Source: an uncultured archaeon (GTDB taxonomy: Archaea; Nanobdellota; Nanobdellia; Pacearchaeales; GW2011-AR1). From it: DNA of 64,000 nucleotides. Positions 1-64,000 of this stretch are shown in pieces. The position numbers and the translations under genes were made by a program. The number at the start of each line of letters is the position of its first letter. Positions within the stretch are counted from its first letter, which is position 1. A model generated the notes under the pieces. That model ran no database searches. It was not told the origin of the DNA and saw only the letters and a list, made by a program, of their open reading frames with translations. The DNA is taken from NCBI GenBank assembly GCA_963845205.1, contig CAWJRC010000004.1, forward strand, positions 105,040 to 169,039. Direction: 5' to 3'.

Positions 1-1653
1 GAAGTAATAAAAAAAGCTGAAAAGAAAACAGAAGAGATTATTGAATCTTACAATAATGGAACTCTTGAAATAATTCCTGGAAAAACAAAAGAGGAATCAA
101 GAGAAATAAAAATATTGCAGGCATTAAATGAAGTAAGAACCAAGATAGGGGAGATAGTCAAGAAAGAATTCCCTGAAGGTAATCCTGTAAATCATATGAT
201 TAAATCAGGCGGAGGCGGAAATATTTTGAATATTACGCAGATGGCTTCCTGCGTCGGCCAACAGGCATTATGGGGAAGGAGAATTGATTTAGGTTATAAT
301 CAGAGAACAATGTCGTTCTTCAAGCAGGGAGATTTATCTCCTCATTCGAGAGGATTTATCAGAAGTTCGTTCATCAAAGGATTGAGGCCAGATGAATTTT
401 TCTTTGGAGCAGTTACAGGAAGAGACTCACTCATGGATACAGCATTGAGAACTCCGAAATCAGGATATTTGTACAGAAGACTTGCAAACGCTCTGCAGGA
501 CTTGAGAGTTGAATACGACGGAACAATAAGAGACAGCAATAACAATGTTATACAATACAAATACGGCGATGACGGACTTGATGTTTCAAAACTTCATCTT
601 AAAGAACAAATCTCTTCAGGGGAAGCTATTGGAATCATAACTGCACAATCTTTCGGGGAATCATCAACACAAATGACCCTTAATGTATTCCACTTCGCAG
701 GAGTCCAGGAAATGCAGGTTACTTCAGGACTTCCAAGATTGATAGAAATTTTCGATGCAAGAAAAAAACCTTCTTCACCAAAGATGGAAATTTATTTGAA
801 GAAAGAATATAACAACGAAAAAGATGCAAAATCATTTGCTGAAAAAATAAAGGAAGTTACATTAAGGGAAATTGCATCCGAGATAAATTTGAATTTTAGC
901 AGCAAGATGATTGAAATCAAAATCGACAAGAATGCACTAAAACAGACCCATAGTTCGATAAAGACAATTGTTGAAAGACTGAATGATCTTGGATTCGCTG
1001 TAAAGGAAAAAGCCGACGCAATAACATTAAATGCTGCTGAATTTAATTTCAAGGAAATTTATCAGATGAAAGAAAAACTTAAGAAAACAATAATTTCAGG
1101 AATTAAAGGAGTTGCTCAGCTTTTGATTGTCAAGAGAGAAAAAGACTTTGTCATTATTACTCTTGGAACCAACTTGAAAAAGATGATAGCATTAAAAGAA
1201 GTTGATGCTGACAGAACAATTTCAAATGACTTTTATGAAGTTGCGGATATTTTCGGAATAGAAGTTGCGAGACAGCTGCTAATAAATGAAATTTATGAAG
1301 TTTTAAATTCACAAGGAGCAGACATCAATGAAAGGCACCTTAAACTCGTCGCTGATGCAATGACAAACACAGGAGAAGTTAAGGGAGTTACAAGAATGGG
1401 GATCATTGCACAGAAATCTTCAATTTTGGCAAGAGCAACTTTCGAGACTCCAGGAAAACAATTCATCAATGCAACAATAAAGGGAAGCAAGGATAAATTA
1501 ATCAGCGTAATAGAAAACATAATGCTTAATCAGCCGGTTCCTGTCGGAACAGGACTTCCAGGACTTCTAGTCAAAGTCATCGGCCCTTTGGTAAAAGAAG
1601 AATCGGAAAAGAAAACAGCGAAGAAAGAAATTGTTGAAGAGACAAATAAATAA
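1..1653 (+). CDS. rpoA: DNA-directed RNA polymerase largest subunit Rpo1 (A'/A'' region), 5'-partial; bridge helix and trigger loop in one continuous frame
   Basis: Frame open from nt 1 (ORF track starts at internal TTG/Met 115). Funnel motif NITQMASCVGQQ, bridge helix RGFIRSSFIKGLRPDEFFFGAVTGRDSLMDTALRT, YGDDGLD and trigger loop AQSFGESSTQMTLNVFHFAG are all in frame. Confidence 0.85.
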   Translation, partial: EVIKKAEKKTEEIIESYNNGTLEIIPGKTKEESREIKILQALNEVRTKIGEIVKKEFPEGNPVNHMIKSGGGGNILNITQMASCVGQQALWGRRIDLGYNQRTMSFFKQGDLSPHSRGFIRSSFIKGLRPDEFFFGAVTGRDSLMDTALRTPKSGYLYRRLANALQDLRVEYDGTIRDSNNNVIQYKYGDDGLDVSKLHLKEQISSGEAIGIITAQSFGESSTQMTLNVFHFAGVQEMQVTSGLPRLIEIFDARKKPSSPKMEIYLKKEYNNEKDAKSFAEKIKEVTLREIASEINLNFSSKMIEIKIDKNALKQTHSSIKTIVERLNDLGFAVKEKADAITLNAAEFNFKEIYQMKEKLKKTIISGIKGVAQLLIVKREKDFVIITLGTNLKKMIALKEVDADRTISNDFYEVADIFGIEVARQLLINEIYEVLNSQGADINERHLKLVADAMTNTGEVKGVTRMGIIAQKSSILARATFETPGKQFINATIKGSKDKLISVIENIMLNQPVPVGTGLPGLLVKVIGPLVKEESEKKTAKKEIVEETNK

Positions 1654-1712
1654 ATTTCTTAATTTAAAATACGAATAACTTTATAAAACAAATTCTTCTA
1701 AAAGATTTAAAC

Positions 1713-2129
1713 ATGATGAAAACAATTGACATGCAGGACATGAGGCATCTGAATTTATTTAGCAAAGTTACAAACATAAATACAAATTTCTGTGTGAAAT
1801 ACAACGACACAATAATTTTCTGCGTGCCAAAAAATCTTTTGATGAGAGCAGTTGGTGAAAATGCGAGGAACATCAGAACTCTAAGTGATATTATAAGAAA
1901 AAAAGTCAGGGTTATCCCGTGCCCGAGAGGAATTCAGGATGCCAAACCATTCATAGAACAAATTATCAGGCCGGTCACATTCAAGGATATGCAGATAACA
2001 AATAATGAAATAGTTATTACTGCAGGAATAATGAATAAAGCTGCATTAATCGGAAGAGAAAAGAGGAGACTTCTTGAACTTCAGAAAATCGCAAAGGATT
2101 ATTTTGGAAAAGAACTTAGAATTATTTGA
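1713..2129 (+). CDS. nusA: archaeal NusA-like KH-domain transcription factor
   Basis: 138 aa, two KH-like segments, conserved position directly after rpoA in the archaeal str operon. Confidence 0.75.
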   Translation: MMKTIDMQDMRHLNLFSKVTNINTNFCVKYNDTIIFCVPKNLLMRAVGENARNIRTLSDIIRKKVRVIPCPRGIQDAKPFIEQIIRPVTFKDMQITNNEIVITAGIMNKAALIGREKRRLLELQKIAKDYFGKELRII

Positions 2130-2170
2130 TTATTCGCAAGTTTTATAAATGAATTTTATCAACAATAATT

Positions 2171-2593
2171 ATGGGATTGAAAAGCGCAAAAAAATTAATG
2201 AAGAACAGAAAAAAGTTCAGATGGAAAGACAGCAAGTATATTGCAAAAACTCTTAATCTATACGCAAAAGCAGACCCGCTTGAAGGAGCAAATCAAGCAA
2301 AAGGAATTGTTCTGCAAAAAGTTCAGAAAGAAGCAAAGCAGCCAAATTCAGCGATGAGAAAATGTTGCAAAGTTCAGCTTAAGAAAAACGGAAAGTTTGT
2401 TACTGCATTCATTCCGGGAAATTTGGCGCAGAGATTTATTGATGAACACGACGAAGTTTTAATTCAAAGAATCGGCGGAAAACAGGGAAGAAGTAAAGGA
2501 GATATTCCGGGTGTAAGATTCCAAGTTATTCAAGTAAATGATCAGCCCTTGGATAGACTTACAAGCGGCAAGATAGAGAAGGGTAGAAGATAA
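2171..2593 (+). CDS. rps12: 30S ribosomal protein uS12 (S12/S23e)
   Basis: [10 protein letters not shown]...[12 protein letters not shown]...[10 protein letters not shown]...GDIPGVRF motifs of archaeal/eukaryotic S12. Confidence 0.9.
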
Positions 2594-2594
2594 A

Positions 2595-3209
2595 ATGGCA
2601 GAAGAAAAACAAAAAATTAATTTCAAAATTTTTGACTTGTATGATATTTCTGGAATTGAAGTAAAAGATCAGGGATTAAAATCAGTAATAAATTTACAGC
2701 CAAAATTAGTTCTTCAAAGCCACGGAAGAAATGTACAGAGATTCGGGCAGACAAAGGTTAATGTTGTTGAAAGATTGATGAATAGAATTGCTGTTGCAGG
2801 ACACAGAGGTAAGAAACACAAAATAATCAAAGGAACAGCTACAGGAAAATATCCAAAGAACATGAAAATTGTTCTAGATGCATTCAAGCTCATAGAAAAG
2901 AAAACACAGAAAAATCCAGTTGAGGTTCTTGTAAGAGCAATTGAGAATTCTGCTCCCAGAGATGAAATAACAGTTATAGAATACGGAGGAACAAGATATC
3001 CTCAGGCAGTTGATGTAGCTCCATTAAGAAGAATCAATCTTGTTTTAAGATGGATTGTTCAAGGAGCATCAGATAAAGCATTCAACAAAAAGAAAACTTT
3101 GACAGAGGCTCTTGCAGAAGAACTTATTCTTGCATCAGAAAACAACGGAGAGAGTTTTGCAATGAGAAAAAAGAATGAATCTGAAAAGCAGGCTGATGCT
3201 GCTAGATAA
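2595..3209 (+). CDS. rps7: 30S ribosomal protein uS7
   Basis: 204 aa; 1-nt spacing from S12; conserved S7 core (NRIAVAGHRGKKHK..., VIEYGGTRYPQAVDVAPLRR). Confidence 0.85.
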   Translation: MAEEKQKINFKIFDLYDISGIEVKDQGLKSVINLQPKLVLQSHGRNVQRFGQTKVNVVERLMNRIAVAGHRGKKHKIIKGTATGKYPKNMKIVLDAFKLIEKKTQKNPVEVLVRAIENSAPRDEITVIEYGGTRYPQAVDVAPLRRINLVLRWIVQGASDKAFNKKKTLTEALAEELILASENNGESFAMRKKNESEKQADAAR

Positions 3210-3263
3210 TTCTATATTTCAAATAACAAATTTATTTTTAAAGTATTAATTTAATTTTATATC

Positions 3264-3662
3264 ATGTCAAAATATAAAGAGATAATTAAATTGCTGGATT
3301 CAAATGAAAGAATTGATGCGATGGAAATCAGCAGAACATTAAATGATATTTTAAAAGATATTAATGTTCCTAATTATTACATTGCTAAAGGCTTAGGTAT
3401 TGATGAAAAATATTTTTTGCAAATTAAAAATAATTATTATGGGTCTTATACCCATGATGAAAATATTAATTCATTAGAACGTTTAATAAGATTAGTTGAT
3501 TTTGCGGAAGACACTTTAAGCAAAGAGGGGGTAAAAGAATGGCTTGAGAAACCAAATCCAAATCTTGGCTATACTTCTCCGATATTGTACCTTCGTTCAG
3601 ATGAAGAGATGGAAAAAGTTTTATCTTTGCTTGGAGCTATTGGTCATGGGCTTCCAGCATAA
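3264..3662 (+). CDS. DUF2384 (Xre/MbcA/ParS-type antitoxin toxin-binding domain)-like protein, orphan
   Basis: C-terminal WLEKPNPNLGYTSPILYLRSDEEMEKVLSLLGAIGHG matches the W..PnpaLgG.sPl.l...g...V...L..i..G signature of DUF2384; no RES/MbcT-type toxin adjacent. Confidence 0.5.
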   Translation: MSKYKEIIKLLDSNERIDAMEISRTLNDILKDINVPNYYIAKGLGIDEKYFLQIKNNYYGSYTHDENINSLERLIRLVDFAEDTLSKEGVKEWLEKPNPNLGYTSPILYLRSDEEMEKVLSLLGAIGHGLPA

Positions 3663-3719
3663 AAAATAGTCCTTTTATCTCAATAATCCTTAAATAGTGA
3701 ATTGCTTCCCGATTAACCC

Positions 3720-4148
3720 ATGAGAAAAACATTGTCAAGTTTGATCATTGCCGGATTATTGTTCAGCGGATGCTCGCAATATAATCTTACAAGGGATCAA
3801 CTTGTATCAAAAATTGACAAAGAAAGAGTTTTCAAAAAGGGAGATTTTGGGAAATACTGCATCTCTGCTGTCGCTCAAGGTGAAGATATTATAGCAGCTT
3901 ATTCTCTAAATACTAACGGAACTCCCGATTTGGGGGCTGATTTTGAAATAACGAAAATAAGTGCCGACTCTAACGGGGTCCATATCGAAACAAAAGAAAA
4001 TGCAACAATAGTTTTAATTTATAACGGAACAAATGAAATAGAATATTCTGATACTAAAGGAAATGGGATTCTTGATAAAAAAGAGATTATAGACAATGAT
4101 AACAATTTAGAATTAGATAACAATCCCAAATACCAGATCTCTATATGA
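3720..4148 (+). CDS. small lipoprotein (signal peptide + lipobox LFSGC)
   Basis: N-terminal MRKTLSSLIIAGLLFSGCSQ; hydrophilic remainder. Confidence 0.5.
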   Translation: MRKTLSSLIIAGLLFSGCSQYNLTRDQLVSKIDKERVFKKGDFGKYCISAVAQGEDIIAAYSLNTNGTPDLGADFEITKISADSNGVHIETKENATIVLIYNGTNEIEYSDTKGNGILDKKEIIDNDNNLELDNNPKYQISI

Positions 4149-4223
4149 AATGAAAGAATTTTCTAAGTAGTAACTTTTAAAAAGCATTTTTATTTTCATT
4201 AATTGTTCTAACTATTTATTAAA

Positions 4224-6413
4224 ATGGCAGAAAAAGAAACACAATTTCAGAAGATACAAAGACTTAGCTCGAGCCAGAAAAATATCAGAAACATAGCGAC
4301 GAGCGCGCATATTCACCACGGAAAAACTGCTCTTACAGACAATCTTCTTGCTGCATCAGGATATATGGCTGCAAAGAATGCGGGGAATCTTGATGAAGGA
4401 ATGGCAACATGGCAGCATGCTGATGAGCAGGAACGATTGATGACAGTCGATTCTGCGAACGTTTCCATGGTTCACGATTTTCACGGAGAAGAATATTTGA
4501 TTAATTTAATTGATACTCCTGGGCACGTTGACTTTGGGGGGAATGTTACAAGAGCCATGAGAGCTATCGACGGAACAATTGTCCTTGTTTGCGCTGTCGA
4601 GGGAATAATGCCCCAAACAGAAACAGTCATTAAACAGGCATTGAGAGAAAGAGTAAAGCCCGTTTTATTCATCAATAAAGTTGACAGATTAATCAAAGAG
4701 ATGAAACTAACTCCTGAAGGAATGCAGCAGAGATTTGTAAAAATTATAAATGAATTTAATGATTTAGTAAGTAAAATTGCAGACCAGGATTTCAAGGAAA
4801 AATGGCTTGTTAACATCAATGATGGAAGCGTTGCTTTCGGAAGTGCCAAAGAGAACTGGGCGCTTTCTGTTCCTTTCATGATTAAAAAGAAAATTACATT
4901 CAAGGATATTTTCACTCTTGTTGAAATGAACGATACTGACAGAAAAGAATGGGTCTGGAAGAATGCTCCGCTTTATGAAGTTCTTCTGGATATGGCTGTA
5001 AAACATTTGCCAAATCCTCTTGAAGCACAACAATACAGAATTCCAAAAATATGGCACGGAGATCTTGACAGCGAATTCGGAAAAGATTTGCTTAGCTGCA
5101 ATCCCAAAGGAAAAATTGCTTTTGTGATAACAAGAATTGTAATAGATCCCCGTTCAGGAAAAGAAATTTCAGCGGGAAGACTTTTTTCAGGAACAATAAA
5201 AAACGGAATGGAAGTTCATCTTAATCTCGCGAATAAAGAACAAAAAGTCCAGCAGATATTCATTTACAATGGAATAAAACCGGAGCAGATTGAAGAAATC
5301 GGACCTGGAAATGTAATTGCAATTTCAGGAGTTACAGGAGAAGCAGGAGAGACAGTAACGCTTGAACCAGAAACTGCATTCGAAGAATTAAGACATATTT
5401 TTGAACCAGTCGTTACAAAATCGATTGAAGTAAAAAAAATGATGGATTTGCCGAAGCTGGTTGAAATATTAAAACAAGTTGCAAAAGAGGACCCTTCTGT
5501 AAAAGTAGAAATTAACGAACAGACAGGAGAAAGTTTGATTTCGGGAATGGGAGAACTTCATCTAGAAATAATCGAAAACAGAATCAAGACAGAAAAGGAA
5601 CTTGATGTAAAAACTTCTGCTCCTATTGTTGTTTACAGAGAAACAGTAAACAAAGAATCTCCTGAAATGGAAGGAAGAAGCCCAAACAAGCACAATAGTT
5701 TTTTCATTTCTGTCGAGCCGCTGGAAGATAATATTTATGCTGCGATAAAAAGCGGGGAAATTCCTGAAGGAAGAGTCAAGAAAAAAAGTCAGGAACTTGC
5801 AAATGTTCTGAACAAATTCAACTGGGATGGAGAATCAATAAGAAGCGTCAGGGATGTTTACAAGGGAAATATGTTTTTTGACAGGACAAAAGGAGAAGTT
5901 CACATCGGAGAAGTAATCGACATGATACTGGATGCATTTGAGATGGTTATGGATAAAGGCCCATTAGCCAGAGAGCCGTGCACAAAAATGAAACTTTCAT
6001 TAATGGATATCAAGCTTCACGAAGATGCGATCCACAGAGGCCCTGCCCAGGTTTATCCTGCTGTAAGAGAATCTATCACAGAAGCAATGAACAAAGCTGA
6101 TGCATGCCTCCTTGAGCCAGTACAGGTGCATCTGATTGAATTCCCCGACAAATTCTTAAGCACAATTACAAGACTAGTCGGAAGCAAAAGAGGACAGTTG
6201 CTCGAAGTAAAACAGGAAAATGGAGAGAGCGCAATAAAGGCGAAGATTCCTGTCGCTGAAATGATTGGATGGAGCAATGATTTGAGAAGCGCAACAGAAG
6301 GAAGAGGAGTTTCATCTCTTGCAGAACAGATGTTCGAAAAACTTCCGCAATCATTGACAAAAGATGTTATACAAAAAATAAGAAGCAGAAAAGGATTAGC
6401 TGAGAATCAGTAA
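4224..6413 (+). CDS. fusA: translation elongation factor 2 (aEF-2)
   Basis: AHIHHGKT, DTPGHVDF, diphthamide-site HEDAIHRGPAQ; 729 aa. Confidence 0.95.
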   Translation: MAEKETQFQKIQRLSSSQKNIRNIATSAHIHHGKTALTDNLLAASGYMAAKNAGNLDEGMATWQHADEQERLMTVDSANVSMVHDFHGEEYLINLIDTPGHVDFGGNVTRAMRAIDGTIVLVCAVEGIMPQTETVIKQALRERVKPVLFINKVDRLIKEMKLTPEGMQQRFVKIINEFNDLVSKIADQDFKEKWLVNINDGSVAFGSAKENWALSVPFMIKKKITFKDIFTLVEMNDTDRKEWVWKNAPLYEVLLDMAVKHLPNPLEAQQYRIPKIWHGDLDSEFGKDLLSCNPKGKIAFVITRIVIDPRSGKEISAGRLFSGTIKNGMEVHLNLANKEQKVQQIFIYNGIKPEQIEEIGPGNVIAISGVTGEAGETVTLEPETAFEELRHIFEPVVTKSIEVKKMMDLPKLVEILKQVAKEDPSVKVEINEQTGESLISGMGELHLEIIENRIKTEKELDVKTSAPIVVYRETVNKESPEMEGRSPNKHNSFFISVEPLEDNIYAAIKSGEIPEGRVKKKSQELANVLNKFNWDGESIRSVRDVYKGNMFFDRTKGEVHIGEVIDMILDAFEMVMDKGPLAREPCTKMKLSLMDIKLHEDAIHRGPAQVYPAVRESITEAMNKADACLLEPVQVHLIEFPDKFLSTITRLVGSKRGQLLEVKQENGESAIKAKIPVAEMIGWSNDLRSATEGRGVSSLAEQMFEKLPQSLTKDVIQKIRSRKGLAENQ

Positions 6414-6489
6414 ATTAGAAGAAAAAAACAAAACATTTTTAAACCTAAATTTTTTTAGATGATTAGCAAAAAATTTTATACAAAAAACA

Positions 6490-7776
6490 ATGGCTAAAGA
6501 AAAACCAAACATGAATGTCGTGTTCGTCGGACACGTCGATGCTGGAAAGTCAACTACAGTTGGAAGACTATTGTTCGACTCAGGAATAGTTTCTGAACAA
6601 GAAATGAAAAAACTTAAAGAGGAAGCTGAAAAACACGGAAAAGCTGGTTTTGAATTCGCATATGTTATGGATAAAATTAAAGAAGAGAGAGAAAGAGGAG
6701 TTACAATTGATTTAGCTTACAAGAAAATTATGACTCAGAAATTCCAAATCACAATCATTGATGCACCTGGTCACAGAGATTTCGTTAAAAATATGATCAC
6801 TGGAGCTTCACAAGCTGATGCTGCATTCCTTGTCGTCGCTGGAACAACAGGAATAGAACCCCAGACAAAAGAGCACTTATGGCTTTTGAGAACAATGGGA
6901 GTTCAGAATATCGCTGTTTTAATAAACAAGATGGATTCAATAAACTATGATGAAGCAAAATTCAACAAAATAAAAGAAGATGTTTCTATGTTATTAAAGA
7001 CAGTTGGATACAAATTAGAAAAAGTTAACTTCATTGCAGGTTCAGGACAAAAGGGAGATAATATTGCTAAGAAATCAACAAACATGCCTTGGTACAAAGG
7101 ACCAACTGTTGTAGAACAATTTGATTTATTCCCCCAGCCAGAATTACCTACTAATTTACCAATGAGAATGCCTATTCAGGATGTTTATGAAATTACAGGA
7201 ATAGGAACTGTTCCAGTTGGAAAAGTAGAAACAGGAATTATGAAAGTTGGACAGAAAGTTATGGTACTACCTGGAAGAACAGGAAAAGGAATTCCTGGAG
7301 AAATAAAAACAATAGAAATGCACCATGAAGCAATGCCAGAAGCATTGGCTGGAGATAATATCGGAGTAAACATACGAGGGGTAGGAAAGAAAGATATGGC
7401 AAGAGGAGATGTTATCTGCGATGCTGCTAAACCAATTCCAGTAGTTGAAGAATTTATTGCTCAGATTGCAGTAATCAATCACCCAACTGTTTTGGCTAAA
7501 GGTTACACACCAGTATTTCATGTTCACACTGCTCAAGTTCCATGCCAATTCGCAGAACTTATAGAGCAAATTGACCCAAAGACAGGACAAGTTATGAAGA
7601 CAAATCCTGATTTCTTGAAAAATGGGGATGTTGCTAAAGTAAGAATAAGACCTCAAGGAAACTTGTGCATTGAAACTCAGAAAGAAAATTCTTTTATGTC
7701 AAGATTTGCTGTAAGAGATGCAGGACAAACAGTTGCTGCTGGCGTCTGCATTGAAATCGTAAAGAAAAAGCAGTAA
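6490..7776 (+). CDS. tuf: translation elongation factor 1-alpha (aEF-1α)
   Basis: GHVDAGKST, DAPGHRDF, NKMD; 428 aa. Confidence 0.95.
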   Translation: MAKEKPNMNVVFVGHVDAGKSTTVGRLLFDSGIVSEQEMKKLKEEAEKHGKAGFEFAYVMDKIKEERERGVTIDLAYKKIMTQKFQITIIDAPGHRDFVKNMITGASQADAAFLVVAGTTGIEPQTKEHLWLLRTMGVQNIAVLINKMDSINYDEAKFNKIKEDVSMLLKTVGYKLEKVNFIAGSGQKGDNIAKKSTNMPWYKGPTVVEQFDLFPQPELPTNLPMRMPIQDVYEITGIGTVPVGKVETGIMKVGQKVMVLPGRTGKGIPGEIKTIEMHHEAMPEALAGDNIGVNIRGVGKKDMARGDVICDAAKPIPVVEEFIAQIAVINHPTVLAKGYTPVFHVHTAQVPCQFAELIEQIDPKTGQVMKTNPDFLKNGDVAKVRIRPQGNLCIETQKENSFMSRFAVRDAGQTVAAGVCIEIVKKKQ

Positions 7777-7805
7777 GATTTCTTAATAAGTTATTTTATA
7801 TTAAT

Positions 7806-7973
7806 ATGTTAGAAAAATATCAAACTGAATTTGAAGAAATGTATCAAAGGGTAATTAACAGAAATGAAATTCCGTTAAAAGTGATTGGGGATTATATGAA
7901 AATTTTTGAAAAAGAAGGCATCGGAAGTTTAGGAGTGATAAATTATCTTGGGGAATATTCTAGAAGAAAATAA
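7806..7973 (+). CDS. small hypothetical protein (55 aa)
   Basis: ATG-initiated ORF MLEKYQTEFEEMYQRV... below ORF-track cutoff; fills the gap after tuf. Confidence 0.25.
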   Translation: MLEKYQTEFEEMYQRVINRNEIPLKVIGDYMKIFEKEGIGSLGVINYLGEYSRRK

Positions 7974-7974
7974 T

Positions 7975-8709
7975 TTAGAAACTAATCCTCTTAATTACTC
8001 CTAACTTAATTCCATAATCTGAAACATCTTTACCGTATGTTTCACTAAAAAAACCTAAACCGAAATATAAATTATCTTCGGGATTTCCCACATAAATTGA
8101 TGCAGAAAATTTATCCCCCCATCCTTCATAAAGTTCTTTGGGATTTCCGAGAGGAACGCTGTAATTTTTTCCATTAACAACATTTACTCCCTGATAATCC
8201 TGTTCAACGATTTGATAATACTCTTTTGAATATTCTGCATTAAGCAAAACATAATGGTTGAATAGATCCAGATTGGCAGAAATTCCAATTGGAGGATATT
8301 TGACAATATCAATTTCTTCAAGCTTAACAGGATCCCACCAGTTTAAGTTTATAGTTTCAAGACCAGTTGAAGGAAAATTTATTCCTAAACGAGGGCCTAT
8401 TGAAAAGTAATCTCCTAATCTTATTTTTAGAGACAGTCCTGCTTCAAAATTTGCACAAGTTCCTGAAGGGGAGTAATTCAATGAGTTATCTCCGTATGCA
8501 GGATCCCAGCAAAGAGGCTGAAAATTGTTTTGCCAACCATCATATGCTTTTACCTCGTGATTATATGTTTGCGGACCTGCTTCTGCTATTGCATCGATGT
8601 CGAACTCAAAAAGACTGTCCTGAGCATGAATATTATTCATATTAAGAGAAAGAGCAATAGCCGGAACCAAAGCCAGCTTCATTATATTCGAAACCAGTCC
8701 GCTTCCCAT
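7975..8709 (-). CDS. secreted β-strand-rich protein with C-terminal aromatic residue (RISF)
   Basis: N-terminal signal peptide; alternating amphipathic strands; ends in Phe. Confidence 0.5.
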   Translation of the reverse strand: MGSGLVSNIMKLALVPAIALSLNMNNIHAQDSLFEFDIDAIAEAGPQTYNHEVKAYDGWQNNFQPLCWDPAYGDNSLNYSPSGTCANFEAGLSLKIRLGDYFSIGPRLGINFPSTGLETINLNWWDPVKLEEIDIVKYPPIGISANLDLFNHYVLLNAEYSKEYYQIVEQDYQGVNVVNGKNYSVPLGNPKELYEGWGDKFSASIYVGNPEDNLYFGLGFFSETYGKDVSDYGIKLGVIKRISF

Positions 8710-8806
8710 GTCATTTTAAAGGGGTTAAACTTTATATATTTATCTATTACAATCGGTTATATTTTCTTACATAAAAACTTTTAAACTAGGTTTTTATTTT
8801 CATTTT

Positions 8807-8953
8807 ATGGAAGATGAAAAAGAAGGGAAAAGGGCAAGCAAGTTTTTTGTAACAATTACAGGAAACAATACGCATTTTGAATGCCCGATAGATAACATGA
8901 ATGATTTTGAGGATCTGGACAGAATTTTGAAAGTTCTGAAAAAGAAATTGTAA
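8807..8953 (+). CDS. small hypothetical protein (48 aa), coupled to downstream gene (taatATG)
   Basis: ORF MEDEKEGKRASKFFVTITGNNTHFECPIDNMNDFEDLDRILKVLKKKL, stop 1 nt before next start. Confidence 0.3.
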   Translation: MEDEKEGKRASKFFVTITGNNTHFECPIDNMNDFEDLDRILKVLKKKL

Positions 8954-8954
8954 T

Positions 8955-9515
8955 ATGATACTAAGAAAAGAGATGACTAAGATTGAAATCGAAAAAGAAT
9001 TAAATCGTCAGGGAGATTACGTCCAGATCGATACTATAACAAGATTTCTCAAAGAAAACCCAGCAATGGACTTAAAAAAATTTCTTTATACAAAATTAAC
9101 AGAAATTTATGAAAGAAGAAACATGTTCATAGATGAAGCCGAGGTTTACAACAGGTTAATTGATATTGCTTTAACTCCTTCGGAAAAGGTTAATTGTTTG
9201 GTAAAGGCAACTGAATGCTATATAAAAGCAGGAGTTTTTGACAAAGCAGACCTGATGATGAGCAAAGTTACAGGACAGGTAAAAGAGCTTGAAAGAAGGA
9301 AAATAGTGAATTCAATCATTGAATTCTATAAAAAACAAGCGCTTGTTTATGAAAAGGAAAAAAGAAGGAACAGAGCAGTAAAAACTTATGAAAAAATTCT
9401 TTCAATGAATATTCTTGACTCAGAAAAAAAAGAAGTTAAACAAAGGCTAGTAAAATTATATCAGGAACTCGGAATGGTAGGGGAATATATGAAAATTAAG
9501 GGCGAATCTGAGTGA
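8955..9515 (+). CDS. hypothetical protein
   Basis: 186-aa ORF, helical, no recognisable motif. Confidence 0.4.
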   Translation: MILRKEMTKIEIEKELNRQGDYVQIDTITRFLKENPAMDLKKFLYTKLTEIYERRNMFIDEAEVYNRLIDIALTPSEKVNCLVKATECYIKAGVFDKADLMMSKVTGQVKELERRKIVNSIIEFYKKQALVYEKEKRRNRAVKTYEKILSMNILDSEKKEVKQRLVKLYQELGMVGEYMKIKGESE

Positions 9516-9614
9516 GGGCATCCACTTGACAGCAATTTTATCTCAAATTAATTTGACAGAAAGATTTATATACTACCATATATCACCATATTACATGGAG
9601 TTACAAAATGGAAA

Positions 9615-9782
9615 ATGACAAAGATACAAATAGACTTAGACGAGGAAGAAGACAAGATTGTAGAGATATACAAATTAGTAAACAATCTAAAGACAAAGGA
9701 GCAGGCAATTAAAATAATGGTAAAATATTTTAAGGCAGAAGTTAAACCTAAGAATCTAAAAGATAAGGAGTATTTTAAATAA
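9615..9782 (+). CDS. small putative ribbon-helix-helix-like DNA-binding protein (55 aa)
   Basis: MTKIQIDLDEEEDKIVEIYKLVNNLKTKEQAIKIMVKYF: β-strand then two helices, RHH/antitoxin-like; stop overlaps start of next gene (taaaATG). Confidence 0.4.
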   Translation: MTKIQIDLDEEEDKIVEIYKLVNNLKTKEQAIKIMVKYFKAEVKPKNLKDKEYFK

Positions 9783-9783
9783 A

Positions 9784-10530
9784 ATGATAGATATAACGGG
9801 AAAACAAGATGCAATTGCTATAAAAGAAGAATATCAAAAAGCATTGAATTATACCCATGAAGAAGTTAAGAAAAAAGTAGAATGGCTTTATGGAATGAAT
9901 CATAAATTAAAAGATAATCTTGCATTAGCCCAGAAATATAAAAAAGACCTTGTTGCAGATGAAGAAGCCAAGGATAAGGAATATGCTAATTTGAATAACC
10001 TCTTGATAAAAGAAACAAATTTTGAGAAAGAAATGTTAAAAACTTCTCAAAAAGGAAAGAAATCTTCCATAACTAAAATTAAACCAAAATTCAAAGATGT
10101 AGATGAAGTTAGATTTAATGCGATGCAAGATTATCTTGACAAATATCCTGAATATGCTTCTAAATCAAGTTTTAAAAAAATATTAGATAAAATAAGTGAA
10201 GTTGAAAAAGGAATTAAAGATACAAAGAAAAATTATAATCGTTCTGTTTCAGAAGTTTTGAGAGAAATCTCTTATTGGTCAAGGAATTATATGGAAGCAG
10301 AGAATCTTGTCAAAAAATTTAAAGAACAGATTAAAGAAGCAAAAGAGAAATTAAGTAAAATGAGATATTTACGAAGTATTGCATATAAGTTAGCAAGTGA
10401 AAAAGAAAAAATGAAAGTAAATATCCATACTCTTTATTATCGAATAGATGAAATGGAAGATACAATTAGAAAATTAAATGAAGAATATGAAAAAGCAAGA
10501 AGACAAGATTTAGAAGAGATGGAATATTAA
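9784..10530 (+). CDS. K/E-rich coiled-coil protein, function unknown
   Basis: 248 aa, heptad-rich; followed immediately by 58-nt repeat copy A. Confidence 0.45.
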   Translation: MIDITGKQDAIAIKEEYQKALNYTHEEVKKKVEWLYGMNHKLKDNLALAQKYKKDLVADEEAKDKEYANLNNLLIKETNFEKEMLKTSQKGKKSSITKIKPKFKDVDEVRFNAMQDYLDKYPEYASKSSFKKILDKISEVEKGIKDTKKNYNRSVSEVLREISYWSRNYMEAENLVKKFKEQIKEAKEKLSKMRYLRSIAYKLASEKEKMKVNIHTLYYRIDEMEDTIRKLNEEYEKARRQDLEEMEY

Positions 10531-10534
10531 TAAA

Positions 10535-10592
10535 AAAAGCCACACCTCTTAACACCATTATCCAAGCCACGAATACTTAACACTCTCAATCT
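10535..10592 (+). repeat. ~58-nt repeat copy A (two tandem AAGCCAC-N-CTTAACAC sub-units) directly 3' of stop codon
   Basis: ~90% identical to the reverse complement of 61124..61181. Confidence 0.7.
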
Positions 10593-10775
10593 GAGTAAGA
10601 TTTAAAAACCTTCTTTAGTTTTGATATTTGAGAAATGTCTATTAGATTATAAATTATATTCATATTCATATCACATTTCCTGTTCATTTTTTAAGGAAAG
10701 TAGAGTAGTTCGTAACTTTAGATATTTCTTGGAATCATAGATTTCAGACAAAATTAAATTTAAGGAAAGAAAAAA

Positions 10776-11921
10776 ATGGCAAAAGTAAGTCCGGTATCAA
10801 TAAAATATATGATACATGCAAATTTCTCAGCAGAGGGATCTCTGGAGAAGCCTGACGTAATCGGAGCTGTATTTGGACAGACAGAAGGGCTTTTAGGAGC
10901 TGAACTTGAGATGAGAGAACTGCAAAAAGAAGGAAAAATAGGAAGAATTGAAGTTGATTTGCATAAAGAAGGCAAAAGAACTGTGGGAGTTATAAAAATC
11001 CCTACTGCCTTGGATCAGAGTGAGACGACTTTGATTGCCGCTGCAATTGAAACAATAGAAAGAATAGGGCCTTGCGATTCACAAATCTCAGTTGAAAGAA
11101 TTGAAGATGTAAGAGGAAGCAAGAGAGATTATATTGTTGAAAGAGCAAAGAAATTGATGCAGGAAATTAAGGGTAAAACCGATTCAAGAGAAATTTCTGC
11201 AGAAATAAAGGATTCTACAAGAATCGCAGGAATCAAAGAATACGGAGAGAATAAGTTGCCTTGCGGAGATATATCAGGAAAAGAACTGATTGTTGTTGAA
11301 GGAAGAGCAGATGTTGTCAATCTGATAAGAAACGGAGTAAATAATGTTATCGGGATGAACGGAACAAAACTTCCTGATGAAATCAGGGAATTAGGGAAGG
11401 AAAAAGAAATAACATTGTTTGTAGATGGCGACAGAGGCGGAAAACTCATTGCACAGAACGTAGTTGAAAATGCAAATATTGCATACATTGCTACTGCTCC
11501 TGACGGAAAAGAAGTCGAGGAATTAGCAGGCAAAGAGATCTTGATGAACTTAAGGAAAAAAGTTCCTGTTAAGGAATTTTTTTCCGGTTCTCAGGACCGA
11601 AATAGAACCATAGAAAAGAAAGTAGAAGAAGAATTTGAGTTAAGCATTGACAGAAAAAATAAACTTAAAGAAATTTCAAAAAAGAATGAAGGAAGCGGAA
11701 AAGCTATTCTTCTTAATAATTCTCTGAATGAAATAAAAAGCATTTCAGTAAAAAGTCTTGCAGGAACCTTGCATAGAATAAGAGACAGACCAACAGCAGT
11801 TGTTATTGACGGAACAGCAACAGTTTCTATCATAAGTACATTAGAGGAAATTAACTGCAAGGTTATTGTAGCGAAGAATTTCGCAACAACAGACACAAAG
11901 ATTAAATTATTGAGTTTGTAA
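10776..11921 (+). CDS. dnaG: archaeal DnaG-type primase (TOPRIM)
   Basis: N-terminal KYMIHANF...VIGAVFGQTEGLLG; TOPRIM EGRAD and DGDRGG. Confidence 0.9.
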   Translation: MAKVSPVSIKYMIHANFSAEGSLEKPDVIGAVFGQTEGLLGAELEMRELQKEGKIGRIEVDLHKEGKRTVGVIKIPTALDQSETTLIAAAIETIERIGPCDSQISVERIEDVRGSKRDYIVERAKKLMQEIKGKTDSREISAEIKDSTRIAGIKEYGENKLPCGDISGKELIVVEGRADVVNLIRNGVNNVIGMNGTKLPDEIRELGKEKEITLFVDGDRGGKLIAQNVVENANIAYIATAPDGKEVEELAGKEILMNLRKKVPVKEFFSGSQDRNRTIEKKVEEEFELSIDRKNKLKEISKKNEGSGKAILLNNSLNEIKSISVKSLAGTLHRIRDRPTAVVIDGTATVSIISTLEEINCKVIVAKNFATTDTKIKLLSL

Positions 11922-11940
11922 ATAAATCTTTAAAGTTAAA

Positions 11941-12321
11941 ATGAAAGGGAGTTCGATAGAAGATTGTGTGAAAGAAGCTGAAAAAATAATTTCTAAATAC
12001 GGAATTTGTTTGTTATTATTTGATGTTAAGAATTCTAAAGGATTTGATAACGGGCAAAGATTACAGAAACAATTGGAAAGCATGATCAAGGATTTAAATG
12101 AAAAATTTTCTAAATATTTTCCTGAAACCGATATAGCAACTTATGTAAGAAAAGAAAGGGGTTTTATGGTTTTATTAGGGGATGGTTCATGGGCAGGAAT
12201 TGATTCTTCTGAAGCAATAAAAAAAATAGTTGAATATCAAAAAGAAAATTATCCAGACATACCCTTATATTGGGATGTAGCAAAGGACGGATTTGATGAA
12301 AGAACAAAGATTGTCAGATAA
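11941..12321 (+). CDS. hypothetical protein
   Basis: 126-aa ORF. Confidence 0.35.
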   Translation: MKGSSIEDCVKEAEKIISKYGICLLLFDVKNSKGFDNGQRLQKQLESMIKDLNEKFSKYFPETDIATYVRKERGFMVLLGDGSWAGIDSSEAIKKIVEYQKENYPDIPLYWDVAKDGFDERTKIVR

Positions 12322-12351
12322 TTCTTTAAATTTCAATTTCTTTGATTTTTC

Positions 12352-13125
12352 ATGATAAGATTCGGCCCAGCAGGAATAGGCCCTGTTAAAGAAGCAATTT
12401 CTAATCTTGAAATGTATCATAAACTTGGATTGAAAGCTTGTGAAATCGCTTTTACTTATGGAATTTACATAAAACAAAGGGAAGATGCAATTAAGATTGG
12501 GAAGAAAGCCAAAGAACTAGGAATTAAGTTAAGCATCCATGCTCCTTACTGGATTAACCTTAATTCAAAAGAGAAGAAAAAAATAGAAGAAAGCAAAAAA
12601 AGAATTCTTGACTGTTGCAAAATAGGGACTTTAATGCACGTTCACAGAATTGTTTTCCATGCTGGATTTTATTCTGGAATGGATAAGAAAGAGACTTATG
12701 AAAACATAAAAAAGGCTATTCTAGAAATGCAGGAAGAAATTAAAAAAGAAAAGTATACTTCAAAATTAGCTCCTGAAGTTATGGGTAAGATAAATGTTTT
12801 TGGAAGCGTTGAAGAAATAAGCAAATTGGTTAAGGAAACAGGCTGCAGTTTTTGCATCGATTTTGCACATGTTCTTGCAAGATACAAAAGTTACAGAGTG
12901 AAAGAGACACTTAGTGAATTTGGAAATGCGAAGGAGTTTCATATTCATTTTTCAGGGATTGATTACGGAGAAAAGGGGGAGAAAAATCATAAAAGAACTT
13001 CTGAAAAAGAATGGGAAAAATTAATCTCAGAACTACCAAAAAATAAAGAAATAACTATAATTAATGAAAGCCCAGACCCAATTAAGGATTCAATAATCGG
13101 GATGGAGATCTATAGCGCGAAATAA
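12352..13125 (+). CDS. xylose-isomerase-like TIM-barrel / AP endonuclease family 2 (endonuclease IV-like) protein
   Basis: FGPAG..., HAPYWINLNS, ...HAGFY, FCIDFAHV resemble Endo IV / sugar-phosphate isomerase TIM barrels. Confidence 0.5.
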   Translation: MIRFGPAGIGPVKEAISNLEMYHKLGLKACEIAFTYGIYIKQREDAIKIGKKAKELGIKLSIHAPYWINLNSKEKKKIEESKKRILDCCKIGTLMHVHRIVFHAGFYSGMDKKETYENIKKAILEMQEEIKKEKYTSKLAPEVMGKINVFGSVEEISKLVKETGCSFCIDFAHVLARYKSYRVKETLSEFGNAKEFHIHFSGIDYGEKGEKNHKRTSEKEWEKLISELPKNKEITIINESPDPIKDSIIGMEIYSAK

Positions 13126-13543
13126 TAAAATAATCTCTTTTGTAAAATTCATCTCTAATTTCATCGATAAGACTTCGTTTTGGATCAGGAACTGCGATAT
13201 ATTGATTTTTTAAAGAAACTTTATCACTATTCGAGAAAATGTCGAAATCGTTTTTCCCTAAGGTAATAACTTTTTTTTCTGAGTTTATTAAAAATAAGAT
13301 ATCTGAATTTTTTCCTATGAGAGTAAAGCCTCTTGCATAAATATCTTCTTCCAATTTTACGGGATTCCCCTCTTTATCTGTATAATTTATTCCAAACATA
13401 ATCTGATTAATCTCATTATTTTCATTGGAATTAAAGTAAAGTAAGCTTCTTTCACTACCTGTAAGAACATCAAATATATTTTTGTTCTCAGCTATTTCAG
13501 AGGGGGAAGATTTTTTATAGAGTTTGTAATTTAAAGTCTTCAT
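13082..13543 (-). CDS. hypothetical protein
   Basis: 153-aa ORF, convergent and overlapping 44 nt with the previous gene. Confidence 0.35.
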   Translation of the reverse strand: MKTLNYKLYKKSSPSEIAENKNIFDVLTGSERSLLYFNSNENNEINQIMFGINYTDKEGNPVKLEEDIYARGFTLIGKNSDILFLINSEKKVITLGKNDFDIFSNSDKVSLKNQYIAVPDPKRSLIDEIRDEFYKRDYFIISRYRSPSRLLNP

Positions 13544-13706
13544 AAATCATGAAAAGAGTTATGGTTTTTAAATTTTCCGAGGCTATTTCACTGTTTGTTA
13601 CTTACATTCAGTTCATCTTTAATAGATGATTATGTTGTCACCATAAAGTTTATAAATGATTTTCAGCTTTTTAAAATTACAGAAAACTAAGTTTTTCTGC
13701 AATTAA

Positions 13707-14909
13707 ATGATGGATAAAAAAATTAGAAAAATGAATACCAAAAATACTTTGGTTTCTTTTTTGTTAATCGCAAGTGTTTTGTTCTTGGCAAGTGCTGTAA
13801 GTGCCCTTGGAACTAATCAGGAAAACGTCCAAGTTAATAACATCGCTGTTGTTAATGGAGGATATTCAACTAATACAGTTGTTAGTATTAATGCTGGAGA
13901 TACAATAACTGTTCAAGTAGCATTTAATGCAACTGTTGACGCTACCAATGTTAGAATAAAAGCAACACTTGAAGGGAATAGTAATGACGTAATGGTTGTT
14001 ACTCCAAACTTTGATGTTATAAAAGGAAATACATATGTACAAACCTTAACATTAAAAGTTCCTTCAGATTTTCAAGATAATAATCTGAACGAAAATTTAC
14101 CTTTAGATATCCAAATTTTGGATTCAAATGGTTATGTTGATACAGAATACAGCAGTATTCCATTAACAGTTCAAAGACCTTCATATGATCTTGCTATTGA
14201 ATCAGTAAATGTAGACAACACAGTTTCTGCTGGACAATCTGTTCCAGTTAGTTTTACTGTAAAAAATGTTGGTTACAACAATGCTGATGACGTTTATGTA
14301 ACTTTAAGCATACCAGAACTTAACATTCAGAAAACAGTCTATCTTGGAGATCTTGTAACTCAAAATTTTGAGGATTACAATGCTTCAGATAATAATAACG
14401 ACCAAGTTACTGCTAGCGGAACAGTTAATCTAGACATCCCATACAATGCATCAGGGGATTATACCCTTACGATTCAAGCTGGAAATGATCAAGAAGTAAG
14501 TACTGCCACACAAGTAATAACCGTAAATAACAATGTTCCTAACATTGCTATACAATCTGGAAATGATTTGACATTGCTTAACCCTACAAACCAATTAGCG
14601 GTTTACACAGTTAAGTACAATTCAACTCAGCAAACAGTCGTTGTTCCTGCTGAATCAAGCAGTAATGTTCCGATAACCGTTCCAACGAGCGGAACTTACC
14701 AGTTTGATGTATCAGTTTACTCTGGAGACACTCTATTAAGTACTGTTAACTACAGCGGTTCAAATCCAAGCACAGCAACTTTGACAAATCCGGTATTCGT
14801 ACTGACAGGCATATTAGCAATAATATTCCTTGTTTTGTTAGTTGTATTAGTTGTTTTGATAACAAAGAAACCTCAAAAAACTGAAGAGTTCGGCGAAAGT
14901 TACTATTAA
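13707..14909 (+). CDS. cell-surface protein (signal peptide, T/S/N/V-rich Ig/CARDB-like β domains, C-terminal TM anchor)
   Basis: N-terminal hydrophobic signal; C-terminal VFVLTGILAIIFLVLLVVLVVLITKK; oligo-T terminator follows. Confidence 0.6.
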   Translation: MMDKKIRKMNTKNTLVSFLLIASVLFLASAVSALGTNQENVQVNNIAVVNGGYSTNTVVSINAGDTITVQVAFNATVDATNVRIKATLEGNSNDVMVVTPNFDVIKGNTYVQTLTLKVPSDFQDNNLNENLPLDIQILDSNGYVDTEYSSIPLTVQRPSYDLAIESVNVDNTVSAGQSVPVSFTVKNVGYNNADDVYVTLSIPELNIQKTVYLGDLVTQNFEDYNASDNNNDQVTASGTVNLDIPYNASGDYTLTIQAGNDQEVSTATQVITVNNNVPNIAIQSGNDLTLLNPTNQLAVYTVKYNSTQQTVVVPAESSSNVPITVPTSGTYQFDVSVYSGDTLLSTVNYSGSNPSTATLTNPVFVLTGILAIIFLVLLVVLVVLITKKPQKTEEFGESYY

Positions 14910-15013
14910 AGATCCTTTATTTTTTTTATTTTTTTTATTTTAAGTTTCTATTTTTTAGAGATGTGACTACTAAAAAATGAAAAATATATAAATATCTAAT
15001 TCTTGAAATTTAA

Positions 15014-15547
15014 ATGGAAAGTGAAAGCCGGAAAAATATTGAAGGGAAAATCTTGTTTTTAGATAGAGAAAACATTAACACAGATGAAATCATACCCGCA
15101 AAATATTTGACAGAAGGGGAAAAAGAAGACTTGAAACAATATTTGTTGGAAGATTTAATTCTTGAAGATTTTAATTCCAAAAAAGATGTAGAAGGAAAAT
15201 CTATTATCGTAAGCAGAACAAATTTCGGCTGCGGTTCTTCAAGAGAACATGCTGTATGGGCATTGGAGCAAAATGGGATATATGCAGTTATCGCTGAAAG
15301 TTTTGGAAGCATTTTCAAAAGAAACATGTTCAATGAAGCATTGCTTGCAATTGAACTTTCAAAAGACAAAATAGACAGATTGTTCAGATATAACAAAGAT
15401 ATCACTGCAAAAATTTATTTTGATGACTCTAAAATAGATATAATAGACAAAGACCAAACTGAAGAGTTTGATTTTAAATTGTCAGACTTTGACAGGGCAG
15501 TTTTCGAGGCAAGCGGTTGGGTTAATTACGCTGATAAAAGATATTAA
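15014..15547 (+). CDS. aconitase-family swivel-domain small subunit (LeuD-like), no large subunit adjacent
   Basis: NFGCGSSREHA signature. Confidence 0.6.
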   Translation: MESESRKNIEGKILFLDRENINTDEIIPAKYLTEGEKEDLKQYLLEDLILEDFNSKKDVEGKSIIVSRTNFGCGSSREHAVWALEQNGIYAVIAESFGSIFKRNMFNEALLAIELSKDKIDRLFRYNKDITAKIYFDDSKIDIIDKDQTEEFDFKLSDFDRAVFEASGWVNYADKRY

Positions 15548-15568
15548 TAAACAGGCAGATATCTAAAA

Positions 15569-15901
15569 ATGTCAAGAAGACCTAAGAACAAGAGAGAAAG
15601 ATTAAGACGAAAAAGAGAGGAAGAATTATCTAAAAATTTAGAAGAAAAGGTCATTAACATTCCGGTTTACAGCGATGAAAATGGAAGGTTCATCTATTAT
15701 CATTGCGATGGGAGAGGATATCTTCCTTTTTGTGATGGAACACGTCATTTTGGGGAGATTTGGAATAACAGAAAATGCGTAAGGGAAAAATGCTGGTACT
15801 ATAAAGAAATAAGAATGAACATTGAAGACATAGGAAAAGACATAAAATTATACATTCCAAAAGAAGGAATTTTCCCTAGGGAAGTTTATCAATTACATTA
15901 A
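15569..15901 (+). CDS. basic Cys/His-rich small protein (putative Zn-binding)
   Basis: RRPKNKRERLRRKREEE N-terminus; YYHCDGRGYLPFCDGTRHF...CVREKC. Confidence 0.35.
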   Translation: MSRRPKNKRERLRRKREEELSKNLEEKVINIPVYSDENGRFIYYHCDGRGYLPFCDGTRHFGEIWNNRKCVREKCWYYKEIRMNIEDIGKDIKLYIPKEGIFPREVYQLH

Positions 15902-15929
15902 TAAATTAAAAATTATTGATAATTTTAAG

Positions 15930-16826
15930 ATGGTGAATTTAATATTTTGGCCTTTAATTTTTGCGATCATTTCTCCGTTTATTTTGGGATTTGTTAATAT
16001 ACTAGATAAATTTGTCATCTCCAACAAGGTCAAAAGTCCCATTGGCTTTACAATTATTGCAGGGATTGTAACTTCCACTATCGGAATTATTATTGCGGTA
16101 TTTTTAAACTGGAAAAATGTAACGATTACGGATTTGATATTCCCTACAATGGCAGGAATTATTTTCGGCTTTCAGTATATCCTTTATTATTTGATGCTAA
16201 AAAAGGAAGATGTAGCAAATATAATTGGATGGGAATATGTCTATCCCATAATTGTTGGAATCTTATCTTTCTTGTTTCTGAATGAAGTTATTCCTCTTAT
16301 CAGCTATATTGGGATGTTTTTTATTTTATCGGGTGCGACTACAATCTCTATGAAAAGGGGTAAAATAAGATTTAAAGTTGCTATATGGTCGATAGTCTTA
16401 TTTATTTTAATAACCGCATTTTATGAATTTTTCATAAAAATAAGTACTATAACTCTCTCGGCAATAAACGGAATATCAGTAAGCTGTATTTTTGTCGGAG
16501 TTGTAATGCTACCCGGCTTGTTAAATAAAAAAATAAGAAAAGGATTTTTAAGAGAAATGAAAAATTTAAAATGGGCTATACTCAATGAAAGCTTGACTGT
16601 TCTGGGAATAGCATTTATATTTTTTGCAATGGCAGGACTTCCCGCAACAATTGTTTCTTCTGTTGCAGCAATTCAACCTTTCGCTGTTTTGATTCTGGAA
16701 TTTTCAGCCAGCAAGATTGGGGTGAAAATAACAACCGATACAGATTTTAAAAAGAAAGCTTTTTCAATTTTATTAATTGTTATTGGAGTTGTATTATTGT
16801 ATCTTCCCGAGTTAATTAAAGTTTAA
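15930..16826 (+). CDS. polytopic membrane protein (DMT/EamA-like?)
   Basis: ~10 predicted TM helices. Confidence 0.35.
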   Translation: MVNLIFWPLIFAIISPFILGFVNILDKFVISNKVKSPIGFTIIAGIVTSTIGIIIAVFLNWKNVTITDLIFPTMAGIIFGFQYILYYLMLKKEDVANIIGWEYVYPIIVGILSFLFLNEVIPLISYIGMFFILSGATTISMKRGKIRFKVAIWSIVLFILITAFYEFFIKISTITLSAINGISVSCIFVGVVMLPGLLNKKIRKGFLREMKNLKWAILNESLTVLGIAFIFFAMAGLPATIVSSVAAIQPFAVLILEFSASKIGVKITTDTDFKKKAFSILLIVIGVVLLYLPELIKV

Positions 16827-19678
16827 ATTTTCAGACTCACAATCTTGCTGACTCCATCGTGCATGCTGACTCCGTAAAGGTTTGTTGAATTTGAAATAAC
16901 TTCATCATTGTGGGTTATTACTATATACTGTCCTTTTTGCATATATTTCTTCAAAAGATCTGCAAGGCGCTCTGAATTTCTTTTATCAAGAGCAGAATCA
17001 ATTTCATCAAAGATGTAAAAGTAATACGGCTTAAGTTCCTGAATTGCAAAGATTAATGACAATGCAACAAGAGTCTGTTCCCCTCCCGATAATGACTTTA
17101 CATCAAAATATTTTCCATGCCCTGTCTTTACGATTATATTTATTCCGCCGTTAAAGGGCTCTTTCTTGTCTTCCAAATCCAAAAATACATGTCCTTTCTG
17201 GCTGAGCTGTGAAAAATTTCTAGTAAAAATTTCATTTATAGAATTTAAAGTCTGCATGAATGTTTTTTTCTTCTTTATATCGATCTCATGAATTATCTTA
17301 AGAATCCCTTCTTTTTCTTTTCCTATGATTTCTGTTTTCTCTTTTATGGAATCATACTCTTTTTTTATTGAATCGTAAACTTCAAGCGAACGAAGGTTTA
17401 CGCTCCCTATCTGGGACAGCTGTTCCTGAGTTTTAGCTAATCTTTCCGCAAGAACTTCCTTGTTTGCTTTTATTATCTCAACATCAGGGAAACCAAGCAT
17501 TTCTGTTTCAAGATTTTCAATTTCAGCGTTTATTCTAGCAGAGTCAATTTTAAAATTATTAAATTCCTGTTCAAGGCTGTAAACTATATTCTGCTTGTTT
17601 GAAATTTCTATCTCATTCTCCCTTATTTTTTTCTGAAGCGCATCCCGGTCTAAAATAAATTTCCTGAATTTTTCAGTAAGCTCTTCTTCCTGCTTTTTCT
17701 TTTTTTCAAGAATTTTTTCTTTTTCGTTTATGTCCTCTCTTATCTCTTCAAGTTCAGAAGCCAAGTCTTCTCTTTCCCTTATTAATTGCTTAAGAGAAGC
17801 CTTTGAGCGCTCAAGCTCTCTTGATTTGAAAGACATTTCTGAATCAAGATTCTCCTGGCTTCGCATTGAAATTTCCTGAACCTCTATTTTTGCAGTTTCA
17901 TACTTGTGTTCGATATTTGAATTTTCATCGAAGTTGGCTTCAAGATTTTTTTCTCTTTTAAGAAGTTCTGTAATCTCTCCTTTGAGATAATCAATTTTTT
18001 CCTGAAGGGATTTGATCTGGCTCTGCTTGTCATGAACATTTGAAAGCTTAATCAGATCCGAATTTCCTCTTGAGATATCCATATTTACCTGTTCTATCTC
18101 CTGATTTAGAATCTTTTTTTTGCCGTTTATATCATTAAGCTCTCTGTCTGAATTCCCTATCTCCTTGCGCAGCGATTCAATTTTCTCATAAATTTCTTTA
18201 TGCATAGATTCTATATGTTCCTTCGTTATCCTGCTTTGACACATCGGGCAAATATCCATCTTTGAAATTTTCTCAATTACCTTCTGCTGTTTATCAATTT
18301 CATATTCCCTGGCTGCTGAATGTTTTCCCAGATTCATTTCTTTCTGGTTAAGGGTTTCAAGAAGATTCTTCTTTTCTGCGAGAGAAGCTTTTAACGAATT
18401 TATTTTCTCGGTGGTTATTTTTGAATCAAAAAGCTCTTCTGAAACGGATTTTATCTGCTTAAGAAGAAAGTCAGATTCATTATTATAAGAATTAAGGGTT
18501 GTTTTTTTATCCTGAATCCTCTCCTTAATAGATTTAAGCTCTGATTTAATAGTGTAAAATTTTTTCCGCTGTTCTTCAAGTTTTTCAAGCTCCTGCTTTT
18601 TTGTCTCGATTTCTTTTTGATTTTTTACAGTTGATAATGGCCTCTGCAGTTCTTTCATGCCAAGTTCAAGATTTCTTATTGACTCCTGGGTCTCATCCTT
18701 CTCTTTTGAAACTGACGCAATTTTACTTTCATAATTTTCTTCCCGGACATTCATCCCTGCAAGTTCTGCACGGATATTCGCAATTTCCTGATTTAATCTC
18801 TCCTGTTCCAGTCCTGTTGATTTCTGGATTGTTGAATTTATTGAAGATATCTTTGATTCAAGATTTTCTATTGCGATACGAAGTTCTGAAATTATTTTTT
18901 TTTCTTTTTCTATCTCTTTATTTTTATTAGAAACTTTTGAACTTATTTCTTCTGAAATTTTTTTTCTGTGCGTTATGTCATTATAGATTATGCTTGCCTT
19001 GAATTTTTTTATATCTGATTCAAGTTTTTTGAATTTTAATGCCTGCTGCCTTTCTTTTTCAAGATTGTTGAGATAGATTGTCCTCTCTCTCAATATCGCA
19101 ATAACTTCCTTAAGTTTCTCCTCAGTTTTTTCAAGCTCACTCAAAGATTTTTCTTTTCTTGACTCGTATATCGATATTCCGGAAACTTCTTCTATAATTT
19201 TCCTTCTGTCCTCTGGCTGCATTCTTACAAAGTTCTGAATTTCCCCCTGAAGAACTATATTAAATCCGTTCGGGTCTATTCCTGCCTGAGCAAGCAAGAA
19301 AAGAACTTCCTGTCTTGTTTTTACTTCGTCATTTATTTTGTATATACTCTGCCCATTTCTTCTAACAATTCTTTTTATTGAAATTTCTTCTTTATCAATT
19401 GAAAAAACATGATCTTTATTGTCTATTACAATTTCAACTTCTGCTTCTTTTGCAGGAGCCGCGATTTTGCTTCCTAAAAAGATTAAATTTCCGGCTTTTG
19501 CTGCACGCATCGATTTTATGCTCAGTCTTCCAAGAACAAAACACAAGGCGTCAGAGATGTTACTTTTCCCGCTTCCGTTTGCCCCTACAATAACATTGAT
19601 TCCGGGAGCAAGTGGAACTTCTGTTTTCCTGACAAAACTTTTGAAGCCGTACATCACTAATTTTTTTATATAGAGCAT
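16823..19678 (-). CDS. SMC/Rad50-family ATPase: SMC-like heads with central CxxC zinc hook, no hinge
   Basis: Walker A GANGSGKSN, SMC-type N-terminus (KSMRAAKAGNLIF...VIDN), signature LSGGEQTLVALSLIFAIQ + FDEIDSALD, mid-coil DICPMCQ. Confidence 0.75.
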   Translation of the reverse strand: MLYIKKLVMYGFKSFVRKTEVPLAPGINVIVGANGSGKSNISDALCFVLGRLSIKSMRAAKAGNLIFLGSKIAAPAKEAEVEIVIDNKDHVFSIDKEEISIKRIVRRNGQSIYKINDEVKTRQEVLFLLAQAGIDPNGFNIVLQGEIQNFVRMQPEDRRKIIEEVSGISIYESRKEKSLSELEKTEEKLKEVIAILRERTIYLNNLEKERQQALKFKKLESDIKKFKASIIYNDITHRKKISEEISSKVSNKNKEIEKEKKIISELRIAIENLESKISSINSTIQKSTGLEQERLNQEIANIRAELAGMNVREENYESKIASVSKEKDETQESIRNLELGMKELQRPLSTVKNQKEIETKKQELEKLEEQRKKFYTIKSELKSIKERIQDKKTTLNSYNNESDFLLKQIKSVSEELFDSKITTEKINSLKASLAEKKNLLETLNQKEMNLGKHSAAREYEIDKQQKVIEKISKMDICPMCQSRITKEHIESMHKEIYEKIESLRKEIGNSDRELNDINGKKKILNQEIEQVNMDISRGNSDLIKLSNVHDKQSQIKSLQEKIDYLKGEITELLKREKNLEANFDENSNIEHKYETAKIEVQEISMRSQENLDSEMSFKSRELERSKASLKQLIREREDLASELEEIREDINEKEKILEKKKKQEEELTEKFRKFILDRDALQKKIRENEIEISNKQNIVYSLEQEFNNFKIDSARINAEIENLETEMLGFPDVEIIKANKEVLAERLAKTQEQLSQIGSVNLRSLEVYDSIKKEYDSIKEKTEIIGKEKEGILKIIHEIDIKKKKTFMQTLNSINEIFTRNFSQLSQKGHVFLDLEDKKEPFNGGINIIVKTGHGKYFDVKSLSGGEQTLVALSLIFAIQELKPYYFYIFDEIDSALDKRNSERLADLLKKYMQKGQYIVITHNDEVISNSTNLYGVSMHDGVSKIVSLKI

Positions 19679-20105
19679 TAAATAAAATAAGAAAGGAGAT
19701 TTTTTAAAGTTTAATGGGGTATTTTTTTAATGGGTCTTTACGAAAAGATTAGAAAAGATTTTCCGGATAGGAAGGAAAGAGAAAGATTTTTACGCAGGCC
19801 ATCAGGAAGAATGTATCTTTCAGGGTTGTTATTGAACGAGATTAATAAAACTTTTAATAAATTCGAGAAGAATTTAGAGAAGTATCTAGATAAGAATTTT
19901 AGTTGTTAAGAATTATTTGTTTTTTATTCTGTTAACTTCCCTGAAATATTGCTGGGCAGTTATTTTATTGCTCATCCAAAGATCATAGTTCTGACTTAAT
20001 TCAATTTCATCGGAGTTATTTTTGTTTTCCATATATATTGATGCACTCTCAAGTTTATATATTCTTGGTTTTGTAACTACTATCCGATTAATAATATTTC
20101 AGAAT

Positions 20106-20774
20106 TCATTCGAACAATTTCTTTTGTTCTGCAACAGCGCATGCGTCTTTCCACGTACTCCATGTTTTTCTGAAAATTCCCTTATCCTCGTGACTTTTTG
20201 AATGGGTTTCAAGAAATTTGTATGTTTTGGGATCGGAGCAATATCCAGAACCTATTTCGCTTCCGAATTTTTCCTTTAATTTTTCCATTTCTTTTTCTCT
20301 TACACATTTCGCAAGAATTGAAGCTGCAGAAACAGCAGGATAGTTCACATCGGCCTTGTGTTCGCAGACAATTTCAAGATTGGATAGATTATTAATTTTG
20401 GTTTTCAAGAAATCTTTCCATTTTTCTATGCTAACAGAAGGGCAGTCAATTATTACTTTTATTTTTCCAAAACCCTTATTTATTTTATTTATTATCTCTG
20501 CCATTTTAACTGCTTCAAGAGCATTTAAGTTTATTCCGTCATGATTTTTACCATCAATTTCTTCGGGATAAGCAAGGACAGTTTCAAAAGTTTCCGCTGC
20601 CTCTTTTATTTTCTCTGCCAGATCTTCCCTTCTTTTCTGAGTTAATTGTTTTGAATCTTTAACACCAATTCTTTTGAATTTTCTTTCTGTTTCCTCGTCA
20701 ATTAAACATCCTGCCAGAACCATAGGACCTATAACCGGTCCTCTTCCTGCGTCATCTATTCCCAAAATTAACAT
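20106..20774 (-). CDS. rnhB: ribonuclease HII
   Basis: MLILGIDDAGRGPVIGPMVLAG; 222 aa. Confidence 0.9.
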   Translation of the reverse strand: MLILGIDDAGRGPVIGPMVLAGCLIDEETERKFKRIGVKDSKQLTQKRREDLAEKIKEAAETFETVLAYPEEIDGKNHDGINLNALEAVKMAEIINKINKGFGKIKVIIDCPSVSIEKWKDFLKTKINNLSNLEIVCEHKADVNYPAVSAASILAKCVREKEMEKLKEKFGSEIGSGYCSDPKTYKFLETHSKSHEDKGIFRKTWSTWKDACAVAEQKKLFE

Positions 20775-20869
20775 TAGAAATTTAAATCGTAAGTATTTTT
20801 AAGGATTGCTGTGATATTCAAGGAGACAATTAGTTAGTTTTAAAAGCAATTAGATTTTAGATTTTATAT

Positions 20870-20945
20870 AGCGGGGTGGAGCAGCCTGGAGTGCTCGTCG
20901 GGCCCATAACCCGAAGGTCGTGTGGTTCAAATCCCACCCCCGCTA
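20870..20945 (+). tRNA. tRNA-Met (CAT), initiator-like (A1:U72, three G:C pairs in anticodon stem)
   Basis: Acceptor agcgggg/ccccgct, D-arm gagc-agcctggagt-gctc, anticodon arm tcggg-ccCATaa-cccga, T-loop ttcaaat; T-stem pairing imperfect by eye. Confidence 0.7.
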
Positions 20946-20995
20946 CTATTCTTCAAATAATAATGTTTAAAAGTAATTAACTCTTCATTGTAATA

Positions 20996-22054
20996 ATGAA
21001 AGGGGGGACGTATGTTTTGTTAATTACCTTATTGGTAATCTTATTAATTGGAGGAGTATTTTTCTTTAGTTCTGGGAATACACAAAATATAATTTGGCCG
21101 GCAGGAGGATCTTTTAATACTAGCGGCAATGTCCTTATCACGGATCAATATAACAATAGGGTTATTGAAATCAATCCAGTTAACAATGAAATTGCATGGA
21201 GTTTTGGATCAGGAAATTCAAGTCTTTGCAATCCAGGACCAGACTCGGTAATTGGCCCAAATTGGGCTGAGAGATTGCCAAATGGACTTACGGTCATAGC
21301 GGGGACAGGAATTCCACAAGGTTCAGATCCTGCAATGCCAAATGGCTGTGCAGATAATAGAGTAATTGTTGTAGACAGAATTGGAAACATTGTATGGCAA
21401 TATGGACAAGCGAATGTAAGCGGCTCTGGCCCAAATGAGTTAAACACTCCTGTTTCAGTAATTCAATTACCAAACAGCGATTATCTTATTACAGATCAGG
21501 GGAATAACAGGATTATAGAAGTTAATAGTAATAAAAGCATTGTATGGTCTTATGGACCTTCTTCTGGAAATGGAGCCTTGAATAGTCCAAATAGCGCAGA
21601 GTTGTTAAGTAACGGCAATATACTTATTGCAGATGAGAATAATAACAGAATCATCGAAATTAACAAGTCGGGAAGCATAGTATGGGGATATAATACAAGT
21701 ATACAAGCTGCAGCATTTGCGAGCAGATTAACAAATGGAGATACTTTGATTACAGATTCAGGAAATGCGAGAATCTTTGAGGTTACCCCGCTTGGCAAGA
21801 TAGTTTTCCAATATTTTACTAATAATGTAACAGGTAGCAATTCAAATCCTCTTCCTACAAATGCGGTAATGTTCGGAGATGGGAATATAATGATTGCTGA
21901 CCAACTTAATAATAGGGTATTTGCAATAAATTCAACAGGTCAAAACATTTGGCAATATGGAATGACGAATGTATCCGGAAATGGACCAGATCAATTAAAT
22001 GGACCGTATACTGTCTTTGTAATTGGGGATTATACTGGCCAAACAGCACCTTAA
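20996..22054 (+). CDS. membrane-anchored six-bladed β-propeller (NHL-repeat-like) protein
   Basis: N-terminal TM; six ITDQxNNRIIEIN-type repeats. Confidence 0.55.
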   Translation: MKGGTYVLLITLLVILLIGGVFFFSSGNTQNIIWPAGGSFNTSGNVLITDQYNNRVIEINPVNNEIAWSFGSGNSSLCNPGPDSVIGPNWAERLPNGLTVIAGTGIPQGSDPAMPNGCADNRVIVVDRIGNIVWQYGQANVSGSGPNELNTPVSVIQLPNSDYLITDQGNNRIIEVNSNKSIVWSYGPSSGNGALNSPNSAELLSNGNILIADENNNRIIEINKSGSIVWGYNTSIQAAAFASRLTNGDTLITDSGNARIFEVTPLGKIVFQYFTNNVTGSNSNPLPTNAVMFGDGNIMIADQLNNRVFAINSTGQNIWQYGMTNVSGNGPDQLNGPYTVFVIGDYTGQTAP

Positions 22055-22115
22055 TTTTTCAATATTGAAATTTTTGACATAAATATTTTTAAAGTTTTTT
22101 TCTAACCATAAAGAG

Positions 22116-22931
22116 ATGATAAATTCTGCCGAACAAATTCCAACAATTATAGATAAACAGATTCATGCAGAGGAATTGAAATTGAGGATTTTAATGACTA
22201 ATGGTTGTAATCAAAAATGTTCTTTTTGTTTAAATGATTTTCAACCAAAGCCTGAAAATGGAAAAATGCAATTTCTTGATTTTAATATAGCAAAAACTGC
22301 AATAAAGCAATATGCTAATTCCTTTGAGGGGAAATATCCACTACAGGTTTATTTTAGCGGGGGAGAACCAACCCTGCATCCTGATTTAATTAGCTTAATA
22401 AAATTTGCAAAATCTTTTAATTGCAGAGTAACATTAAACACAAACGGAAGGTTCCCAAATTATTTAGAATCAAAATTAGTATCATTTTCTGATGTGATAC
22501 ATTTTGGAACATACAAAAAAAGCACTGAACATGCTGAAAAAGTTAGCAGAATGAAGGGGCTTATTCAATGCATTTACCCTTATATGGATGAATCTTTCAT
22601 AGAATTTTATTCTTCATATGATTTGCCTATAAAAGTATTCAGAGATTTTTATAGTATTCCTGATGAATATCCTGCCTTTGCCAAAGAAATGAAAAAAAAA
22701 TTTCCCAATGCTGACCTATCTTTCAGACATACAGGAATCCAGGAAAACCGCGGACCAGGATGCGATGGATGCAAAAAAACATGCGTTACATTAAAGGCTG
22801 CATGGATATTTCCTGATGGAGGTTCATCTCCCTGCCCCCAATTTTATAAACATCAGGAAGATTATCCGAAAAATCCCGAAGAATGGTCAAAATATTTTAA
22901 GGAAGTAGAATCCTTTCACAAAATAAATTAA
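22116..22931 (+). CDS. radical SAM domain protein
   Basis: GCNQKCSFC (Cx3Cx2C), GGEPTL; Cys-rich C-terminus. Confidence 0.65.
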   Translation: MINSAEQIPTIIDKQIHAEELKLRILMTNGCNQKCSFCLNDFQPKPENGKMQFLDFNIAKTAIKQYANSFEGKYPLQVYFSGGEPTLHPDLISLIKFAKSFNCRVTLNTNGRFPNYLESKLVSFSDVIHFGTYKKSTEHAEKVSRMKGLIQCIYPYMDESFIEFYSSYDLPIKVFRDFYSIPDEYPAFAKEMKKKFPNADLSFRHTGIQENRGPGCDGCKKTCVTLKAAWIFPDGGSSPCPQFYKHQEDYPKNPEEWSKYFKEVESFHKIN

Positions 22932-22963
22932 GATAGTAACCCGTTCAAGAGGAAAATTTTTGT

Positions 22964-23527
22964 TTAATACTTTTTCAATGCGCTTTTTTCAATTCTCAGA
23001 AGGAATATAGTTCCTATTAAAGATAAAATTCCAGCGAATATAAAAACAAGAGTAAAACTTGTTACTTCTACAAGCCATGCTCCAAGAACCGCGGTAACCG
23101 CTGATCCTGCGGTTATAGCAGCGTTATATAATGACCACTGAAATCCTTTTTGTCCCTTCTCAGAATATGAAACCCAAAAACTATTCCATGCAGGATAATC
23201 CATGCTTGCACCTATTCCATAAGCAAATTGCACAATAAGAAGGGTCCAAACATTTGTCGATAATAAATATCCAAAGGGAACCAATGCTATAATAAAAGAC
23301 CCCCAATGCAAAAGCCATAACCTATCTTTTGGATTAAATACCCAGGAGAAAAAAAGCGAAAAAATTGAACGTGTAAGTAACAAGACTGTTGTTGCCAAGC
23401 CTGCAAAAAAAATGCTACCTCCAATTAAATTATTATTGATATAAATAGAAAGTATTGATGAGACAAGACTGAACCCACTTAGTATAAAAAAGTCCGAGTA
23501 GGACAGCATCCTTAATACTTTGTTCAT
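22964..23527 (-). CDS. integral membrane protein
   Basis: several TM helices. Confidence 0.4.
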   Translation of the reverse strand: MNKVLRMLSYSDFFILSGFSLVSSILSIYINNNLIGGSIFFAGLATTVLLLTRSIFSLFFSWVFNPKDRLWLLHWGSFIIALVPFGYLLSTNVWTLLIVQFAYGIGASMDYPAWNSFWVSYSEKGQKGFQWSLYNAAITAGSAVTAVLGAWLVEVTSFTLVFIFAGILSLIGTIFLLRIEKSALKKY

Positions 23528-23644
23528 TTTTTCCTCTTTTTCCCTCTTTTTATAATAAATGAAATGGATATTTAAATTTTTTCAGAAATGAGGCATAAAG
23601 AAATAATTAAAAAGATTTGAAGTTTATTTTTTCTGTAAAGAGAA

Positions 23645-24025
23645 ATGAGAATAATAAAACAAAAAATAATTTTAAAGGCCAGCCCTCACGAGTTGTATGA
23701 AGCAATTTTAGATCCAAAAATACATTCACAGTTTACAGGTGCGAAGGCAACAAATAACAGAAAGATTGGAGGGAAGTTTACTGCATATGACGGCTATGCA
23801 TTCGGTAAAAATGTAAAACTTGAAAAAGATAAAAAAATTGTCCAAAGTTGGTCAACAACAGATTTTCCAGACACATTTACAGAGATTACATTCCAGTTTA
23901 ATAAAAAAGGGAATAAAACAGAATTGATATTCATCCAGACAGGAGTTCCTGAAAAGAATTATAAAGAAATTTCAGATGGCTGGAAAGAGTTCTATTGGAA
24001 ACCGCTAAAAAAAATATTTGGATAA
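23645..24025 (+). CDS. SRPBCC/AHSA1-like (activator of Hsp90 ATPase homolog) domain protein
   Basis: 126 aa with SRPBCC-like pattern (ILKASPHELYEAILDP...QSWST...TEITF...GWKEFYW). Confidence 0.5.
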   Translation: MRIIKQKIILKASPHELYEAILDPKIHSQFTGAKATNNRKIGGKFTAYDGYAFGKNVKLEKDKKIVQSWSTTDFPDTFTEITFQFNKKGNKTELIFIQTGVPEKNYKEISDGWKEFYWKPLKKIFG

Positions 24026-24046
24026 AGACAGAAATATTTATTCTGT

Positions 24047-24838
24047 TTATGAAGAGTAATTTAATTGTCCTCCGAAATCTTCAGGATGCTGGTCAATCAT
24101 TCCATGAGCCAACGTATCTGCATATGTTCCGACTTGAATATATGAGGTTTCTAATTTAACAAAATAAAGAGAGTAATTCTTTGTGTTAAAGGCATCTATA
24201 GTAGCTTTTACATCATTCATATGATCTGTTACCAATTGCAAGACTGTTTCAAAATCCAAGTCAGGAAAAGCATTTGCATTACTTGACCAAAATTCTGCAC
24301 ATGCAATTTCATATTTTTGCGCAGCAGCGCTGAATTGTGCATTCGCATTAGGGTTGTTGCTCTTTAAAGCAGCAGCATAATTAATGAAGATAGTGGTTTT
24401 ATTATTCCACAAACCAATAAACTGATTAGTAGCAGCCATCCCATATATGGGAATTAGAAGGGCCCCAATTTCATTTATATTATTTTTAAGTTGAGTCAGA
24501 GAAGCACTGTATTCTGCAGATGATCCTAAAGAACTACGCATGGTATCAATTAACAAGAAAGTATGCTCCTGCAGAAGATCATGCATTTTATTATCAAATA
24601 CATTTGCTTTATTTGTAGCAAGGGAAGTCAAATTACACTGCAAATTTTGATCTTCCAAACCGACATTAAGACTAGTGATCTGAGAGTTTAACGAGTTAGT
24701 TTTATATTGAAGGTTAATAAGAGAAAGACCAGCAAAAATCAAAACAGCTACCAAGATTATTGAGAATGTTATAAAAGTGATATGAAAAATTTTATCACTC
24801 CTTTGTTTTCTCTTTTCTGCGGTAGTTCTAGATGCCAT
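24047..24838 (-). CDS. N-terminally anchored coiled-coil/globular surface protein, paralogue of 45265..46029
   Basis: shared blocks HDLLQEHTFLLI..., GALL..IYG..., LWNNKT.IF..YA..., ...MLQLVT...NDVK...DA.N.KNY..YFV. Confidence 0.55.
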   Translation of the reverse strand: MASRTTAEKRKQRSDKIFHITFITFSIILVAVLIFAGLSLINLQYKTNSLNSQITSLNVGLEDQNLQCNLTSLATNKANVFDNKMHDLLQEHTFLLIDTMRSSLGSSAEYSASLTQLKNNINEIGALLIPIYGMAATNQFIGLWNNKTTIFINYAAALKSNNPNANAQFSAAAQKYEIACAEFWSSNANAFPDLDFETVLQLVTDHMNDVKATIDAFNTKNYSLYFVKLETSYIQVGTYADTLAHGMIDQHPEDFGGQLNYSS

Positions 24839-24875
24839 TCCCCTTTTTTATTGCAATATGTATTATGGAAAACAT

Positions 24876-24885
24876 ATTTATAAAT
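24876..24885 (-). promoter_or_regulatory. TATA-like box (tttataaat) upstream of 24047..24838
   Basis: archaeal TATA consensus ~40 nt upstream of start; similar box at 46091..46100 before the paralogue. Confidence 0.3.
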
Positions 24886-24929
24886 ATTATGACTATTGGT
24901 TTAGGATATAAATTAAATTAGAATAAATT

Positions 24930-25469
24930 TTAATTAGTAATTGTAAAATCAACTTCGCCTATAGTCTGGTTATTTAATGAAAATACTGCCCTGTAATTTC
25001 CATATCCTCCCCTTTGGACTAAAAGTTGAGTAAATGTATTTGATCCGTCTAGTACACCTGTTTCATATGTTGCTCCATCACGTGCAACTGTTATTTTATT
25101 TTCACCGACAAGTTTTCCTGAAGGACTGTAAATATCAAGCTTCTCTTGATCTCCAGTTTTATCAAAAGGATCGTAATCAACTAAAATTATAGGTTCACTA
25201 GCGCCAAAAACATTTTTCATTCCTACATAATCCTGAGGAAATATCTGGCTTCCATTAATATAATTGCAGGCAAAGAAATGTCTCTGGTTCATAGGTGAAG
25301 GTTGTTCAGGCTGATCAGAATCATCTTCTTCGACAGTATTTACTATAACAATATTAGTAGCTCTTACACCTTCATAATTACATCCAAATGTTCCTAATGC
25401 CAATGTACCAGCTAATCCGAGAGCTGCTACACCCTTTCCAACATTTTTGATTATTTTTTCCAATACCAT
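24930..25469 (-). CDS. small secreted/lipo-protein, member A of a 4-member paralogous family
   Basis: signal + Cys; shared GGYGNYRAVF...FTITN C-terminal motif with 42722..43204, 47349..47825, 51757..52167. Confidence 0.55.
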   Translation of the reverse strand: MVLEKIIKNVGKGVAALGLAGTLALGTFGCNYEGVRATNIVIVNTVEEDDSDQPEQPSPMNQRHFFACNYINGSQIFPQDYVGMKNVFGASEPIILVDYDPFDKTGDQEKLDIYSPSGKLVGENKITVARDGATYETGVLDGSNTFTQLLVQRGGYGNYRAVFSLNNQTIGEVDFTITN

Positions 25470-25490
25470 AAATAATCTATGGGAATGATA

Positions 25491-25499
25491 TTTATAAAT
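25491..25499 (-). promoter_or_regulatory. TATA box (tttataaat) 22-30 nt upstream of start codon at 25469
   Basis: archaeal TATA consensus at leaderless spacing. Confidence 0.4.
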
Positions 25500-25533
25500 C
25501 TTTCCATTTGTTACTACTTATAAGAAACAAATA

Positions 25534-25614
25534 CGCCCACAGCAGGAATCGAACCTGCGAGCCCCGAAGGGCGCGGATTAGCAATCCGCTGCAATACCAC
25601 TATGCGATGTGGGC
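25534..25614 (-). tRNA. tRNA-Ser (GCT)
   Basis: Reverse complement folds: acceptor gcccaca/tgtgggc, anticodon arm gcgga-ttGCTaa-tccgc, long variable arm gcccttcggggc, T-arm gcagg-ttcgatt-cctgc. Confidence 0.85.
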
Positions 25615-25667
25615 ATAGTTTTAGTTATTTACAATCATATTTAAATTTGATTATTTAGAAACAGAAG

Positions 25668-26258
25668 TCATTTAACTGCAACAAAAATATCCCTGCCTTT
25701 CTCTTTTGCTTCATATAATGCATTATCGACTCTTTCCTGAAATTTTTTCTTTGTGTCATTTTTTTTGAACTGAGTAATTCCGCCGCTTACAGTTAATTTA
25801 TATTTCTTTAAGAAAGCGTCGTTATGAACTGCTCTTCTAAGCCTTGCTGAAAATTTTTTGGCTTTTTCAAGATTTGTTGCCGGAAGAAGCATCATAAACT
25901 CTTCCCCCCCAAATCTAGCAGCAACATCTGATTTTCTGATTTGAATTTTTATTATGTCTGCCAATTTTTCAAGCAACTCATCTGCTTTTATATGCCCGTA
26001 TTTGTCATTTATTTTCTTGAAAAAATCTATATCAATCATAACAAGGGAAAGCTTTTGATGTCCTCTTTTTGCTTTTTCAATTTCCATCTCCAAAAAAGTT
26101 TCAAAAAATTTGTTGTTGTATAATCCTGTCTTTTCGTCATGGATTGCAGCATCATAAAGCATCGAAACAGATTCGTTTATTGAAGCGAACAGATCCTGAA
26201 TCTTTTTTCTGAATCTTGGATCAAGAGCAGAAAGCTTATCACCCAACTTTTTATCCAT
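25668..26258 (-). CDS. stand-alone GGDEF-domain diguanylate cyclase (intact GGEEF and RxxD I-site)
   Basis: LVMIDIDFFKKINDKYGH, RKSDVAARFGGEEF, TVSGGI, DNALYEAKEKGRD. Confidence 0.8.
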   Translation of the reverse strand: MDKKLGDKLSALDPRFRKKIQDLFASINESVSMLYDAAIHDEKTGLYNNKFFETFLEMEIEKAKRGHQKLSLVMIDIDFFKKINDKYGHIKADELLEKLADIIKIQIRKSDVAARFGGEEFMMLLPATNLEKAKKFSARLRRAVHNDAFLKKYKLTVSGGITQFKKNDTKKKFQERVDNALYEAKEKGRDIFVAVK

Positions 26259-26292
26259 TAATAATAAAAGAAATCAAATTATTTAAAAGTAA

Positions 26293-27084
26293 TTATTTAG
26301 AAATTTCGCTCGTTCTTCTTTTCTGAATATAAAATTTATCCAAGACTCCCATTGCCTGTTGGCGCTGCTCTGAATTCCCAAGCCCTTTCCAGTCAATAAG
26401 AAGCATGTCAATGTCTTCTTCTGTACCTGCAATTGCTTCCTGAACCATTTCTTCGGTCAAAGGAAAAACATACTGCGAGATTATATGAGAAATCGCAACA
26501 TTCGAATCCATCTGGATCTTGTTAAAGCTCGGGCAGTAATGCGGACCTCCTATTCCTATAGCAATTTCATTGTAAGGATTTTCCTTGAATTCGTTCATGA
26601 TCTCATAAATTGATTTAGCAACAATGTAAGCTGCTTTCCTGTCTTTCCATTCTTTTTCTGTTGCTCCAATCTCAACAAAAATACACGGCTTGTTTATTAA
26701 AGGACCGTGATGAGTGCATTCCAAGGTCAGATCATAATTTTTCAGGTGAAATTTATCTATGTTAAATTTCAATTTTTCAAATAACTGTTTCTGAAACAAG
26801 GCAGATGTTTTGCAGACTCTGCCGCTCTGGCCCCCGAATTTCGCATCCCGAAAATTTCCAGGAGCATGAATAGATATTGTTTTACCTCCTTCTTTTGAAA
26901 CATGCCTTGAAGCAAAAATTATAAAATCATGGGGATTTATTTTTTCAAGGTTAAGATTTTCTGTGAAAACTATCTCATTTTCAACCAGATAAAAATTAAA
27001 ATCCCCGAACTGGCTTAACTGAGTTGTAATATTTATCCCGGCTGTGTCAAGCTTGCTAGCTACAATTAAAAAATTATGATACAT
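26293..27084 (-). CDS. dtdA: archaeal-type D-aminoacyl-tRNA deacylase (DtdA/DTD2)
   Basis: FASRHVS, ISIHAPGNF, ECTHHGP, IGGPHY. Confidence 0.65.
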   Translation of the reverse strand: MYHNFLIVASKLDTAGINITTQLSQFGDFNFYLVENEIVFTENLNLEKINPHDFIIFASRHVSKEGGKTISIHAPGNFRDAKFGGQSGRVCKTSALFQKQLFEKLKFNIDKFHLKNYDLTLECTHHGPLINKPCIFVEIGATEKEWKDRKAAYIVAKSIYEIMNEFKENPYNEIAIGIGGPHYCPSFNKIQMDSNVAISHIISQYVFPLTEEMVQEAIAGTEEDIDMLLIDWKGLGNSEQRQQAMGVLDKFYIQKRRTSEISK

Positions 27085-27132
27085 TAGATTACATAGCAGG
27101 AGAAGATTTTAAATTTTAATGTGATAGAAAAG

Positions 27133-27732
27133 TTACATTCCGAGCATTGCATCATATTTTGAGTAAACTTCTTTAATCAACTCGCCTGATTTTGGATTAG
27201 CCCAATCATGCATCCATTCTGAAGTTAGCTGGACTAATGTGCAAGGAATAACTCCTGCCTGCAGCATTCTTTTTACTCCATATCTATGAGCATCTGGAAC
27301 AGAATCACCTGCAGCATCTATTAGTCCGTAAACATCATATCCTTCTTTTATTAAATGAAGCGCTGTAAAGGCAAAACACATGCTTGTCCATAAACCAGAG
27401 ACAACTATTTTCTTCCGTTTTGCTTTTTTTATCGCATTGAATGTTCCATCATCTTCAAGAGCATCAAAGCTAGGCATTTTCCTTGCGAATACTTCCTGAT
27501 TTGGAAAAAGAGCTCTTATTTCAGGAATTACATCCCCGTTTAATTTAGGGTTTATTGAAGATAAAACAACAGGAATGTTCAAAATACTAGCTGTTTTTGC
27601 TGCACCGACAGCAGCCATTTTTATAATCGTTCGGTCTCCAGAACCAACTCCACGAAACATTGCCGGCTGATAGTCTACAAGTAACAAAAGGCTATTCTTG
27701 TCCGTAAGAAGATTTAATGTTGAATTTGCCAT
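27133..27732 (-). CDS. isochorismatase-family cysteine hydrolase
   Basis: LLLVDYQ, VVSGLWTSMCF. Confidence 0.7.
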   Translation of the reverse strand: MANSTLNLLTDKNSLLLLVDYQPAMFRGVGSGDRTIIKMAAVGAAKTASILNIPVVLSSINPKLNGDVIPEIRALFPNQEVFARKMPSFDALEDDGTFNAIKKAKRKKIVVSGLWTSMCFAFTALHLIKEGYDVYGLIDAAGDSVPDAHRYGVKRMLQAGVIPCTLVQLTSEWMHDWANPKSGELIKEVYSKYDAMLGM

Positions 27733-27844
27733 GCCTCTTTTAATAATTTATTTAGGAAAAAAGAATTTTTAAACATTTTGTTTTAAAAAAATTTATATAA
27801 GAAAGATAAGCAAGGTATATAAATCTAAAAAAAATAAATTCAAC

Positions 27845-28207
27845 ATGGAAAATTCAAAGACAGAAAAAATAATTGATTCACTGAAAAAACAGGGAAGATT
27901 CAGATTAATCGGAGAAGAGTGCTATTATAATATTGACTCCAAACAAAATTCAGAAGAATCTTCACATGTGTGCTATTACAATTTATCTTTTGATAAAAAG
28001 GATTTAGTTAATCTGATAGAATCACCCCTTTCTTCTAAGAATAAAAAGGGAAAAGACTATGTAAATGGAAAGTATATTATTGAGTATATAGTCTGGGAAG
28101 ATGCCTGTCCAATGAAGGAAGGCGAGCCTGAAACAAGTTATGCAGGAATAAGATTATCATTAAACTTAAACGAAAAGATTCCGGATTTTTCTGCTGAGTA
28201 CGTTTAG
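27845..28207 (+). CDS. hypothetical protein
   Basis: 120-aa ORF. Confidence 0.35.
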   Translation: MENSKTEKIIDSLKKQGRFRLIGEECYYNIDSKQNSEESSHVCYYNLSFDKKDLVNLIESPLSSKNKKGKDYVNGKYIIEYIVWEDACPMKEGEPETSYAGIRLSLNLNEKIPDFSAEYV

Positions 28208-28242
28208 ATTAAATATAAAAATCTGATTTACTGATTCTTTTT

Positions 28243-28479
28243 ATGGAGCAGATATATCAATTATTTATAGGAGTTATTGTCCTTGCTCTTGGAATTCCTA
28301 TAGGAAACATGCTTGCAGAATCAACAAAGGAAGAGCTTTGCAGATTAAGAAAATGGCTCAACCTGATGGTTGTATCCTGTCTTCTCGCGGCGCTTGTTTT
28401 TTTACTTGTAGGGAATGATGTAATTCTTTTCACTCTTTTGTTTATGGCCATCGTGATAAGCAGATGCATAAAAAAATAA
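28243..28479 (+). CDS. small two-TM membrane protein
   Basis: 78 aa, two hydrophobic helices. Confidence 0.35.
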   Translation: MEQIYQLFIGVIVLALGIPIGNMLAESTKEELCRLRKWLNLMVVSCLLAALVFLLVGNDVILFTLLFMAIVISRCIKK

Positions 28480-28535
28480 CTCTATTGTGACTTTAAAGTA
28501 GTGATTAAAGAAAGATATTTAAAGAAAAGAGAGTT

Positions 28536-28889
28536 ATGCAATATATGAAAGTTGAAGAAATTGAAAAAGATTATAATGAATTAAGAAAAGAGATCAATTT
28601 TGAAGGCTATATAACCTGCAATGCAGAATCACTTGCGATAAAAGAAGGATTTCTTTCAAAAGACAAAAATTACTGGATTATAAAAACAGCAGCATTGCTG
28701 TGCAATAAAGGCGTAAAGGGAGCAAAAGAAATTATGGAATTAAAAAAATACGGTTCTCATGAGATTGCTGTAATTACAAACATAATAAAAGATGCCAGAA
28801 TAGAAAAACCAAAAACAAAAATTGAAAAAATTGTTATGGAAGCGATACATAAAAAACCTGAAACCAGCAGGGGATATAATTTTAAATAA
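28536..28889 (+). CDS. hypothetical protein
   Basis: 117-aa ORF. Confidence 0.35.
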   Translation: MQYMKVEEIEKDYNELRKEINFEGYITCNAESLAIKEGFLSKDKNYWIIKTAALLCNKGVKGAKEIMELKKYGSHEIAVITNIIKDARIEKPKTKIEKIVMEAIHKKPETSRGYNFK

Positions 28890-28907
28890 ATCTTTCTTAT
28901 CACTTTC

Positions 28908-29636
28908 ATGTTATACATTATTGGATTAGGGCTTAATGAAAGAGGAATTTCTGCCGAGGGAATTGAAGCTGCAAAGAAATGCGCAAAGGTCTATCTTGAA
29001 AATTATACTGTAAATTTTCCATATGACACAAAAAAGTTAGAAAAAATTACAGGAAAGATAATTCCTGCAGACAGAAGTTTTGTCGAGAGCGACGCATTAA
29101 TCAAAGAGTCTAAAAAAAATGATACTGCTCTTCTGGTTTACGGAAGCCCGTTAACAGCGACAACGCATATTTCTCTAATTGAAGAGGCAAAGAAAAATAA
29201 CATTAAATGCGAAATCATTTATGCTGCTTCGATATTTGATGCGATAGCAGAAACAGGACTTCAAATTTACAAATTCGGAAAAATTGCAAGCATGCCAAAG
29301 TGGGGAGCAAGCTACAAGCCCACAAGCTTCATGGAAGTTGTAAGGGACAATCAGAAAATTAATGCACACAGTTTATTATTAATTGACATCGGACTCGATC
29401 TGAAAAATGCGATTGAAGAGTTGGAAATCTCGGCAAAAAAAGAAAAGATAAAATTTGGAAAAATTGTTATTTGCTCGCAGATGGGGACACCTGATAAAAA
29501 AATAATTTATGGGGAGATAAAAAATTTAGCAAAAAAAGAAACTGCAAAACCTTACTGCATCATAATCCCCTCAAAACTTCACTTCATGGAACAGGAAGTC
29601 CTAGATAATTATTCTGCAACAAATAAAAAAATATAA
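28908..29636 (+). CDS. dph5: diphthine synthase
   Basis: MLYIIGLGLNERGISAEGIEAAKKC...; SIFDAIAETGLQIYKFGK typical of DphB. Confidence 0.9.
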   Translation: MLYIIGLGLNERGISAEGIEAAKKCAKVYLENYTVNFPYDTKKLEKITGKIIPADRSFVESDALIKESKKNDTALLVYGSPLTATTHISLIEEAKKNNIKCEIIYAASIFDAIAETGLQIYKFGKIASMPKWGASYKPTSFMEVVRDNQKINAHSLLLIDIGLDLKNAIEELEISAKKEKIKFGKIVICSQMGTPDKKIIYGEIKNLAKKETAKPYCIIIPSKLHFMEQEVLDNYSATNKKI

Positions 29637-29657
29637 AGGAAGGGATTATATTTTTAT

Positions 29658-30005
29658 ATGGAAAGAGAACTAGAAGGAATTTTGGAAGATATTCCATGGT
29701 ATGACACTAATACATTTGAGAAAATTACCAAAGGCAAGCAGACATTCAAAACAAAAACAGTCAGTTCATTAAATTTGCGCGTAGATAACGAGATTAATTA
29801 TATAGAATTCAATGCTTATGTCGGCAGGGAAATGATAGGACAGAAAGTGATTTATCATGAGAAGATTATGAAGATTGGAAATAATGGGAGGTTGTATGAT
29901 CCAAAGATTTCAGAATTGATAATCCGGCAAGAATTAACTCCCAAAGATAAAACCTTACCGACATATAGAGCGATGACAGAGCGTATAGGCATAAGCTTCG
30001 AATAG
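29658..30005 (+). CDS. hypothetical protein
   Basis: 115-aa ORF. Confidence 0.35.
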   Translation: MERELEGILEDIPWYDTNTFEKITKGKQTFKTKTVSSLNLRVDNEINYIEFNAYVGREMIGQKVIYHEKIMKIGNNGRLYDPKISELIIRQELTPKDKTLPTYRAMTERIGISFE

Positions 30006-30021
30006 ATAAAGTTTAGAATTT

Positions 30022-30339
30022 ATGGAAAAAACAATATTTTATGATACGGTGGGGAAAAAGAACAGGAGATACCATTTTCTTAATTTTGGAAAGAAACTTC
30101 TGAAACATTTTAATGGCGCTGAATTGATTACCTGTGGTTGCCCAAATCATGCGCATATATACTCTCTTCCGCTGGAAAAAGTGGAGGTCAGATACAACTA
30201 TTATGAGCATTATATCGATGACGAAGACTGGTCCGGCCGTTATAATGGCAAGTTTCTAGATAAAGCAAGAATAATTCTTTCTGGTTCAAAGGAAAAAATA
30301 AGCGAAGTCGAGAAAATTATTTTAGACTCTCATTTCTAA
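30022..30339 (+). CDS. hypothetical protein
   Basis: 105-aa ORF. Confidence 0.3.
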   Translation: MEKTIFYDTVGKKNRRYHFLNFGKKLLKHFNGAELITCGCPNHAHIYSLPLEKVEVRYNYYEHYIDDEDWSGRYNGKFLDKARIILSGSKEKISEVEKIILDSHF

Positions 30340-30386
30340 AATTTTAATAAAGAATTATTTAAAAATATAAAATAACAAGTAATAAG

Positions 30387-33215
30387 ATGTACGATATAGA
30401 AGGGGAAAAGAAAATCCTGAAATTCTGGAAAGAGAAAAAAATATTTGAAAAATTGATAAAAAAGAACAAGGGCAAAAAAAGATTCAGCTTTATTGACGGC
30501 CCGATTACCGCAAATAATCCCATGGGGGTTCATCATGCATGGGGAAGGACATACAAAGATGTTTTCCAGAGGCTGAAGGCGATGCAGGGATTTGAAGAAA
30601 GATTCCAGAACGGATTTGACTGTCAGGGACTGTGGGTTGAAAGAGAAGAAGAAAAAGATCTTGGACTGAAAGACAAAAAAGACATTGAAAAATTCGGAAT
30701 ATTAAATTTTGTCAATGCCTGCAGAAAAAGGGTTGAAAAATTTTCCAAGATACAGACAGAACAGTCAGTAAGACTTGGAATGTGGATGGACTGGGAAAAT
30801 TCTTATTACACTATGACAGACAATAATAATCTTCATAACTGGTTCCTGATCAAAACATACCATGACAAAGGATGGCTCTACAAAGGAAAGGATATTGTTC
30901 CGTGGTGCTGGAGATGCGGAACCGCAAGCTCAAAGCATGACATTGTTACAGAAGGTTACAAAGAAGTAACACATCGGGCATTATTCATGAGATTTCCTGT
31001 TAAAGGAAAAAAGAATGAATTCTTTTTAATTTTCACGACAACTCCCTGGACTGTCCCGGCAAATGTCGCAATTGCGGTAAACAAAGATATAATATATGTC
31101 AAGGCAGAGCAGGAAGGCAAATATTACTGGCTTGCTGAAAAAAGACTGAATGAATTAAACGGGGATTACAAAATCATCGAGAAGAAAAAGGGAAAAGAGC
31201 TTGAAGGAATCGAATATGAAATGCCCTACAAAAATTTTCCAGAGCAAAAAAAATCACAGCATAAAGTTGTTCTTTGGGAACTGGCCTCTGAAGAAGAAGG
31301 AACAGGAATTGTGCACATTGCTCCCGGATGCGGTGCAGAAGATTATGAATTAGGAAAAAAATTAAAATTAAATGTAATCTCCCCCCTTGATGAAGCAGGA
31401 ATTTATTCTGAAGGATTCGGGGAATTCAGCGGAAAGAAATATTCTGAAGTAAACAAAGAAATTTTAGCTGATTTAGAAAAAAAAGGTTTCGCATACAAAG
31501 TAGTCCCTTACAAGCACAGGTATCCGCACTGCTGGAGATGCGGAGAGGAACTTGTTTTCAGATTAGTCAGCGAATGGTACATTAAATGCGATGAGATGAG
31601 AAAGAAACTTATTGAAGAAAACAGAAAAGTAAAATGGTATCCTGAATACGGAAAAGTCAGGCAGGAAGAATGGTTCAAGAACATGGGGGACTGGCTTATA
31701 TCAAGGGAAAGATACTGGGGACTTCCGCTGCCTATATGGGAATGCAAATGCGGAGAGATTTTTGTCGCGGGAAACATGAAAGAATTAAGGGAAAGGGCAG
31801 CCGACAAAAAGAAAGTTGACAATCTTAAAGAAATCCACAGGCCGTGGATAGACGGAATAAAAATAAAATGCCAAAAATGCGGAAAAGAAGCTGAGAGAAT
31901 CAAGGATGTTGGTGATGCGTGGCTCGACGCTGGAATTGTTCCATTTTCAACTTTGAATTATTTAACAGATAGAGAATACTGGAAAAAATGGTTCCCTGCA
32001 GACTTAATTTCAGAGAGCATGCCCGGACAGTCGAGAGGATGGTTCAATGCCCTGATGTGGGCGAGCGTTGCAATAACAGGGAAAGCTCCTTACAAATCCC
32101 TTTTAGGATATGAAACTCTTAAAGACGAAAAAGGAAATGAGATGCACAAAAGCAAAGGAAATGCTATCTGGTTTGACGAAGCTGTTGAAAAAATCGGGGC
32201 AGATCCTATGAGGCTGCTTTACTGCCTGCAAGATCCAAGCCAGGAGTTAAGATTCGGATTCAATGTTGTAAAAGAGCCGACAAACAATCTTACAATTTTC
32301 TACAACATAAGCAAACTTGTAGAGAAATCAAAGGGAACAAAGAAACTCAATATCGAAGACAAATGGATAATCAGCAAACTTAATTCCCTGATTAAGACAA
32401 TGACAGAAGAACTGGACAATCTGCATCTTTATGTAGCTGCAAGAGCTCTCCAGAATTTCTGGGCCAATGACTTAAGCAGGGGATATATCCAATTTGTAAG
32501 AGACAGACTTGCTGAAAATGATGAAGCCGCAAAAGGCACACTTAATGAAGTTTATCTTACACTGTTGAAACTTGCTTCTCCGATAATTCCGTTCACTACA
32601 GAAAAAATCTGGCAGGAATTAAAAGAGAAAAAAATTGTGAATGAAGAGTCTGTTCATTTATCTAACTGGCCAAAAATAAATAATAAAAAAATTGATGACA
32701 AACTTGAGCAGGAATTCCAGAATGCAATGAAAATAATTGAAATGGGATTAGCAGAAAGAGATAAAATTCAGATCGGACTTAAATGGCCTCTTGCAAAGAT
32801 TACAATTTCAACAGATAAAAAATTAGGAAAAGAAATTCTGGAGATTGTTTCAAGGCAGCTGAATGTCAAGAAAGCTGAAATCAAAAATTCAAAGGAGATG
32901 GAAGCTCTTTTTGATACAAAAATGACTCCTGAACTTGAAGCAGAAGGCTATGCAAGAGAAATATCAAGGCAGGTGCAGGCATTCAGAAAAGAACTTGGAC
33001 TGAAAAAAACAGACAATATTGAGCTTGCAATATTCTGCGATGACGAACTTAGAAAAATGCTTGAAATGCAGAAAAAATTTGTAGCAGACAGGACGAACTC
33101 GACGGAGATTGAGCTTTTTTCCCAAAATGTTACAACTGACAAGGAAAGATTTAAAAAGAATATTGAGTTTAAAATTAAAGATAAAAGAGGAAAGATAGGA
33201 ATTATAAAAAAATAG
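30387..33215 (+). CDS. ileS: class Ia aminoacyl-tRNA synthetase, most consistent with isoleucyl-tRNA synthetase
   Basis: GPITANNPMGVHHAWGRT (HIGH region), GFDCQGLWVE, DWLISRERYWGLPLP, KMSKS-like EMHKSKGN, four CxxC zinc knuckles. Confidence 0.7.
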   Translation: MYDIEGEKKILKFWKEKKIFEKLIKKNKGKKRFSFIDGPITANNPMGVHHAWGRTYKDVFQRLKAMQGFEERFQNGFDCQGLWVEREEEKDLGLKDKKDIEKFGILNFVNACRKRVEKFSKIQTEQSVRLGMWMDWENSYYTMTDNNNLHNWFLIKTYHDKGWLYKGKDIVPWCWRCGTASSKHDIVTEGYKEVTHRALFMRFPVKGKKNEFFLIFTTTPWTVPANVAIAVNKDIIYVKAEQEGKYYWLAEKRLNELNGDYKIIEKKKGKELEGIEYEMPYKNFPEQKKSQHKVVLWELASEEEGTGIVHIAPGCGAEDYELGKKLKLNVISPLDEAGIYSEGFGEFSGKKYSEVNKEILADLEKKGFAYKVVPYKHRYPHCWRCGEELVFRLVSEWYIKCDEMRKKLIEENRKVKWYPEYGKVRQEEWFKNMGDWLISRERYWGLPLPIWECKCGEIFVAGNMKELRERAADKKKVDNLKEIHRPWIDGIKIKCQKCGKEAERIKDVGDAWLDAGIVPFSTLNYLTDREYWKKWFPADLISESMPGQSRGWFNALMWASVAITGKAPYKSLLGYETLKDEKGNEMHKSKGNAIWFDEAVEKIGADPMRLLYCLQDPSQELRFGFNVVKEPTNNLTIFYNISKLVEKSKGTKKLNIEDKWIISKLNSLIKTMTEELDNLHLYVAARALQNFWANDLSRGYIQFVRDRLAENDEAAKGTLNEVYLTLLKLASPIIPFTTEKIWQELKEKKIVNEESVHLSNWPKINNKKIDDKLEQEFQNAMKIIEMGLAERDKIQIGLKWPLAKITISTDKKLGKEILEIVSRQLNVKKAEIKNSKEMEALFDTKMTPELEAEGYAREISRQVQAFRKELGLKKTDNIELAIFCDDELRKMLEMQKKFVADRTNSTEIELFSQNVTTDKERFKKNIEFKIKDKRGKIGIIKK

Positions 33216-33291
33216 TTCCTCGTCAATGATACAAAAGATTTACTCTTTTAGCATAACAATATTTAAAAATAAAAAATAACAAGGAAATACA

Positions 33292-34098
33292 ATGATAGTT
33301 AAGGACGAATTTTTAAGCAGACTAAGAAAAATTTTTGATTTGAACTTATATGAAGTCAAGGTCTGGACTGCTTTGCTCTCAAGAGGAACAAGCACTGCAG
33401 GGGAGTTAAGCAATATTTCTGATGTTCCAAGAAGCAGAACCTATGATATTCTTGAATCTTTGGAGAAAAAAGGATTTATACTAATGAAATTGGGAAAGCC
33501 GATTAAATTCGTCGCATTAAAACCAGAAGAAGTTGTCGAGAGGGTAAAGAAAAACCTTGTAAAGTATGCAAAAGAAAGAACAGAAAGACTTGAGAATCTG
33601 AGAAATGACGAGGTTCTTGGAGAATTAAATGATCTATTCACAAAGGGAATAAAGTTTGTTGAGCCATCTGACTTGTCAGGAAGCTTGAGGGGAAGACAAA
33701 ATCTATACAATCATATTGACATGATGATAAGAGGAGCAGAAAGGAATATTACAATAGTCACAACAAGAGAAGGACTTAACAGAAAATTCGAAGCGCTTAT
33801 GCCCACTCTTGAAAAATGCAAGAAGAGAGGAGTCAAGATAAGAATCGCTGCTCCGATTGACAACAGCAACATAAAAGTAGCAAAAGAATTCAAAAAAGTT
33901 GCGGACGTGAAAAATGTTGACGGATTAAAAGCAAGATTTGTTATTGTAGACTCTAATCAATTGATGTTCATGCTTCTTGACGACGAGAAATTCCATCCGA
34001 ATTACGATGTCGGAATCTGGGTCAATACAGAATTCTTTGCCCAGGCACTGGAACAGATTTTCGAAATTGCATGGAAAGAAATGAAGGCAGTCAAATAG
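33292..34098 (+). CDS. TrmB-family transcriptional regulator
   Basis: N-terminal wHTH (LYEVKVWTALLSRGTSTAGELSNISDVPRSRTYDILESLEKKGF) plus C-terminal TrmB-like domain. Confidence 0.7.
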   Translation: MIVKDEFLSRLRKIFDLNLYEVKVWTALLSRGTSTAGELSNISDVPRSRTYDILESLEKKGFILMKLGKPIKFVALKPEEVVERVKKNLVKYAKERTERLENLRNDEVLGELNDLFTKGIKFVEPSDLSGSLRGRQNLYNHIDMMIRGAERNITIVTTREGLNRKFEALMPTLEKCKKRGVKIRIAAPIDNSNIKVAKEFKKVADVKNVDGLKARFVIVDSNQLMFMLLDDEKFHPNYDVGIWVNTEFFAQALEQIFEIAWKEMKAVK

Positions 34099-34114
34099 TT
34101 CTATATTTTATTTT

Positions 34115-34432
34115 TTGACAATTTTTATAAAGGAAAATCAGGTATATTTTTTTATGGATATAGAGTTACTAACAACTTCTGCAGGAGATTATGCAGAATC
34201 AAAAGGAAGGAGATTGAGCGATTATCAGATGATAGGACTGCAATGCAAAGGACTTGATAAAGAAGGCGCAGAATTCTGGATTAGACATGAGGCATTTATG
34301 AAGAGATGTTCGGCAGTTGTTGATTTGAGATATTCAGTTAAGCCCGGAAGGGAAGCAAGTTTCTGGAATATTTTTGACATGGGGGAATACGCTGAATATA
34401 TCATATCCGGCACAGGATTAAAATTGAAATAA
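34115..34432 (+). CDS. hypothetical protein
   Basis: 105-aa ORF. Confidence 0.3.
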   Translation: MTIFIKENQVYFFMDIELLTTSAGDYAESKGRRLSDYQMIGLQCKGLDKEGAEFWIRHEAFMKRCSAVVDLRYSVKPGREASFWNIFDMGEYAEYIISGTGLKLK

Positions 34433-34443
34433 AAAATACTTCT

Positions 34444-34884
34444 ATGAATAAGCTACAAAAATTTTTGGGTATTGGAGTTCTTGCATTAGGATTAGCAGGA
34501 TGCAAAGAACAAACAATAGACTATGAATATTCCAATATAAAACATGAAAGAGCAGTTGTAACTTATAAAAATGAAAGCAGGGGATTGAGGTGGATAGGAA
34601 GAATGAGTTATCTTTATGAAAGATATGAAATCACTTTTAAAGGAAAAATAGAATTTGAATTAGAAGATGAAGAAATGTATGGCAAATTTAATTCAAACGA
34701 CATAGCTGATGTCAGCTACAGGGAAGTTTACACTTCATTATCAACTTATGACGACACGAATAACAGTGGAACAAATTGTCTAATTGAAAAAAAATTTGTG
34801 GACAGCAATTCTGAATTCACTGAAAAGAAATGCGTATCCGGTTACGATTTTGTTGACGCCCGGCTAATAAGAAAAAGCAGATAA
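34444..34884 (+). CDS. lipoprotein (lipobox LAGC)
   Basis: MNKLQKFLGIGVLALGLAGC. Confidence 0.45.
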   Translation: MNKLQKFLGIGVLALGLAGCKEQTIDYEYSNIKHERAVVTYKNESRGLRWIGRMSYLYERYEITFKGKIEFELEDEEMYGKFNSNDIADVSYREVYTSLSTYDDTNNSGTNCLIEKKFVDSNSEFTEKKCVSGYDFVDARLIRKSR

Positions 34885-36573
34885 TTACATTTCTTCCATT
34901 ACTTCTATTCCCAAAAGATAAAGAGAATTTTTTACTGTTGTTCTGAAAGCATTTACTAACATAAGCCTGAATGCTTCTGACTTGTCGCCGATCACAGGGC
35001 ATGAATGATAAAATTCATTAAATTTCTGAGCGAGATCGAAAGAATAATTTGCAATCAATGCAGGATTCAGATCTTTCTGTGCAGTTTCAACAACTTCCGG
35101 AAATTCTGAAATTTTTTTAACCAAGGCATTTTCATTCGGGGTTAAATCCTGAATCTTTATTTTTGACTTGTTGAATTTCCCTGCCTTTGCTATTATAGAA
35201 GAAGCTCTCGCATAACTGTACTGAATGTACGGGCCAGAATCTCCTTCGAAATTCAGAGCCTGCTCCCATGAGAAATTAACGTCTGCCGAAGGAGCAGATT
35301 TTAATACAATATATTTCACTGCGCCGACACCTACTTTTTCCGCGTCGCCTTTTGTTTTCCTCTTTTTTATTTCCTCTCCTGCCTTTGAAATTGTTTTCTG
35401 AAGAACATCTTCAAGAAGGATAATATCTCCTGTTCTAGTAGCCATTATTTCATTCCCAAACTTTATTGTCCCGAACGGAAGATGAACCAGCTTATCTGAA
35501 AAATCATAGCCAAACAATTTTAAAATTTTAAACAGCCAGCTGAAATGATCGTTCTGCCTGAAATCTGTTACATAGATCATCTCGTCAAAATTATATTTTT
35601 TATACCTCTCAATTGCAGCTCCTATATCATATGTTATGTAGGATGCTGTCCTGTTGGAGCGGAGTATAAATTTTTTTTCTCCGTTTATCTCAACATAGAT
35701 TGCTTCATGTTCTGATTTGGCAATTTTTTTGAAAAGAGCATTAAGAACTATCTGCTTTCCTTTTTCCGCAAACTCGCTCTGACCTACGGTTTCATTGAAA
35801 TTCACTCCGAGCAATTCATAAACTTTATCAAAGCCTTTTCCTGAAGCCTCTCTTATGTCATTCCAGATTTTTTCTGTCTTCTTGTCCCCCATTTCCAGAA
35901 GCTTCAGCTTTTCTTTTGCGCGCTTTGTCCATTCATTGTCCTGAAATTCCTCTTCCATTCCTTCTGTAATCTCTGACTTTTCTTTTTCGCAGAATTTGAC
36001 ATACAATCTTAATAATTCCTGAACGGGATCTTTTGCAAGAGCTTTTTTGTCAAGCCATAAGTCATATGCAACGATCAGTTTTCCTATATGCAAGCCGATA
36101 TCACCCAGATAGTTTATGCCTGTTGTTTTGTACCCGAGAAAATCATAAATCCTCATCATAGAATCCCCCAGAATTGTAGAGCGGATATGCCCTATGTGCA
36201 TCGGCTTTCCGATGTTCGGCCCTGAGAAGTCAATTACAACTTTTTTCCCCTTTCCCACAGGAGATTTTCCGAAATTCGCATTTATCTTTATCATCTTTGC
36301 GGCAAGGATTTTTTTGTTTACGAAAAAATTCAGGTAAGGCCCTTTGCTTTCAACTTTTTCTATCTCTTCCGGAAGTTTTATTTTCTGCGCAAGATGCTCT
36401 GCAATCTTGTCAGGAGATTTTTTTTCTTTTTTTGAAAGAATAAAACACGGAAAGGCATAATCGCCCAATTCCTGCGATGGGGGGACTTCAAGAAGTTTTT
36501 CTATCTCCTCATTTTTTAATTTTATTCCCTCTTCCTGCAGAATCTTGATTATTACCTCTTTCATAAAAGTCAT
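34885..36573 (-). CDS. argS: arginyl-tRNA synthetase
   Basis: HIGHIRSTILGDS; class I fold, 562 aa, C-terminal ...EEM. Confidence 0.85.
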   Translation of the reverse strand: MTFMKEVIIKILQEEGIKLKNEEIEKLLEVPPSQELGDYAFPCFILSKKEKKSPDKIAEHLAQKIKLPEEIEKVESKGPYLNFFVNKKILAAKMIKINANFGKSPVGKGKKVVIDFSGPNIGKPMHIGHIRSTILGDSMMRIYDFLGYKTTGINYLGDIGLHIGKLIVAYDLWLDKKALAKDPVQELLRLYVKFCEKEKSEITEGMEEEFQDNEWTKRAKEKLKLLEMGDKKTEKIWNDIREASGKGFDKVYELLGVNFNETVGQSEFAEKGKQIVLNALFKKIAKSEHEAIYVEINGEKKFILRSNRTASYITYDIGAAIERYKKYNFDEMIYVTDFRQNDHFSWLFKILKLFGYDFSDKLVHLPFGTIKFGNEIMATRTGDIILLEDVLQKTISKAGEEIKKRKTKGDAEKVGVGAVKYIVLKSAPSADVNFSWEQALNFEGDSGPYIQYSYARASSIIAKAGKFNKSKIKIQDLTPNENALVKKISEFPEVVETAQKDLNPALIANYSFDLAQKFNEFYHSCPVIGDKSEAFRLMLVNAFRTTVKNSLYLLGIEVMEEM

Positions 36574-36636
36574 AATGAATATTCATTTTTATATCTTTTT
36601 CATAAAAAATATAAAGCATGTTTTTCATAATATATA

Positions 36637-37542
36637 ATGGAAAAAGGGGGGAATATCTACGATGTTGTTATCGTGGGAGCAGGGCCTGCGGGGCTGACAG
36701 CTGCTCTTTATGCGATACGGGCAGGAATCAAAACACTTCTTATTTCAAGGAATCTCGGCGGCACCGCAAATTCAATTGTTAATCTTGAAAACTGGCCAGG
36801 CTACAAGGGCACTGGAATCGATCTGATGAAAAGCTTTTACGAGCAGCTAAAGGCATATCCCATAGAAGTTATTCTCGACGACATCAAGAGCATCGAGAGA
36901 AGGGGAAAAATATTTTCAGTAAAAACTCCTGATAAAGAAATACTTACAAAGACGGTAATTCTTGCAACAGGAATCAAAAGAGCAGACCTGAAAATTCCGG
37001 GCGAAGAAAGATTGATGGGAAGAGGAGTCAGCTACTGCGTTACATGCGATGCATTTTTTTTCAAGGGGAAAACCGTAGCGTTTGTTGTTAAAGAAGATTC
37101 AAAACCCGAAGACATCATAACGCTGGCAAATACAGCGCAGAAGGTTTATGTCCTCTGCAACAGGAAAATAAGATTCGAGAATGAAATTAAAAATCTTATC
37201 AGGGACGGAAGAGTGGAAGTTATTTACGGACTTGCTCAGGAAATTATAGGAGAGGACAAAGTTGAAAGGCTGAGGATAAAAGATCCGAAAGGAGACAGGG
37301 AACTCGAAATTGACGGCATTTTCATTGAAATAGGATCAACTCCGCTTACAGAATACGCAAAAAAAATGGGGCTTAAACTTGACAAAGAAAAATTTATTAT
37401 GGTTAACAGGAACACAGAAACTTCTGTTAGGGGAATTTTTGCAGCAGGCGATGTTACAGATGTAAAACTGAGACAGGTCCTTACTGCTTCTGCGCAGGGG
37501 GCAATTGCAGCCAAGATGTCAGAGAATTTTGTAGGGAAATAA
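36637..37542 (+). CDS. trxB: thioredoxin-disulfide reductase
   Basis: VVIVGAGPAGLTAALYA, redox CVTC, second Rossmann motif. Confidence 0.8.
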   Translation: MEKGGNIYDVVIVGAGPAGLTAALYAIRAGIKTLLISRNLGGTANSIVNLENWPGYKGTGIDLMKSFYEQLKAYPIEVILDDIKSIERRGKIFSVKTPDKEILTKTVILATGIKRADLKIPGEERLMGRGVSYCVTCDAFFFKGKTVAFVVKEDSKPEDIITLANTAQKVYVLCNRKIRFENEIKNLIRDGRVEVIYGLAQEIIGEDKVERLRIKDPKGDRELEIDGIFIEIGSTPLTEYAKKMGLKLDKEKFIMVNRNTETSVRGIFAAGDVTDVKLRQVLTASAQGAIAAKMSENFVGK

Positions 37543-37581
37543 TGCCAGAAAGTTTAAAAATAAAAATATTCTAAACATTTT

Positions 37582-37974
37582 ATGAGCCTGAAAAAAATAG
37601 TTAAAAGGGCAGGTTTGATATTAACTGGCGGAGCAATTACGTTAGGAGTATTGGGGTTTCTTAAAGGATATGATACATACACAATAACTTATGGAAGGGA
37701 AATTGATAAAGTAACGCGAACAATGGGAGTTCTGAATTACAAGGAGAAATATAATCTGGCTTTAGTCGATATAACCTGCGGAAATATTATTGCAACAAAC
37801 GATGAAAAACTTTTTAAGAAGTCGCTGGAAATATCCCCCTATGAAAAAAGGGGAGGAAGTCCATTTGGTTTGGTAAAGGGAACAATCAGGGAGATGGAAT
37901 ATTATACTGTAAAAGATAAAAAAGAAGAAGTAATAAAAAAAGAATGGGAAATTGTAGATATTACTAATCTTTAA
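37582..37974 (+). CDS. N-terminally anchored hypothetical protein
   Basis: 130 aa, one N-terminal TM. Confidence 0.35.
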   Translation: MSLKKIVKRAGLILTGGAITLGVLGFLKGYDTYTITYGREIDKVTRTMGVLNYKEKYNLALVDITCGNIIATNDEKLFKKSLEISPYEKRGGSPFGLVKGTIREMEYYTVKDKKEEVIKKEWEIVDITNL

Positions 37975-38019
37975 ATCTTTAACACAAACAATTATTAACC
38001 TTATTTTTCTAAAAAGACG

Positions 38020-38256
38020 ATGGTAGAAATAAAAAAAGACAAACTTGAAGATGCGCTAAAAAATGAAAATTCAGAACAGCTAAAGGTAAGCAAAGACGCT
38101 GAAATCGGATTTCATCAGGGAGCGTTGAACACTCTTATGAATGAGAGGAATGAAATGATAAGGATGATTGCGCAGATAGAACATGTCATGCAGATGCATA
38201 TCAAAAGGCTCGAAGAGCTTGGCGTCAATATAAAAGTTTCCGACAAAAAAGAATAA
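38020..38256 (+). CDS. small coiled-coil protein
   Basis: 78-aa ORF. Confidence 0.3.
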   Translation: MVEIKKDKLEDALKNENSEQLKVSKDAEIGFHQGALNTLMNERNEMIRMIAQIEHVMQMHIKRLEELGVNIKVSDKKE

Positions 38257-38302
38257 TTCTAAAACAGATGATTCAAGAAAGTTTTATAAAATAATTTCAA
38301 TT

Positions 38303-39073
38303 TTGATAATTATGCCAAATATCAAAAATAAAGAATATGAAAAGGATGGTGCATTCATGCATTTCTTAACTCAGACAGATCAAAAAGAAGTAAGCACAAA
38401 TTATATTTTATCGAAACTTAAACAAAAATTTAATTTCAAAGATTATGATAAGTTTATTTTTACGGATATAGGAGCAGGGGAAGGCACATTAACTCTTCCG
38501 ATAATTAAGTTTTTAAAAAATAAGGTTGCGCTTACTACATATTGTATTGAACCATCGGAATTGATGGATGTATTGAAAATGAAATGCGGACCAAAAGTAA
38601 TTTATATAAAAAATGGGATGGAAGAAACTACTCTTCCTAACTCCGATTTTATCCTGATGGCACATTCAAGCAATTACATTAAGAATAAACCTGAATTTGC
38701 AAAGAGGCTGTATAGTTCTTTGAATAAAGGAGGAAAGATATTGATTATTGGAACAAAGTCTGATAGTGATGATATGAAGTTAAGAAGAGGATTGAGGTCC
38801 AGTGAAGAAAAGAAAAAAAGAGAAAGTATTTATGACCTTTTTGAAAAGTTAGGCCTAAAGGTAAGTGTTGAATTTGAGAAATCCACAATAAATCTTGAAA
38901 GCACACTAAAACCCAATGAAGTAGGAAAAGGGATTATATCTTTTTATTACCATATACCTTTCTCAGAATTAAAAAAAGCAGACATAGAAAAATTCCATCT
39001 AATCGCAAAAAAACTTGCACCAGACAATGTTCTTATTAAATATCTAAAATTTACTTGGGTCGAAAAGGATTGA
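38303..39073 (+). CDS. class I SAM-dependent methyltransferase
   Basis: motif I FTDIGAGEGTL, CIEPS, DFILMAHS, GGKILII. Confidence 0.6.
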   Translation: MIIMPNIKNKEYEKDGAFMHFLTQTDQKEVSTNYILSKLKQKFNFKDYDKFIFTDIGAGEGTLTLPIIKFLKNKVALTTYCIEPSELMDVLKMKCGPKVIYIKNGMEETTLPNSDFILMAHSSNYIKNKPEFAKRLYSSLNKGGKILIIGTKSDSDDMKLRRGLRSSEEKKKRESIYDLFEKLGLKVSVEFEKSTINLESTLKPNEVGKGIISFYYHIPFSELKKADIEKFHLIAKKLAPDNVLIKYLKFTWVEKD

Positions 39074-39122
39074 AAAGAATAATTCTAAAATAATATAAAT
39101 TGAAGATATTTCAAAAATAAAT

Positions 39123-39195
39123 GCCTCAGTAGCTCAGTTGGCAGAGCGTTGCTTTCGTAAAGCAAAGGTCGGGGGTTCAATCCCCTCCTGAGGCT
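39123..39195 (+). tRNA. tRNA-Thr (CGT)
   Basis: acceptor gcctcag/ctgaggc, D-arm, anticodon arm ttgct-ttCGTaa-agcaa, T-arm gggggttcaatcccc. Confidence 0.9.
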
Positions 39196-39235
39196 TTTTA
39201 AAAAATTTTAAATAGTTTGGTCCCCTTGAATATAT

Positions 39236-39466
39236 ATGAAAAAGGGGCTGATAAGAGATATATTGCTCGCAGGAATAATCGGAGCGGCTTCTATTGGGAT
39301 TAGCAGTTGCGTTGTCCGTGAAGATCCTTACCCTTACGATCAATATTATTATGATTCTCCCTATTATTACCCCTATTATCCTTACCATGATCATCATTAC
39401 ATACACCCCTATTATCGTCCTGAACAACATAACAATCATTCTGAACATAATGATCATCACCGTTAA
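39236..39466 (+). CDS. small lipoprotein with Tyr/Pro/His-rich low-complexity tail
   Basis: signal + lipobox ISSC, then DPYPYDQYYYDSPYYYPYYPYHDHHYIHPYY...HSEHNDHHR. Confidence 0.45.
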   Translation: MKKGLIRDILLAGIIGAASIGISSCVVREDPYPYDQYYYDSPYYYPYYPYHDHHYIHPYYRPEQHNNHSEHNDHHR

Positions 39467-39532
39467 ATTAAGTGCAGAAAATTTATTTGTATTAATTGAA
39501 GAATAGTTACACTACATAAAATTTATAAAGAA

Positions 39533-40390
39533 ATGAGCGTATTTGTTTTCATGGAAACATCAAAGTTACTAAAAAAGATTGGAGGAACGGCTTTGATTGC
39601 CGGTGCATTACTTGCACCCATGAAAAACGCAAATGCCGATGCTTATCTTTTTGGAAATTTTGGTATAGGCCTTGAAGCAAATTCTACTCCTGCTATTATT
39701 GTTCCTTCTGTTCCCGAATATATTAGAAATGTACCAGCTTATCCTGGAGATGAAGTAGATTATCCCTTTGCTCCTATTAAAGACAGTTCATTAGGATTAT
39801 ATAATGCCGGACTTATGGGAGATGCAAATGTAGGCATCGGAATTGTTGAGGATAATTTCAATATAAAAATAGGCGGAGGCGCAAAATTTGGTCCAGGTTC
39901 ATCAATGGTTGAGAGAAATTATCTTGGAGCTCCCGGAACAGACCAGAGAGGAGAAGGAACAGCATTAACTTATTACCAACTTTGCTCTGACATCCCTTTC
40001 GATTTATCTTTAAGATTATCTTATGATTTTTTAAATCCGAAAGAAGAAGCTGCAACAGCATCATTATTTATTGATTATTCTGCAAATTTTCTAAACAACC
40101 TGAGAATAGAAACAGGCTGGGACAGATATAACAGCCTTCAGGCAGATAATGAATACAATCTTGGAAACGTGCTTGTTCATGAAATAAAGGCCGGAATCCA
40201 TATTCCTTTGTTTAAGCCGAAATTTTATACTTGCAATGCCGGATCATTTTTGGAACTTTACGGAGAAGCAAATATTCCTCAGATAGTAAGCGAGACACAA
40301 CTTGGATCCGATGTTGGTTTGAATGTTAAGCCAAATTTTGGTGTCGGAGTAAAAATCGGATTTGAATTCGATACTTTACCTCGTGATTAA
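39533..40390 (+). CDS. secreted β-rich protein, tandem paralogue 1 (C-terminal FEFDTL)
   Basis: signal peptide ...NANADAYLFGNF; conserved blocks shared with 40432..41253. Confidence 0.55.
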   Translation: MSVFVFMETSKLLKKIGGTALIAGALLAPMKNANADAYLFGNFGIGLEANSTPAIIVPSVPEYIRNVPAYPGDEVDYPFAPIKDSSLGLYNAGLMGDANVGIGIVEDNFNIKIGGGAKFGPGSSMVERNYLGAPGTDQRGEGTALTYYQLCSDIPFDLSLRLSYDFLNPKEEAATASLFIDYSANFLNNLRIETGWDRYNSLQADNEYNLGNVLVHEIKAGIHIPLFKPKFYTCNAGSFLELYGEANIPQIVSETQLGSDVGLNVKPNFGVGVKIGFEFDTLPRD

Positions 40391-40431
40391 ATTGCAATAA
40401 AGCTTATAAATAAACAGACAAAATAATTTTT

Positions 40432-41253
40432 ATGAAAAAATCACTGGGAACAATTTTAGGCGCAGCAATTGTAGGCGCAGGATTATTATTTGCTCCTGTA
40501 AAAAAGGCAAATGCAGATTTTTATTTTTTTGGAAATTTTGAAGAGGGATTTGAAGAAGATTCTTCTGCGGCAATAAGCGTTTCATCTATTCCTGAACAAA
40601 GCGGCATTCTTGTTCCTATGCCCTCTCCTGTACTTAACCATCACCCATGTCCAATATATATGGTAAACTTTCTGGAAGGCAATGCACCCCAGTACATCAA
40701 AGCAGATTTAATTACTTTCAAAAAAGGCGAATTAGACCTTTATAATTCAGGATTTACAAGCGAAGCAAGAGCCGGCTTTGGAATTGAAAGCGGAAATTTT
40801 GACGTAAAGCTTGGCACAGGATTAAAGATCGGCCCAGATTCAATATTAAGAGACGGAACAAGCTATCTTGGATCTGATCTTCCTGTCAGTTTATTTTTGA
40901 GGCTGTCATACAATTTTCTTAATCCAAAAGAAGAAAAAATGACAGCATCTTTATTCGCGGATTATGCCGCAAATTTCATAGGCAATCTCAGCATAGAAAG
41001 CGGATACAGCAACTGCAATGTAGTGTACAATCTCGGAGATGTGCTTGTCCATGAATTAAAGGCCGGAATCCATATTCCTATTTTATTCAAAGACAAAAAT
41101 TTAGGCAATCTTGGACCTTTCTTAGAAATTTACGGAGGAGCAAATATTCCGCAGATAGTAAACGAAAATCCGATAGGATATGATACTGGCCTGAATGTCA
41201 AGCCCGATTTTAATGTAGGCGCAAAAATCGGCTTAGAATTTGATACATTGTAA
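40432..41253 (+). CDS. secreted β-rich protein, tandem paralogue 2
   Basis: signal ...KKANADFYFFGNF; LRLSYNFLNPKEE..TASLF.DY.ANF, LVHE.KAGIHIP, NVKP.F.VG.KIG.EFDTL shared with upstream gene. Confidence 0.55.
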   Translation: MKKSLGTILGAAIVGAGLLFAPVKKANADFYFFGNFEEGFEEDSSAAISVSSIPEQSGILVPMPSPVLNHHPCPIYMVNFLEGNAPQYIKADLITFKKGELDLYNSGFTSEARAGFGIESGNFDVKLGTGLKIGPDSILRDGTSYLGSDLPVSLFLRLSYNFLNPKEEKMTASLFADYAANFIGNLSIESGYSNCNVVYNLGDVLVHELKAGIHIPILFKDKNLGNLGPFLEIYGGANIPQIVNENPIGYDTGLNVKPDFNVGAKIGLEFDTL

Positions 41254-41312
41254 ATAAGGATTCTATCATCACCTTTTTAAATAAATAATTCTTGATTTTT
41301 TATATTAGTTTT

Positions 41313-41396
41313 GCGGGTGTGCTAGAGTGGTCAAATAGGCAGGACTTAAGATCCTGTGACTTAGTGTCTGCGCAGGTCCGAATCCTGTCACCCGCA
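41313..41396 (+). tRNA. tRNA-Leu (TAA)
   Basis: acceptor gcgggtg/cacccgc, anticodon arm cagga-ctTAAga-tcctg, long variable arm, T-arm caggtccgaatcctg. Confidence 0.85.
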
Positions 41397-41696
41397 TTAG
41401 AATTTTAATTTTAGATTAAAAATTATTTCTTTATCAATTCTTCCTGAATAAGGAACAGTATATCCCTGAAGATTCAATTCGGTTCCTATTCTATTAGAAT
41501 AAAGATTCAAGCCATTCTGAGATTTATATTCACCGAGCTCGATAACATGCTTTACAGGAATCTGAAAATTATTATTTGTAAAGGCCTGAAGAGAATTAAC
41601 AGCAAGCAAAGATACTAATGTCAAACCAACTTTTTTAAATTCCAGAATATCTTATAAAAAATATTCTATATAAAGTTTTATTTCCGGGAGTATATA

Positions 41697-42656
41697 TTAT
41701 TCAAACAGTCCGGAAATGGAAATTCCCTTCTGCGCCCTGTAAATAGCCTCTGCAAAGACAGGGCTAAGGTCTATCATTTCTACAGACGAATTATCCTGGT
41801 AGTGCGTGTTGCTTGTCATGATCCTGTTAAAATTTTTCGATAATTCTTCTGTCCCTTTTGTAAAAATTCCGTGAGTCGCGTAGCAGTATAATTCTCTTGC
41901 TCCATTTTCTTTGAGAAGCTTCGCAGCATGGCACTGCGTGTTTCCGGAATCTATTATATCATCAACAATAAGAACGTCAAGTCCCTTTACGTCTCCTACC
42001 AAGCGCATTTCTTTTATTTCTCCTGCTTTTTCCCTCTGCTTGTAAATAAAACATATCGGATGCTTCACTCCCATTTTCTGCGCGAATTCCCTTGCCCTGT
42101 TTACTCCTCCTGCATCAGGAGAAACGATCGCAAGATCTTCAAGACTCCTCACTGGCTTTTTTTCGAGATATCTTACCACTTCAGGAAAACTTCTGAGAGT
42201 GTCGACAGGACAGTCTGCAGGATAAAATCCCTGGATCTGGTCAGCGTGCAAATCCATTGTTATTATTCTCCTAAGGCTCGGAGAAATAGACTGCGCCAAT
42301 GCCCTCGCTGAAATCGGAACATGGGGCTTTTCTTTCCTGTCTTTCCTGCTGTAAAGAAGATCAGGAAGAACGAATGTGACTCCTTCTGCTGATGCGCTCA
42401 ACAATAAATCCTTGAGAAGCAAAAGCTCAACCCACCACTGCTGCGGATTTTTTGTAGAATCCTGAATGAAATATACCTGCCTTCCCCTTACATTTTCCGG
42501 AAGATGCATGTCAATCTCCCCGTTCCTGAATCTTGAAACAGAAACTTCTTTCAGAGGAACGTCAAGACCTTTTTTTTCTTTTATGTAATTCTGTATTTTT
42601 AAGGCAAAATTCCACGCATTGGATTTTTTGTCCGCAAGAAGCTGAACATCTTCCAT
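41697..42656 (-). CDS. prs: ribose-phosphate pyrophosphokinase (PRPP synthetase)
   Basis: VLIVDDIIDSGNT PRPP-binding loop; 319 aa. Confidence 0.85.
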   Translation of the reverse strand: MEDVQLLADKKSNAWNFALKIQNYIKEKKGLDVPLKEVSVSRFRNGEIDMHLPENVRGRQVYFIQDSTKNPQQWWVELLLLKDLLLSASAEGVTFVLPDLLYSRKDRKEKPHVPISARALAQSISPSLRRIITMDLHADQIQGFYPADCPVDTLRSFPEVVRYLEKKPVRSLEDLAIVSPDAGGVNRAREFAQKMGVKHPICFIYKQREKAGEIKEMRLVGDVKGLDVLIVDDIIDSGNTQCHAAKLLKENGARELYCYATHGIFTKGTEELSKNFNRIMTSNTHYQDNSSVEMIDLSPVFAEAIYRAQKGISISGLFE

Positions 42657-42721
42657 TAAATGAAATGCAAAAATTCGTTTAAATTATTTTCTGCGGCAGA
42701 GAATATAGAATCTAAGAAAAA

Positions 42722-43204
42722 TTAATTTGAAGGGGAAATTGTAAAATAACTTTCTCCATCTTCTTGAAAATTATCTTGGCCAGATGCTCTTTCAAACCAG
42801 ACTACTCTGTAAGTCCCATCTCCTCCAATAGAACTGTTCATTATCTTATTCATTAATCTTCCATCTGATTCTCCTGCATGACGGTAATCTCCATTACAGG
42901 GTATAATTTTTTCTTCCCATACTACTGGTTGGTTATTAGAGTTATATACCACCCATTCAACATCTTCTCCTGTATACCAGTTGGGATCGTGTCCTACGCA
43001 GATTATTGACTCATTATCCTTAAAATTATTTTTTATATTCACATATCCTTCAGGATAATATATTTGATTGTCCCCGTGAGTATCTGACCAATAATTGCAT
43101 TCGAAGAAAATCTTTCCTGGATCGTAAGCTTGAGCTGTTCCCATAGCCCCTGCAGACAAAGCAGCAGCCAATACTAAAGCGCCAATATTTTTTTTCATGT
43201 TCAT
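42722..43204 (-). CDS. small secreted protein, family member B
   Basis: signal MNMKKNIGALVLAAALSAGA; HDPNWYTGEDVEW, GDGTYRVVWF, FTISPSN. Confidence 0.55.
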   Translation of the reverse strand: MNMKKNIGALVLAAALSAGAMGTAQAYDPGKIFFECNYWSDTHGDNQIYYPEGYVNIKNNFKDNESIICVGHDPNWYTGEDVEWVVYNSNNQPVVWEEKIIPCNGDYRHAGESDGRLMNKIMNSSIGGDGTYRVVWFERASGQDNFQEDGESYFTISPSN

Positions 43205-43224
43205 AAATAAGCACCATAAATAAC

Positions 43225-43234
43225 GTTTATAAAC
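43225..43234 (-). promoter_or_regulatory. TATA box (gtttataaac) 21-30 nt upstream of start at 43204
   Basis: archaeal TATA consensus, leaderless spacing. Confidence 0.35.
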
Positions 43235-43265
43235 ATTTAGGAGATAAAAAGTATATTAATAAAGA

Positions 43266-44207
43266 TTATTTCTTTTTTGAATAATTTTTCTTTTTCAACT
43301 TATGATGAATTATTTTTTTCTTATAACCAATTTTTTTAATTGAAGCCCTTTTCTTTGCAAGAGAAATACAAGAGGGAATTAGGATAATCAAGACTACTGC
43401 TGCAATAATTATCCAGTCCAGATAAGACAAACCCAAAAATCCTTCTGTTACTGTCTGCTGCGTTTCCGCAGGAGGAACAGTTGTTGTATTCTCTACGGGG
43501 GTAAGCGTTGAAGCGATTGCAAAGTAACTGAAATGAGTAAGGTTAGTGCTGTAATAATCATAATTAGCGTCTTCTTTCTGGAATGTTGTTTCAAGCTGAT
43601 TCCACTGATTTGAACTTGCATTATATTCGAATAAAGCAACATCATTTTGTGAAAGACTATTCTGGCTGAGCCATGATTTATCAACTTTTGTTGTAACTAT
43701 TGCATTGCTTACTACTTCTGAAAGATTCTGGATTGTTATGTGAAGATATTTGTATGTTCCTGATTTGGTTGTTGAAACATTTAAGGGCAGAGAATTATAG
43801 TTTTGAACTTGAACATTCACATTATTTGCTGGGGAATTGACGCTTATCTGTATCTGACTCACCCCCGAATCTGCAGCAAAATTAGTCATGATTACAGGAG
43901 CAGAAGGCGTTATCTGCGTCCACTGATTAGATGTCGTTTCAGTAACCGGAGCAATTGCTGCGCCAGTACCAGAACCACCACCGCCTCCGGAAGAAGCTTC
44001 CCCTAACTGGACATAATAAATTCCTGTAGCTGTTCCGTTATTCCCTGCATTATCTGAAAAGCTGCAAGGCACAGTATAAGAACCGGTATTTGCCGTAGAG
44101 GGATTTGTTACTGTCAGAATCGTTCCCATATTAACCCCGAAGTAACATCGTACGGAGTACATACGCATGTGACAGTCTGTCCTACTGTCAAAGTAGAAGG
44201 ATTGCAA
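43266..44207 (-). CDS. surface glycoprotein, C-terminal fragment (C-terminal TM anchor + basic tail); likely continuous with 44114..45223 via frameshift
   Basis: β-rich T/S/N domains; ...IIAAVVLIILIPSCISLAKKRASIKK; first 26 aa of this ORF look like out-of-frame read-through. Confidence 0.5.
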   Translation of the reverse strand: MQSFYFDSRTDCHMRMYSVRCYFGVNMGTILTVTNPSTANTGSYTVPCSFSDNAGNNGTATGIYYVQLGEASSGGGGGSGTGAAIAPVTETTSNQWTQITPSAPVIMTNFAADSGVSQIQISVNSPANNVNVQVQNYNSLPLNVSTTKSGTYKYLHITIQNLSEVVSNAIVTTKVDKSWLSQNSLSQNDVALFEYNASSNQWNQLETTFQKEDANYDYYSTNLTHFSYFAIASTLTPVENTTTVPPAETQQTVTEGFLGLSYLDWIIIAAVVLIILIPSCISLAKKRASIKKIGYKKKIIHHKLKKKNYSKKK

Positions 44208-45223
44208 TTTACAGATCCTGCCGGAGGGGTGTTGTCGAAAGTTATATTTGATCTCACTATGCTGTTATTTATGTTGTTGGCATAATCAGTTGCCCAGACA
44301 GTGATGTTATAAACACCATCAGGTATGATGCTGGTATTTAATGTGGCATTCCATGAAGTCCCGAAAATTCCGGTCGATGAGGCGTTTAACTGATAAACCT
44401 GATGAAAGATTGTACTTGTGATGTTGAATGACAGATTGGCTATTCCAGTAGTAAGATCAGATGCGCTTACATTAAGAATAATTACTCCCGAATAATTCTG
44501 GAAATTTCTGATAGGAGAAGATATATTTGAAACAGTGGGGGGTATAGAGTCGACAGTAAAAGAAACACTTGAAAAATTAAGATTGTTTGCGGTATCATTC
44601 GTCCAGACTGTTACATTGTGCTGCCCATTGTTCCATGTAACATTTGTTATATTTGTACCACAGGGAATTGAGCTATTAGAAGTAAATGTATCGTTAGAAT
44701 ACCAGCAGCTTGAAAGAGCTATATTATCAGAGGCTGTATAGTTTACATTCAGATGTGTATTTGAAGAATTTGTGTTGTTGGCTGGAGTAATAATTGAAAT
44801 GTTTGGAGGAAGTGAGTCAAGGGTTATATTTGAAAATGATAATGAATTATTAAGACTCGTCAAATTGTAAATGAAACAGGAAATATTATAATTTGCGCTG
44901 TTGCCTATGGAAGTAATATTGATTGAAGCGTTTGTAAAAACAGTCTGGCTTGCTGTTATGTTTAAAATCTGCACGAGAAAATTTGTTGCTGCACCTCCGC
45001 TGGAATTGTAATAACAGGTTATATTTGACATGTTATTAGCACCGTTCGAATCTACTGTAACTGTCACATTTAAGTTAGTAGAATAATTTCCATACTGTAT
45101 CGGAGAATTAATAGTTGATGTGGCGATGATAAAAATAATAAATGCGGTAACGAAGAATATTCCGAATAATGCCAGAATATTTTCCTTGCTCATCAGCCTC
45201 TTTTTTTCTATCATATCAACCAA
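44114..45223 (-). CDS. surface glycoprotein, N-terminal fragment (signal anchor, many N-x-S/T sequons)
   Basis: TM LALFGIFFVTAFIIFIIATS; dozens of NxT/NxS; overlaps downstream ORF by 94 nt in a different frame across a C4 tract (44135..44138). Confidence 0.5.
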   Translation of the reverse strand: MVDMIEKKRLMSKENILALFGIFFVTAFIIFIIATSTINSPIQYGNYSTNLNVTVTVDSNGANNMSNITCYYNSSGGAATNFLVQILNITASQTVFTNASINITSIGNSANYNISCFIYNLTSLNNSLSFSNITLDSLPPNISIITPANNTNSSNTHLNVNYTASDNIALSSCWYSNDTFTSNSSIPCGTNITNVTWNNGQHNVTVWTNDTANNLNFSSVSFTVDSIPPTVSNISSPIRNFQNYSGVIILNVSASDLTTGIANLSFNITSTIFHQVYQLNASSTGIFGTSWNATLNTSIIPDGVYNITVWATDYANNINNSIVRSNITFDNTPPAGSVNCNPSTLTVGQTVTCVCTPYDVTSGLIWERF

Positions 45224-45264
45224 AATTATTAAGGAAAAAAGAATTTATAAATTCTGCTGAAAAA

Positions 45265-46029
45265 TTATTTGAACAGATTGGGATTCTGATTGATAATCCC
45301 CTGCGCAATCATGTCCGCATATATTCCAACCTGGGTGTATGCCGCATCTTCTTCTACAAAATAAGCATTATAATTTTTTGAATTCCAGGCATCTACAGCA
45401 GATTTCACATCATTAACATTGGCAGTAACCAGCTGCAGCATTGTATCATAGTCGAATACAGGATAAGGATTGTTATTGTTTGCCCAAAATTGGGCAACGC
45501 TTGCTTCATAGTCTAAAGCAGCAGTGTTGAAGATAATATTAGCTTTTGAAACATTATTCTTTACGTTATTGGCGTATGTAAGGAATATATTAGTCTTATT
45601 ATTCCACAAGCTTACAAATTGCTGCGCGACATTAGCTCCGTATATTGTTGTTAAAAGAGCGCCGACTTCATTTACATTATTCTGAAGCGCAACTAGAGAA
45701 GCATTATATGAAGCAGAAGAGTCCAATGAACGGCGAGTAGTGTAAATTAGCAAGAAAGTATGCTCCTGCAATAAATCATGAAGATGAGAATCAAATTGAT
45801 CCGCCTTAGTCAAGCTGACATTAAGATCATTCTGCAAAGTCTGGGTCTGCAGATTAGCGACCTGAGTATTTAGTCGAGAAATCTGAGCAGTCAAATCAGA
45901 AATCTGAGACTGTGATTTAGTAACCTGTATCTGAGACTGATTATAGAAATATGCCAGAACAGCCAAAGCAACAATTAAAATTGCCAAGATCAAAACCTGA
46001 AGTACACGTGTAGCTTTTGCTGCCCCCAA
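45265..46029 (-). CDS. N-terminally anchored surface protein, paralogue of 24047..24838
   Basis: ~50% identity over the C-terminal 170 aa. Confidence 0.55.
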   Translation of the reverse strand: MGAAKATRVLQVLILAILIVALAVLAYFYNQSQIQVTKSQSQISDLTAQISRLNTQVANLQTQTLQNDLNVSLTKADQFDSHLHDLLQEHTFLLIYTTRRSLDSSASYNASLVALQNNVNEVGALLTTIYGANVAQQFVSLWNNKTNIFLTYANNVKNNVSKANIIFNTAALDYEASVAQFWANNNNPYPVFDYDTMLQLVTANVNDVKSAVDAWNSKNYNAYFVEEDAAYTQVGIYADMIAQGIINQNPNLFK

Positions 46030-46110
46030 TTTTTTTTATATACCTCTTTGCCATCTTTCCCCTTTTACAAAATATATTATGGAATATATATTTATAAATA
46101 TTTCTTTTTG

Positions 46111-47211
46111 CTAATAACGGATATTAATTTTAATATTCCGGTAACTTACTTTATCCTCGTTTACTGTCAAAATTCCTGTCTGCCCCATATCCAAACATCC
46201 CGAGTTCCAGAATAATTCGTCTACAAATTCTCCGGGATTGACATGTTCTCCTTTTCTGTTGTTTGCCCTGTGGCCACTCTCATGAAAATGGCCGCTTAAT
46301 GCTTTTTTTATTCCCAGCTCTTCATAAAGATTTTTCAGGTCGTTGTTTCCCCTGTTTTCTTTTCTTTCTACAAACACCTGCCATCTTTCTACATTTTCTT
46401 TATTAATTATTTTGATTGCTTCGGATTTTATTTCCTCTTCGGAAAGTTCTCCAATAGAATATGCTTTTGTGCTGTTTGATTCTTCAACTATATTTTTTGA
46501 AACGCTTCCTGGGATTACTGAAAGTTCTGTGAAGGTATAATCCTGCATATTTTCTGGATTCCTATGATATACTCTTCCCTGCCAGAAATGAGCGACATCG
46601 ACGCAGGTTTCTAAATTGTCAAATCTTCTCGGAACATGGCAGACAATTATTGTCTTGTCGGGCTCTGTTACCAATTCTTTTATATCATTCATGTTGGTGT
46701 ACTGTATCGCGCTTCTGCTGATTCCTCTCTCTATAGCTTCGGCATAGTGATTAAGTTCTGTAAATTTCATTAATCCCTTTTCTGTCTTCAGATATCTTCC
46801 GCTCGGGACATTTTCATTTCCCAGATGGTATTCACCGCCATTTAGATAGTCTGATCCAGGCAGGAATATCAAATGATGGCTGTCCTGATCGACGTGGGAA
46901 ATTCTCTGCGTGTCAAAAATATTATCGTACTTCTCGGCAAAAAAGTCTATAACAGGGCCGTATCCCAGCAAACTCTCGTGGCTTCCGGGCTGGATGAATG
47001 ATTCCAGTCCTCCTTTGCCTATTGAATCCAATATGAAAGCCGAATAATCTTGAGTCTCTTTTAATGAATTTTGCCTGCTGAATATATCGCCGTTCACCAA
47101 AATTTTATTGACACCTAATTTTTTGAATAAATCAACTGCAACAGGGACCATTTTGGGATCCTGATGTACATCGGATATTACTCCATATTTGGTTTCTTTT
47201 GGCATGACCAA
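46111..47211 (-). CDS. calcineurin-like metallophosphoesterase
   Basis: GVISDVHQD, VNGDIF, GSHES, GHFHESGH. Confidence 0.6.
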   Translation of the reverse strand: MVMPKETKYGVISDVHQDPKMVPVAVDLFKKLGVNKILVNGDIFSRQNSLKETQDYSAFILDSIGKGGLESFIQPGSHESLLGYGPVIDFFAEKYDNIFDTQRISHVDQDSHHLIFLPGSDYLNGGEYHLGNENVPSGRYLKTEKGLMKFTELNHYAEAIERGISRSAIQYTNMNDIKELVTEPDKTIIVCHVPRRFDNLETCVDVAHFWQGRVYHRNPENMQDYTFTELSVIPGSVSKNIVEESNSTKAYSIGELSEEEIKSEAIKIINKENVERWQVFVERKENRGNNDLKNLYEELGIKKALSGHFHESGHRANNRKGEHVNPGEFVDELFWNSGCLDMGQTGILTVNEDKVSYRNIKINIRY

Positions 47212-47319
47212 TCATCAGCAACGCATTTTATAAATATTTCTAAAGTGTTGTCACTTTAAAAGCAGAACTATTTTGCAGGAAATAAATTATTCGAAATATC
47301 TTTTGCTTTACACAAAAGC

Positions 47320-47327
47320 TTATAAAT
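47320..47327 (+). promoter_or_regulatory. TATA box (ttataaat) 22-29 nt upstream of start at 47349
   Basis: archaeal TATA consensus, leaderless spacing. Confidence 0.4.
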
Positions 47328-47348
47328 AATATTTTATGATATTTATTT

Positions 47349-47825
47349 ATGAACATGAAAAAAAATGTTGGCGCTTTAGTATTGGCTGCTGCTATGTCTG
47401 CAGGAGCTGTTGGAGTTGCTGATGCTGCTTATGAACCTGGCAGAGTTTTCTTTGAATACAATTATTTTTATCCCAATGCAAATAATCAAGCCGACTACCC
47501 GGAATCTTTTAACGGGATAAAAACTTATTTTCGAAGTAACGAGCACTTGTTACTAGAAGGACACGATCCCAACTGGTATACAGGAGAAGATGTTGAATGG
47601 GCAGTTTATGGTCCTAATGGAAACTTGGTATTTGCAAAAGATCAGATTCAAATATTTAACGGAGGATGGGAAAGAGTAGGCAGTAACGGAGATTTGATGT
47701 CTTATCTTCTAAGTTCTCCTAATGGTGGATACGGAAATTACAGAGTTCTTTGGTATGACAAGCCGTATGGAGCAGGATACGATTATCAATTTGATGGTGA
47801 AAGTGATTTTAATATTTCCCAGTAA
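47349..47825 (+). CDS. small secreted protein, family member C
   Basis: signal MNMKKNVGALVLAAAMSAGA nearly identical to member B; HDPNWYTGEDVEW, GGYGNYRVLWY, FNISQ. Confidence 0.55.
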   Translation: MNMKKNVGALVLAAAMSAGAVGVADAAYEPGRVFFEYNYFYPNANNQADYPESFNGIKTYFRSNEHLLLEGHDPNWYTGEDVEWAVYGPNGNLVFAKDQIQIFNGGWERVGSNGDLMSYLLSSPNGGYGNYRVLWYDKPYGAGYDYQFDGESDFNISQ

Positions 47826-47850
47826 AAATAAATTTTAAAAATATAAAAAG

Positions 47851-48357
47851 TTATTGGCCGAAACAGCTCTGGTCTTTCAGGAGAGTTATGTATTTTAGGA
47901 ACAAAGTTGATGTGCTGTAATTGCTTGCGAATCCGAGGTCGCCGTTTTTGTTCGCTTCTTTTATTATATCACAGAGATTAGTGCTGTTCAGTTCAAAGAT
48001 ATATTTTGAATCCATTGTGATAGAAACTCCTGGCGTTCCGCTTTGCAGGATCTGATTGTTGCCTATAAGGAAACTGTTCTGCCACACTCTTTCCCCGTTC
48101 TGAAATGTATAGAATGTAAGAGATACTGGATTGTCTTCAGGAACGTCTTTTATGAACTGGCTTGAAAGAATTGCGTCTGTCACTTTTTCTATCTGGGCCT
48201 GGCTCAATGAACTGTGAACAATCGGGGGATTATTTGTTTTGACTACTGAACTTTTTTCTGCTGCTTTCTCTCCCAGAACAAAGAAAGATGCTGCGATCAG
48301 GATTACTGCTGCAAGGATAACAATGTAGATGAAAATCATTCTCCTTTTATGAATCAT
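47851..48357 (-). CDS. N-terminally anchored/secreted hypothetical protein
   Basis: 168 aa, N-terminal TM. Confidence 0.4.
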   Translation of the reverse strand: MIHKRRMIFIYIVILAAVILIAASFFVLGEKAAEKSSVVKTNNPPIVHSSLSQAQIEKVTDAILSSQFIKDVPEDNPVSLTFYTFQNGERVWQNSFLIGNNQILQSGTPGVSITMDSKYIFELNSTNLCDIIKEANKNGDLGFASNYSTSTLFLKYITLLKDQSCFGQ

Positions 48358-48397
48358 GAAGAAAAAAATTTTCCTGGCTATTTAAAGATTAACTTCT

Positions 48398-48619
48398 TCA
48401 TTCTTTTGGAGGGAATGTTTTATGTTTCTTAAAATATTCAAGTGCCTTAATTAGATTATCAAGTTCCTCTTCATCCATGAATTGGAGGATAATATTATAT
48501 CTATCCCCAGTTACATAAAAGACTCTTTTTCCTGTACTTTCAGATATTGTTCCCTCACAAGAACTAAGAACATCTTCCATCTTTTCCCCGCCTATTTCGT
48601 CTCTAATTTCTATTTTCAT
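48398..48619 (-). CDS. small hypothetical protein
   Basis: 73-aa ORF, 7 nt from next gene. Confidence 0.3.
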   Translation of the reverse strand: MKIEIRDEIGGEKMEDVLSSCEGTISESTGKRVFYVTGDRYNIILQFMDEEELDNLIKALEYFKKHKTFPPKE

Positions 48620-48626
48620 TCTTTAT

Positions 48627-49202
48627 TTAAGTCGACTCCAAACTTTTTAATTTGATTATTCTCTTTTTAAGAATTATCCCCTTCTCTTTGCATTCTTTGT
48701 TGAATACATCCAAAACAAAATCTACAGCCTCTTTATCTGGCCCGTTAAACTTTTTCATCTGGCTTTCTGAAAAATAATTAGAATGACGCAATTCTTCCTC
48801 TTTCATCAAAGAGAAAGTGCAATATGTTTTCAGAGTCTTATCCAGCTTCAATTTCTCCAGTAAATTTATCAACAAATCTCTCCTGCAGGCGATGCCGGGA
48901 AAAATCTCAACAGCATTTTTCAGGTCAAGCTTACTCCCGACCCTAACAACTTCTTTTTCGTCCGGATCTTTAGAAGACATGACATATCCTATAAAATCCT
49001 GAAGAAGCAGGGGGATTGTTTCATTCTGTTCATAGGAAATTTTATACAGCTGATATAATAAAAAGCCTTTTAAGCGGTTATCCTGTCCAGATTCTTTTCT
49101 GAGCTTCTGCATTAAACTCCAGCCGGTTTTATCTTCTGCATCTTTTTTGAACTCTTCATAAATTTTCTCTATTCTTATGTTAATATCCAAAAAAATTGCC
49201 AT
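48627..49202 (-). CDS. hypothetical protein
   Basis: 191-aa ORF. Confidence 0.35.
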   Translation of the reverse strand: MAIFLDINIRIEKIYEEFKKDAEDKTGWSLMQKLRKESGQDNRLKGFLLYQLYKISYEQNETIPLLLQDFIGYVMSSKDPDEKEVVRVGSKLDLKNAVEIFPGIACRRDLLINLLEKLKLDKTLKTYCTFSLMKEEELRHSNYFSESQMKKFNGPDKEAVDFVLDVFNKECKEKGIILKKRIIKLKSLEST

Positions 49203-49247
49203 TCACCAAATAAGAGTATATCGCTTTTATAATTTTCTAATTCAGAA

Positions 49248-49670
49248 TTAAAATTTTGAGTCATCATCGTCCAGACTAAAAATTGACATCCGATGAGCAG
49301 GGCCCAATCCTTTCCAGCCGTCATTTTTCTTGCTAGTCCCACTGTTCATTACAGGGAATGTCAGTCCGCTCTCTGTAACATCCTGATTCAGGTGGAACTC
49401 GCCGTGGCTTGCATCATATCTTTCTGTCAGGGAATATCCTTTCGCTTCCGGAGCAACATTCCCCAAGTCAAAATTAAATGATATATTTTCAGGGCCTTCT
49501 TTACTAAAGCCGGACACGCTTCCAATCGGCTTTATAGGTTCTATCGGCCTTAACTTACCCAATCCGCCAAACATAGGCTTGTCCCAAGGATCAATGCTGC
49601 AAATATATCTGTGATTTTCATTGCAAAATCTTCTTTCCGGATTGTATAAACTTTCTTCTAATCTGTTCAT
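49248..49670 (-). CDS. hypothetical protein
   Basis: 140-aa ORF. Confidence 0.35.
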   Translation of the reverse strand: MNRLEESLYNPERRFCNENHRYICSIDPWDKPMFGGLGKLRPIEPIKPIGSVSGFSKEGPENISFNFDLGNVAPEAKGYSLTERYDASHGEFHLNQDVTESGLTFPVMNSGTSKKNDGWKGLGPAHRMSIFSLDDDDSKF

Positions 49671-49694
49671 GTTATTTATTCAGAAGTTTTGCTT

Positions 49695-50111
49695 TTAAGG
49701 TTTGCGTATTAGTCTTCTGGCTATTCCAAGAGAGATGAAGAAAGTTGCAAAAAGTTGCAACAGAGGACTCAGTCCGATGCCGAATATCACGGGCATAGAA
49801 GAAGTGTAGCTCCATCTCTTCAGAAGATATAGATTGATAATTTCTATAACTGAAGCGATTATTATACCAGAAAGAATTATAAACAAATAATCTCCTGATT
49901 TTGGTTTGATAAACCATTTTAATCCTTTATTTTTGAGAAACAAGAAAATAAAAATCAAGGAAATTAAAAGGACATCTCCCAGACTTGCAAGAATAAGATG
50001 AGGAACCATTGGTATTTTGCTGAGATCGTTATATAATGGATACTGCAAAAATTCCCAGAGTAAATTTAATATAAAGACTATGATAAAGAACAAGAGAATA
50101 TTTTTTTTCAT
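49695..50111 (-). CDS. small polytopic membrane protein
   Basis: 138 aa, 4 hydrophobic helices. Confidence 0.4.
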   Translation of the reverse strand: MKKNILLFFIIVFILNLLWEFLQYPLYNDLSKIPMVPHLILASLGDVLLISLIFIFLFLKNKGLKWFIKPKSGDYLFIILSGIIIASVIEIINLYLLKRWSYTSSMPVIFGIGLSPLLQLFATFFISLGIARRLIRKP

Positions 50112-50187
50112 TCAGTTATTATTAATCCTGTTTGATTATAAAAGTTCCTTTTGACAAATTTATTAAATAAAGAAAGAATATATTTCT

Positions 50188-51450
50188 ATGAAAAGGAAAA
50201 AGGCAAACTGGGAAGTTATAATTCTCTGCCTGATCTTAGTCTTCGCATTTTTCTTAAGAGTCTACCAGCTGGGAGTCCCTTCGCTTTGGGTTGACGAGGC
50301 TACTTCCGGAATGGCAGCAAAAATGATTCTGGAAAAGGGGATTCCTGTTTTTGATTCTGGCCTTCTTTACGACAGGGCTTTTGTATTTCATTATCTGACT
50401 GCTTTCTTTTTATTGTTCGGGCAGACTGATTTCTTGGTAAGGTTCGCCTCTGTAATTTTCGGGCTGCTTACTGTTCTTCTTGCTTATTTTATCGGAAGGG
50501 AATATTCGAAATCAGGCGGGATTATTTCTGCGCTGTTCATGTCTGCATTCTATCTTGAGGTATTTTTCTCGAGGCAGGCAAGGTTCTACCAGCTTTTCCA
50601 GCTGATGTTCTTTCTTTCTATTTATTTATTGTACAAGTCAAAAAAGAACCCCAATTATATTTATCTTGCGCTGATTTCTTTTTTCATAACTCTAGACACG
50701 CAGGTTGAGGGCTTGGTTCTTGCTCCTTTTTTCATCTGGCATATTTTGGCTTACAGCAAAAAGTGGAAAAAGTATTTAGCAATTATTCCGGGAGCCCTTC
50801 TACTTTTTGGTGCTGCCAGTGTACTGGGGGTTTCTGCTCTTTCGGTAAAATCTTCAATAATCTACGCGCAGGACTATCTTAATTATACGGGAGATATGAT
50901 CTATATTTTGGTATTGTCTGTGATGGGATTAATCTGGGCTTATGCTAGGAAGAAAAAACTAACACTGATGATTGTGCTTCCTTCCCTGCTTTGTCTTGTT
51001 GGAATTTTTTCTCTGCAGACTTTTGCATTAAGGTACAGCTATTTCTTTGTATTTCCTTTGATTCTTTATTCTTCGCTTCTTGTTTCATTTTTGTATGAGA
51101 AGTACGGGAAGATCATGCTGGCTGTTGTCTTGATATTGCTGATTGTCCCTTCGAATTTATTTTTCCCCTATACTTATACAAATTGGAATGCAACATACCC
51201 TTTGCTAAACCAAACTCCGATATCTCTTCCAGGAAACAGCTTTAACGGAACGAACACAAGCACCCCAAATAAATCTACAAATCCTTTTACAAACTTCTTA
51301 AACGGCGCAGTCACAGGACTGGGAAATTTCGCATCAACACCAATGGGAATTGCTGCAATATCATTAACCTTTATTCTTGGAGGAGTCGTCTTCTTTAATT
51401 TCAGGATGGGCCGGTTCAAAAATTTCAGAAAGGGAATGTTCAAGAAATAA
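50188..51450 (+). CDS. GT-C fold membrane glycosyltransferase (ArnT/PMT family 39/83-like)
   Basis: FFLRVYQLGVPSLWVDEATSGMAAKMILEKGIP... in first periplasmic loop; >10 TM; N/T-rich C-terminus. Confidence 0.55.
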   Translation: MKRKKANWEVIILCLILVFAFFLRVYQLGVPSLWVDEATSGMAAKMILEKGIPVFDSGLLYDRAFVFHYLTAFFLLFGQTDFLVRFASVIFGLLTVLLAYFIGREYSKSGGIISALFMSAFYLEVFFSRQARFYQLFQLMFFLSIYLLYKSKKNPNYIYLALISFFITLDTQVEGLVLAPFFIWHILAYSKKWKKYLAIIPGALLLFGAASVLGVSALSVKSSIIYAQDYLNYTGDMIYILVLSVMGLIWAYARKKKLTLMIVLPSLLCLVGIFSLQTFALRYSYFFVFPLILYSSLLVSFLYEKYGKIMLAVVLILLIVPSNLFFPYTYTNWNATYPLLNQTPISLPGNSFNGTNTSTPNKSTNPFTNFLNGAVTGLGNFASTPMGIAAISLTFILGGVVFFNFRMGRFKNFRKGMFKK

Positions 51451-51507
51451 ACAAAAGTATTACTCTCAAAATACTATCGGCGTGAAGAGAGCTATTTTTA
51501 AAATAAT

Positions 51508-51651
51508 TTAAGAATTATTCTTTTTTGCTTTAATTTTACCACAATCAGCTTTCTGTTCGCATCTATTACAAATACCTGAATTTTTAGACCATTCATTTGT
51601 CCCGAAACAGTTTTTTACTAATTGTTGTTTTTGCAATTGAGATTTAGTCAT
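51508..51651 (-). CDS. small Cys-rich (zinc-ribbon-like) protein, 47 aa
   Basis: MTKSQLQKQQLVKNCFGTNEWSKNSGICNRCEQKADCGK...; below ORF-track cutoff. Confidence 0.25.
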   Translation of the reverse strand: MTKSQLQKQQLVKNCFGTNEWSKNSGICNRCEQKADCGKIKAKKNNS

Positions 51652-51756
51652 CAAAAAGACCATATTCCACGCCTTATATACCTTCAGAAGTTAAACTATA
51701 CGATATAAGCATGGGTGAATTTTAGAATACGGAAATCTATTATTCAAAGAGTATTT

Positions 51757-52167
51757 TTAATCAGTAATTGCAAAATCGTCTTCTCCAATCAACTGGTCAT
51801 TCAGGAACCACACTGCCCTGTATTTTCCGTACCCGCCTTTTTCAAAAAATTCCTGCGTTGTTTTATTGGAGTCGAGACAGCCGACTTCCCAGGCAGAATC
51901 ATTGTAGGGAACAGATTCGCTCTCTTCAAAAACAACATCTCCTGACGGGCCGTAAATGCAAAGCTCTTCTACGTCACCTGCTTTATTATCAGAATAATGA
52001 TCAAGAAAAACCAGAGGTTCGCTGAGCTTAAAATTTGTTTTCAGCCCTGCATATTCCATTGGAAATACCCAAAGCCCGTGAAACCAATGCTCCTCTGCTT
52101 TGACAGCACAGGAAGAGAGAGCCAAAGCTCCTGCAAGACCCAAAGCAACAGTTATCTTTTCAAGCAT
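51757..52167 (-). CDS. small lipoprotein, family member D
   Basis: signal + lipobox ALSSC; GGYGKYRAVWFLNDQLIGEDDFAITD as in member A. Confidence 0.55.
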   Translation of the reverse strand: MLEKITVALGLAGALALSSCAVKAEEHWFHGLWVFPMEYAGLKTNFKLSEPLVFLDHYSDNKAGDVEELCIYGPSGDVVFEESESVPYNDSAWEVGCLDSNKTTQEFFEKGGYGKYRAVWFLNDQLIGEDDFAITD

Positions 52168-52189
52168 GGAATAAACAATTAGAATCCGG

Positions 52190-52198
52190 TTTATAAAT
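52190..52198 (-). promoter_or_regulatory. TATA box (tttataaat) 23-31 nt upstream of start at 52167
   Basis: archaeal TATA consensus, leaderless spacing. Confidence 0.4.
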
Positions 52199-52199
52199 T

Positions 52200-52460
52200 C
52201 TATTTTTTAATTTTTATTAAAATAGCACATCCAATTATAAAAATTATAGAAACCCCAAACATAATCCAGGAGTATGTAACTGGATGCTGACTAGAAGCAA
52301 TTTTCCAGACGTTTATTATGCTCATCAAACCAACACCTATCCAGAAAGCAAGAGCCCACTCAATCTGTCTTTTGCTTTTATTTATCATTCCATTCATAAG
52401 AAAATAGGATATAAAAATTCTTCTGCAAAAAATTCGCCAAATATTTAAACTATATTTCAA
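52200..52460 (-). CDS. small membrane protein
   Basis: 86 aa, 2-3 TM. Confidence 0.3.
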   Translation of the reverse strand: MKYSLNIWRIFCRRIFISYFLMNGMINKSKRQIEWALAFWIGVGLMSIINVWKIASSQHPVTYSWIMFGVSIIFIIGCAILIKIKK

Positions 52461-52470
52461 TCAGTAAGAT

Positions 52471-53115
52471 ATGAGGAAAAATATTTTCATCGGAGCAATC
52501 ATTCTGTTATTATTTCTGCTGACTTTCGCATCTGCTTCAGGCGCAGTAACACTCACAAGAAATACATTAAGCAAAACAAATCCTTCTGCATCAACCCAGG
52601 CAGCAATAGGAGGAAAGGTTTACACAATCACTCTTGTCTCAGCATCAAACAGCAACGCAGCATTCAGCGTCTCATATCCTTACACATATCCATGCAATTG
52701 CGTCAGCACAGGAAGAGGCCCGACAAACTGCCTTGTATGCACTTCAACAAATAGCACAACACAGACAATAAAATCAGGAGCATCGCAGACAATCAACGGA
52801 GTAACTATCACATTAATAAGCGCATCATCAAAACTTTATATGGAGACCGCTGTAATCACGATTTCATCATCTCCTAACTGCATCGGCGAAGGAGGAAGCT
52901 TGGGAGCAGTTGTTCCAGGAAATTATGCACAATGTTGTCCTGGCCTTATAGCTTACATTCCTCCCGGAAGACTTGGAACAGAAGGAACATGCATAAACCC
53001 AAGCACCTGCAAAATGGCAGGAGCGCAATGCACTTCAACATCACAGTGCTGCAACAAAGAATGCAGAGGATTCATCGGATTTTTTTCTTTTATCAATTTC
53101 GGAAAGTGTGCTTAA
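52471..53115 (+). CDS. secreted Cys-rich protein (C-terminal knottin-like Cys cluster)
   Basis: signal peptide; T/S-rich middle; C-terminal CIGEGG...CCPG...C...C...C...CC..C...C. Confidence 0.5.
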   Translation: MRKNIFIGAIILLLFLLTFASASGAVTLTRNTLSKTNPSASTQAAIGGKVYTITLVSASNSNAAFSVSYPYTYPCNCVSTGRGPTNCLVCTSTNSTTQTIKSGASQTINGVTITLISASSKLYMETAVITISSSPNCIGEGGSLGAVVPGNYAQCCPGLIAYIPPGRLGTEGTCINPSTCKMAGAQCTSTSQCCNKECRGFIGFFSFINFGKCA

Positions 53116-53312
53116 TCTTTCGCCAATAATATTCCCAGAATAGAAAAACTTCCGCAAAGAATAGTCATTATCATTCCGCTTCCCACTATAATTGTATTTG
53201 AGAACCTTGACAAATAAACAGGAACAAATATCCATAGCATGTAAGCGACCCAGACCAGAACAGATGATGTTGAGATTGTTATCCCGATTTTATTCAGCAA
53301 TTCCATGTCCAA
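53112..53312 (-). CDS. small two-TM membrane protein
   Basis: 66 aa hydrophobic. Confidence 0.3.
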   Translation of the reverse strand: MDMELLNKIGITISTSSVLVWVAYMLWIFVPVYLSRFSNTIIVGSGMIMTILCGSFSILGILLAKD

Positions 53313-53382
53313 TATGATATGCCCTGCCTTAAAAATTTAATTATTTCCACAACGCTTAAAAATCCTTATTATCATATTATTC

Positions 53383-53645
53383 TGTAGACTAGGTCAGCGG
53401 ATTAGCCCTCCGCTATTTGCAAACGGGCTTTAGGCAGACTGCAAGAAGGCAAGTGAGTAAGATGTTGAATTGTCTTTATTCCAACGTTGACGCTTTGTCT
53501 GTTTTGATCTTGCATATGCGAAATGGGTCAGGCCCTGATCGGAGCAGCCCTAAACATTTGACTAGGTGCTTAACAGAGTGCAAGGCCGAGAAAGAATAGA
53601 GGAAGCACTTCAGTTTTTTACAGGCAAACCTTCGAGTCTACACTT
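53383..53645 (+). ncRNA. ffs: putative signal recognition particle RNA (7S/SRP RNA)
   Basis: GC-rich island in AT-rich DNA; GGUCAGGCCCUGAUCGGAGCAGCC resembles SRP helix-8 consensus (..CAGGUCCGGAAGGAAGCAGCC); 8-bp terminal helix tgtagact/agtctaca; internal hairpin agcgga-ttagccc-tccgct. Confidence 0.5.
53626..53645 (+). repeat. 20-bp direct repeat copy 1 (aaaccttcgagtctacactt) = 3' end of putative SRP RNA
   Basis: identical to 54183..54202. Confidence 0.85.
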
Positions 53646-53654
53646 AATTTTTAC

Positions 53655-53912
53655 CTATCTTTCATAAATGTTTTTCCTATGACCTATCTTAATTATGTTC
53701 ATTCTGTTGTTTTTTTGATCAAAATCAAAAATAACCCTGTAGTCTCCAACTCTTAATCTAAATGCCGATTCCCCCTTTAATCTTTTGAATTCTTTTGCTT
53801 TTGGATTTTCCGAAAACTCTTTAACATATTTTATAATCCTTTTAGACAACAATGATTCAAGTTTGCTCAGAAAGTCTATGGATTTCCTGCTCCAAATTAC
53901 CTCATAATTCAT
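53655..53912 (-). CDS. relE: RelE/ParE-family toxin
   Basis: FRLRVGDYRVIFDFDQKNNRMNIIKIGHRKNIY. Confidence 0.8.
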   Translation of the reverse strand: MNYEVIWSRKSIDFLSKLESLLSKRIIKYVKEFSENPKAKEFKRLKGESAFRLRVGDYRVIFDFDQKNNRMNIIKIGHRKNIYER

Positions 53913-54136
53913 TTTAATCCAAACATCCTTTCGACTTCTTCCTCAGTATAAAATTCTCCTTTCTCAATTTTTTTTCTTGCTTCTTTAATCTCTTTCTTTG
54001 TTTCTTCATTTAATTCCAAATGATCTTCAAGCAAAACTTCAATTATATCATTGTAAGTCTCCCGTTCATGAAGTTTTAACTTGTCAAGCATTGTTTTTGT
54101 CTCGGGATTTATTCTAATTGTTGTTTCCATATACAA
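53909..54136 (-). CDS. type II antitoxin (RelB/RHH-like), overlaps relE by 4 nt
   Basis: 75 aa; TIRINPETKTMLDKL...; C-terminal EIEKGEFYTEEEVERMFGL antitoxin-like tail; palindromes tatacaattgtata / atacatatgtat at its 5' end. Confidence 0.6.
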   Translation of the reverse strand: MYMETTIRINPETKTMLDKLKLHERETYNDIIEVLLEDHLELNEETKKEIKEARKKIEKGEFYTEEEVERMFGLK

Positions 54137-54182
54137 TTGTATACATATGTATATTTAAACTTTCTTGTTTTAATTCTATAAG

Positions 54183-54202
54183 AAACCTTCGAGTCTACAC
54201 TT
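54183..54202 (+). repeat. 20-bp direct repeat copy 2 (aaaccttcgagtctacactt)
   Basis: perfect copy of 53626..53645; the 537 bp between copies contain only the relBE pair. Confidence 0.85.
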
Positions 54203-55534
54203 TTAATCCAGCTGCCAGTTTATTGTGTATTCTTTAGATATTTGCTGGGTATAACCTGTTATATAATCTGCAGCTTCTGTTACATTCTGATCAATAATAA
54301 ACTGGCTTATCATGTTCTGCTCGGCTACGCCAAAGTCACTCGGAGCAGCATTTGAAGTTGCAGGGAAAACATATTTGGAAGATATAAAATCAAGAACAGC
54401 TGTCTTCTGATACAGATCATAATTAGTTACATTAGCGTCGAAGCGGGCAGAGATAGATCCCTTCAGAGGATTGAATGCATCCTGTCCTTTTTCTGAGCCG
54501 ACAACAGTAAGCCATTCTTCTGCGCTTTCATGATGCTTTATATTTTTAGGAAGCTGGAATGCATCAATAACAATTCCGTACATGTTTGATGTTTCCGGTA
54601 CAGGGAATGTTCCGTAATCTTTGTTGTAAGTCAGGTTCGCGGCTATGAACTCGCCGTCATTCCAGTCGCCGTCTATGTTGAACGCGCTCTCGCCATCAAT
54701 AACCCTGTCTGTAGCAGCATTCCATGTTATGTTCGCGCTGTCAGGATTTACATAGCTGAGATATTTTTTAAAAATAGCAAGAGAGTTCAAAAGCCGAGGA
54801 TCATTTGCAGAAATTACTTTCCCATTTATCCAGTCCTGATAGAAACCAATACCCTGGCTCGCGACAATCTGGTCAAATGCAAATGCAGCTGTCCATGCCT
54901 GTCCCATCTGTATAGGATACTGAATACCATCTGTCTTCAATTCATCGCATGCAAGGAAAAAAGAACTCCATGAAGTTATAGACTGAGTATCGATTCCGTA
55001 CTTGTCAAGAAGAGGCTTGTTGTACCAAACTAAATTGCTTCTCTGCATGTCAGCAGGAACAGAATAATAATGCCCGTCGAACTGGCACATTGCCTGAATA
55101 GTCTTCGGAGTAACATTTTCAAGATTATCTTCCTGCCAGATATTGTCAACAGGATCAAGAAGACCAGCGTCATAATATATCTTGGCCTCGTATCCTGCAT
55201 GAGCCTCGAAACTGTCAGGGGCCTGGCCGCTGAAAACTAAAGGCTTGAGAACATTAAACAAAACAATTCCTCCTCCGCTCGAAGAGAGACTGAAAACAGG
55301 GGTCGGAAGAACAGTCACATTAGGATATTCTGAAAGATAAACATTAATCAGCGCATTCAAAGCAGCCTGCTCTCCGACAGAAGTCCACTGATGATAAAAA
55401 GTAAGGACATTTGCCGGCTGCTGAACCTGAGACAAATAGCTAATCAGAAAACTTCCGGCAATAACCAAGCCAACCACGCAGATTATTACTGCAACCAAAA
55501 TAACAGAATTTAATTTTACTTTTACTGTTTTCAT
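54203..55534 (-). CDS. extracellular solute-binding protein (ABC-transporter SBP family 1-like), membrane-anchored, no permease/ATPase nearby
   Basis: N-terminal TM anchor; SBP-like bilobal pattern; 443 aa. Confidence 0.45.
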   Translation of the reverse strand: MKTVKVKLNSVILVAVIICVVGLVIAGSFLISYLSQVQQPANVLTFYHQWTSVGEQAALNALINVYLSEYPNVTVLPTPVFSLSSSGGGIVLFNVLKPLVFSGQAPDSFEAHAGYEAKIYYDAGLLDPVDNIWQEDNLENVTPKTIQAMCQFDGHYYSVPADMQRSNLVWYNKPLLDKYGIDTQSITSWSSFFLACDELKTDGIQYPIQMGQAWTAAFAFDQIVASQGIGFYQDWINGKVISANDPRLLNSLAIFKKYLSYVNPDSANITWNAATDRVIDGESAFNIDGDWNDGEFIAANLTYNKDYGTFPVPETSNMYGIVIDAFQLPKNIKHHESAEEWLTVVGSEKGQDAFNPLKGSISARFDANVTNYDLYQKTAVLDFISSKYVFPATSNAAPSDFGVAEQNMISQFIIDQNVTEAADYITGYTQQISKEYTINWQLD

Positions 55535-55608
55535 CTTTCCTCTTTAACAGATAATTTAATTATTTTAAATATTTAAATTATTCGTATAAAATTAGCAACT
55601 CTTTATCT

Positions 55609-56196
55609 TCATTTTTCCAAAGGAAGAAATCCTTTAACTTCCTCTTTTGATAACTGCCTGTAGGTATCACATTCGTGTTTTAAATGCCAAGAAAATTTAG
55701 TTTCAAACCCAATGTTTTCAACTTTCTTTCCGACTTCTTTTACAACTTTGATTGCTGGAACAAAATCCCCATCTGAAGAGACTAATATTGCAGTATCATA
55801 AGCATTATTATAAGCCAACTTAACCATATCAACTGCCAAGTTTATGTCATCTTCTTTTACCATATAACAAATCTTACCATTTATGGTCTCTTTTTGCATT
55901 CTGCATAAAATTAGATTAAAGCAAGGTATTTTTCTCAATTTATCAAAAAATTTCTGCTGGTTGGCATAAATTTCCTGTCCAGTTTTTTTCGCCTTTTTTG
56001 GGGTAATATAATTTTTATCCAAGGGAGCTGTGTAATAATAGGTTCTAACAAGCATTCTATTTCCTACAAGAGTTTTTGTAAATTTATCAAAATCAAATTC
56101 AGATAAACAGTCAGGATCATCATTAATCATCTTTTTAACGATATGATAATGATTGCTGCCGTCAATGAATACTATAACTTTTTCTTTATCGTGCAT
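55609..56196 (-). CDS. NYN/LabA-like domain protein
   Basis: VIVFIDGSNHYH..., AILVSSDGDFVPAIKVVKEVGKKV. Confidence 0.65.
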   Translation of the reverse strand: MHDKEKVIVFIDGSNHYHIVKKMINDDPDCLSEFDFDKFTKTLVGNRMLVRTYYYTAPLDKNYITPKKAKKTGQEIYANQQKFFDKLRKIPCFNLILCRMQKETINGKICYMVKEDDINLAVDMVKLAYNNAYDTAILVSSDGDFVPAIKVVKEVGKKVENIGFETKFSWHLKHECDTYRQLSKEEVKGFLPLEK

Positions 56197-56555
56197 AGAG
56201 TTAGATAAAGAAATAACTTAAAAATATATCGTAAAATATGAACCCAGCTTTGCCGAAGCAATGCTGGGGAGTATATAATAATAATAATAATAGGGGATTT
56301 AAAAATGTTTATTTTATAGCTACGGGCAGTATTCCCTACTGCGCTAATTGTTATTTTAATGATAGCACTATTGATGATACTTATTACAACAGTATTGATA
56401 ATTGTTATTACAATTAACAATTCAGGTAATGAGTCAGTAATTAGAAATATAAAACTTACTGCAACTTAACAAAAAAGGAGAAAATTACGACAATTCCTTA
56501 TTCTTAACATTTTATAGTTCAAAAAGTTAATAAAGTCTTTCTGGTTTTTTAATAA

Positions 56556-57431
56556 ATGAAAAATAAGAGGGGGCAATTTTTCATTATTGCTGCAATAATC
56601 ATAATAACAGTGATAATAAGCATTGTAACTGTCTCGAATTACAGCCAGCCGAAACAGACAACAAAACTTTATGATCTTGGACAGGAACTGGGAATTGAAA
56701 GCCAGCAGGTTCTTGATTACGGAACATACAACGAGCTAAACGATACTGAGATGCAATCACTAATGGAAAATTTCATCCAGAATTATGTAAGCTACATGGG
56801 AGGAAAAAGGAATATTTATTTCGTGTTCGGAAACGCGCAGGTCATTGACGTTGTCGGTTATCAAGAGTTATTAAACGAAAGCGTCTGCATAACATTAAAT
56901 CCTGTAACTCATGTTTGCGGGGACGGAACTGCAATAGCAGGAGAGGGATGCGATGTAAACACAAGCATATTCGGGGATATAGGATGCGCAGGCGACTGCC
57001 AGCTTGAACAGCCCGGATGCAATATTTCTGCTGCTTCAAATGAAACAGTAAATGAATCAACAGTAAATCCCGGAGAATACTGCGACGGAAATAATATGAG
57101 CGGGCTCAACTGCACTTCATTCGGATTTGACGAACCTGCAAGCGAACCTCAGGGACAGACAGCACTTCAATGCACTGCACAATGCGGATTTGACACTTCC
57201 GGATGCGTAATTCCACAGCCGCAGAATCAGCCAGAATGCCAGAACCTCACTGTCCTCGGACAGCCGCAATCACCTCAGCAATTTCCAGAAGAAAACGGTG
57301 CAATTTCAAAAGTAGCGATAAACCTTGCAGGAAACCAGTATGAATTCGCGCTCAAGCCCGGAGAAAATTTCTATTTTGTAATCTGGGAAACAGAAAACGG
57401 AGAAAAAAATGTTATTACAAGCCCGCAATAA
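56556..57431 (+). CDS. secreted Cys-rich protein with class III (type IV pilin-like) signal peptide
   Basis: MKNKRGQFFIIAAIIIITVIISIV; 20+ Cys in C-terminal half. Confidence 0.5.
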   Translation: MKNKRGQFFIIAAIIIITVIISIVTVSNYSQPKQTTKLYDLGQELGIESQQVLDYGTYNELNDTEMQSLMENFIQNYVSYMGGKRNIYFVFGNAQVIDVVGYQELLNESVCITLNPVTHVCGDGTAIAGEGCDVNTSIFGDIGCAGDCQLEQPGCNISAASNETVNESTVNPGEYCDGNNMSGLNCTSFGFDEPASEPQGQTALQCTAQCGFDTSGCVIPQPQNQPECQNLTVLGQPQSPQQFPEENGAISKVAINLAGNQYEFALKPGENFYFVIWETENGEKNVITSPQ

Positions 57432-57951
57432 AAAAGGACTCAGCGAAGTCATTGGATACATTCTGCTAGTCGCGGTTTCGATAACAATAAGTGTGCTCGT
57501 ATACCAATGGCTTGTAACATATGTCCCATCGCAGTCGCTTCAGTGCGATGACGGAACTTCTTTTTTTGTAAAAGATTTTTCCTATGACTGCACAAACCAG
57601 ATATTAAACATAACCCTGGAAAATAACGGAAAGTTCAGCATTGAAGGATATTTTATTCATGCTTCAAACAACAGCGACACCAGCCAGCTTGCAACAATAG
57701 ATTTATCACAGAAAGTTCTTAATTACAGCGGAGCATATCCGTACGGAAATTCTGTAATATTCTCGCAGCTTGTAAACAATGAACTGGCTCCTGACGCAAC
57801 AGGAATAAAACTCCATGTCTTCAATGTATCGGGATACGGAAACCTTAGCAAGATAGAGCTTATACCGACGAGAATACAGGATGTTCAGGGAAAAACAGTT
57901 TTAGTAACATGCACTGATTCAGAGGTTACAGAACTGCTTACATGCAACTGA
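57409..57951 (+). CDS. archaeal type IV pilin-like protein (pilin_N class III signal)
   Basis: ARNKKGLSEVIGYILLVAVSITISVLVY. Confidence 0.7.
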   Translation: MLLQARNKKGLSEVIGYILLVAVSITISVLVYQWLVTYVPSQSLQCDDGTSFFVKDFSYDCTNQILNITLENNGKFSIEGYFIHASNNSDTSQLATIDLSQKVLNYSGAYPYGNSVIFSQLVNNELAPDATGIKLHVFNVSGYGNLSKIELIPTRIQDVQGKTVLVTCTDSEVTELLTCN

Positions 57952-57989
57952 ACAGAAAGGATTTAAAATAGAAGGATATTAATATTAAA

Positions 57990-58475
57990 ATGGCAAGAAG
58001 GAGTGTGATAAAAAAGAAAGGGCTTTCCCCTGTAATAACAACAGTTCTTTTGATTGCTCTGGTCGTTGTAATAGTTTCTATAATTTTCTTATGGTTTAGG
58101 GGAATGGTGCAGGAAGGAGTCACAAAATTCGGGAAGAACATAAATCTGGTATGCGATGATGTAAAGTTCGACGCAACATATGCGGCAGGAACCTTAAGTG
58201 TAGTCAATACAGGAAACATTCCGATATTCAGAATCGAGATAAGAATTTCAAACAATGGAAATTTCGTGACAGAAGACATTATGAACACAAGTGCAGGAAG
58301 CAGCTGGCCTTCCGGAGGGCTGGGGCAGGGAGCAACTTTCTCAGGAAACATACAGAGTGATATCGGAAGCGCAAATGACATTCTTATAATACCCGAACTT
58401 ATAGGAACATCACCCAGCGGAAAAGAAACTTTAATATGCGGAGGACAGTATGGAAAGGATATCACGATCTCGTAA
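57990..58475 (+). CDS. archaeal type IV pilin-like protein
   Basis: KKKGLSPVITTVLLIALVVVIVSIIFLWF. Confidence 0.7.
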   Translation: MARRSVIKKKGLSPVITTVLLIALVVVIVSIIFLWFRGMVQEGVTKFGKNINLVCDDVKFDATYAAGTLSVVNTGNIPIFRIEIRISNNGNFVTEDIMNTSAGSSWPSGGLGQGATFSGNIQSDIGSANDILIIPELIGTSPSGKETLICGGQYGKDITIS

Positions 58476-58977
58476 AAAGGGGCTGTCTGAAGTTGTAACA
58501 ACAGTAATTCTCATCGCAATAAGCCTCGCTGCAATCGTAATTGTCTGGGCTTTTGTGAATACATTCATAACCAAACAGGTAAGCAGCAGCGAATCATGCT
58601 ACGGAAATTACAACCAGGTAAAAATCAACGGGCAGTACACCTGCCTTAATACTTTATCAGGGGGCCAGTACAGCTTTAACTTTTCCATGACAATCGGGGA
58701 CATCAGCGTCGATAAAGTTCTTGTCTCAGTATCAGCAGGAGGAGCAGTCAACACATACACGATCACAAACACACCGCAGAACCTTTCGGGGATAACAATG
58801 GAAAACGGAAGCAGCGAAGTTGTTCTTCCAGGAAAAAATTCAGGATTGACTTATTATTTAACAGGATTTTCAAGCCCTGTTGATTCTGTACAAATCGCAC
58901 CGGTCATCGGAGGAAACCTCTGCTCGGTTTCTGATACACTTGCTGAAATCTATGACTGCTCAATCAGCGCCGAGTAA
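58450..58977 (+). CDS. archaeal type IV pilin-like protein
   Basis: SRKKGLSEVVTTVILIAISLAAIVIVWAFV. Confidence 0.7.
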   Translation: MERISRSRKKGLSEVVTTVILIAISLAAIVIVWAFVNTFITKQVSSSESCYGNYNQVKINGQYTCLNTLSGGQYSFNFSMTIGDISVDKVLVSVSAGGAVNTYTITNTPQNLSGITMENGSSEVVLPGKNSGLTYYLTGFSSPVDSVQIAPVIGGNLCSVSDTLAEIYDCSISAE

Positions 58978-59016
58978 AAGAATTAATTATTTAAATTAAA
59001 TTTTACTTGTACATTC

Positions 59017-59538
59017 ATGAATAAAAGAGGGCAGGTCTGGATTGAAACAGTAATTTATACTCTAATCGCTTTTGTAATGATAGGGCTTGTCCTTTCTTTC
59101 GCCCAGCCGAAAATACAGCAGCTGCAGGACCAGGCAGTAGTGCAGCAGTCAATCAACTTACTGACCCAGATTGACTCAACAATAAACACGCTAGGCGGCG
59201 AAGGGAATTTAAGAATAGTCGAGCTGGGGATCAAGCAGGGGGAACTTAATATCGACGGCGTAAATGACCTTATCAGTTTTGACATGAACACCCAGAGCGC
59301 GTACAGCGAGCCGGGGAAAAACATCAGCAACGGAGATATACTGATCGACACAGAAAAATACAACAGCGAATACAAAGTGACCCTGACGATAAATTACCAG
59401 CAGGATTATGACATAGAATTCAACGGAGCAAATGCTCTGCAGACCCTCACTGCCGCTTCGACGCCCTATGAACTGACAATAGCAAATGCAGGAGAGGACG
59501 CTGAAAACAGAACAATACTAAACATGTCTCTTAGCTAA
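59017..59538 (+). CDS. class III signal peptide (pilin-like) protein
   Basis: MNKRGQVWIETVIYTLIAFVMIGLVLSFA. Confidence 0.6.
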   Translation: MNKRGQVWIETVIYTLIAFVMIGLVLSFAQPKIQQLQDQAVVQQSINLLTQIDSTINTLGGEGNLRIVELGIKQGELNIDGVNDLISFDMNTQSAYSEPGKNISNGDILIDTEKYNSEYKVTLTINYQQDYDIEFNGANALQTLTAASTPYELTIANAGEDAENRTILNMSLS

Positions 59539-59546
59539 ATAAAAAA

Positions 59547-61097
59547 ATGGATAATATTGAAGATTACGAAAAAGTAAAAATAGACTTTCATCCGAAGACG
59601 CCTTTGCTTGAAAGAATAGAAGACAAATCGCAGATTGATATCAGATACTGCCTTATCGCGCCGTTCGCATTTGTCCACATTTACTGGGATGCGAAAATCT
59701 ACGAGCTCGTTTATGAAATCGAAGAGCCGATACTTACAGAGCAGGAAAAATCCTCAAGAGACCAACTCACTTCAGCGATAAGAGACCTTATAAATTTTGA
59801 AGGAGTCGTGGAAAAAAATGAGGACACGCTTTTGGAATACATTGACAAGAGGCTTAAAATTCTCGCGGTAGAATTCGGAATGGACATACCTTATGAATCT
59901 TACAAAAAAATATATTATTATCTCTGCAGGGATTTCATCGGGATAAACGAGATAGAGCCCATAATAAGAGATTATTTTGTCGAGGATATAGAATGCAACG
60001 GGATCAACAGCCCAGTCTACATAATACACCGACTTTACAGAAGCATAAAGACGAATGTCAATTTCACGAGCATGGACAGCATCGAGAGTTTTGTAGAAAA
60101 ACTCGCGCAGAGATGCGGGAAGCATATATCCTACGCAAATCCGATTCTCGACGGAAGCCTGCCGGACGGAAGCAGAGTCAATGCTACATATACAACAGAT
60201 ATAACCAGCAAGGGGCCGACATTCACAATAAGAAAGTTCACAAAAACTCCATGGACTCCTATACAACTTCTTTCATTCAAAACACTCAGCCCCGAGATGC
60301 TCGCATATCTCTGGATCCTTATACAGTACAAGATGAATATTTTAGTGACAGGGGGAACAGCTTCGGGAAAAACGACGCTGCTTAATGCCATCGCTTTTTT
60401 CATACCTCCGGAAGCAAGAGTTGTAAGCATTGAGGATACGAGAGAACTAAATCTGCCTAGGGAAAACTGGCTTCCTAGCGTCACGAGAGAATCGACAGAA
60501 AACAGAAGAGAAAATGAAATAACATTATTCACTCTTTTGAGAAGTTCTTTCAGACAGAATCCAGATTATGTAATTGTCGGTGAAGTAAGAGGAAGAGAGG
60601 CGTCTGTCCTTTTCCAGGGAATGGCTTCGGGGCACTCATCGCTGAGCACAATGCACGCTGATTCGGTCGAGACACTGATAAAAAGACTTGAAACTCCGCC
60701 GATAGAACTTTCTCCGACGCTATTGAATGTTCTTGACTGCGTCTGCATCATGACGCACGCGATAGTAGGAAACCAGGAGACAAGAAAATTAAGGGAGATA
60801 GTCGAGATAGTAAATGTAAATCTCGACGGAACCGCAATAATAAACACTCCCTTCACATGGAGTCCCGCAGACGACAGATTTTATTTCAAGGGCGGCGAAA
60901 GAGTTTTTGAAAAAATTGTTAGAAGATACGGGATAAGAATGGAAGAGCTTGAAGCTGAATTCAGAAAAAGATCACAGATAATATATGAAATGTCAAAAAG
61001 GGGAATTTCAAAATTTGAAGAGGTTCAGGAATTAGTAAACCAGTATTACAAAAGGCCAAACGAAGTACTCAAGCAGTTCGGGATCGAACAAATTTAA
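59547..61097 (+). CDS. type IV pilus/archaellum-type secretion ATPase (FlaI/PilB/TadA family)
   Basis: Walker A TGGTASGKTTLLNA, Asp box, GEVRGREA, His box. Confidence 0.85.
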   Translation: MDNIEDYEKVKIDFHPKTPLLERIEDKSQIDIRYCLIAPFAFVHIYWDAKIYELVYEIEEPILTEQEKSSRDQLTSAIRDLINFEGVVEKNEDTLLEYIDKRLKILAVEFGMDIPYESYKKIYYYLCRDFIGINEIEPIIRDYFVEDIECNGINSPVYIIHRLYRSIKTNVNFTSMDSIESFVEKLAQRCGKHISYANPILDGSLPDGSRVNATYTTDITSKGPTFTIRKFTKTPWTPIQLLSFKTLSPEMLAYLWILIQYKMNILVTGGTASGKTTLLNAIAFFIPPEARVVSIEDTRELNLPRENWLPSVTRESTENRRENEITLFTLLRSSFRQNPDYVIVGEVRGREASVLFQGMASGHSSLSTMHADSVETLIKRLETPPIELSPTLLNVLDCVCIMTHAIVGNQETRKLREIVEIVNVNLDGTAIINTPFTWSPADDRFYFKGGERVFEKIVRRYGIRMEELEAEFRKRSQIIYEMSKRGISKFEEVQELVNQYYKRPNEVLKQFGIEQI

Positions 61098-61123
61098 TTT
61101 TCATATTCTAAAATTTTATTCAC

Positions 61124-61181
61124 ATGTGAGAGTGTTAAGTATTCGTGGCTTGAATGATGCTGTTAAGTAGCGTGGCTTTTT
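61124..61181 (-). repeat. ~58-nt repeat copy B (inverted relative to copy A), directly 3' of stop of 61185..62267
   Basis: reverse complement aaaaagccacgctacttaacagcatcattcaagccacgaatacttaacactctca matches 10535..10592 with ~6 mismatches. Confidence 0.7.
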
Positions 61182-61184
61182 AAC

Positions 61185-62267
61185 TTACTTTCCAGATTTG
61201 ATACGATTATCGTGTTTACATAGCATCTGACAATTTTCAGCAGTAGTTTTCCCACCCTTACTCCACGGGTCTATATGGTCTCCTTCCATTTCTTCTATTT
61301 CAAAATGCTTCTTACATTTTGGACAAATGCCTTTTTGTCTTTGGTATGCTTCTCTTTTTTGGTTAGATGTAAACTCACGAAGATTAAGGTATTTTTCATC
61401 TCTTGTTAAAATATAGGGAAAAATACCTGACTTCTTTTCAACTTCATCATCCTGCATTAATTTTGCTATTTCTTTGTCTATTGCTTTTGAGTTAAACTCT
61501 TTATCTTTAAATTTATTGTATAAAGTCCCAAAGTCTACTCCTTTCATTTCTTTATAGTAAGTGGAAAAAATTGCTTTTATCCAACTTATAACACTTTGAA
61601 AATATAACCATAATTCATTTGCATTAGGTTTATCCTGATTTTTAGCCATATATCCCTCTATCTTTCCATTACTAATCCAGCTAATCGCAGTTTCTAAATA
61701 ATCTTGGCGAATTGGAACTCCTGTTAGATAATCCTTTGCCATGTTATATGCTGGGCAACCTGTTTTACTAAAATGCCTTTTTGCGTCAGTTAGCCAAGTT
61801 CCTGTATAAATAGCATTTCTTAATTCTTGGTCGGTTAATTTTACTCCTGCAATATTTATTATTTTAAACCAATCCAACTTTTCTTTATCTTTTCCTTCAC
61901 AGAAATAAATCATCAATTTGTAATTTAGAATTTTCTCTTTTTCGTCATTTGTAAGATTATGAAAATATTTGAAATCTAATGCAAACTTTCCATCAACATA
62001 TTCACAAAAACTTATTGTCCTTTGCTGTCCATCCATTACTTCAAAAGTCCCATCTTCATTTTTAACCCAATACATCACATTTAAAGGAAAACTTTTGTTT
62101 ATTGTTTCAATTACAGCATCTCGCTGTTTATCTTTATAGATAAATTCTCTTTGATATTTTGGACGGATGTTTAATTTTCCTTTATACCCAATAACTCCTT
62201 CTTCTTCATCATTTTTGTATCCTTCTACGACATCTTTAATTGGTATTTGTTTAAGCTCTATTTTCAT
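61185..62267 (-). CDS. DUF262 (ParB/GmrS-like, DGQQR) + C-terminal HNH nuclease protein
   Basis: VMDGQQRTISF; C-terminal CPKC...DHIDPWSKGG...N...LC..CN HNH motif. Confidence 0.75.
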   Translation of the reverse strand: MKIELKQIPIKDVVEGYKNDEEEGVIGYKGKLNIRPKYQREFIYKDKQRDAVIETINKSFPLNVMYWVKNEDGTFEVMDGQQRTISFCEYVDGKFALDFKYFHNLTNDEKEKILNYKLMIYFCEGKDKEKLDWFKIINIAGVKLTDQELRNAIYTGTWLTDAKRHFSKTGCPAYNMAKDYLTGVPIRQDYLETAISWISNGKIEGYMAKNQDKPNANELWLYFQSVISWIKAIFSTYYKEMKGVDFGTLYNKFKDKEFNSKAIDKEIAKLMQDDEVEKKSGIFPYILTRDEKYLNLREFTSNQKREAYQRQKGICPKCKKHFEIEEMEGDHIDPWSKGGKTTAENCQMLCKHDNRIKSGK

Positions 62268-62291
62268 AGAATAATATCCAAAAAGAATTAT

Positions 62292-63257
62292 TTAAACATT
62301 CTTATTCTTTATTAGAATACGGACATATTTCTCTTTATCTTCTCCTTCAATAATTCCCCTATGCCTATGTTCTGGGTCTTTCCTTAGAGATTCAACTTCT
62401 GGAGATTTATCTCCACTATGGGTCTGCCCAATTATCTCAAATTGTTCTGGGTTATATTTATCTAAAAAAGTTAATGGAACTCCCATTACTCCTTTATAAT
62501 CTATTGGAATATCACTTACTTTATCAACATTTATAGCATTATAATTTTTATATTTAGGATAATCTTTTGGATTATATTTTTTGTAAAGAATTAAATTTTC
62601 GTGTCTTTTCTTATTGTCCAAATTGGTTAACCATACAATTGTCCCCATACTAAAGAATTTAGTCCCATTTTCTATTTTCTTTCTTGATTCCGTGGTTATA
62701 TCATAGTGTTCTGGAACTTTAAACCATTTTGTCCCACCATTATCAATTCCTAACCAAATTTTATTTTTTTTGATAAATTCAAAAGTATCTTTATTAGTGA
62801 GAGCATTTTGGTTTCCAATAATTAAAAACTTTTTATTGTATTTCATTAATTGAGCGATATATTCTCTAAATAAAGAGAAGGGCGGATTCGTAACAACAAT
62901 ATCAGATTTTTTTAATATTTCTATACATTCAGGGCTTCTAAAATCTCCATTTTGTTTCAAGGGAGTTTTTATTGTATTTCCATTAGTCTTTTCTAATTTA
63001 TAAGATGGTTTTTTGGTTTCAAAGTGTGTTGCTATTAATTTTTTTAATCCAAGAAATTTAAAATTTAAAGCAAAGTATTTCCAAAAGTTACTTTCTTCTG
63101 GGTCATCGCAATTAAGAAAAATAATTTTATTTTTGAAATGTTCTTTATAATGTCCTAACTCTTTTTCAATATCTGTAAGATTGGTATAAAAATCATCATT
63201 CTTAGCTACATTTGCCTTATGTAAACTTTTATTTAGGGTTTTCTTTTCCATTTCCAT
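62292..63257 (-). CDS. putative N6-adenine DNA methyltransferase (DxFYT...NPPF motifs, EcoRI-methylase-like)
   Basis: NDDFYTNLTD, IVVTNPPFSLFREY; overlaps upstream ORF by 29 nt. Confidence 0.55.
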   Translation of the reverse strand: MEMEKKTLNKSLHKANVAKNDDFYTNLTDIEKELGHYKEHFKNKIIFLNCDDPEESNFWKYFALNFKFLGLKKLIATHFETKKPSYKLEKTNGNTIKTPLKQNGDFRSPECIEILKKSDIVVTNPPFSLFREYIAQLMKYNKKFLIIGNQNALTNKDTFEFIKKNKIWLGIDNGGTKWFKVPEHYDITTESRKKIENGTKFFSMGTIVWLTNLDNKKRHENLILYKKYNPKDYPKYKNYNAINVDKVSDIPIDYKGVMGVPLTFLDKYNPEQFEIIGQTHSGDKSPEVESLRKDPEHRHRGIIEGEDKEKYVRILIKNKNV

Positions 63258-64000
63258 TTTTATTATTCATTTTTATGTCTGCCAAGACAGATAATTTACC
63301 TTTCTTTTCCAAATAACTTTTTAAATATTCCAAAAATTCTTTTGAATTTGCAAAATAATTAAGATATGCTTTTTTTAATTCTTCTACAGATTTTGCACCA
63401 ACAAGAACAACATCTTTATCTGGATTTCCCCCTCTCAATTTTTCTGCTTCAAGATAATGCTCTGATGCAAGAGATTCTGCTCCTTCGGGATAACCTCTAA
63501 TACTTAATTTTGCATTAGTCTCTTCCGATATATCTAATTCAAGTAAAAAGAAATCCAATTTTTTAAGTTCTGGTTCTATTATTCTTAACATTTCTGACCA
63601 ATTTTTCATTTTTGAGAATATTTTTAATTTATCTACTTTTTCTTTAATTGCTCTATATAGTTCATCGTCATCGGTTGGTGTTCCTTCTACTTCTTTTTGA
63701 TTTTCCATTTTTGCAAATGCTGAACTGACTAATTTAAAAAACTCTTTCCATTCTTCTTCACCTTCATTAGATTTAATTGCCTGTTTTGTAAATAAATCAA
63801 CTATTTCTATTGCAGTAGCCCATGCATGCTGTATCTTGCTTCTAATCTGAATTTCAATAAGTAAGCCGTCATATGTTTTTATCTTATCACTTTTATATCT
63901 ATAGATTAGGTGTATACTTCTATATCCATCTCCTTTAGGATTTTTTATATAATCCTTTTCCCTTATCCTCTTATGTTTTAATCCACGACTTTTCTTATAA
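63229..64000 (-). CDS. RelA/SpoT-homologue synthetase-domain protein (small-alarmone-synthetase/toxSAS-like) with ~200-aa C-terminal extension; 5'-partial (runs off window)
   Basis: Frame open beyond ORF-track Met to window end: ...DYIKNPKGDGYRSIHLIYRYK...GLLIEIQIRSKIQHAWATAIE matches RSH motifs DYI.PK..GY.S.H and EIQIRT...WAE. Confidence 0.65.
   Translation of the reverse strand, partial: YKKSRGLKHKRIREKDYIKNPKGDGYRSIHLIYRYKSDKIKTYDGLLIEIQIRSKIQHAWATAIEIVDLFTKQAIKSNEGEEEWKEFFKLVSSAFAKMENQKEVEGTPTDDDELYRAIKEKVDKLKIFSKMKNWSEMLRIIEPELKKLDFFLLELDISEETNAKLSIRGYPEGAESLASEHYLEAEKLRGGNPDKDVVLVGAKSVEELKKAYLNYFANSKEFLEYLKSYLEKKGKLSVLADIKMNNKNGNGKENPK

Follow-up and report, generated by a model that had tools for sequence, protein, structure and literature searches.

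In the 64-kb window analysed here (i.e., the whole stretch of DNA, which is AT-rich and archaeal and encodes EF-2, EF-1alpha, a DnaG-like Toprim protein and tRNAs), the same short repeat occurs twice in inverted orientation, each time directly behind the stop codon of a gene, which raises the question as to what this repeat is and how it came to lie there. A sequence-only reading had described a 58-nt element with about six mismatches between its copies, and had offered three explanations, namely an element associated with the 3'-UTR or a terminator, two paired sites for protein binding, or a miniature repeat family. Alignment revealed two mutually inverted copies at the positions reported, designated A (10535–10587) and B (61128–61181), with 6 differences over ~55 nt. 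Their terminal 25-mer, AAGCCACGAATACTTAACACTCTCA, is identical and occurs twice in the window at up to 3 mismatches, compared with 0.00 occurrences expected from 100 shuffles. Each copy was said to share the orientation of its upstream gene and to start within 3–5 nt of the stop codon, and this was also observed: copy A begins 4 nt past the stop of 9784..10530 and copy B 3 nt past the stop of 61185..62267. The two sub-units described for each copy, AAGCCAC-N4/5-CTTAACA, were located at 10537–10554 and 10564–10582 in copy A, and at 61161–61178 and 61133–61151 in copy B. The lone 19-nt unit is not enriched in the window (9 occurrences at up to 3 mismatches versus 5.9 expected), and only the two exact pairs count. 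The outer boundary of the repeat, set from related elements, is the C of CTCTC, located at 10587 in copy A and at 61128, on the other strand, in copy B. The last 5 nt of the 58-nt extent described earlier (10588–10592) therefore belong to a 9-bp target duplication, AATCTGAGT. Both copies match the profile of the family that is described below, with nhmmer E values of 2.4e-15 for copy A and 6.3e-15 for copy B.

10535..10587, minus strand: copy A, a cargo-side ('tight') terminal inverted repeat (TIR), reading inward as GAGAG-TGTTAAGTATTCGTGGCTT-GGATAATGG-TGTTAAGAGGTGTGGCTT-TTT, with its outer terminus at 10587.
61128..61181, plus strand: copy B, the cargo-side ('tight') TIR of a second element, reading inward on the plus strand, with its outer terminus at 61128.

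Further copies, which the sequence-only reading had suggested looking for, exist beyond the window. A degenerate pattern that spans one and a half units matched 15 contigs among 185,579 species genomes, 14 of them from MAGs of Pacearchaeota, Woesearchaeota and Nanoarchaeota, and a second pattern matched 84 metagenome contigs, while an exact-pattern scan of viral contigs found no repeat copy. With a distribution over about 100 contigs of Pacearchaeota, Woesearchaeota and Nanoarchaeota, the repeat is therefore conserved and lineage-specific, and is no local duplication. The architecture of copy A, with sub-repeats of 18–19 bp, recurs in 80 unique ends; in the alignments, the conservation of three of the four boxes is partly imposed by the search patterns. 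Only 8 of the 84 metagenome matches have 30 nt or less outside the terminus, a count from which no claim about contig breaks is drawn.

A profile search of the fetched loci revealed, at 13 loci, a second end that is inverted, more diverged and differently spaced, located 1.9–7.4 kb from the first. The first, or tight, end consists of two TGTTAAG-N4/5-GTGGCTT units that are 8–9 nt apart, and the second, or wide, end has the two boxes of the tight end with a large gap between them. Read inward, the wide end is GAGAGTGTTAGG-AATTA-GTGGCTT, ~21 nt, GTTAAG-TTC-GTGGCTT-TTT, with the general form GAGAGTGTTAGG-N5-GTGGCTT, ~21 nt, GTTAAG-N3-GTGGCTT, and on the opposite strand it would read AAGCCAC-N3-CTTAAC...CCTAACACTCTC. 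The ends measure 53–65 bp and are asymmetric, with two sub-repeats each. Thirteen complete elements of 1.9–7.4 kb were delimited, and their order is wide end, a transposase gene that reads outward, 0.5–6 kb of cargo and tight end. The 9 nt outside both termini are identical in eight of twelve complete elements and match at 8 of 9 positions in one more (P = 4e-4 for random 9-mers from the loci reaching a match of at least 8/9); the duplication is absent in three (L094, L101 and L007). Locus L107, which was found via its transposase instead of the repeat, carries the duplication TGGTCTATA on both sides, with the TATA box TATTTAAG 4 nt away, a gene ATG 21 nt further and the variant GAGTGG/GGGTGG in its sub-repeats. 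The inverted second end, the transposase and the 9-bp duplications therefore identify these structures as transposons that produce a 9-bp target-site duplication. Members of the IS6/IS26 family transpose through cointegrates and form compound structures with direct IS copies at their flanks; the structures visible here are static, and they are unit transposons bounded by inverted ends.

We conclude, with a probability of roughly 90%, that each repeat copy in the window is the transposase-distal, cargo-side TIR of a DPANN-specific family of DDE transposons. Two of the earlier proposals hold in part. There is a repeat family, as had been suggested, but its members are the TIRs of 1–7 kb cargo-carrying transposons and not a free-standing miniature element. 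The idea of a protein-binding site pair is probably right in spirit, given that the sub-units recur, respaced, in the other end of the element, where they would likewise be expected to bind the transposase.

Several irregularities were observed among the related loci. In L101 (118–7497), the inverted repeat runs ~27 nt past the GAGAG termini (CAAATAAGAACTAAAA(A)CAAGAGAG on each side) and is accompanied by no direct duplication, and a similar outward extension of 7 nt, TGAAAAC, occurs in L020. An end variant in which GGGAG replaces GTGGCTT (e.g., GAGAGAGTTAAGTTTTTGGGAGATGATTAAATTGTTAAGTATCGGGAGG) was found in L068 (~520–590, minus strand), L052, L019 (9815–9850) and L089 (13191–13233), often directly after the inner edge of a tight end, a placement that points to a sister family inserting in tandem or in nested fashion. 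When L107–L109 (11.8–17.7 kb) were compared with the near-identical L110, L113 and L114, a block of ~6 kb differed; it encodes a DDE_Tnp_1 (IS4-like) transposase and a type I restriction–modification (R-M) system, and forms a polymorphic defence island adjoining the element.

Eleven of the 13 elements encode a conserved protein of 362–421 aa (typically 411–421 aa) that abuts the wide end, its gene reading outward and stopping inside the wide end, ~15 nt from the terminus. This transposase is composed of an N-terminal SWIM zinc finger, a zinc ribbon, a helix-turn-helix and an IS6-type DDE(K) core. Pfam analysis identified SWIM and DDE_Tnp_IS240 (E 2.7e-8), and the NCBIfam IS6 profile NF033587 was matched over positions 7–202 of 202 (E 3e-28), with a score of 98.9 bits that lies below the curated cut-off of 125; weaker profile matches were obtained for IS66 and IS256. 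BLASTP comparison with the IS26 transposase Tnp26 yielded 24% identity over all of Tnp26 (E 1e-8); the Tnp26 sequence used shows 100% identity with annotated IS26 transposases. Eleven family members are invariant in the D, D, E and K residues and in the helix-turn-helix, which align with those of Tnp26. A sequence search of the PDB with the transposase returned nothing significant, the best match being a Mutator-family transposase at E 0.16. At 90% identity, 394 transposase clusters were found, named only as DDE-type integrase/transposase/recombinase of Nanoarchaeota, Pacearchaeota and unclassified archaea. The profile and alignment matches indicate that the transposase is homologous to IS6 but lies outside the curated family boundary. 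The family termini, GAGAGTGTTA with the variants GGCAGTGTTA, GGTTCTGTTA and GGTGCTGTTA, resemble the IS26 inverted repeat GGCACTGTTG of an annotated plasmid copy, a likeness that covers the first 10 nt.

Within the 64 kb themselves, tblastn found no transposase of this family and nhmmer found none of its usual transposase-side (wide) ends. Copies A and B differ in their flanks and cargo, in addition to the 6 differences between the repeats, and judged by these features they are ends of two independent insertions. The two copies were also considered as borders of a single 50-kb element; this was rejected, as core genes (dnaG-like, tRNAs) lie between them and both cargo sides face outward.

The insertion that ends in copy A, element A, spans 9514–10587 (1,074 bp) and is bounded on both sides by the exact 9-mer AATCTGAGT, with the following features:

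9505..9513, plus strand: left copy of the target-site duplication AATCTGAGT, overlapping the last codons of the 186-aa ORF 8955..9515.
9514..9570, plus strand: the other end of element A, GAGGGCATC-CACTTGACAGCAATTTTATCTC-AAATTAA-TTTGACAG.
9615..10530, plus strand: cargo of element A, a 55-aa ORF (9615–9782) and a 248-aa coiled-coil ORF (9784–10530), co-oriented.
10588..10596, plus strand: right copy of the target-site duplication AATCTGAGT, identical to the 9-mer at 9505–9513.
10601..10608, plus strand: TATA-like box TTTAAAAA in the flanking chromosome, 4 nt past the duplication, the presumed promoter of the dnaG-like gene 10776..11921.

Removing 9514–10596 leaves ...GAATCTGAGTAA, in which the TAA stop of the 186-aa ORF is restored at the same codon; the pre-insertion (empty) site is inferred as ...GAATCTGAGTAAGATTTAAAAA and reconstructed as GGCGAATCTGAGTAAGATTTAAAAACC. 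Taken by itself, a 9-mer match within 10 kb has a chance of ~5%. The left end of element A shows no similarity to the usual ends of the family, its alignment score being under the shuffle mean. Nevertheless, three other loci (L020, L042 and L065) contain the 22-mer CACTTGACAGCAATTTTATCTC with TTGACA downstream of it, adjacent to family ends or TATA boxes, and this recurrence supports 9514 as the other end of element A. The motif CACTTGACAGCAATTTTATCTC-N6-8-TTTGACA lies at 9514–9570 in the window, ~868–905 in L020, ~4880–4936 in L042 and ~143–190 in L065, with CCCTT preceding it in three loci, and in L020, L042 and L065 it was observed at the spacing of TATA box, 4 nt and 9 nt. It is paired with a tight end in the window and in L020, where the motif and the tight end enclose a single 166-aa gene in ~700 bp and the pair has no matching duplication. 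Copy A is thus likely to be the tight end of a transposase-less cassette that uses an alternative second end, and cassettes such as element A may have been moved in trans. GC content drops to 0.29 in the cargo, whose ORFs match no Pfam family above threshold and have no homologue in the other loci. To the left, between EF-1alpha and the TPR-like 186-aa ORF, a gene on the minus strand (7975–8709), opposite to its neighbours, encodes a protein of 244 aa whose N terminus resembles a signal peptide and which matches no Pfam family, and GC content falls from there to ~11000.

Element B begins with copy B at 61128 and runs beyond the end of the window at 64000:

61119..61127, plus strand: the 9 nt outside copy B, TTCACATGT, the expected target duplication, whose partner is expected past the window end.
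61185..64000, minus strand: cargo of element B (Pfam, tblastn).
61185–62267, minus strand: DUF262/GmrSD_N-HNH nuclease (Pfam).
62292–63257, minus strand: EcoRI-like adenine methylase (Pfam).
63292 to beyond 64000, minus strand: RelA/SpoT-like gene, cut by the window end.

The complete element in L069 contains the same three cargo genes (tblastn). Its RelA/SpoT-like protein, which carries a RelA_SpoT domain, aligns through residues 118–355 to 63292–63999 with 76% identity, and in L045 a nuclease and a methylase that are 81% and 75% identical lie beside the transposase. Extrapolating from L069 and L045, we expect the transposase and the other end of element B to be located past 64000. The 159-aa ORF 63229..63708 is only the C-terminal part of the longer RelA/SpoT-like gene, which stays in frame to the window end. 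There is no good TATA box next to copy B. Its insertion lies directly past the last gene of a locus (56556–61097) that resembles those for archaeal type IV pili or archaellum-like structures: several small proteins, clustered at 57409–59538 and carrying hydrophobic, pilin-like segments at their N termini, are followed there by a T2SSE-family ATPase (59547–61097). Searches by exact proteins (the 186-aa ORF, the DnaG-like protein, the methylase, the HNH protein and the T2SSE-family ATPase) yielded no empty site for insertion A or B and no continuation of the contig, only contigs with the same insertion or nothing on record.

The genes upstream of both copies had been regarded as accessory-looking, and both are indeed transposon cargo. 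Across the family, R-M and other defence genes make up most of the cargo, located between the transposase and the tight end; it includes type I, II and III R-M systems, D12 and EcoRI-like methylases, and HNH and PLD nucleases, as well as a RelA/SpoT-like protein, a DUF488 protein, an ORC/CDC6-like ATPase and small DNA-binding proteins. The last cargo gene usually faces the tight end and stops a few nucleotides short of it. The repeat lies just after a stop codon because the cargo genes are packed tightly against the transposon end.

Outside the elements, the flanks share a further feature. Counted from the terminus, the 79 unique flanks show T-T-T-W-T-A-A-A at positions -21 to -14, and 55 of them have a T at position -11. 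At 38 ends, the distance between the terminus and a TATA-like 8-mer is exactly 13 nt, i.e., 4 nt plus the 9-bp duplication, compared with 0–7 ends at unrelated offsets, and the counts at offsets neighbouring 13 nt are explained by overlapping T-runs. In a stricter test, the 13-nt spacing was present in 39 of 68 unique ends with enough flank (39–42/68 overall; ~60%), and ~40% of ends, including copy B, have no TATA box there. Measured from the first conserved box, the TATA-like box is exactly 17 nt away in most copies. A TATA box can also lie 13 nt outside a wide end, as in L069, L084, L005 and L007, and the 9-bp duplication of L005 is placed symmetrically between two TATA boxes with a separation of 17 bp. 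At 12 of the ends with the 13-nt spacing, an outward ORF of at least 50 aa starts with an ATG 21–22 nt past the TATA box, which is the spacing expected for leaderless archaeal mRNAs. In the flanks of L003–L017, L018–L101 and L107, many gene ATGs likewise lie exactly 21–22 nt after an 8-bp TATA box, and this distance implies mostly leaderless mRNAs in these DPANN contigs.

The neighbouring gene keeps its promoter, because 13 bp of original sequence (9 + 4) stay upstream of the TATA box, and insertion near a TATA box would provide a safe site for integration in a genome nearly devoid of intergenic DNA. It could be argued that the fixed distance reflects survivorship, i.e., the persistence only of those insertions that spared genes and promoters. 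In the loci that offer complete elements or long contigs, coding density is high and the gap between genes is often hardly longer than a promoter; the ~40% of ends that are not beside a TATA box also fit such an account. Selection, however, should permit a range of positions, whereas the observed offset is sharp (38 ends at 13 nt against 0–7 elsewhere); furthermore, the TATA box is faced at the same spacing by either end, which together with the symmetric boxes of L005 looks like recognition by the transposition complex. On this evidence survivorship appears unlikely, and we consider the TATA placement to be probably a product of active targeting. In its most extended and tentative form, active targeting would make these the first archaeal 'promoter-homing' DNA transposons: the complex might read the TATA box directly, or through DNA bent by TBP/TFB, and insert 4 bp upstream, so that defence cargo would be delivered to the only safe spaces and no leaderless neighbour silenced, with transposase-less cassettes served in trans. 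As a class the transposon is ordinary; the precision of its TATA-adjacent placement is unusual for a prokaryotic transposon.

The position of the TATA box also bears on an alternative in which the repeat is a small RNA gene opposite the upstream gene, with its own TATA promoter 17 nt upstream, an oligo-T terminator and a 3' end that serves as an integration hotspot in the manner of tRNA genes. The TATA box at a fixed distance in most copies, the GTGGCTTTTT in which the repeat ends on that strand, the irregular weak hairpin shared by many copies and the clustering of defence (R-M) genes on the oligo-T side would all agree with such a gene. The 9-bp duplication, however, lies between the repeat and the TATA box, and the TATA box therefore belongs to the target and not to the element; moreover, it is missing there in ~40% of copies, copy B among them, and the predicted start site would sit inside the first conserved box. 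The structure and covariation proposed as a check gave no support, since neither strand folds better than its shuffles (z +0.3 to +1.0 on both strands) and the stem positions never co-vary. Rfam returned only tRNAs and chance matches (gathering threshold for the whole window; E up to 10 for 10450–10780). Finally, an inverted partner end and a transposase accompany the repeat. A small RNA gene is accordingly very improbable, and was dropped on the grounds of the inverted partner ends, the 9-bp duplications before the TATA box and the shuffle-level folding.

On the other strand, a 3'-UTR or transcription terminator of the upstream accessory genes, as the sequence-only reading had envisaged, would account for a start 3–4 nt past the stop in the gene's own orientation, which is seen in both window copies and several other loci. 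Archaeal termination needs oligo-T, however, and within the element the gene's sense strand carries an A-run and no oligo-T; this strand is essentially unstructured (MFE 0 and -1.5 kcal/mol), and its folding scores and the Rfam result given above are equally unfavourable. The upstream genes are mutually unrelated across loci, and tightly packed cargo explains the position, which reduces this interpretation to a practically negligible probability. Hardly more credible are recombination sites (att/attC-like) of a site-specific recombinase, or integron-like cassettes in which gene and site move together. The order of gene followed by repeat is cassette-like, and tandem or close repeats exist in L019, L042, L052 and L068, but the gene linked to the elements encodes a DDE transposase, with no linked tyrosine or serine recombinase; the direct repeats are 9 bp and variable, as is typical of staggered-cut transposition, in place of a conserved crossover core; and the repeat is made of direct sub-repeats that form no hairpin, whereas attC is an imperfect palindrome.

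Returning to the reading of the repeats as transposon ends, a working mechanism can be proposed. Transposase subunits would bind the two sub-repeats of each end, which are predicted binding sites, pair the ends and cut at the GAGAG termini; the ends would then be joined to target DNA cut with a 9-bp stagger, producing the 9-bp duplication, the preferred target being 4 bp away from an archaeal TATA box, on its far side as seen from the gene.

DPANN genomes are tiny and dense, and gene acquisition and exchange in these archaea are poorly understood. The family appears to be a main vehicle of R-M and other defence genes in Pacearchaeota, Woesearchaeota and Nanoarchaeota, and it seems to be undescribed, no account of it having been found in a literature search of incomplete coverage. 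Its boundaries are recognisable from sequence, so that cargo can be catalogued and strain-variable islands explained, and the repeat is flagged as a likely cause of contig breaks. In addition, the insertions provide a map of real promoters and leaderless starts (TATA box plus 21–22 nt to the ATG) in uncultured archaea. If active targeting is true, the family would offer a testable DNA transposon that reads the archaeal core promoter.

With regard to promoter-proximal insertion, the closest parallels are LTR retrotransposons, which are tethered by transcription factors; Ty3 inserts at Pol III start sites and Tf1 at Pol II promoters. The likeness consists of a fixed short distance from the core promoter with the coding sequence spared. 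In contrast to Ty3 and Tf1, the elements described here are DNA transposons, and tethering by TBP/TFB is a hypothesis only, with direct sequence recognition being equally possible. Mobile insertion cassettes (MICs) consist of transposon ends that flank passenger genes, with no transposase, and element A and the ~700-bp element of L020 resemble these and other non-autonomous IS derivatives in having ends around 1–2 passenger genes and no transposase. Unlike MICs, their second end is a different motif, CACTTGACAGCAATTTTATCTC...TTTGACA, rather than the usual transposase-side end. Element A also differs from a MITE (less than ~0.5 kb, non-coding, with both ends of the parent IS and a target duplication): it is flanked by the duplication, but it measures 1,074 bp, contains two ORFs and has a differing second end.

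The ends of Tn7 and Mu are functionally asymmetric and contain several directly repeated transposase-binding sites. The family described here resembles Tn7-like and Mu-like elements in its asymmetric ends, with multiple direct-repeat sub-sites (putative binding sites) packed in one end and spread in the other, and in the use of a 'safe' insertion site whose position is fixed with respect to a feature that is recognised. Tn7-like elements also carry defence-gene cargo (PMC8649781). Unlike Tn7 and Mu, the DPANN family has a single IS6-type DDE protein and no homologue of TnsA/B/C or MuA/MuB, its duplication is 9 bp instead of 5 bp, and its target is a generic promoter element instead of one conserved gene.

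The most extensive comparison is with the IS6/IS26 family (IS26, IS257, IS6100; archaeal clade A). The core of the DPANN transposase matches the IS6 profile end to end and aligns with Tnp26 over the helix-turn-helix and D-D-E-K, and the termini of the DPANN family start with G-R-N-N-N-TGTT, comparable to the IS26 repeat GGCACTGTTGCAAA. Members of IS6 measure 0.7–0.9 kb and have 14–20-bp near-perfect inverted repeats and 8-bp duplications, some bacterial members likewise carry an extra N-terminal zinc finger, a single passenger gene occurs in only one known member, and the archaeal members are the smallest (PMC7986276). The DPANN elements, in contrast to the 0.7–0.9 kb, single-ORF IS6 elements, extend over 1.9–7.4 kb with 1–6 cargo genes and up to ~6 kb of cargo; their ends are 53–65 bp long and asymmetric, with two sub-repeats, as opposed to near-perfect repeats of 14–20 bp; their duplication is 9 bp instead of 8 bp (8/12 complete elements, one more at 8/9, L107 and element A of the window); their transposase, with its SWIM finger and zinc ribbon, is ~180 aa longer; and, unlike IS6, they insert next to TATA boxes. 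Based on the transposase and the terminal nucleotides, IS6/IS26 is nevertheless the closest family, to which these DPANN transposons appear to be distantly related.

Follow-up and report, generated by a model that had tools for sequence, protein, structure and literature searches.

Within the 64-kb window, by which we mean the whole stretch of DNA analysed, the minus strand carries at 25668..26258 a gene with an ATG start for a stand-alone GGDEF protein of 196 aa, identified from the open reading frame, PF00990 and TIGR00254 matches, an AF2 model and Foldseek. The GGDEF catalytic domain takes up residues 38-190 (25689..26147, minus strand, Pfam envelope) and follows an N-terminal extension of residues 1-39 (26142..26258, minus strand), which in the AF2 model consists of a short helix and a long 'stalk' helix (residues 14-39). 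Inside the domain, the A-site motif GGEEF (residues 117-121) is encoded on the same strand at 25896..25910 by the codons GGG GGG GAA GAG TTT, and the RxxD I-site of allosteric product inhibition, R108-K-S-D111, at 25926..25937 by AGA AAA TCA GAT. A putative archaeal TATA box, TTTTAAATA on the coding strand (26280..26288, minus strand), ends 21 nt before the ATG. Upstream and co-directional with the GGDEF gene lies, at 26293..27084, the minus-strand gene of DtdA, an archaeal-type D-aminoacyl-tRNA deacylase (PF04414, E=4.8e-55). On the other side, 52 nt downstream of the GGDEF gene, both ARAGORN and Rfam (tRNA, 59.1 bits) place a tRNA-Ser(GCT) at 25533..25615 of the minus strand, as an earlier note on this DNA had read it. 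The next minus-strand gene (24930-25469) begins with a signal/lipobox-like N-terminal sequence and has three paralogues in the window (51757-52167, 47349-47825 and 42722-43204), in agreement with its earlier description as a gene for a secreted-protein paralogue. The stretch from the GGDEF gene to RNase HII/SMC includes a variable segment that begins at the tRNA-Ser(GCT) gene, and the gene content downstream of the GGDEF gene differs among the syntenic loci.

The protein had been described from its letters as carrying a complete GGDEF domain, and the Pfam search agrees, with PF00990 matched over positions 1-160 of 161 at E=1.5e-42 and 145.6 bits (cut-off 23.8); with the NCBIfam model TIGR00254 the score is 155.7 bits (cut-off 37.4). 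None of the named diguanylate cyclase equivalogs of NCBIfam was above its cut-off (the highest was SiaD with 161.9 bits against 290, followed by PleD with 159.2 against 474), and all equivalog matches are confined to the GGDEF part. A phmmer search of the PDB returned diguanylate cyclases, namely 3ign at 1.7e-31 together with WspR and PleD. The three motifs claimed by the earlier note can all be read directly from the sequence: the active site GGEEF, the I-site RKSD (residues 108-111) five residues upstream of it with the spacer VAARF, and the tail D178-x-A-L-Y-x-A-K185-x-x-G-R189. An RxxD motif five residues before the A-site is common in feedback-regulated diguanylate cyclases, though not obligatory. 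In an alignment of 34 homologues with a mean column identity of 71%, the residues D76, D78, K81, N84, H89, D93, R108, D111, R115, G117-F121, K185 and R189 are invariant, so that both the complete GGEEF and the two defining residues of the I-site (R108 and D111) are retained throughout; GGEEF was also found in 14 of the 14 related loci scanned. When aligned to PleD, WspR and 3ign, D76, N84, D93, K185 and R189 are spaced as their PleD equivalents; the PleD positions we take to correspond are D327/N335/D344/R359/D362/G368/K442/R446. In PleD, D327 is the metal-binding Asp, N335 and D344 contact guanine, and K442 and R446 contact phosphate. The invariance of the A-site, I-site, metal and guanine-contact residues in the 34 homologues sets the protein apart from the degenerate, non-catalytic GGDEF proteins with which it might have grouped. 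Judged by these alignments, every residue required for c-di-GMP synthesis appears to be present in the 196-residue enzyme.

The palm-like GGDEF fold is borne out by the AF2 model (pLDDT 91.5, pTM 0.80, monomer run) and by Foldseek, which matched it to SiaD, WspR, DgcB and PleD in the PDB at E about 1e-17 with probability 1.00. The best structural matches are active, c-di-GMP-bound cyclases with their stalk helices, and stalk or coiled-coil constructs are among them (SiaD 7e6g, GCN4-WspR 3i5c, DgcB 6ttr). Compared with SiaD (7e6g), DgcB (6ttr), WspR (3bre, 3i5c) and PleD (1w25, 2v0n), the archaeal protein has the GGDEF fold in common (query-normalised TM-score 0.74-0.85), is 31-39% identical in sequence over the domain, and has its GG(D/E)EF, RxxD and metal, guanine and phosphate contacts spaced just as in those enzymes. 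Like the stalks of SiaD, DgcB and WspR, it also has a helix directly before the domain, which in the AF2 monomer model is 26 residues long (14-39). However, the domain is preceded only by this helical extension of about 37-39 residues and there is no sensor domain: in contrast to bacterial diguanylate cyclases, the archaeal protein has no REC, PAS, GAF, CHASE or membrane input domain and amounts to 196 aa in all. The N-terminal residues A11, L12, D13, P14, F16, L23, S30, S32, L34 and Y35 are invariant in the 34 homologues. By analogy, the N-terminal helix is presumed to be a dimerisation or partner-docking element.

A GGDEF fold might also make another nucleotide (3',3'-cGAMP, c-di-AMP as a Hypr-GGDEF, or linear pppGpG) or serve mainly as an NTPase, and GGDEF enzymes with an altered product do exist, as PMC10249747 states with reference to Hallberg 2016. 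The surroundings offer some ground for such a reading. The earlier note had seen no EAL, HD-GYP or PilZ partner in the window, and neither Pfam on about 77 ORFs nor a six-frame motif scan of the window found one, nor any MshEN; the same four were absent from 189 kb of related loci by motif scan and Pfam annotations, the window and these loci together amounting to only about 10% of one genome. Two regex matches obtained for PilZ/MshEN/EAL/HD-GYP were discarded as spurious, as they fall in short non-gene ORFs. The T2SSE/PilB-like ATPase encoded at 59547-61097 shows no c-di-GMP motif of the MshEN type within its N-terminal 167 residues. No c-di-GMP riboswitch (GEMM-I/II) reached the Rfam gathering score in the window, where only tRNAs did, nor did the 189 kb of related loci yield a riboswitch, and no SiaC-like partner was identified. 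Also, in three related loci the GGDEF gene has DAC genes or a CBS-pair gene next to it, and in two related Pacearchaeota contigs the DAC-domain genes are convergent to it; the 64-kb window has no DAC gene. Yet the protein itself speaks for the usual product. The Hypr-GGDEF cGAMP synthases (GacA/Bd0367 type) share the fold and the two-nucleotide cyclisation chemistry, but Hypr enzymes have Ser/Thr at the specificity position, which here is the guanine-reading Asp D93 (= PleD D344), invariant in the 34 homologues, and the family therefore lacks the Hypr signature. The GGEEF motif is of the canonical form, in contrast to the degenerate versions seen in ATPase-type GGDEF domains. The c-di-GMP-binding RxxD I-site is likewise invariant, and its conservation would make no sense unless c-di-GMP is present. 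We therefore regard a different product or a mainly NTPase role as unlikely, and the protein as most likely an active, product-inhibited, sensor-less diguanylate cyclase as far as its sequence can tell.

That the rest of the window is archaeal, as had been proposed, is confirmed by profile scores: EF-1α reaches 623 bits with TIGR00483 (cut-off 540), archaeal DnaG 387 bits with NF003108 (cut-off 300) and Dph5 183 bits with TIGR00522 (cut-off 114), and profile searches also place DtdA (PF04414) and an aEF-2-type EF-G in the window. The GGDEF gene does not deviate from its neighbours in composition, with GC of 0.332 and GC3 of 0.289 (window means 0.354 and 0.299), and its codon-usage correlation of 0.83 compares with a mean of 0.78. 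Unlike the genes of bacterial diguanylate cyclases, it sits behind an archaeal-type TATA box. The motif TTTWWATA recurs with an identical 21-nt spacer to the ATG in 8 loci (the window, L082, L085, L086, L087, L001, L002 and L088), while the flanks have diverged. Its position, if the box acts as a promoter, would imply a leaderless or near-leaderless mRNA.

Ten other contigs, independent of each other, from different samples and up to 464 kb long, have the GGDEF gene at this position too (DtdA-GGDEF ... RNase HII-SMC). The conserved order is ArgRS-TrmB-IleRS-Dph5-...-DtdA-GGDEF-...-RNase HII-SMC. DtdA is the immediate upstream neighbour of the GGDEF gene in the window and in L082, L083, L085, L086, L087, L001 and L090; in L002 and L088 it lies one gene away. 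We considered whether DtdA might be functionally tied to the cyclase and dismissed the idea, since the two genes are adjacent as part of an extended, conserved block of housekeeping genes and a TATA box of its own precedes the cyclase gene. The divergence of the GGDEF protein, from 76% down to 41% identity, parallels that of its housekeeping neighbours. Identities to the window for GGDEF, DtdA and SMC are respectively 75%, 81% and 82% in L082, 62%, 65% and 65% in L001, and 53%, 58% and 55% in L088; in L090 they are 41% for GGDEF, 41% for DtdA and 45% for RNase HII.

These data bear on whether a recent horizontal transfer from bacteria, or a chimeric or misbinned contig, could explain the gene. 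It may be noted that GGDEF domains are overwhelmingly bacterial, that earlier archaeal GGDEF reports were suspected of being contamination (PMC5847659), and that P0027, a close homologue, bears the label 'Patescibacteria group bacterium'. But the contig of P0027 shows the same order of archaeal genes (DtdA, DnaG-Toprim, RNase HII and SMC), one gene order is found in ten independent contigs, and the identity of the GGDEF protein rises and falls with that of the housekeeping genes around it. Neither GC nor codon usage is unusual, the archaeal TATA box is conserved at a fixed distance, and the best bacterial match, among the matches listed, is only 48% identical and multidomain. Recent transfer and chimerism are thus refuted by synteny, co-divergence, composition, the TATA box and the distance of the bacterial matches, and we consider this explanation to have next to no likelihood. 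The possibility that the contig is chimeric or bacterial at this locus, named by the earlier note as what could overturn its reading, is thereby excluded.

On extending the search, we found more than 120 clusters of same-length proteins that are 69-92% identical and are labelled Pacearchaeota or Nanoarchaeia where named. Further, more divergent clades of the family go down to about 41% identity; for 20 divergent representatives the taxonomy was inferred from the gene context. A GTDB genome scan with the single protein, in which the matches listed were mostly bacterial GGDEF genes, gave at least 3 family members, and a metagenome scan with the alignment, also mostly bacterial in the matches listed, gave at least about 5. 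The best 77 bacterial relatives among GTDB species representatives are at most 48% identical and all longer (219-1705 aa), and 76 of the 77 measure 275 aa or more and carry a C-terminal GGDEF domain. A neighbour-joining tree of 156 columns and moderate support, for which the bacterial sequences of highest similarity to the query were chosen, unites the archaeal proteins in one branch (bootstrap 72/100) and gives the syntenic core 92/100. P0264 (L091, 231 aa), which lies at the base of the short-protein branch, has a PAS/FG-GAP context that gives no clue to its domain of life, and was not counted as archaeal. Between recent bacterial transfer and an archaeal clade, the alternatives that the earlier note had wanted distinguished by phylogeny, the tree, the bacterial matches at no more than 48% and the co-divergence favour the latter. 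The comparison indicates that a broad set of Pacearchaeota-type Nanoarchaeota received the GGDEF gene from their common ancestor and have passed it on vertically at a single chromosomal position; the whole archaeal GGDEF clade may have an ancient bacterial origin. Taking the evidence together, we think it probable that the gene is a genuine archaeal minimal diguanylate cyclase, made of a stalk helix and a GGDEF domain, sensor-less, ancestral and vertically inherited.

The vertical inheritance and the conserved housekeeping neighbourhood also argue against the enzyme being the signal-generating part of an anti-virus defence (CBASS-like or Cas10-palm-like) rather than a housekeeping second-messenger enzyme. 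Defence genes are typically found in variable islands. A weak match to the Cas10/Cmr2 palm2 family PF22335 at 23 bits points towards defence, the same family is flagged for many homologues, and the window has defence and toxin-antitoxin genes elsewhere. However, 23 bits is below the cut-off of 27 and reflects the shared palm fold, PADLOC matched neither the GGDEF protein nor five neighbours, and no effector gene is adjacent, so that a defence role appears very improbable.

In no archaeon has c-di-GMP been detected so far (PMC8646023, PMC10249747); reviews up to 2023 say the same and describe diguanylate cyclases as almost exclusively bacterial (PMC10249747, PMC5847659, PMC10086821). The only cyclic-dinucleotide second messenger demonstrated in archaea is c-di-AMP, made by DacZ of Haloferax (PMC12699388), whose DAC fold is unrelated to GGDEF and whose nucleotide differs. 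Previous archaeal GGDEF proteins are Methanocella arvoryzae CAJ37382 and the REC plus inactivated GGDEF protein of 'Ca. Micrarchaeum' (PMC5847659), and Braun et al. 2021 (PMC8646023), the one paper found to speak of GGDEF matches in DPANN, mention unspecified BLAST matches there and in Asgard in passing only. Those cases were single genes, inactivated or suspected of contamination, and were not analysed further, whereas here the catalytic residues are intact in a family of more than 120 clusters that is syntenic and co-diverges with housekeeping genes across lineages. The view that GGDEF domains are extremely rare in Archaea thus holds for cultured archaea and for the literature (PMC5847659, PMC10249747), but not for metagenome genomes of Pacearchaeota-type Nanoarchaeota, where the family is common. 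For one large DPANN lineage, the locus as read from its sequence presents the opposite of the contamination view, with an intact, core-gene-embedded and co-diverged GGDEF gene.

If the enzyme works as its bacterial counterparts do, two GGDEF domains would pair, most likely via parallel N-terminal helices, and each would bind one GTP·Mg2+ via D76, E119/E120, N84, D93, K185 and R189. The dimer would then convert two GTP to c-di-GMP, which on binding at the RxxD I-site (R108, D111) would feed back and cap its own concentration. In a cyclase that has no input domain, the output would depend on how strongly the gene is transcribed from its own archaeal promoter, on GTP supply and product inhibition, and possibly on a protein docked on the strongly conserved N-terminal helix, as SiaC docks on SiaD. 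The product might even act outside the archaeon, c-di-GMP being released or delivered to steer the biofilm or motility of a bacterial partner. The DNA examined holds no intracellular receptor or degrading enzyme, the cyclase is without a sensor domain, the genomes are very small (contigs of 447-934 kb), DPANN archaea are described as generally host-associated, and diguanylate cyclase genes are 1.7-fold commoner in sediment-attached ultra-small prokaryotes (PMC9938205). But the idea is pure speculation, the GGDEF gene has no exporter linked to it, the conserved I-site argues for a controlled intracellular pool, and the receptor survey spans only about a tenth of a genome; we regard external action as quite unlikely.

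The preferred reading, a sensor-less diguanylate cyclase of archaeal descent, leads to a wider proposal that we put forward tentatively, as a possibility with the odds against it. Pacearchaeota-type Nanoarchaeota may run the first archaeal c-di-GMP system, in which a single sensor-less, feedback-limited cyclase has been kept since the group's ancestor in genomes of less than a megabase, with a readout and turnover unrelated to PilZ, MshEN, EAL and HD-GYP or with a product acting on the host or partner. The protein is small, soluble and easily expressed, and would allow a direct test of archaeal c-di-GMP synthesis. A cyclase standing without a recognisable partner in a genome below 1 Mb would also be a clean system in which to look for new c-di-GMP receptors or degradation routes. 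Lastly, the finding bears on the age of c-di-GMP signalling, that is, whether it arose before the bacterial-archaeal split or was acquired once, in ancient times, by a host-dependent archaeal lineage.

The open reading frame at 25668..26258 (minus strand) encodes 196 residues which the Pfam GGDEF profile covers end to end (PF00990, profile 1-160 of 161, 145.6 bits, E=1.5e-42), and TIGR00254 of NCBIfam scored 155.7 bits against a cut-off of 37.4, so that the complete domain claimed in the earlier note was recovered. The motifs claimed with it were all read from the DNA, namely the active site (A-site) GGEEF (residues 117-121, 25896-25910, minus strand), the product-inhibition site (I-site) RKSD five residues upstream (residues 108-111, 25926-25937, minus strand) and a C-terminal D-x-ALY-x-AK-x-x-GR tail. 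The gene adjoins tRNA-Ser(GCT), 52 nt downstream, and the next minus-strand gene (24930-25469) codes for a protein that bears a signal/lipobox and has three window paralogues, both as had been described. This gene belongs to one of two lineage-specific secreted, lipobox or membrane-anchored families without a Pfam match and with paralogues 30-46% identical (24930-25469, 42722-43204, 47349-47825 and 51757-52167; second family at 24047-24838 and 45265-46029). Neither family occurs at the syntenic loci in related genomes, and both are candidate surface or host-interaction proteins.

The markers on which the window had been called archaeal were found again: EF-1α (TIGR00483, 623 bits versus 540), archaeal DnaG (NF003108, 387 bits versus 300), diphthine synthase (TIGR00522), an aEF-2-type factor and the archaeal-type D-aminoacyl-tRNA deacylase DtdA, together with RNA polymerase A'', S12 and S7. 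A deviation from the neighbours in composition, which the earlier note had proposed to look for, was not seen in GC (0.332 versus a window mean of 0.354±0.038), GC3 (0.289 versus 0.299±0.064) or codon usage (r=0.83 with the rest of the window; mean 0.78). We hold it to be virtually certain that this is a genuine archaeal gene.

Homologues were located on contigs from independent samples (L082, 447 kb; L086, 464 kb; L087, 240 kb; L085, L088, L090, L092, L001 and L002), which have in common the block ArgRS - TrmB - IleRS - Dph5 - small membrane protein - DtdA - GGDEF - (variable segment) - RNase HII - SMC. Identity to the window proteins for GGDEF, DtdA, SMC and RNase HII falls from 75, 81, 82 and 81% in L082 to 62, 65, 65 and 70% in L001 and 53, 58, 55 and 53% in L088, and in L090 it is 41, 41 and 45% for GGDEF, DtdA and RNase HII (no value for SMC). 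Since the cyclase drops in step with its neighbours, this is the pattern left by vertical descent from a shared ancestor, and a chimeric contig or a bacterial locus, which the earlier note had named as refuting its reading, is ruled out by this co-divergence within a shared archaeal block. Two more family members (L003, L089) have different gene surroundings, likewise archaeal (TFS-type zinc ribbon, CDC48 genes). The sole homologue deposited as 'Patescibacteria group bacterium' (L085, DATJQE010000036.1, GCA_035506035.1) has the gene order of the window, with archaeal DtdA, DnaG-type Toprim, RNase HII and SMC, so its bin or label is probably wrong. Among the syntenic loci compared (L082, L086, L087, L001, L002, L092) the synthetase identities are bimodal: the window IleRS (30387-33215, plus strand) is 81% identical to that of L087 but 41-43% to those of L082, L086 and L001, and for ArgRS (34885-36573, minus strand) the identity is 79-82% with L082 and L086, against 34-41% with L001, L002 and L092. 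As all their neighbours diverge smoothly, this suggests that a foreign synthetase replaced them in place in some lineages.

None of the 77 best bacterial relatives from the GTDB species representatives exceeds 48% identity, and that over the GGDEF domain only; all are longer (219-1705 aa versus 182-200 aa for the archaeal proteins); 76 of the 77 have at least 275 aa with the domain C-terminal. In a rough tree of the domain, built by neighbour joining from 121 sequences and 156 columns with the bacterial sample biased towards the nearest matches of the query, the sequences whose context is known to be archaeal fall on a single branch without any bacterial sequence (bootstrap 72/100), and the loci sharing the DtdA-GGDEF to RNase HII-SMC order are grouped at 92/100. 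On the choice between recent transfer and an archaeal clade, the tree argues against repeated recent transfer and does not settle the ultimate origin.

Extreme rarity of GGDEF domains in archaea, as the earlier note had it, does not extend to this DPANN lineage, where the gene is frequent and long established. Searched against 5.8 billion proteins, the window protein matched more than 120 clusters (90% identity level) at 69-92% identity, nearly all of 192-198 aa (range 192-213); those that the source names are Pacearchaeota, Nanoarchaeia or Nanoarchaeota, labels also borne by the relatives of the divergent homologue P0227. Scanning 1.84 billion representatives exhaustively with HMMER brought in further relatives, short but full-length (193-233 aa), the most distant of them about 41% identical. 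In a 34-member alignment the catalytic and allosteric residues D76, D78, K81, N84, H89, D93, R108, D111, R115, GGEEF, K185 and R189 are invariant, spaced exactly as what we take to be their PleD counterparts (D327/N335/D344/R359/D362/G368/K442/R446), and so are A11, L12, D13, P14, F16, L23, S30, S32, L34 and Y35 of the 37-residue N-terminal extension.

An AlphaFold2 model built on the family alignment was confident (pLDDT 91.5, pTM 0.80) and predicts a canonical GGDEF domain preceded by two helices, one short (3-10) and one long (14-39). Its top Foldseek matches in the PDB (E about 1e-17) are 7e6g (SiaD complexed with its activator SiaC), 3i5c (a GCN4-zipper-WspR fusion) and 6ttr (a c-di-GMP-bound coiled-coil+GGDEF construct of Caulobacter DgcB), so the protein looks like the minimal active unit, stalk plus catalytic domain, that structural biologists excise from bacterial enzymes. 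It would dimerise through the N-terminal helix, condense two GTP·Mg2+ to c-di-GMP and be inhibited non-competitively by its product at RxxD. As a sensor domain is absent, control would have to lie in transcription, substrate supply, feedback or a SiaC-like partner docking on the invariant N-terminal helix. The Asp at the guanine-reading position is invariant, which points to GTP specificity rather than to a Hypr-type cGAMP synthase, and it is difficult to see why the I-site would be invariant if no c-di-GMP were produced. The analysis shows the domain, the modelled fold, the residues with their conservation, and the genomic setting; we judge the protein likely to be an active c-di-GMP synthase.

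In eight loci (window, L082, L085, L086, L087, L001, L002, L088) TTTWWATA ends exactly 21 nt before the ATG within otherwise differing intergenic sequence. Exactly 34 nt separate the DtdA stop from the GGDEF start in four of these genomes (window 26259-26292, L085, L086, L087), the TATA element being conserved and the remainder variable. From established archaeal promoter geometry, we infer a TATA box for a leaderless or near-leaderless mRNA. In L090 the DtdA TAA directly abuts the GGDEF ATG, and the two genes are probably co-transcribed.

The claim that the window holds no EAL, HD-GYP or PilZ partner was borne out: these domains and MshEN were absent from Pfam scans of the window (about 77 ORFs), from motif scans covering the window plus 189 kb of related archaeal loci and from precomputed Pfam lists of eight contigs, searches that cover only about a tenth of one genome. 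Rfam found no c-di-GMP riboswitch and PADLOC gave no matches. In two Pacearchaeota contigs (L086 10592-11164 and L087 11106-11696, minus strand) a gene for a diadenylate cyclase (DAC, PF02457, about 190 aa) converges on the GGDEF gene, its product having the DGA motif, 'GTRHSA' instead of RHR and a hydrophobic C-terminal tail; the window has none. In the divergent syntenic locus L090 the convergent gene (3607-3984, minus strand) encodes a CBS-pair protein, and CBS pairs are known to bind c-di-AMP and adenosyl ligands. Because two related contigs carry DAC and a third a CBS-pair gene, a small cyclic-dinucleotide neighbourhood is hinted at in these loci. According to a 2025 paper, DPANN lack dacZ orthologues (PMC12699388).

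Elsewhere in the window, a GC-rich block (56556-61097, plus strand; 0.41-0.43 versus about 0.35 elsewhere) of five consecutive ORFs without a Pfam match followed by a T2SSE/PilB-like ATPase, which lacks the c-di-GMP-binding MshEN motif, is probably a type-IV-pilus-like surface-filament locus. The low-GC block at 61185-63257 (minus strand; 0.27-0.31) encodes a GmrSD_N+HNH endonuclease plus an EcoRI-type adenine methylase (E=2e-123) and was probably gained recently as a restriction-modification island. Two toxin-antitoxin-like pairs were also seen, an Xre/MbcA/ParS-type antitoxin with an unannotated 142-aa ORF between ribosomal protein S7 and aEF-2 (3264-4148, plus strand) and a ParE toxin with a DUF7557 partner (53655-54136, minus strand).

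In 2018 only one archaeal GGDEF was known to Galperin et al., who regarded the metagenomic cases with doubt (PMC5847659). For Römling in 2022, the occurrence of GGDEF on contigs assigned to archaea 'needs to be confirmed' (PMC10086821), and a 2023 review of archaeal second messengers has c-di-GMP undetected in archaea and the cyclases almost exclusively bacterial (PMC10249747); only Braun et al. 2021 bring up such matches, giving one sentence to more than 300 BLAST matches, many in Asgard and DPANN (PMC8646023). The literature searched ties no GGDEF or diguanylate cyclase specifically to a Pacearchaeota, Woesearchaeota or Nanoarchaeota protein: the one paper in which both 'diguanylate cyclase' and 'Pacearchaeota' occur is a tally of cyclase genes among ultra-small prokaryotes, with Pacearchaeota appearing in a reference only, and a 2026 survey of 208 complete Nanobdellota genomes makes no mention of a GGDEF cyclase. 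The enzyme class is thoroughly known, so the cyclase is not a new mechanism. The central claim of a catalytically intact GGDEF cyclase in an archaeal genome holds on conserved residues, synteny and co-divergence. With its phyletic position, minimal architecture and vertical inheritance in sub-megabase genomes, and with no partner recognised in the DNA scanned, the cyclase offers a good way into the question of c-di-GMP in archaea.

Follow-up and report, generated by a model that had tools for sequence, protein, structure and literature searches.

That elements insert themselves at the 3' ends of stable RNA genes is textbook knowledge for tRNA and tmRNA genes. In the 64 kb stretch of archaeal DNA that we analyzed (hereafter, the window), which to judge by its relatives belongs to an uncultivated, Pacearchaeota-like member of the DPANN archaea, a small toxin-antitoxin gene pair lies directly beside the 3' end of a different structured RNA gene, and the same 20 nucleotides stand on either side of the pair. 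The original prediction was that the RNA is an SRP RNA and that the repeats mark a site-specific integration into its 3' end. This raises the question of whether an SRP RNA gene has indeed served as an integration target in this lineage, or whether the arrangement came about by some other route.

The repeat is the 3' end of an SRP RNA gene

The 20-mer AAACCTTCGAGTCTACACTT occurs at positions 53626-53645 and 54183-54202, exact in both places as claimed, and the window holds exactly these two copies. When up to three mismatches were allowed, we found no further copy anywhere in the 64 kb (0 expected by chance), so the repeat is not common in this DNA. The 537 bp between the copies (53646-54182) contain only two ORFs, both on the minus strand, and these are the toxin and antitoxin genes that had been described as the entire content of the interval. 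No inverted terminal repeats were found at the ends of the insert. Given that both junctions are reproduced at 100% identity in three independent Logan assemblies from other samples, we conclude that the arrangement is not an assembly artefact.

The RNA gene that ends at the proximal copy (53382-53645, plus strand, approximately 262 nt) matches the Archaea_SRP model RF01857 at 53382-53643 over the whole of the model (positions 1-317), with 69.5 bits and an E value of 3e-15. The match is full length, yet it falls short of the gathering score of 96.5, and for this reason a default Rfam scan of the window reported four tRNAs only and missed the SRP RNA, which was detected after we switched the scan to an E-value threshold. 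The SRP RNAs of related loci, which we denote by L and a number, score 70-97 bits against the same model. A consensus structure built from the SRP RNAs of nine relatives contains 88 pairs, 37 of which show compensatory changes. The predicted pairing of TGTAGACT (53383-90) with AGTCTACA (53635-42) forms the terminal helix of this structure, and both it and the next helix (GAAGG/CCUUC) are backed by compensatory changes among the relatives. The helix-8 motif GGUCAGGCCCUGAUCGGAGCAGCC (53526-53549, plus strand), the SRP54-binding region, is invariant in nine of nine aligned SRP RNAs, and it was also the search pattern by which the relatives were recovered; against GTDB representative genomes, this pattern gave one true match (L013) and one unrelated match in Rhizobiales. 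We conclude that the RNA is an archaeal SRP (7S) RNA.

The surroundings of the gene carry further signals. A putative TATA box, TTAAAAAT (53356-53363, plus strand), was read from the sequence some 20 nt ahead of the point where the RNA begins, and its columns are conserved in an alignment with L007 and L013. Directly after the RNA 3' end, a run of five T residues (53648-53652, plus strand) is a candidate archaeal terminator, and in the alignment with L007 it falls within an 11-nt stretch that is absent from that locus. By both the covariance model and covariation, the SRP RNA has its functional 3' end in the proximal repeat copy (53626-53645, plus strand), which supplies the 3' strand of the CCUUC helix, that of the terminal helix and two to three trailer bases. 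Compared with relatives that carry no insert, the SRP 3' end is unchanged and both terminal helices are retained; the gene has been regenerated intact beside the insert.

The distal copy (54183-54202, plus strand) repeats the same sequence as a fragment displaced from the SRP 3' end; directly next to it comes the stop codon of a convergent gene for a solute-binding protein. On its inner side, positions 54160-54182 (plus strand) form a decayed continuation of the fragment, homologous to the TTTAGTTTTTTAC segment of L007, where the match to SRP sequence is still exact; the two agree at approximately 14 of 22 positions. The core of the distal copy shows 0 changes in 15 nt between the window and L007, and the inner part 8 in 22 nt (P=0.008). 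We rejected functional constraint on the distal copy, as L007 has a truncated version of it and L055/56 have lost most of it. We therefore treat it as a decaying relic, possibly one that has been homogenized by gene conversion.

The insert is a minimal toxin-antitoxin operon

The toxin gene (53655-53912, minus strand) encodes an 85-aa protein of the RelE/ParE superfamily that matches PF05016 (ParE_toxin) with 31.2 bits against a cut-off of 23. Its best matches among solved structures are 2KHE and 1WMI (Pyrococcus horikoshii aRelE), with 3G5O also matched, and its 252 homologues come chiefly from Pacearchaeota and Nanoarchaeota MAGs. Upstream of the toxin gene is the antitoxin gene, with an ATGA overlap between the two ORFs. 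The antitoxin ORF spans 53909-54136 on the minus strand; its true start is likely the ATG at 54130 (gene 53909-54130, 73 aa), the form called in all assemblies, and use of a TTG at 54136 would give 75 aa. The antitoxin matches DUF7557 with 26.9 bits (cut-off 25) and RelB-like and VapB families weakly, and it is a putative RHH protein. Both genes are under purifying selection, with dN/dS values of 0.07-0.12 for the toxin and 0.05-0.12 for the antitoxin.

The promoter region of the operon is compact. The TATA box TTTAAATA (54152-54159, minus strand) is invariant in seven cassettes from differing contexts and lies approximately 22-29 nt upstream of the antitoxin ATG, a distance that implies a leaderless mRNA. 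It also forms the 5' limit of cassette conservation, since DNA homology to the cassettes of L004 and L009 stops there. Two palindromes had been proposed at the antitoxin start as autoregulatory operators. They are real, and are more exactly two overlapping perfect 14-mers than merely adjacent ones: TATACAATTGTATA at 54130-43 and TATACATATGTATA at 54140-53, together occupying 54130-54153, in the interval from TATA box to ATG. A dyad around G(G)TATAC(C) is found at the equivalent place in homologous cassettes, consistent with a candidate operator to which the antitoxin may bind.

With both proteins above their Pfam cut-offs, the predicted minimal cargo holds good: the insert is a minimal relBE-like module, otherwise an ordinary toxin-antitoxin pair. 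It resembles type II RelBE/ParDE modules such as aRelE-aRelB of P. horikoshii (PDB 1WMI) in having the antitoxin first, overlapping genes, small proteins, a RelE/ParE fold signature in the toxin and a palindromic (here, candidate) operator at the promoter. It differs from them in the DUF7557 assignment of its antitoxin and in its unusual site, abutting an essential RNA gene toward which it is convergent. Its present role is most likely that of an ordinary autoregulated type II module, in which the antitoxin would bind the promoter-overlapping palindromes and neutralize the toxin. The toxin would cleave mRNA on the ribosome.

Related loci include empty sites and carriers of one shared insertion

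A site-specific insertion should have left relatives with an uninterrupted site, and comparison with related genomes had been suggested as a check. Five related Pacearchaeota loci (L013/L044, L041, L035, L036 and L045) have a single, uninterrupted SRP 3' end and no cassette, and thus empty sites exist. The same cassette is found at the same junction between toxin stop codon and SRP sequence in L007/L008 and in L055/L056, where the junction of toxin stop and SRP fragment matches that of the window position for position; in L055/56, the cassette is not flanked by two repeat copies. In L007 the duplication comprises 16 nt plus 12-14 nt with a 4-nt gap between them, which shows that the ancestral duplication was longer than 20 nt, at about 32-37 nt. 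The L007 distal copy carries that locus's own TTTAG variant.

The history of the SRP gene and that of the cassette agree. In the SRP tree, the window, L007 and L056 form a clade, and the cassette tree has the order ((window, L007), L055), L004. Since the two trees are congruent, we conclude that the cassettes of the window, L007/8 and L055/56 have a single origin in one ancient insertion that was inherited vertically. Homologous cassettes also occur in other gene contexts (L004, L009, L048, L050, L052 and L057), where they have no flanking repeats, and the cassette family itself is therefore not tied to SRP.

Exact-protein look-ups of four proteins (the toxin, the solute-binding protein, a 214-aa upstream protein and a 291-aa downstream protein) revealed no empty site or alternative junction within the same species; they returned contigs 100% identical to the window only, with L061 at 99.97%. 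One contig, L002, ends exactly at 54202, and we considered it as a possible circle junction. This was rejected, as the matching branch at 53626 is absent, and a co-occurring relative whose right flank differs is the likelier source of L002.

The cassette is not the only insert at this site: SRP 3'-end repeats also bracket a second one, non-coding and approximately 80-100 nt long, in L043 and L056, and the site has therefore recombined more than once. Downstream of SRP in these two loci is also a palindrome, AAGGTTTGCGCAAACCTT, which contains an SRP motif once inverted and once in direct orientation and looks like the product of fold-back or template switching. The short insert of L043 and L056 had no Rfam match, and its z-scores as a folded RNA were insignificant (-1.55 and -0.57).

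Beyond the distal copy, gene content varies among relatives. In the window, the variable cargo (54203-56196, minus strand) comprises the solute-binding protein gene (54203-55534) and a gene for a NYN-domain protein (55609-56196), both identified by Pfam matches and both lying outside the repeats. L013 and L041 lack these genes here and pass from SRP straight to a pilus-like operon, and L008 has two other genes in their place. The first gene of this pilin-like/T2SSE operon (56556-57431, plus strand, with a T2SSE match) is the conserved right-hand neighbor that marks the end of the variable interval; its ortholog in L013 has 43% amino acid identity (E=1e-56), and orthologs are also present in L036, L041 and L008. 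We considered whether the cassette and the solute-binding and NYN genes might form one island bounded by a decayed repeat. Exact, 3-mismatch and local-alignment scans found no third, degenerate SRP 3'-end copy where the variable interval (54203-56555) finishes, and this larger island was rejected.

Searches for a recombinase and for mobile forms

The locus had been described as having no integrase, and none was found. Pfam scans of 47 window ORFs, including 40 of the 55 that are at least 150 aa long, revealed no integrase, transposase or recombinase domain and no Cas1; seven of the scanned proteins, each at least 240 aa long, had no Pfam match at all. The precomputed Pfam lists of the related loci likewise contained no integrase or transposase.

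Movement of the cassette would be expected to create the empty-site junction GTTTTTTACAGGC-AAACCTTCGAGTCTACACTT-TTAATCCAGCTGCC and, in an excised circle or tandem, the junction GTTTTAATTCTATAAG-AAACCTTCGAGTCTACACTT-AATTTTTACCTATC. Among the contigs and loci that our searches retrieved, we found no excised or circular form, no free element bearing an attP and no independent re-insertion of the cassette. A 15-mer core of the repeat had 20 matches in viral contigs, none of them longer than the 15-mer and none in an SRP or toxin-antitoxin context, and we therefore regard them as chance matches. The toxin, searched alone and as a 26-sequence profile, had no close relative in viral contigs. Its relatives there are of a bacterial-prophage type with at most 44% identity over most of the toxin, and higher identities come solely from fragments of 25-54 residues. 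A blastn search of plasmids and phages with SRP plus cassette gave no match.

How the insertion arose

Our preferred account starts from the anatomy. Directly 3' of SRP, and convergent with it, is a self-contained cassette of approximately 0.5 kb (TATA box, candidate palindromic operator, putative RHH antitoxin and RelE-fold toxin), flanked by the regenerated SRP 3' end (the proximal copy) and a displaced fragment of that same end (the distal copy). One ancient recombination at the SRP 3'-terminal sequence would have duplicated about 32-37 nt while the SRP gene stayed intact. This recombination was most probably site-specific, in the style of attP x attB, with a recombinase that may have been supplied in trans or lost later. 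At least three lineages would then have inherited the insertion vertically, while the displaced fragment and its far flank were eroded or exchanged for other DNA. We hold the descriptive parts of this account (anatomy, SRP identity, empty sites, single origin and purifying selection) with near certainty, and the whole of it, site-specific mechanism included, to be slightly the better bet.

The predicted site-specific integration into the SRP 3' end is favored by the repeats, the intact SRP gene, the empty sites and the second insert, and the longer duplication in L007 together with that second insert strengthens the reading of the repeats as an att scar. Tyrosine-integrase islands are described as showing just such a pattern, with a duplication this long over the end of a stable RNA gene (PMC4383910). 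The target duplications usual for transposases are shorter. Counting against such a reading are that no integrase or other recombinase, circle, attP, re-insertion or same-species empty site was found in our searches, that these yielded no close relative among viral contigs, phages or plasmids, that the insert is tiny, that this cassette entered in a single event and that homologous cassettes in other contexts are free of flanking repeats. Given an insert of 537 bp whose ends lie 0-30 nt from the repeats, derivation by deletion from a larger element would need two very precise deletions.

The architecture expected from Campbell-type homologous recombination is identical to that observed. Here, a small circle carrying the cassette and about 37 nt of SRP 3' sequence would have recombined with the SRP gene by a host RadA-type activity, which yields flanking direct repeats without the dedicated integrase that our searches failed to find. 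Archaea are able to recombine over short homologies, and the SRP gene, as the best-conserved sequence of its neighborhood (85-97% between relatives), would be a good homology anchor. However, this route requires a prior circle that already joined cassette and SRP sequence, which in turn implies that a copy had been next to SRP before; our searches found neither such a circle nor a donor, and the second, unrelated insert in L043 and L056 is unexplained by this route alone. We consider it possible but unlikely. We think it improbable that the duplication was associated with repair or replication, the cassette having entered just downstream of SRP through a staggered break or a template switch, with fill-in synthesis copying the last 30-40 nt and only those events surviving that restored the essential RNA. 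The cassette family does move between unrelated sites without repeats, suggesting that illegitimate recombination is its normal mode; the palindrome in L043 and L056 resembles a product of this kind, and both repeat copies could be host-derived, the L007 distal copy having L007's own variant. Yet repair is not known to produce, as a regular outcome, a clean direct duplication of about 37 nt whose limit coincides with that of an RNA gene, and two different inserts at the same few nucleotides argue for sequence specificity. A short insert flanked by direct repeats could also suggest a transposon, MITE or casposon-type insertion with the 20-mer as its target-site duplication. This we find hardly credible: the insert ends lack terminal inverted repeats, the scanned window ORFs include no transposase or Cas1, and other copies of the cassette have neither conserved ends beyond the TATA box and stop codon nor flanking duplications. 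Moreover, a duplication of 20-37 nt far exceeds typical target-site duplications.

We infer, as the most economical reading, that the locus carries an att-like scar at an unusual target, left by recombinase-mediated, site-specific integration. The scar is old and apparently immobile, and an active SRP-targeting element is not what a single, vertically inherited event indicates. It is doubtful that the SRP RNA 3' end is a live attachment site in Pacearchaeota, at which a recombinase whose gene lies elsewhere, possibly on a virus or plasmid of these symbionts, moves integrase-less mini-cassettes in and out; the toxin-antitoxin pair and the 80-100-nt hairpin element would then be two such cassettes.

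Comparison with known systems

Islander-type islands and islets, placed in tRNA or tmRNA genes by tyrosine integrases (PMC4383910), likewise split off the 3' part of a stable RNA gene, regenerating the gene and leaving the fragment at the far end, with an identity block of tens of nucleotides that reaches the gene 3' end and with empty sites in relatives. Unlike in those islands, the target here is SRP RNA, the insert measures 0.54 kb, no integrase was found in or near it, and neither excision nor independent integration was found. The closest parallel in target is the Enterococcus faecalis phage phiEf11, whose attB lies inside ffs, the bacterial 4.5S SRP RNA gene (PMC12540744). As proposed for the window, an SRP RNA gene is the attachment site, and as in the window a short identical core (27 nt in phiEf11) is present at both junctions near the RNA 3' end. 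In contrast, phiEf11 is a complete bacterial prophage with its own integrase beside attP and a reported alteration of the 4.5S 3' end. The window is archaeal, with no integrase found, only a toxin-antitoxin pair as cargo and an SRP 3' end unchanged relative to that of its relatives.

The lack of recombination genes also recalls CIMEs, cis-mobilizable, att-flanked islets without such genes that have been described in Firmicutes beside ICEs with known integrases. Like a CIME, the window insert is short, has attL- and attR-like repeats and no integrase of its own, and could in principle be moved only by a recombinase acting in trans. Unlike a CIME, its host is not among the Firmicutes, and it has no known partner element or recombinase.

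Significance

Our literature search for SRP RNA as an integration target yielded one case, that of the bacterial phage, which was called novel in 2025 (PMC12540744), and neither "SRP" nor "7S RNA" occurs in a 2021 review of archaeal tyrosine recombinases (PMC8371274). Island finders keyed on tRNA genes and integrases would miss scars of the kind described here. In addition, scans that apply the Rfam gathering score overlook this clade's SRP RNA, and its SRP genes and any inserts in them consequently stay unannotated.

At present, the locus stands as a well-documented old scar, apparently immobile, that carries an ordinary toxin-antitoxin pair. If the live-site reading were true, an essential RNA gene would serve as a platform for small cassettes, and this would be the first archaeal SRP RNA attB. 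A genuine attachment site at the SRP 3' end in DPANN archaea would represent a new class of target and would point to a recombinase and to mobile elements in a group about whose mobilome almost nothing is known.

The proximal repeat is the 3' end of an SRP RNA

The original prediction placed the first copy of a 20-bp direct repeat (53626-53645, the proximal copy) in the terminal helix of a GC-rich structured RNA and took that RNA to be SRP RNA. An Rfam scan at the default setting reported four tRNAs only and no SRP RNA. In a local scan with an E-value threshold, 53382-53643 (+) matched Archaea_SRP (RF01857) over model positions 1-317 (E=3e-15), at 69.5 bits, short of the gathering score of 96.5. 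We recovered ten related SRP loci, L007/L008 and L055/L056 via homologues of the neighboring toxin and the others (L013, L035, L036, L037, L041, L043, L044, and L045) via scans for the helix-8 motif. SRP RNAs of this Pacearchaeota clade score 69-87 bits (window, L007, L013, L035, L036, L041, L043, L045, and L056), and L037 alone exceeds the gathering score, at 96.9; standard annotation would leave the SRP genes of this clade uncalled.

A consensus fold built with nine related SRP sequences has 88 pairs, 37 of which show compensatory changes. Among them are pairs of the GAAGG/CCUUC helix and of the terminal helix, whose GUAGACU/AGUCUAC is replaced by GUAGACC/GGUCUAC in both L013 and L036; the 20-mer contains the 3' strands of both helices. 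The gene also has a TATA box at 53356-53363 that is conserved in relatives. Given the covarying fold, the full-model match, and the conserved TATA box, we conclude that the proximal copy is the functional 3' end of a genuine SRP RNA. This RNA is 88% identical to that of Candidatus Pacearchaeota archaeon RBG_19FT_COMBO_34_9, of which the window organism is, by this comparison, probably a relative.

A toxin-antitoxin pair lies between the repeats

As predicted, the 20-mer AAACCTTCGAGTCTACACTT is present in two exact copies, the second (distal) one at 54183-54202, and it recurs nowhere else in the 64-kb window even when three mismatches are allowed, the chance expectation being none. The intervening 537 bp hold just two ORFs, both on the minus strand and overlapping by ATGA: a toxin of the RelE/ParE superfamily (53655-53912; PF05016, 31.2 bits against a cut-off of 23), with solved-structure matches to 2KHE, 1WMI (Pyrococcus horikoshii aRelE), and Rv2866, and a small antitoxin (53909-54130 or 54136; DUF7557, 26.9 bits against a cut-off of 25), which also has RelB-like and VapB matches, both weak. 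An assembly artefact can be dismissed, since the window is matched at 100% identity over both copies by three Logan assemblies of other samples. Some Logan contigs break in this region, L002 (window 54202-52099) precisely where the distal repeat ends on its outer side and L001 and L059 at the SRP RNA 5' end (53383 and 53412, the latter with a 30-nt overlap). The breaks are branch points in the assembly graph and imply that relatives with the same sequences here, but different ones beyond, co-occur in the samples.

The operon has its own TATA box (54152-54159, minus strand) some 22-29 nt upstream of the ATG, a distance that implies a leaderless mRNA. The candidate operators proposed at the antitoxin start proved to be two overlapping perfect 14-nt palindromes (54130-54153) that fill the space between TATA box and ATG, and in homologous cassettes this place is taken by a dyad around G(G)TATAC(C) with differing arms. 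This placement would fit a predicted antitoxin operator at which binding blocks transcription initiation. The cassette is transcribed convergently with the SRP gene, the toxin stop lying 9 nt from the SRP 3' end in the window and 0 nt in L007; a T5 run directly after the SRP RNA is present in the window only. We infer operator binding, RNase activity of the toxin, and any antisense effect on the SRP RNA.

One old insertion shared by diverged lineages

The L007/L008 toxin is 88% identical to that of the window, and the two loci have a single block in common, 842 bp at 91% identity, which starts within the distal copy, spans the cassette and SRP RNA, and ends 26 nt before the RNA begins; on both sides the flanks are unlike. 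The distal copy of L007, which lacks the outermost CACTT, reads TAGACTCGAAGGTTTG and then TAAAAAACTAAA, a copy of the SRP 3' region some 32 nt long and interrupted by a 4-nt gap, and window positions 54160-54182 are a diverged homologue of its inner part. The original duplication therefore spanned about 32-37 nt, the perfect 20-mer being the remnant that survives in the window. In L055/L056 (toxin 86% identical), the junction of toxin stop and SRP fragment is kept position for position, adjoining TCGAGTCTACACTT; this fragment lies 31 nt from the complete SRP gene in L055 and about 97 nt in L056, and upstream of the promoter a truncated distal copy is left.

Neighbor-joining trees of SRP RNAs and cassettes are congruent, with window, L007, and L056 forming one clade in the former and ((window, L007), L055), L004 as the latter. 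This congruence indicates that the insertion took place once, long ago, and was then inherited vertically. For the window and L007, synonymous divergence is 0.23-0.43 with dN/dS of 0.05-0.12, so selection maintains the module. The core of the distal copy has 0 changes in 15 nt between window and L007, versus 8 in 22 nt in its inner part (P=0.008), and gene conversion or site function could account for this; since L007 has a truncated copy and L055/L056 retain almost nothing of it, we treat it as a decaying relic.

Empty sites and a second insert

Orthologous loci include the empty sites that an insertion predicts. L013/L044 and L041 have an SRP gene with a single 3' end, followed after about 100-250 nt by the ortholog (43% amino acid identity, E=1e-56) of window ORF 56556-57431, the first gene of a pilin-like/T2SSE operon. 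Exact-seed and local-alignment scans found no second SRP 3' copy in L035, L036, or L045, which are likewise without the cassette. The interval between SRP gene and operon holds the cassette, distal copy, a solute-binding-protein gene, and an NYN-domain gene in the window; the cassette, distal copy, and two unrelated small genes in L008; and about 1 kb of tandem repeats and small ORFs in L036. Given these differing contents, the interval is a variable islet beside a conserved RNA gene.

Several other features were seen nearby. Tandem units directly follow the SRP RNA gene in L035 (about 60 nt; 1270-1440) and L036 (about 93 nt; 2262-2640), with the first 40 nt or so past the SRP end common to both. 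The AT-rich spacer between NYN gene and pilus-like operon contains a very stable hairpin, CCCAGCUUUGCCGAAGCAAUGCUGGG (56243-56269; -18.5 kcal/mol, z=-4.26). Contig L061 (ERR11523656) is otherwise 99.97% identical to the window, but its nt 1-28 mismatch at 54849, inside the solute-binding-protein gene, and may represent a strain variant or a junction. Farther off, a GmrSD_N + HNH endonuclease gene adjoins an EcoRI-type adenine methyltransferase gene (E=2e-123; 61185-63257, minus strand), likely a restriction or defence pair, and a 196-aa GGDEF-domain protein (E=1.5e-42; Cas10 palm weak), considered unusual in an archaeon, is encoded beside tRNA-Ser (25668-26258, minus strand).

L043, at first scored as an empty site, was ruled out by a degenerate second SRP 3' copy, GCAAACGCTCGGAGTCTACGCTT, 83-105 nt past the true end (local-alignment score 24 versus a 95% null of 19). 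The intervening non-coding segment (about 80-100 nt; L043 3186-3292) contains a perfect palindrome, AGGTTTGCGCAAACCT, made of an inverted and a direct copy of an SRP motif. It aligns with the spacer of L056 (606-717, minus strand) and with that of L055 (1057-1100, minus strand), which has lost about 66 nt internally. The second copies of both L043 and L056 carry CGCTCG in place of SRP CCTTCG, and the downstream genes are unlike: L043 has a P-type ATPase there, as does L035, and L056 has the cassette. Under two gains of the segment as under several losses, the same few nucleotides have recombined in more than one event.

The cassette in other contexts

The antitoxin-toxin pair recurs at 75-85% nucleotide identity in unrelated contexts, one of which, L004, holds the sister of the SRP-linked copies. 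In other Pacearchaeota (L009 4385-9948, L048 2102-4188, and L050 759-5912), LemA and sometimes Metallophos precede the cassette, and Lhr helicase or Peptidase_M48 follows, which suggests an older resident location. Further copies are in L057 and L052; in L052 (397-469 and 646-1121) the cassette, at about 76% nucleotide identity, and a tRNA gene are 177 nt apart, the cassette being on the tRNA's 5' side. No SRP RNA or flanking repeats were found at the cassettes of L004, L009, L048, L050, L052, or L057, and conservation is confined to the stretch bounded by the TATA box (TTTAAATA) and the stop codon of the toxin. The cassette is therefore a minimal transcription unit that relocates occasionally and has no intrinsic tie to the SRP gene.

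Mechanism of insertion

PMC4383910 describes integrase insertion into tRNA and tmRNA genes as a direct duplication of tens of nucleotides that regenerates the 3' end, with empty sites in relatives. The SRP locus has both the 3'-end duplication and the empty sites. Transposases usually leave target duplications much shorter than the one here, and the insert has no terminal inverted repeats. For these reasons we favor site-specific recombination as the probable cause. The prediction had also noted the lack of an integrase, and indeed a scan of 47 window ORFs, among them 40 of the 55 that are at least 150 aa long, turned up no recombinase domain, the precomputed Pfam lists of related loci contain none, and the collections searched yielded no free or viral cassette copy; these results weigh against the site-specific reading. 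A deletion derivative of a larger element would need two precise deletions, because the insert comes within 0-11 nt of the proximal copy and within about 9-30 nt of the distal one. The same picture would also result from Campbell-type homologous recombination of a circle carrying the cassette and a short SRP fragment, or from repair-associated duplication at an illegitimate insertion.

CIMEs are integrase-less, att-flanked islets, and the cassette locus resembles them. Its closest counterparts are tRNA/tmRNA islands in architecture and, in target, the attB of phiEf11, which lies in bacterial ffs and was put forward as a novel site by its authors in 2025 (PMC12540744). Neither "SRP" nor "7S RNA" appears in a 2021 review of archaeal tyrosine recombinases (PMC8371274), and "SRP," "4.5S," "signal recognition," "non-coding RNA," and "ncRNA" are absent from the TIGER/Islander paper. 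With an ordinary cargo and an unproven mechanism, and with its anatomy and history solid, the locus is an att-like scar at an archaeal SRP RNA gene, left by a single old event and carrying a toxin-antitoxin pair as its sole cargo.
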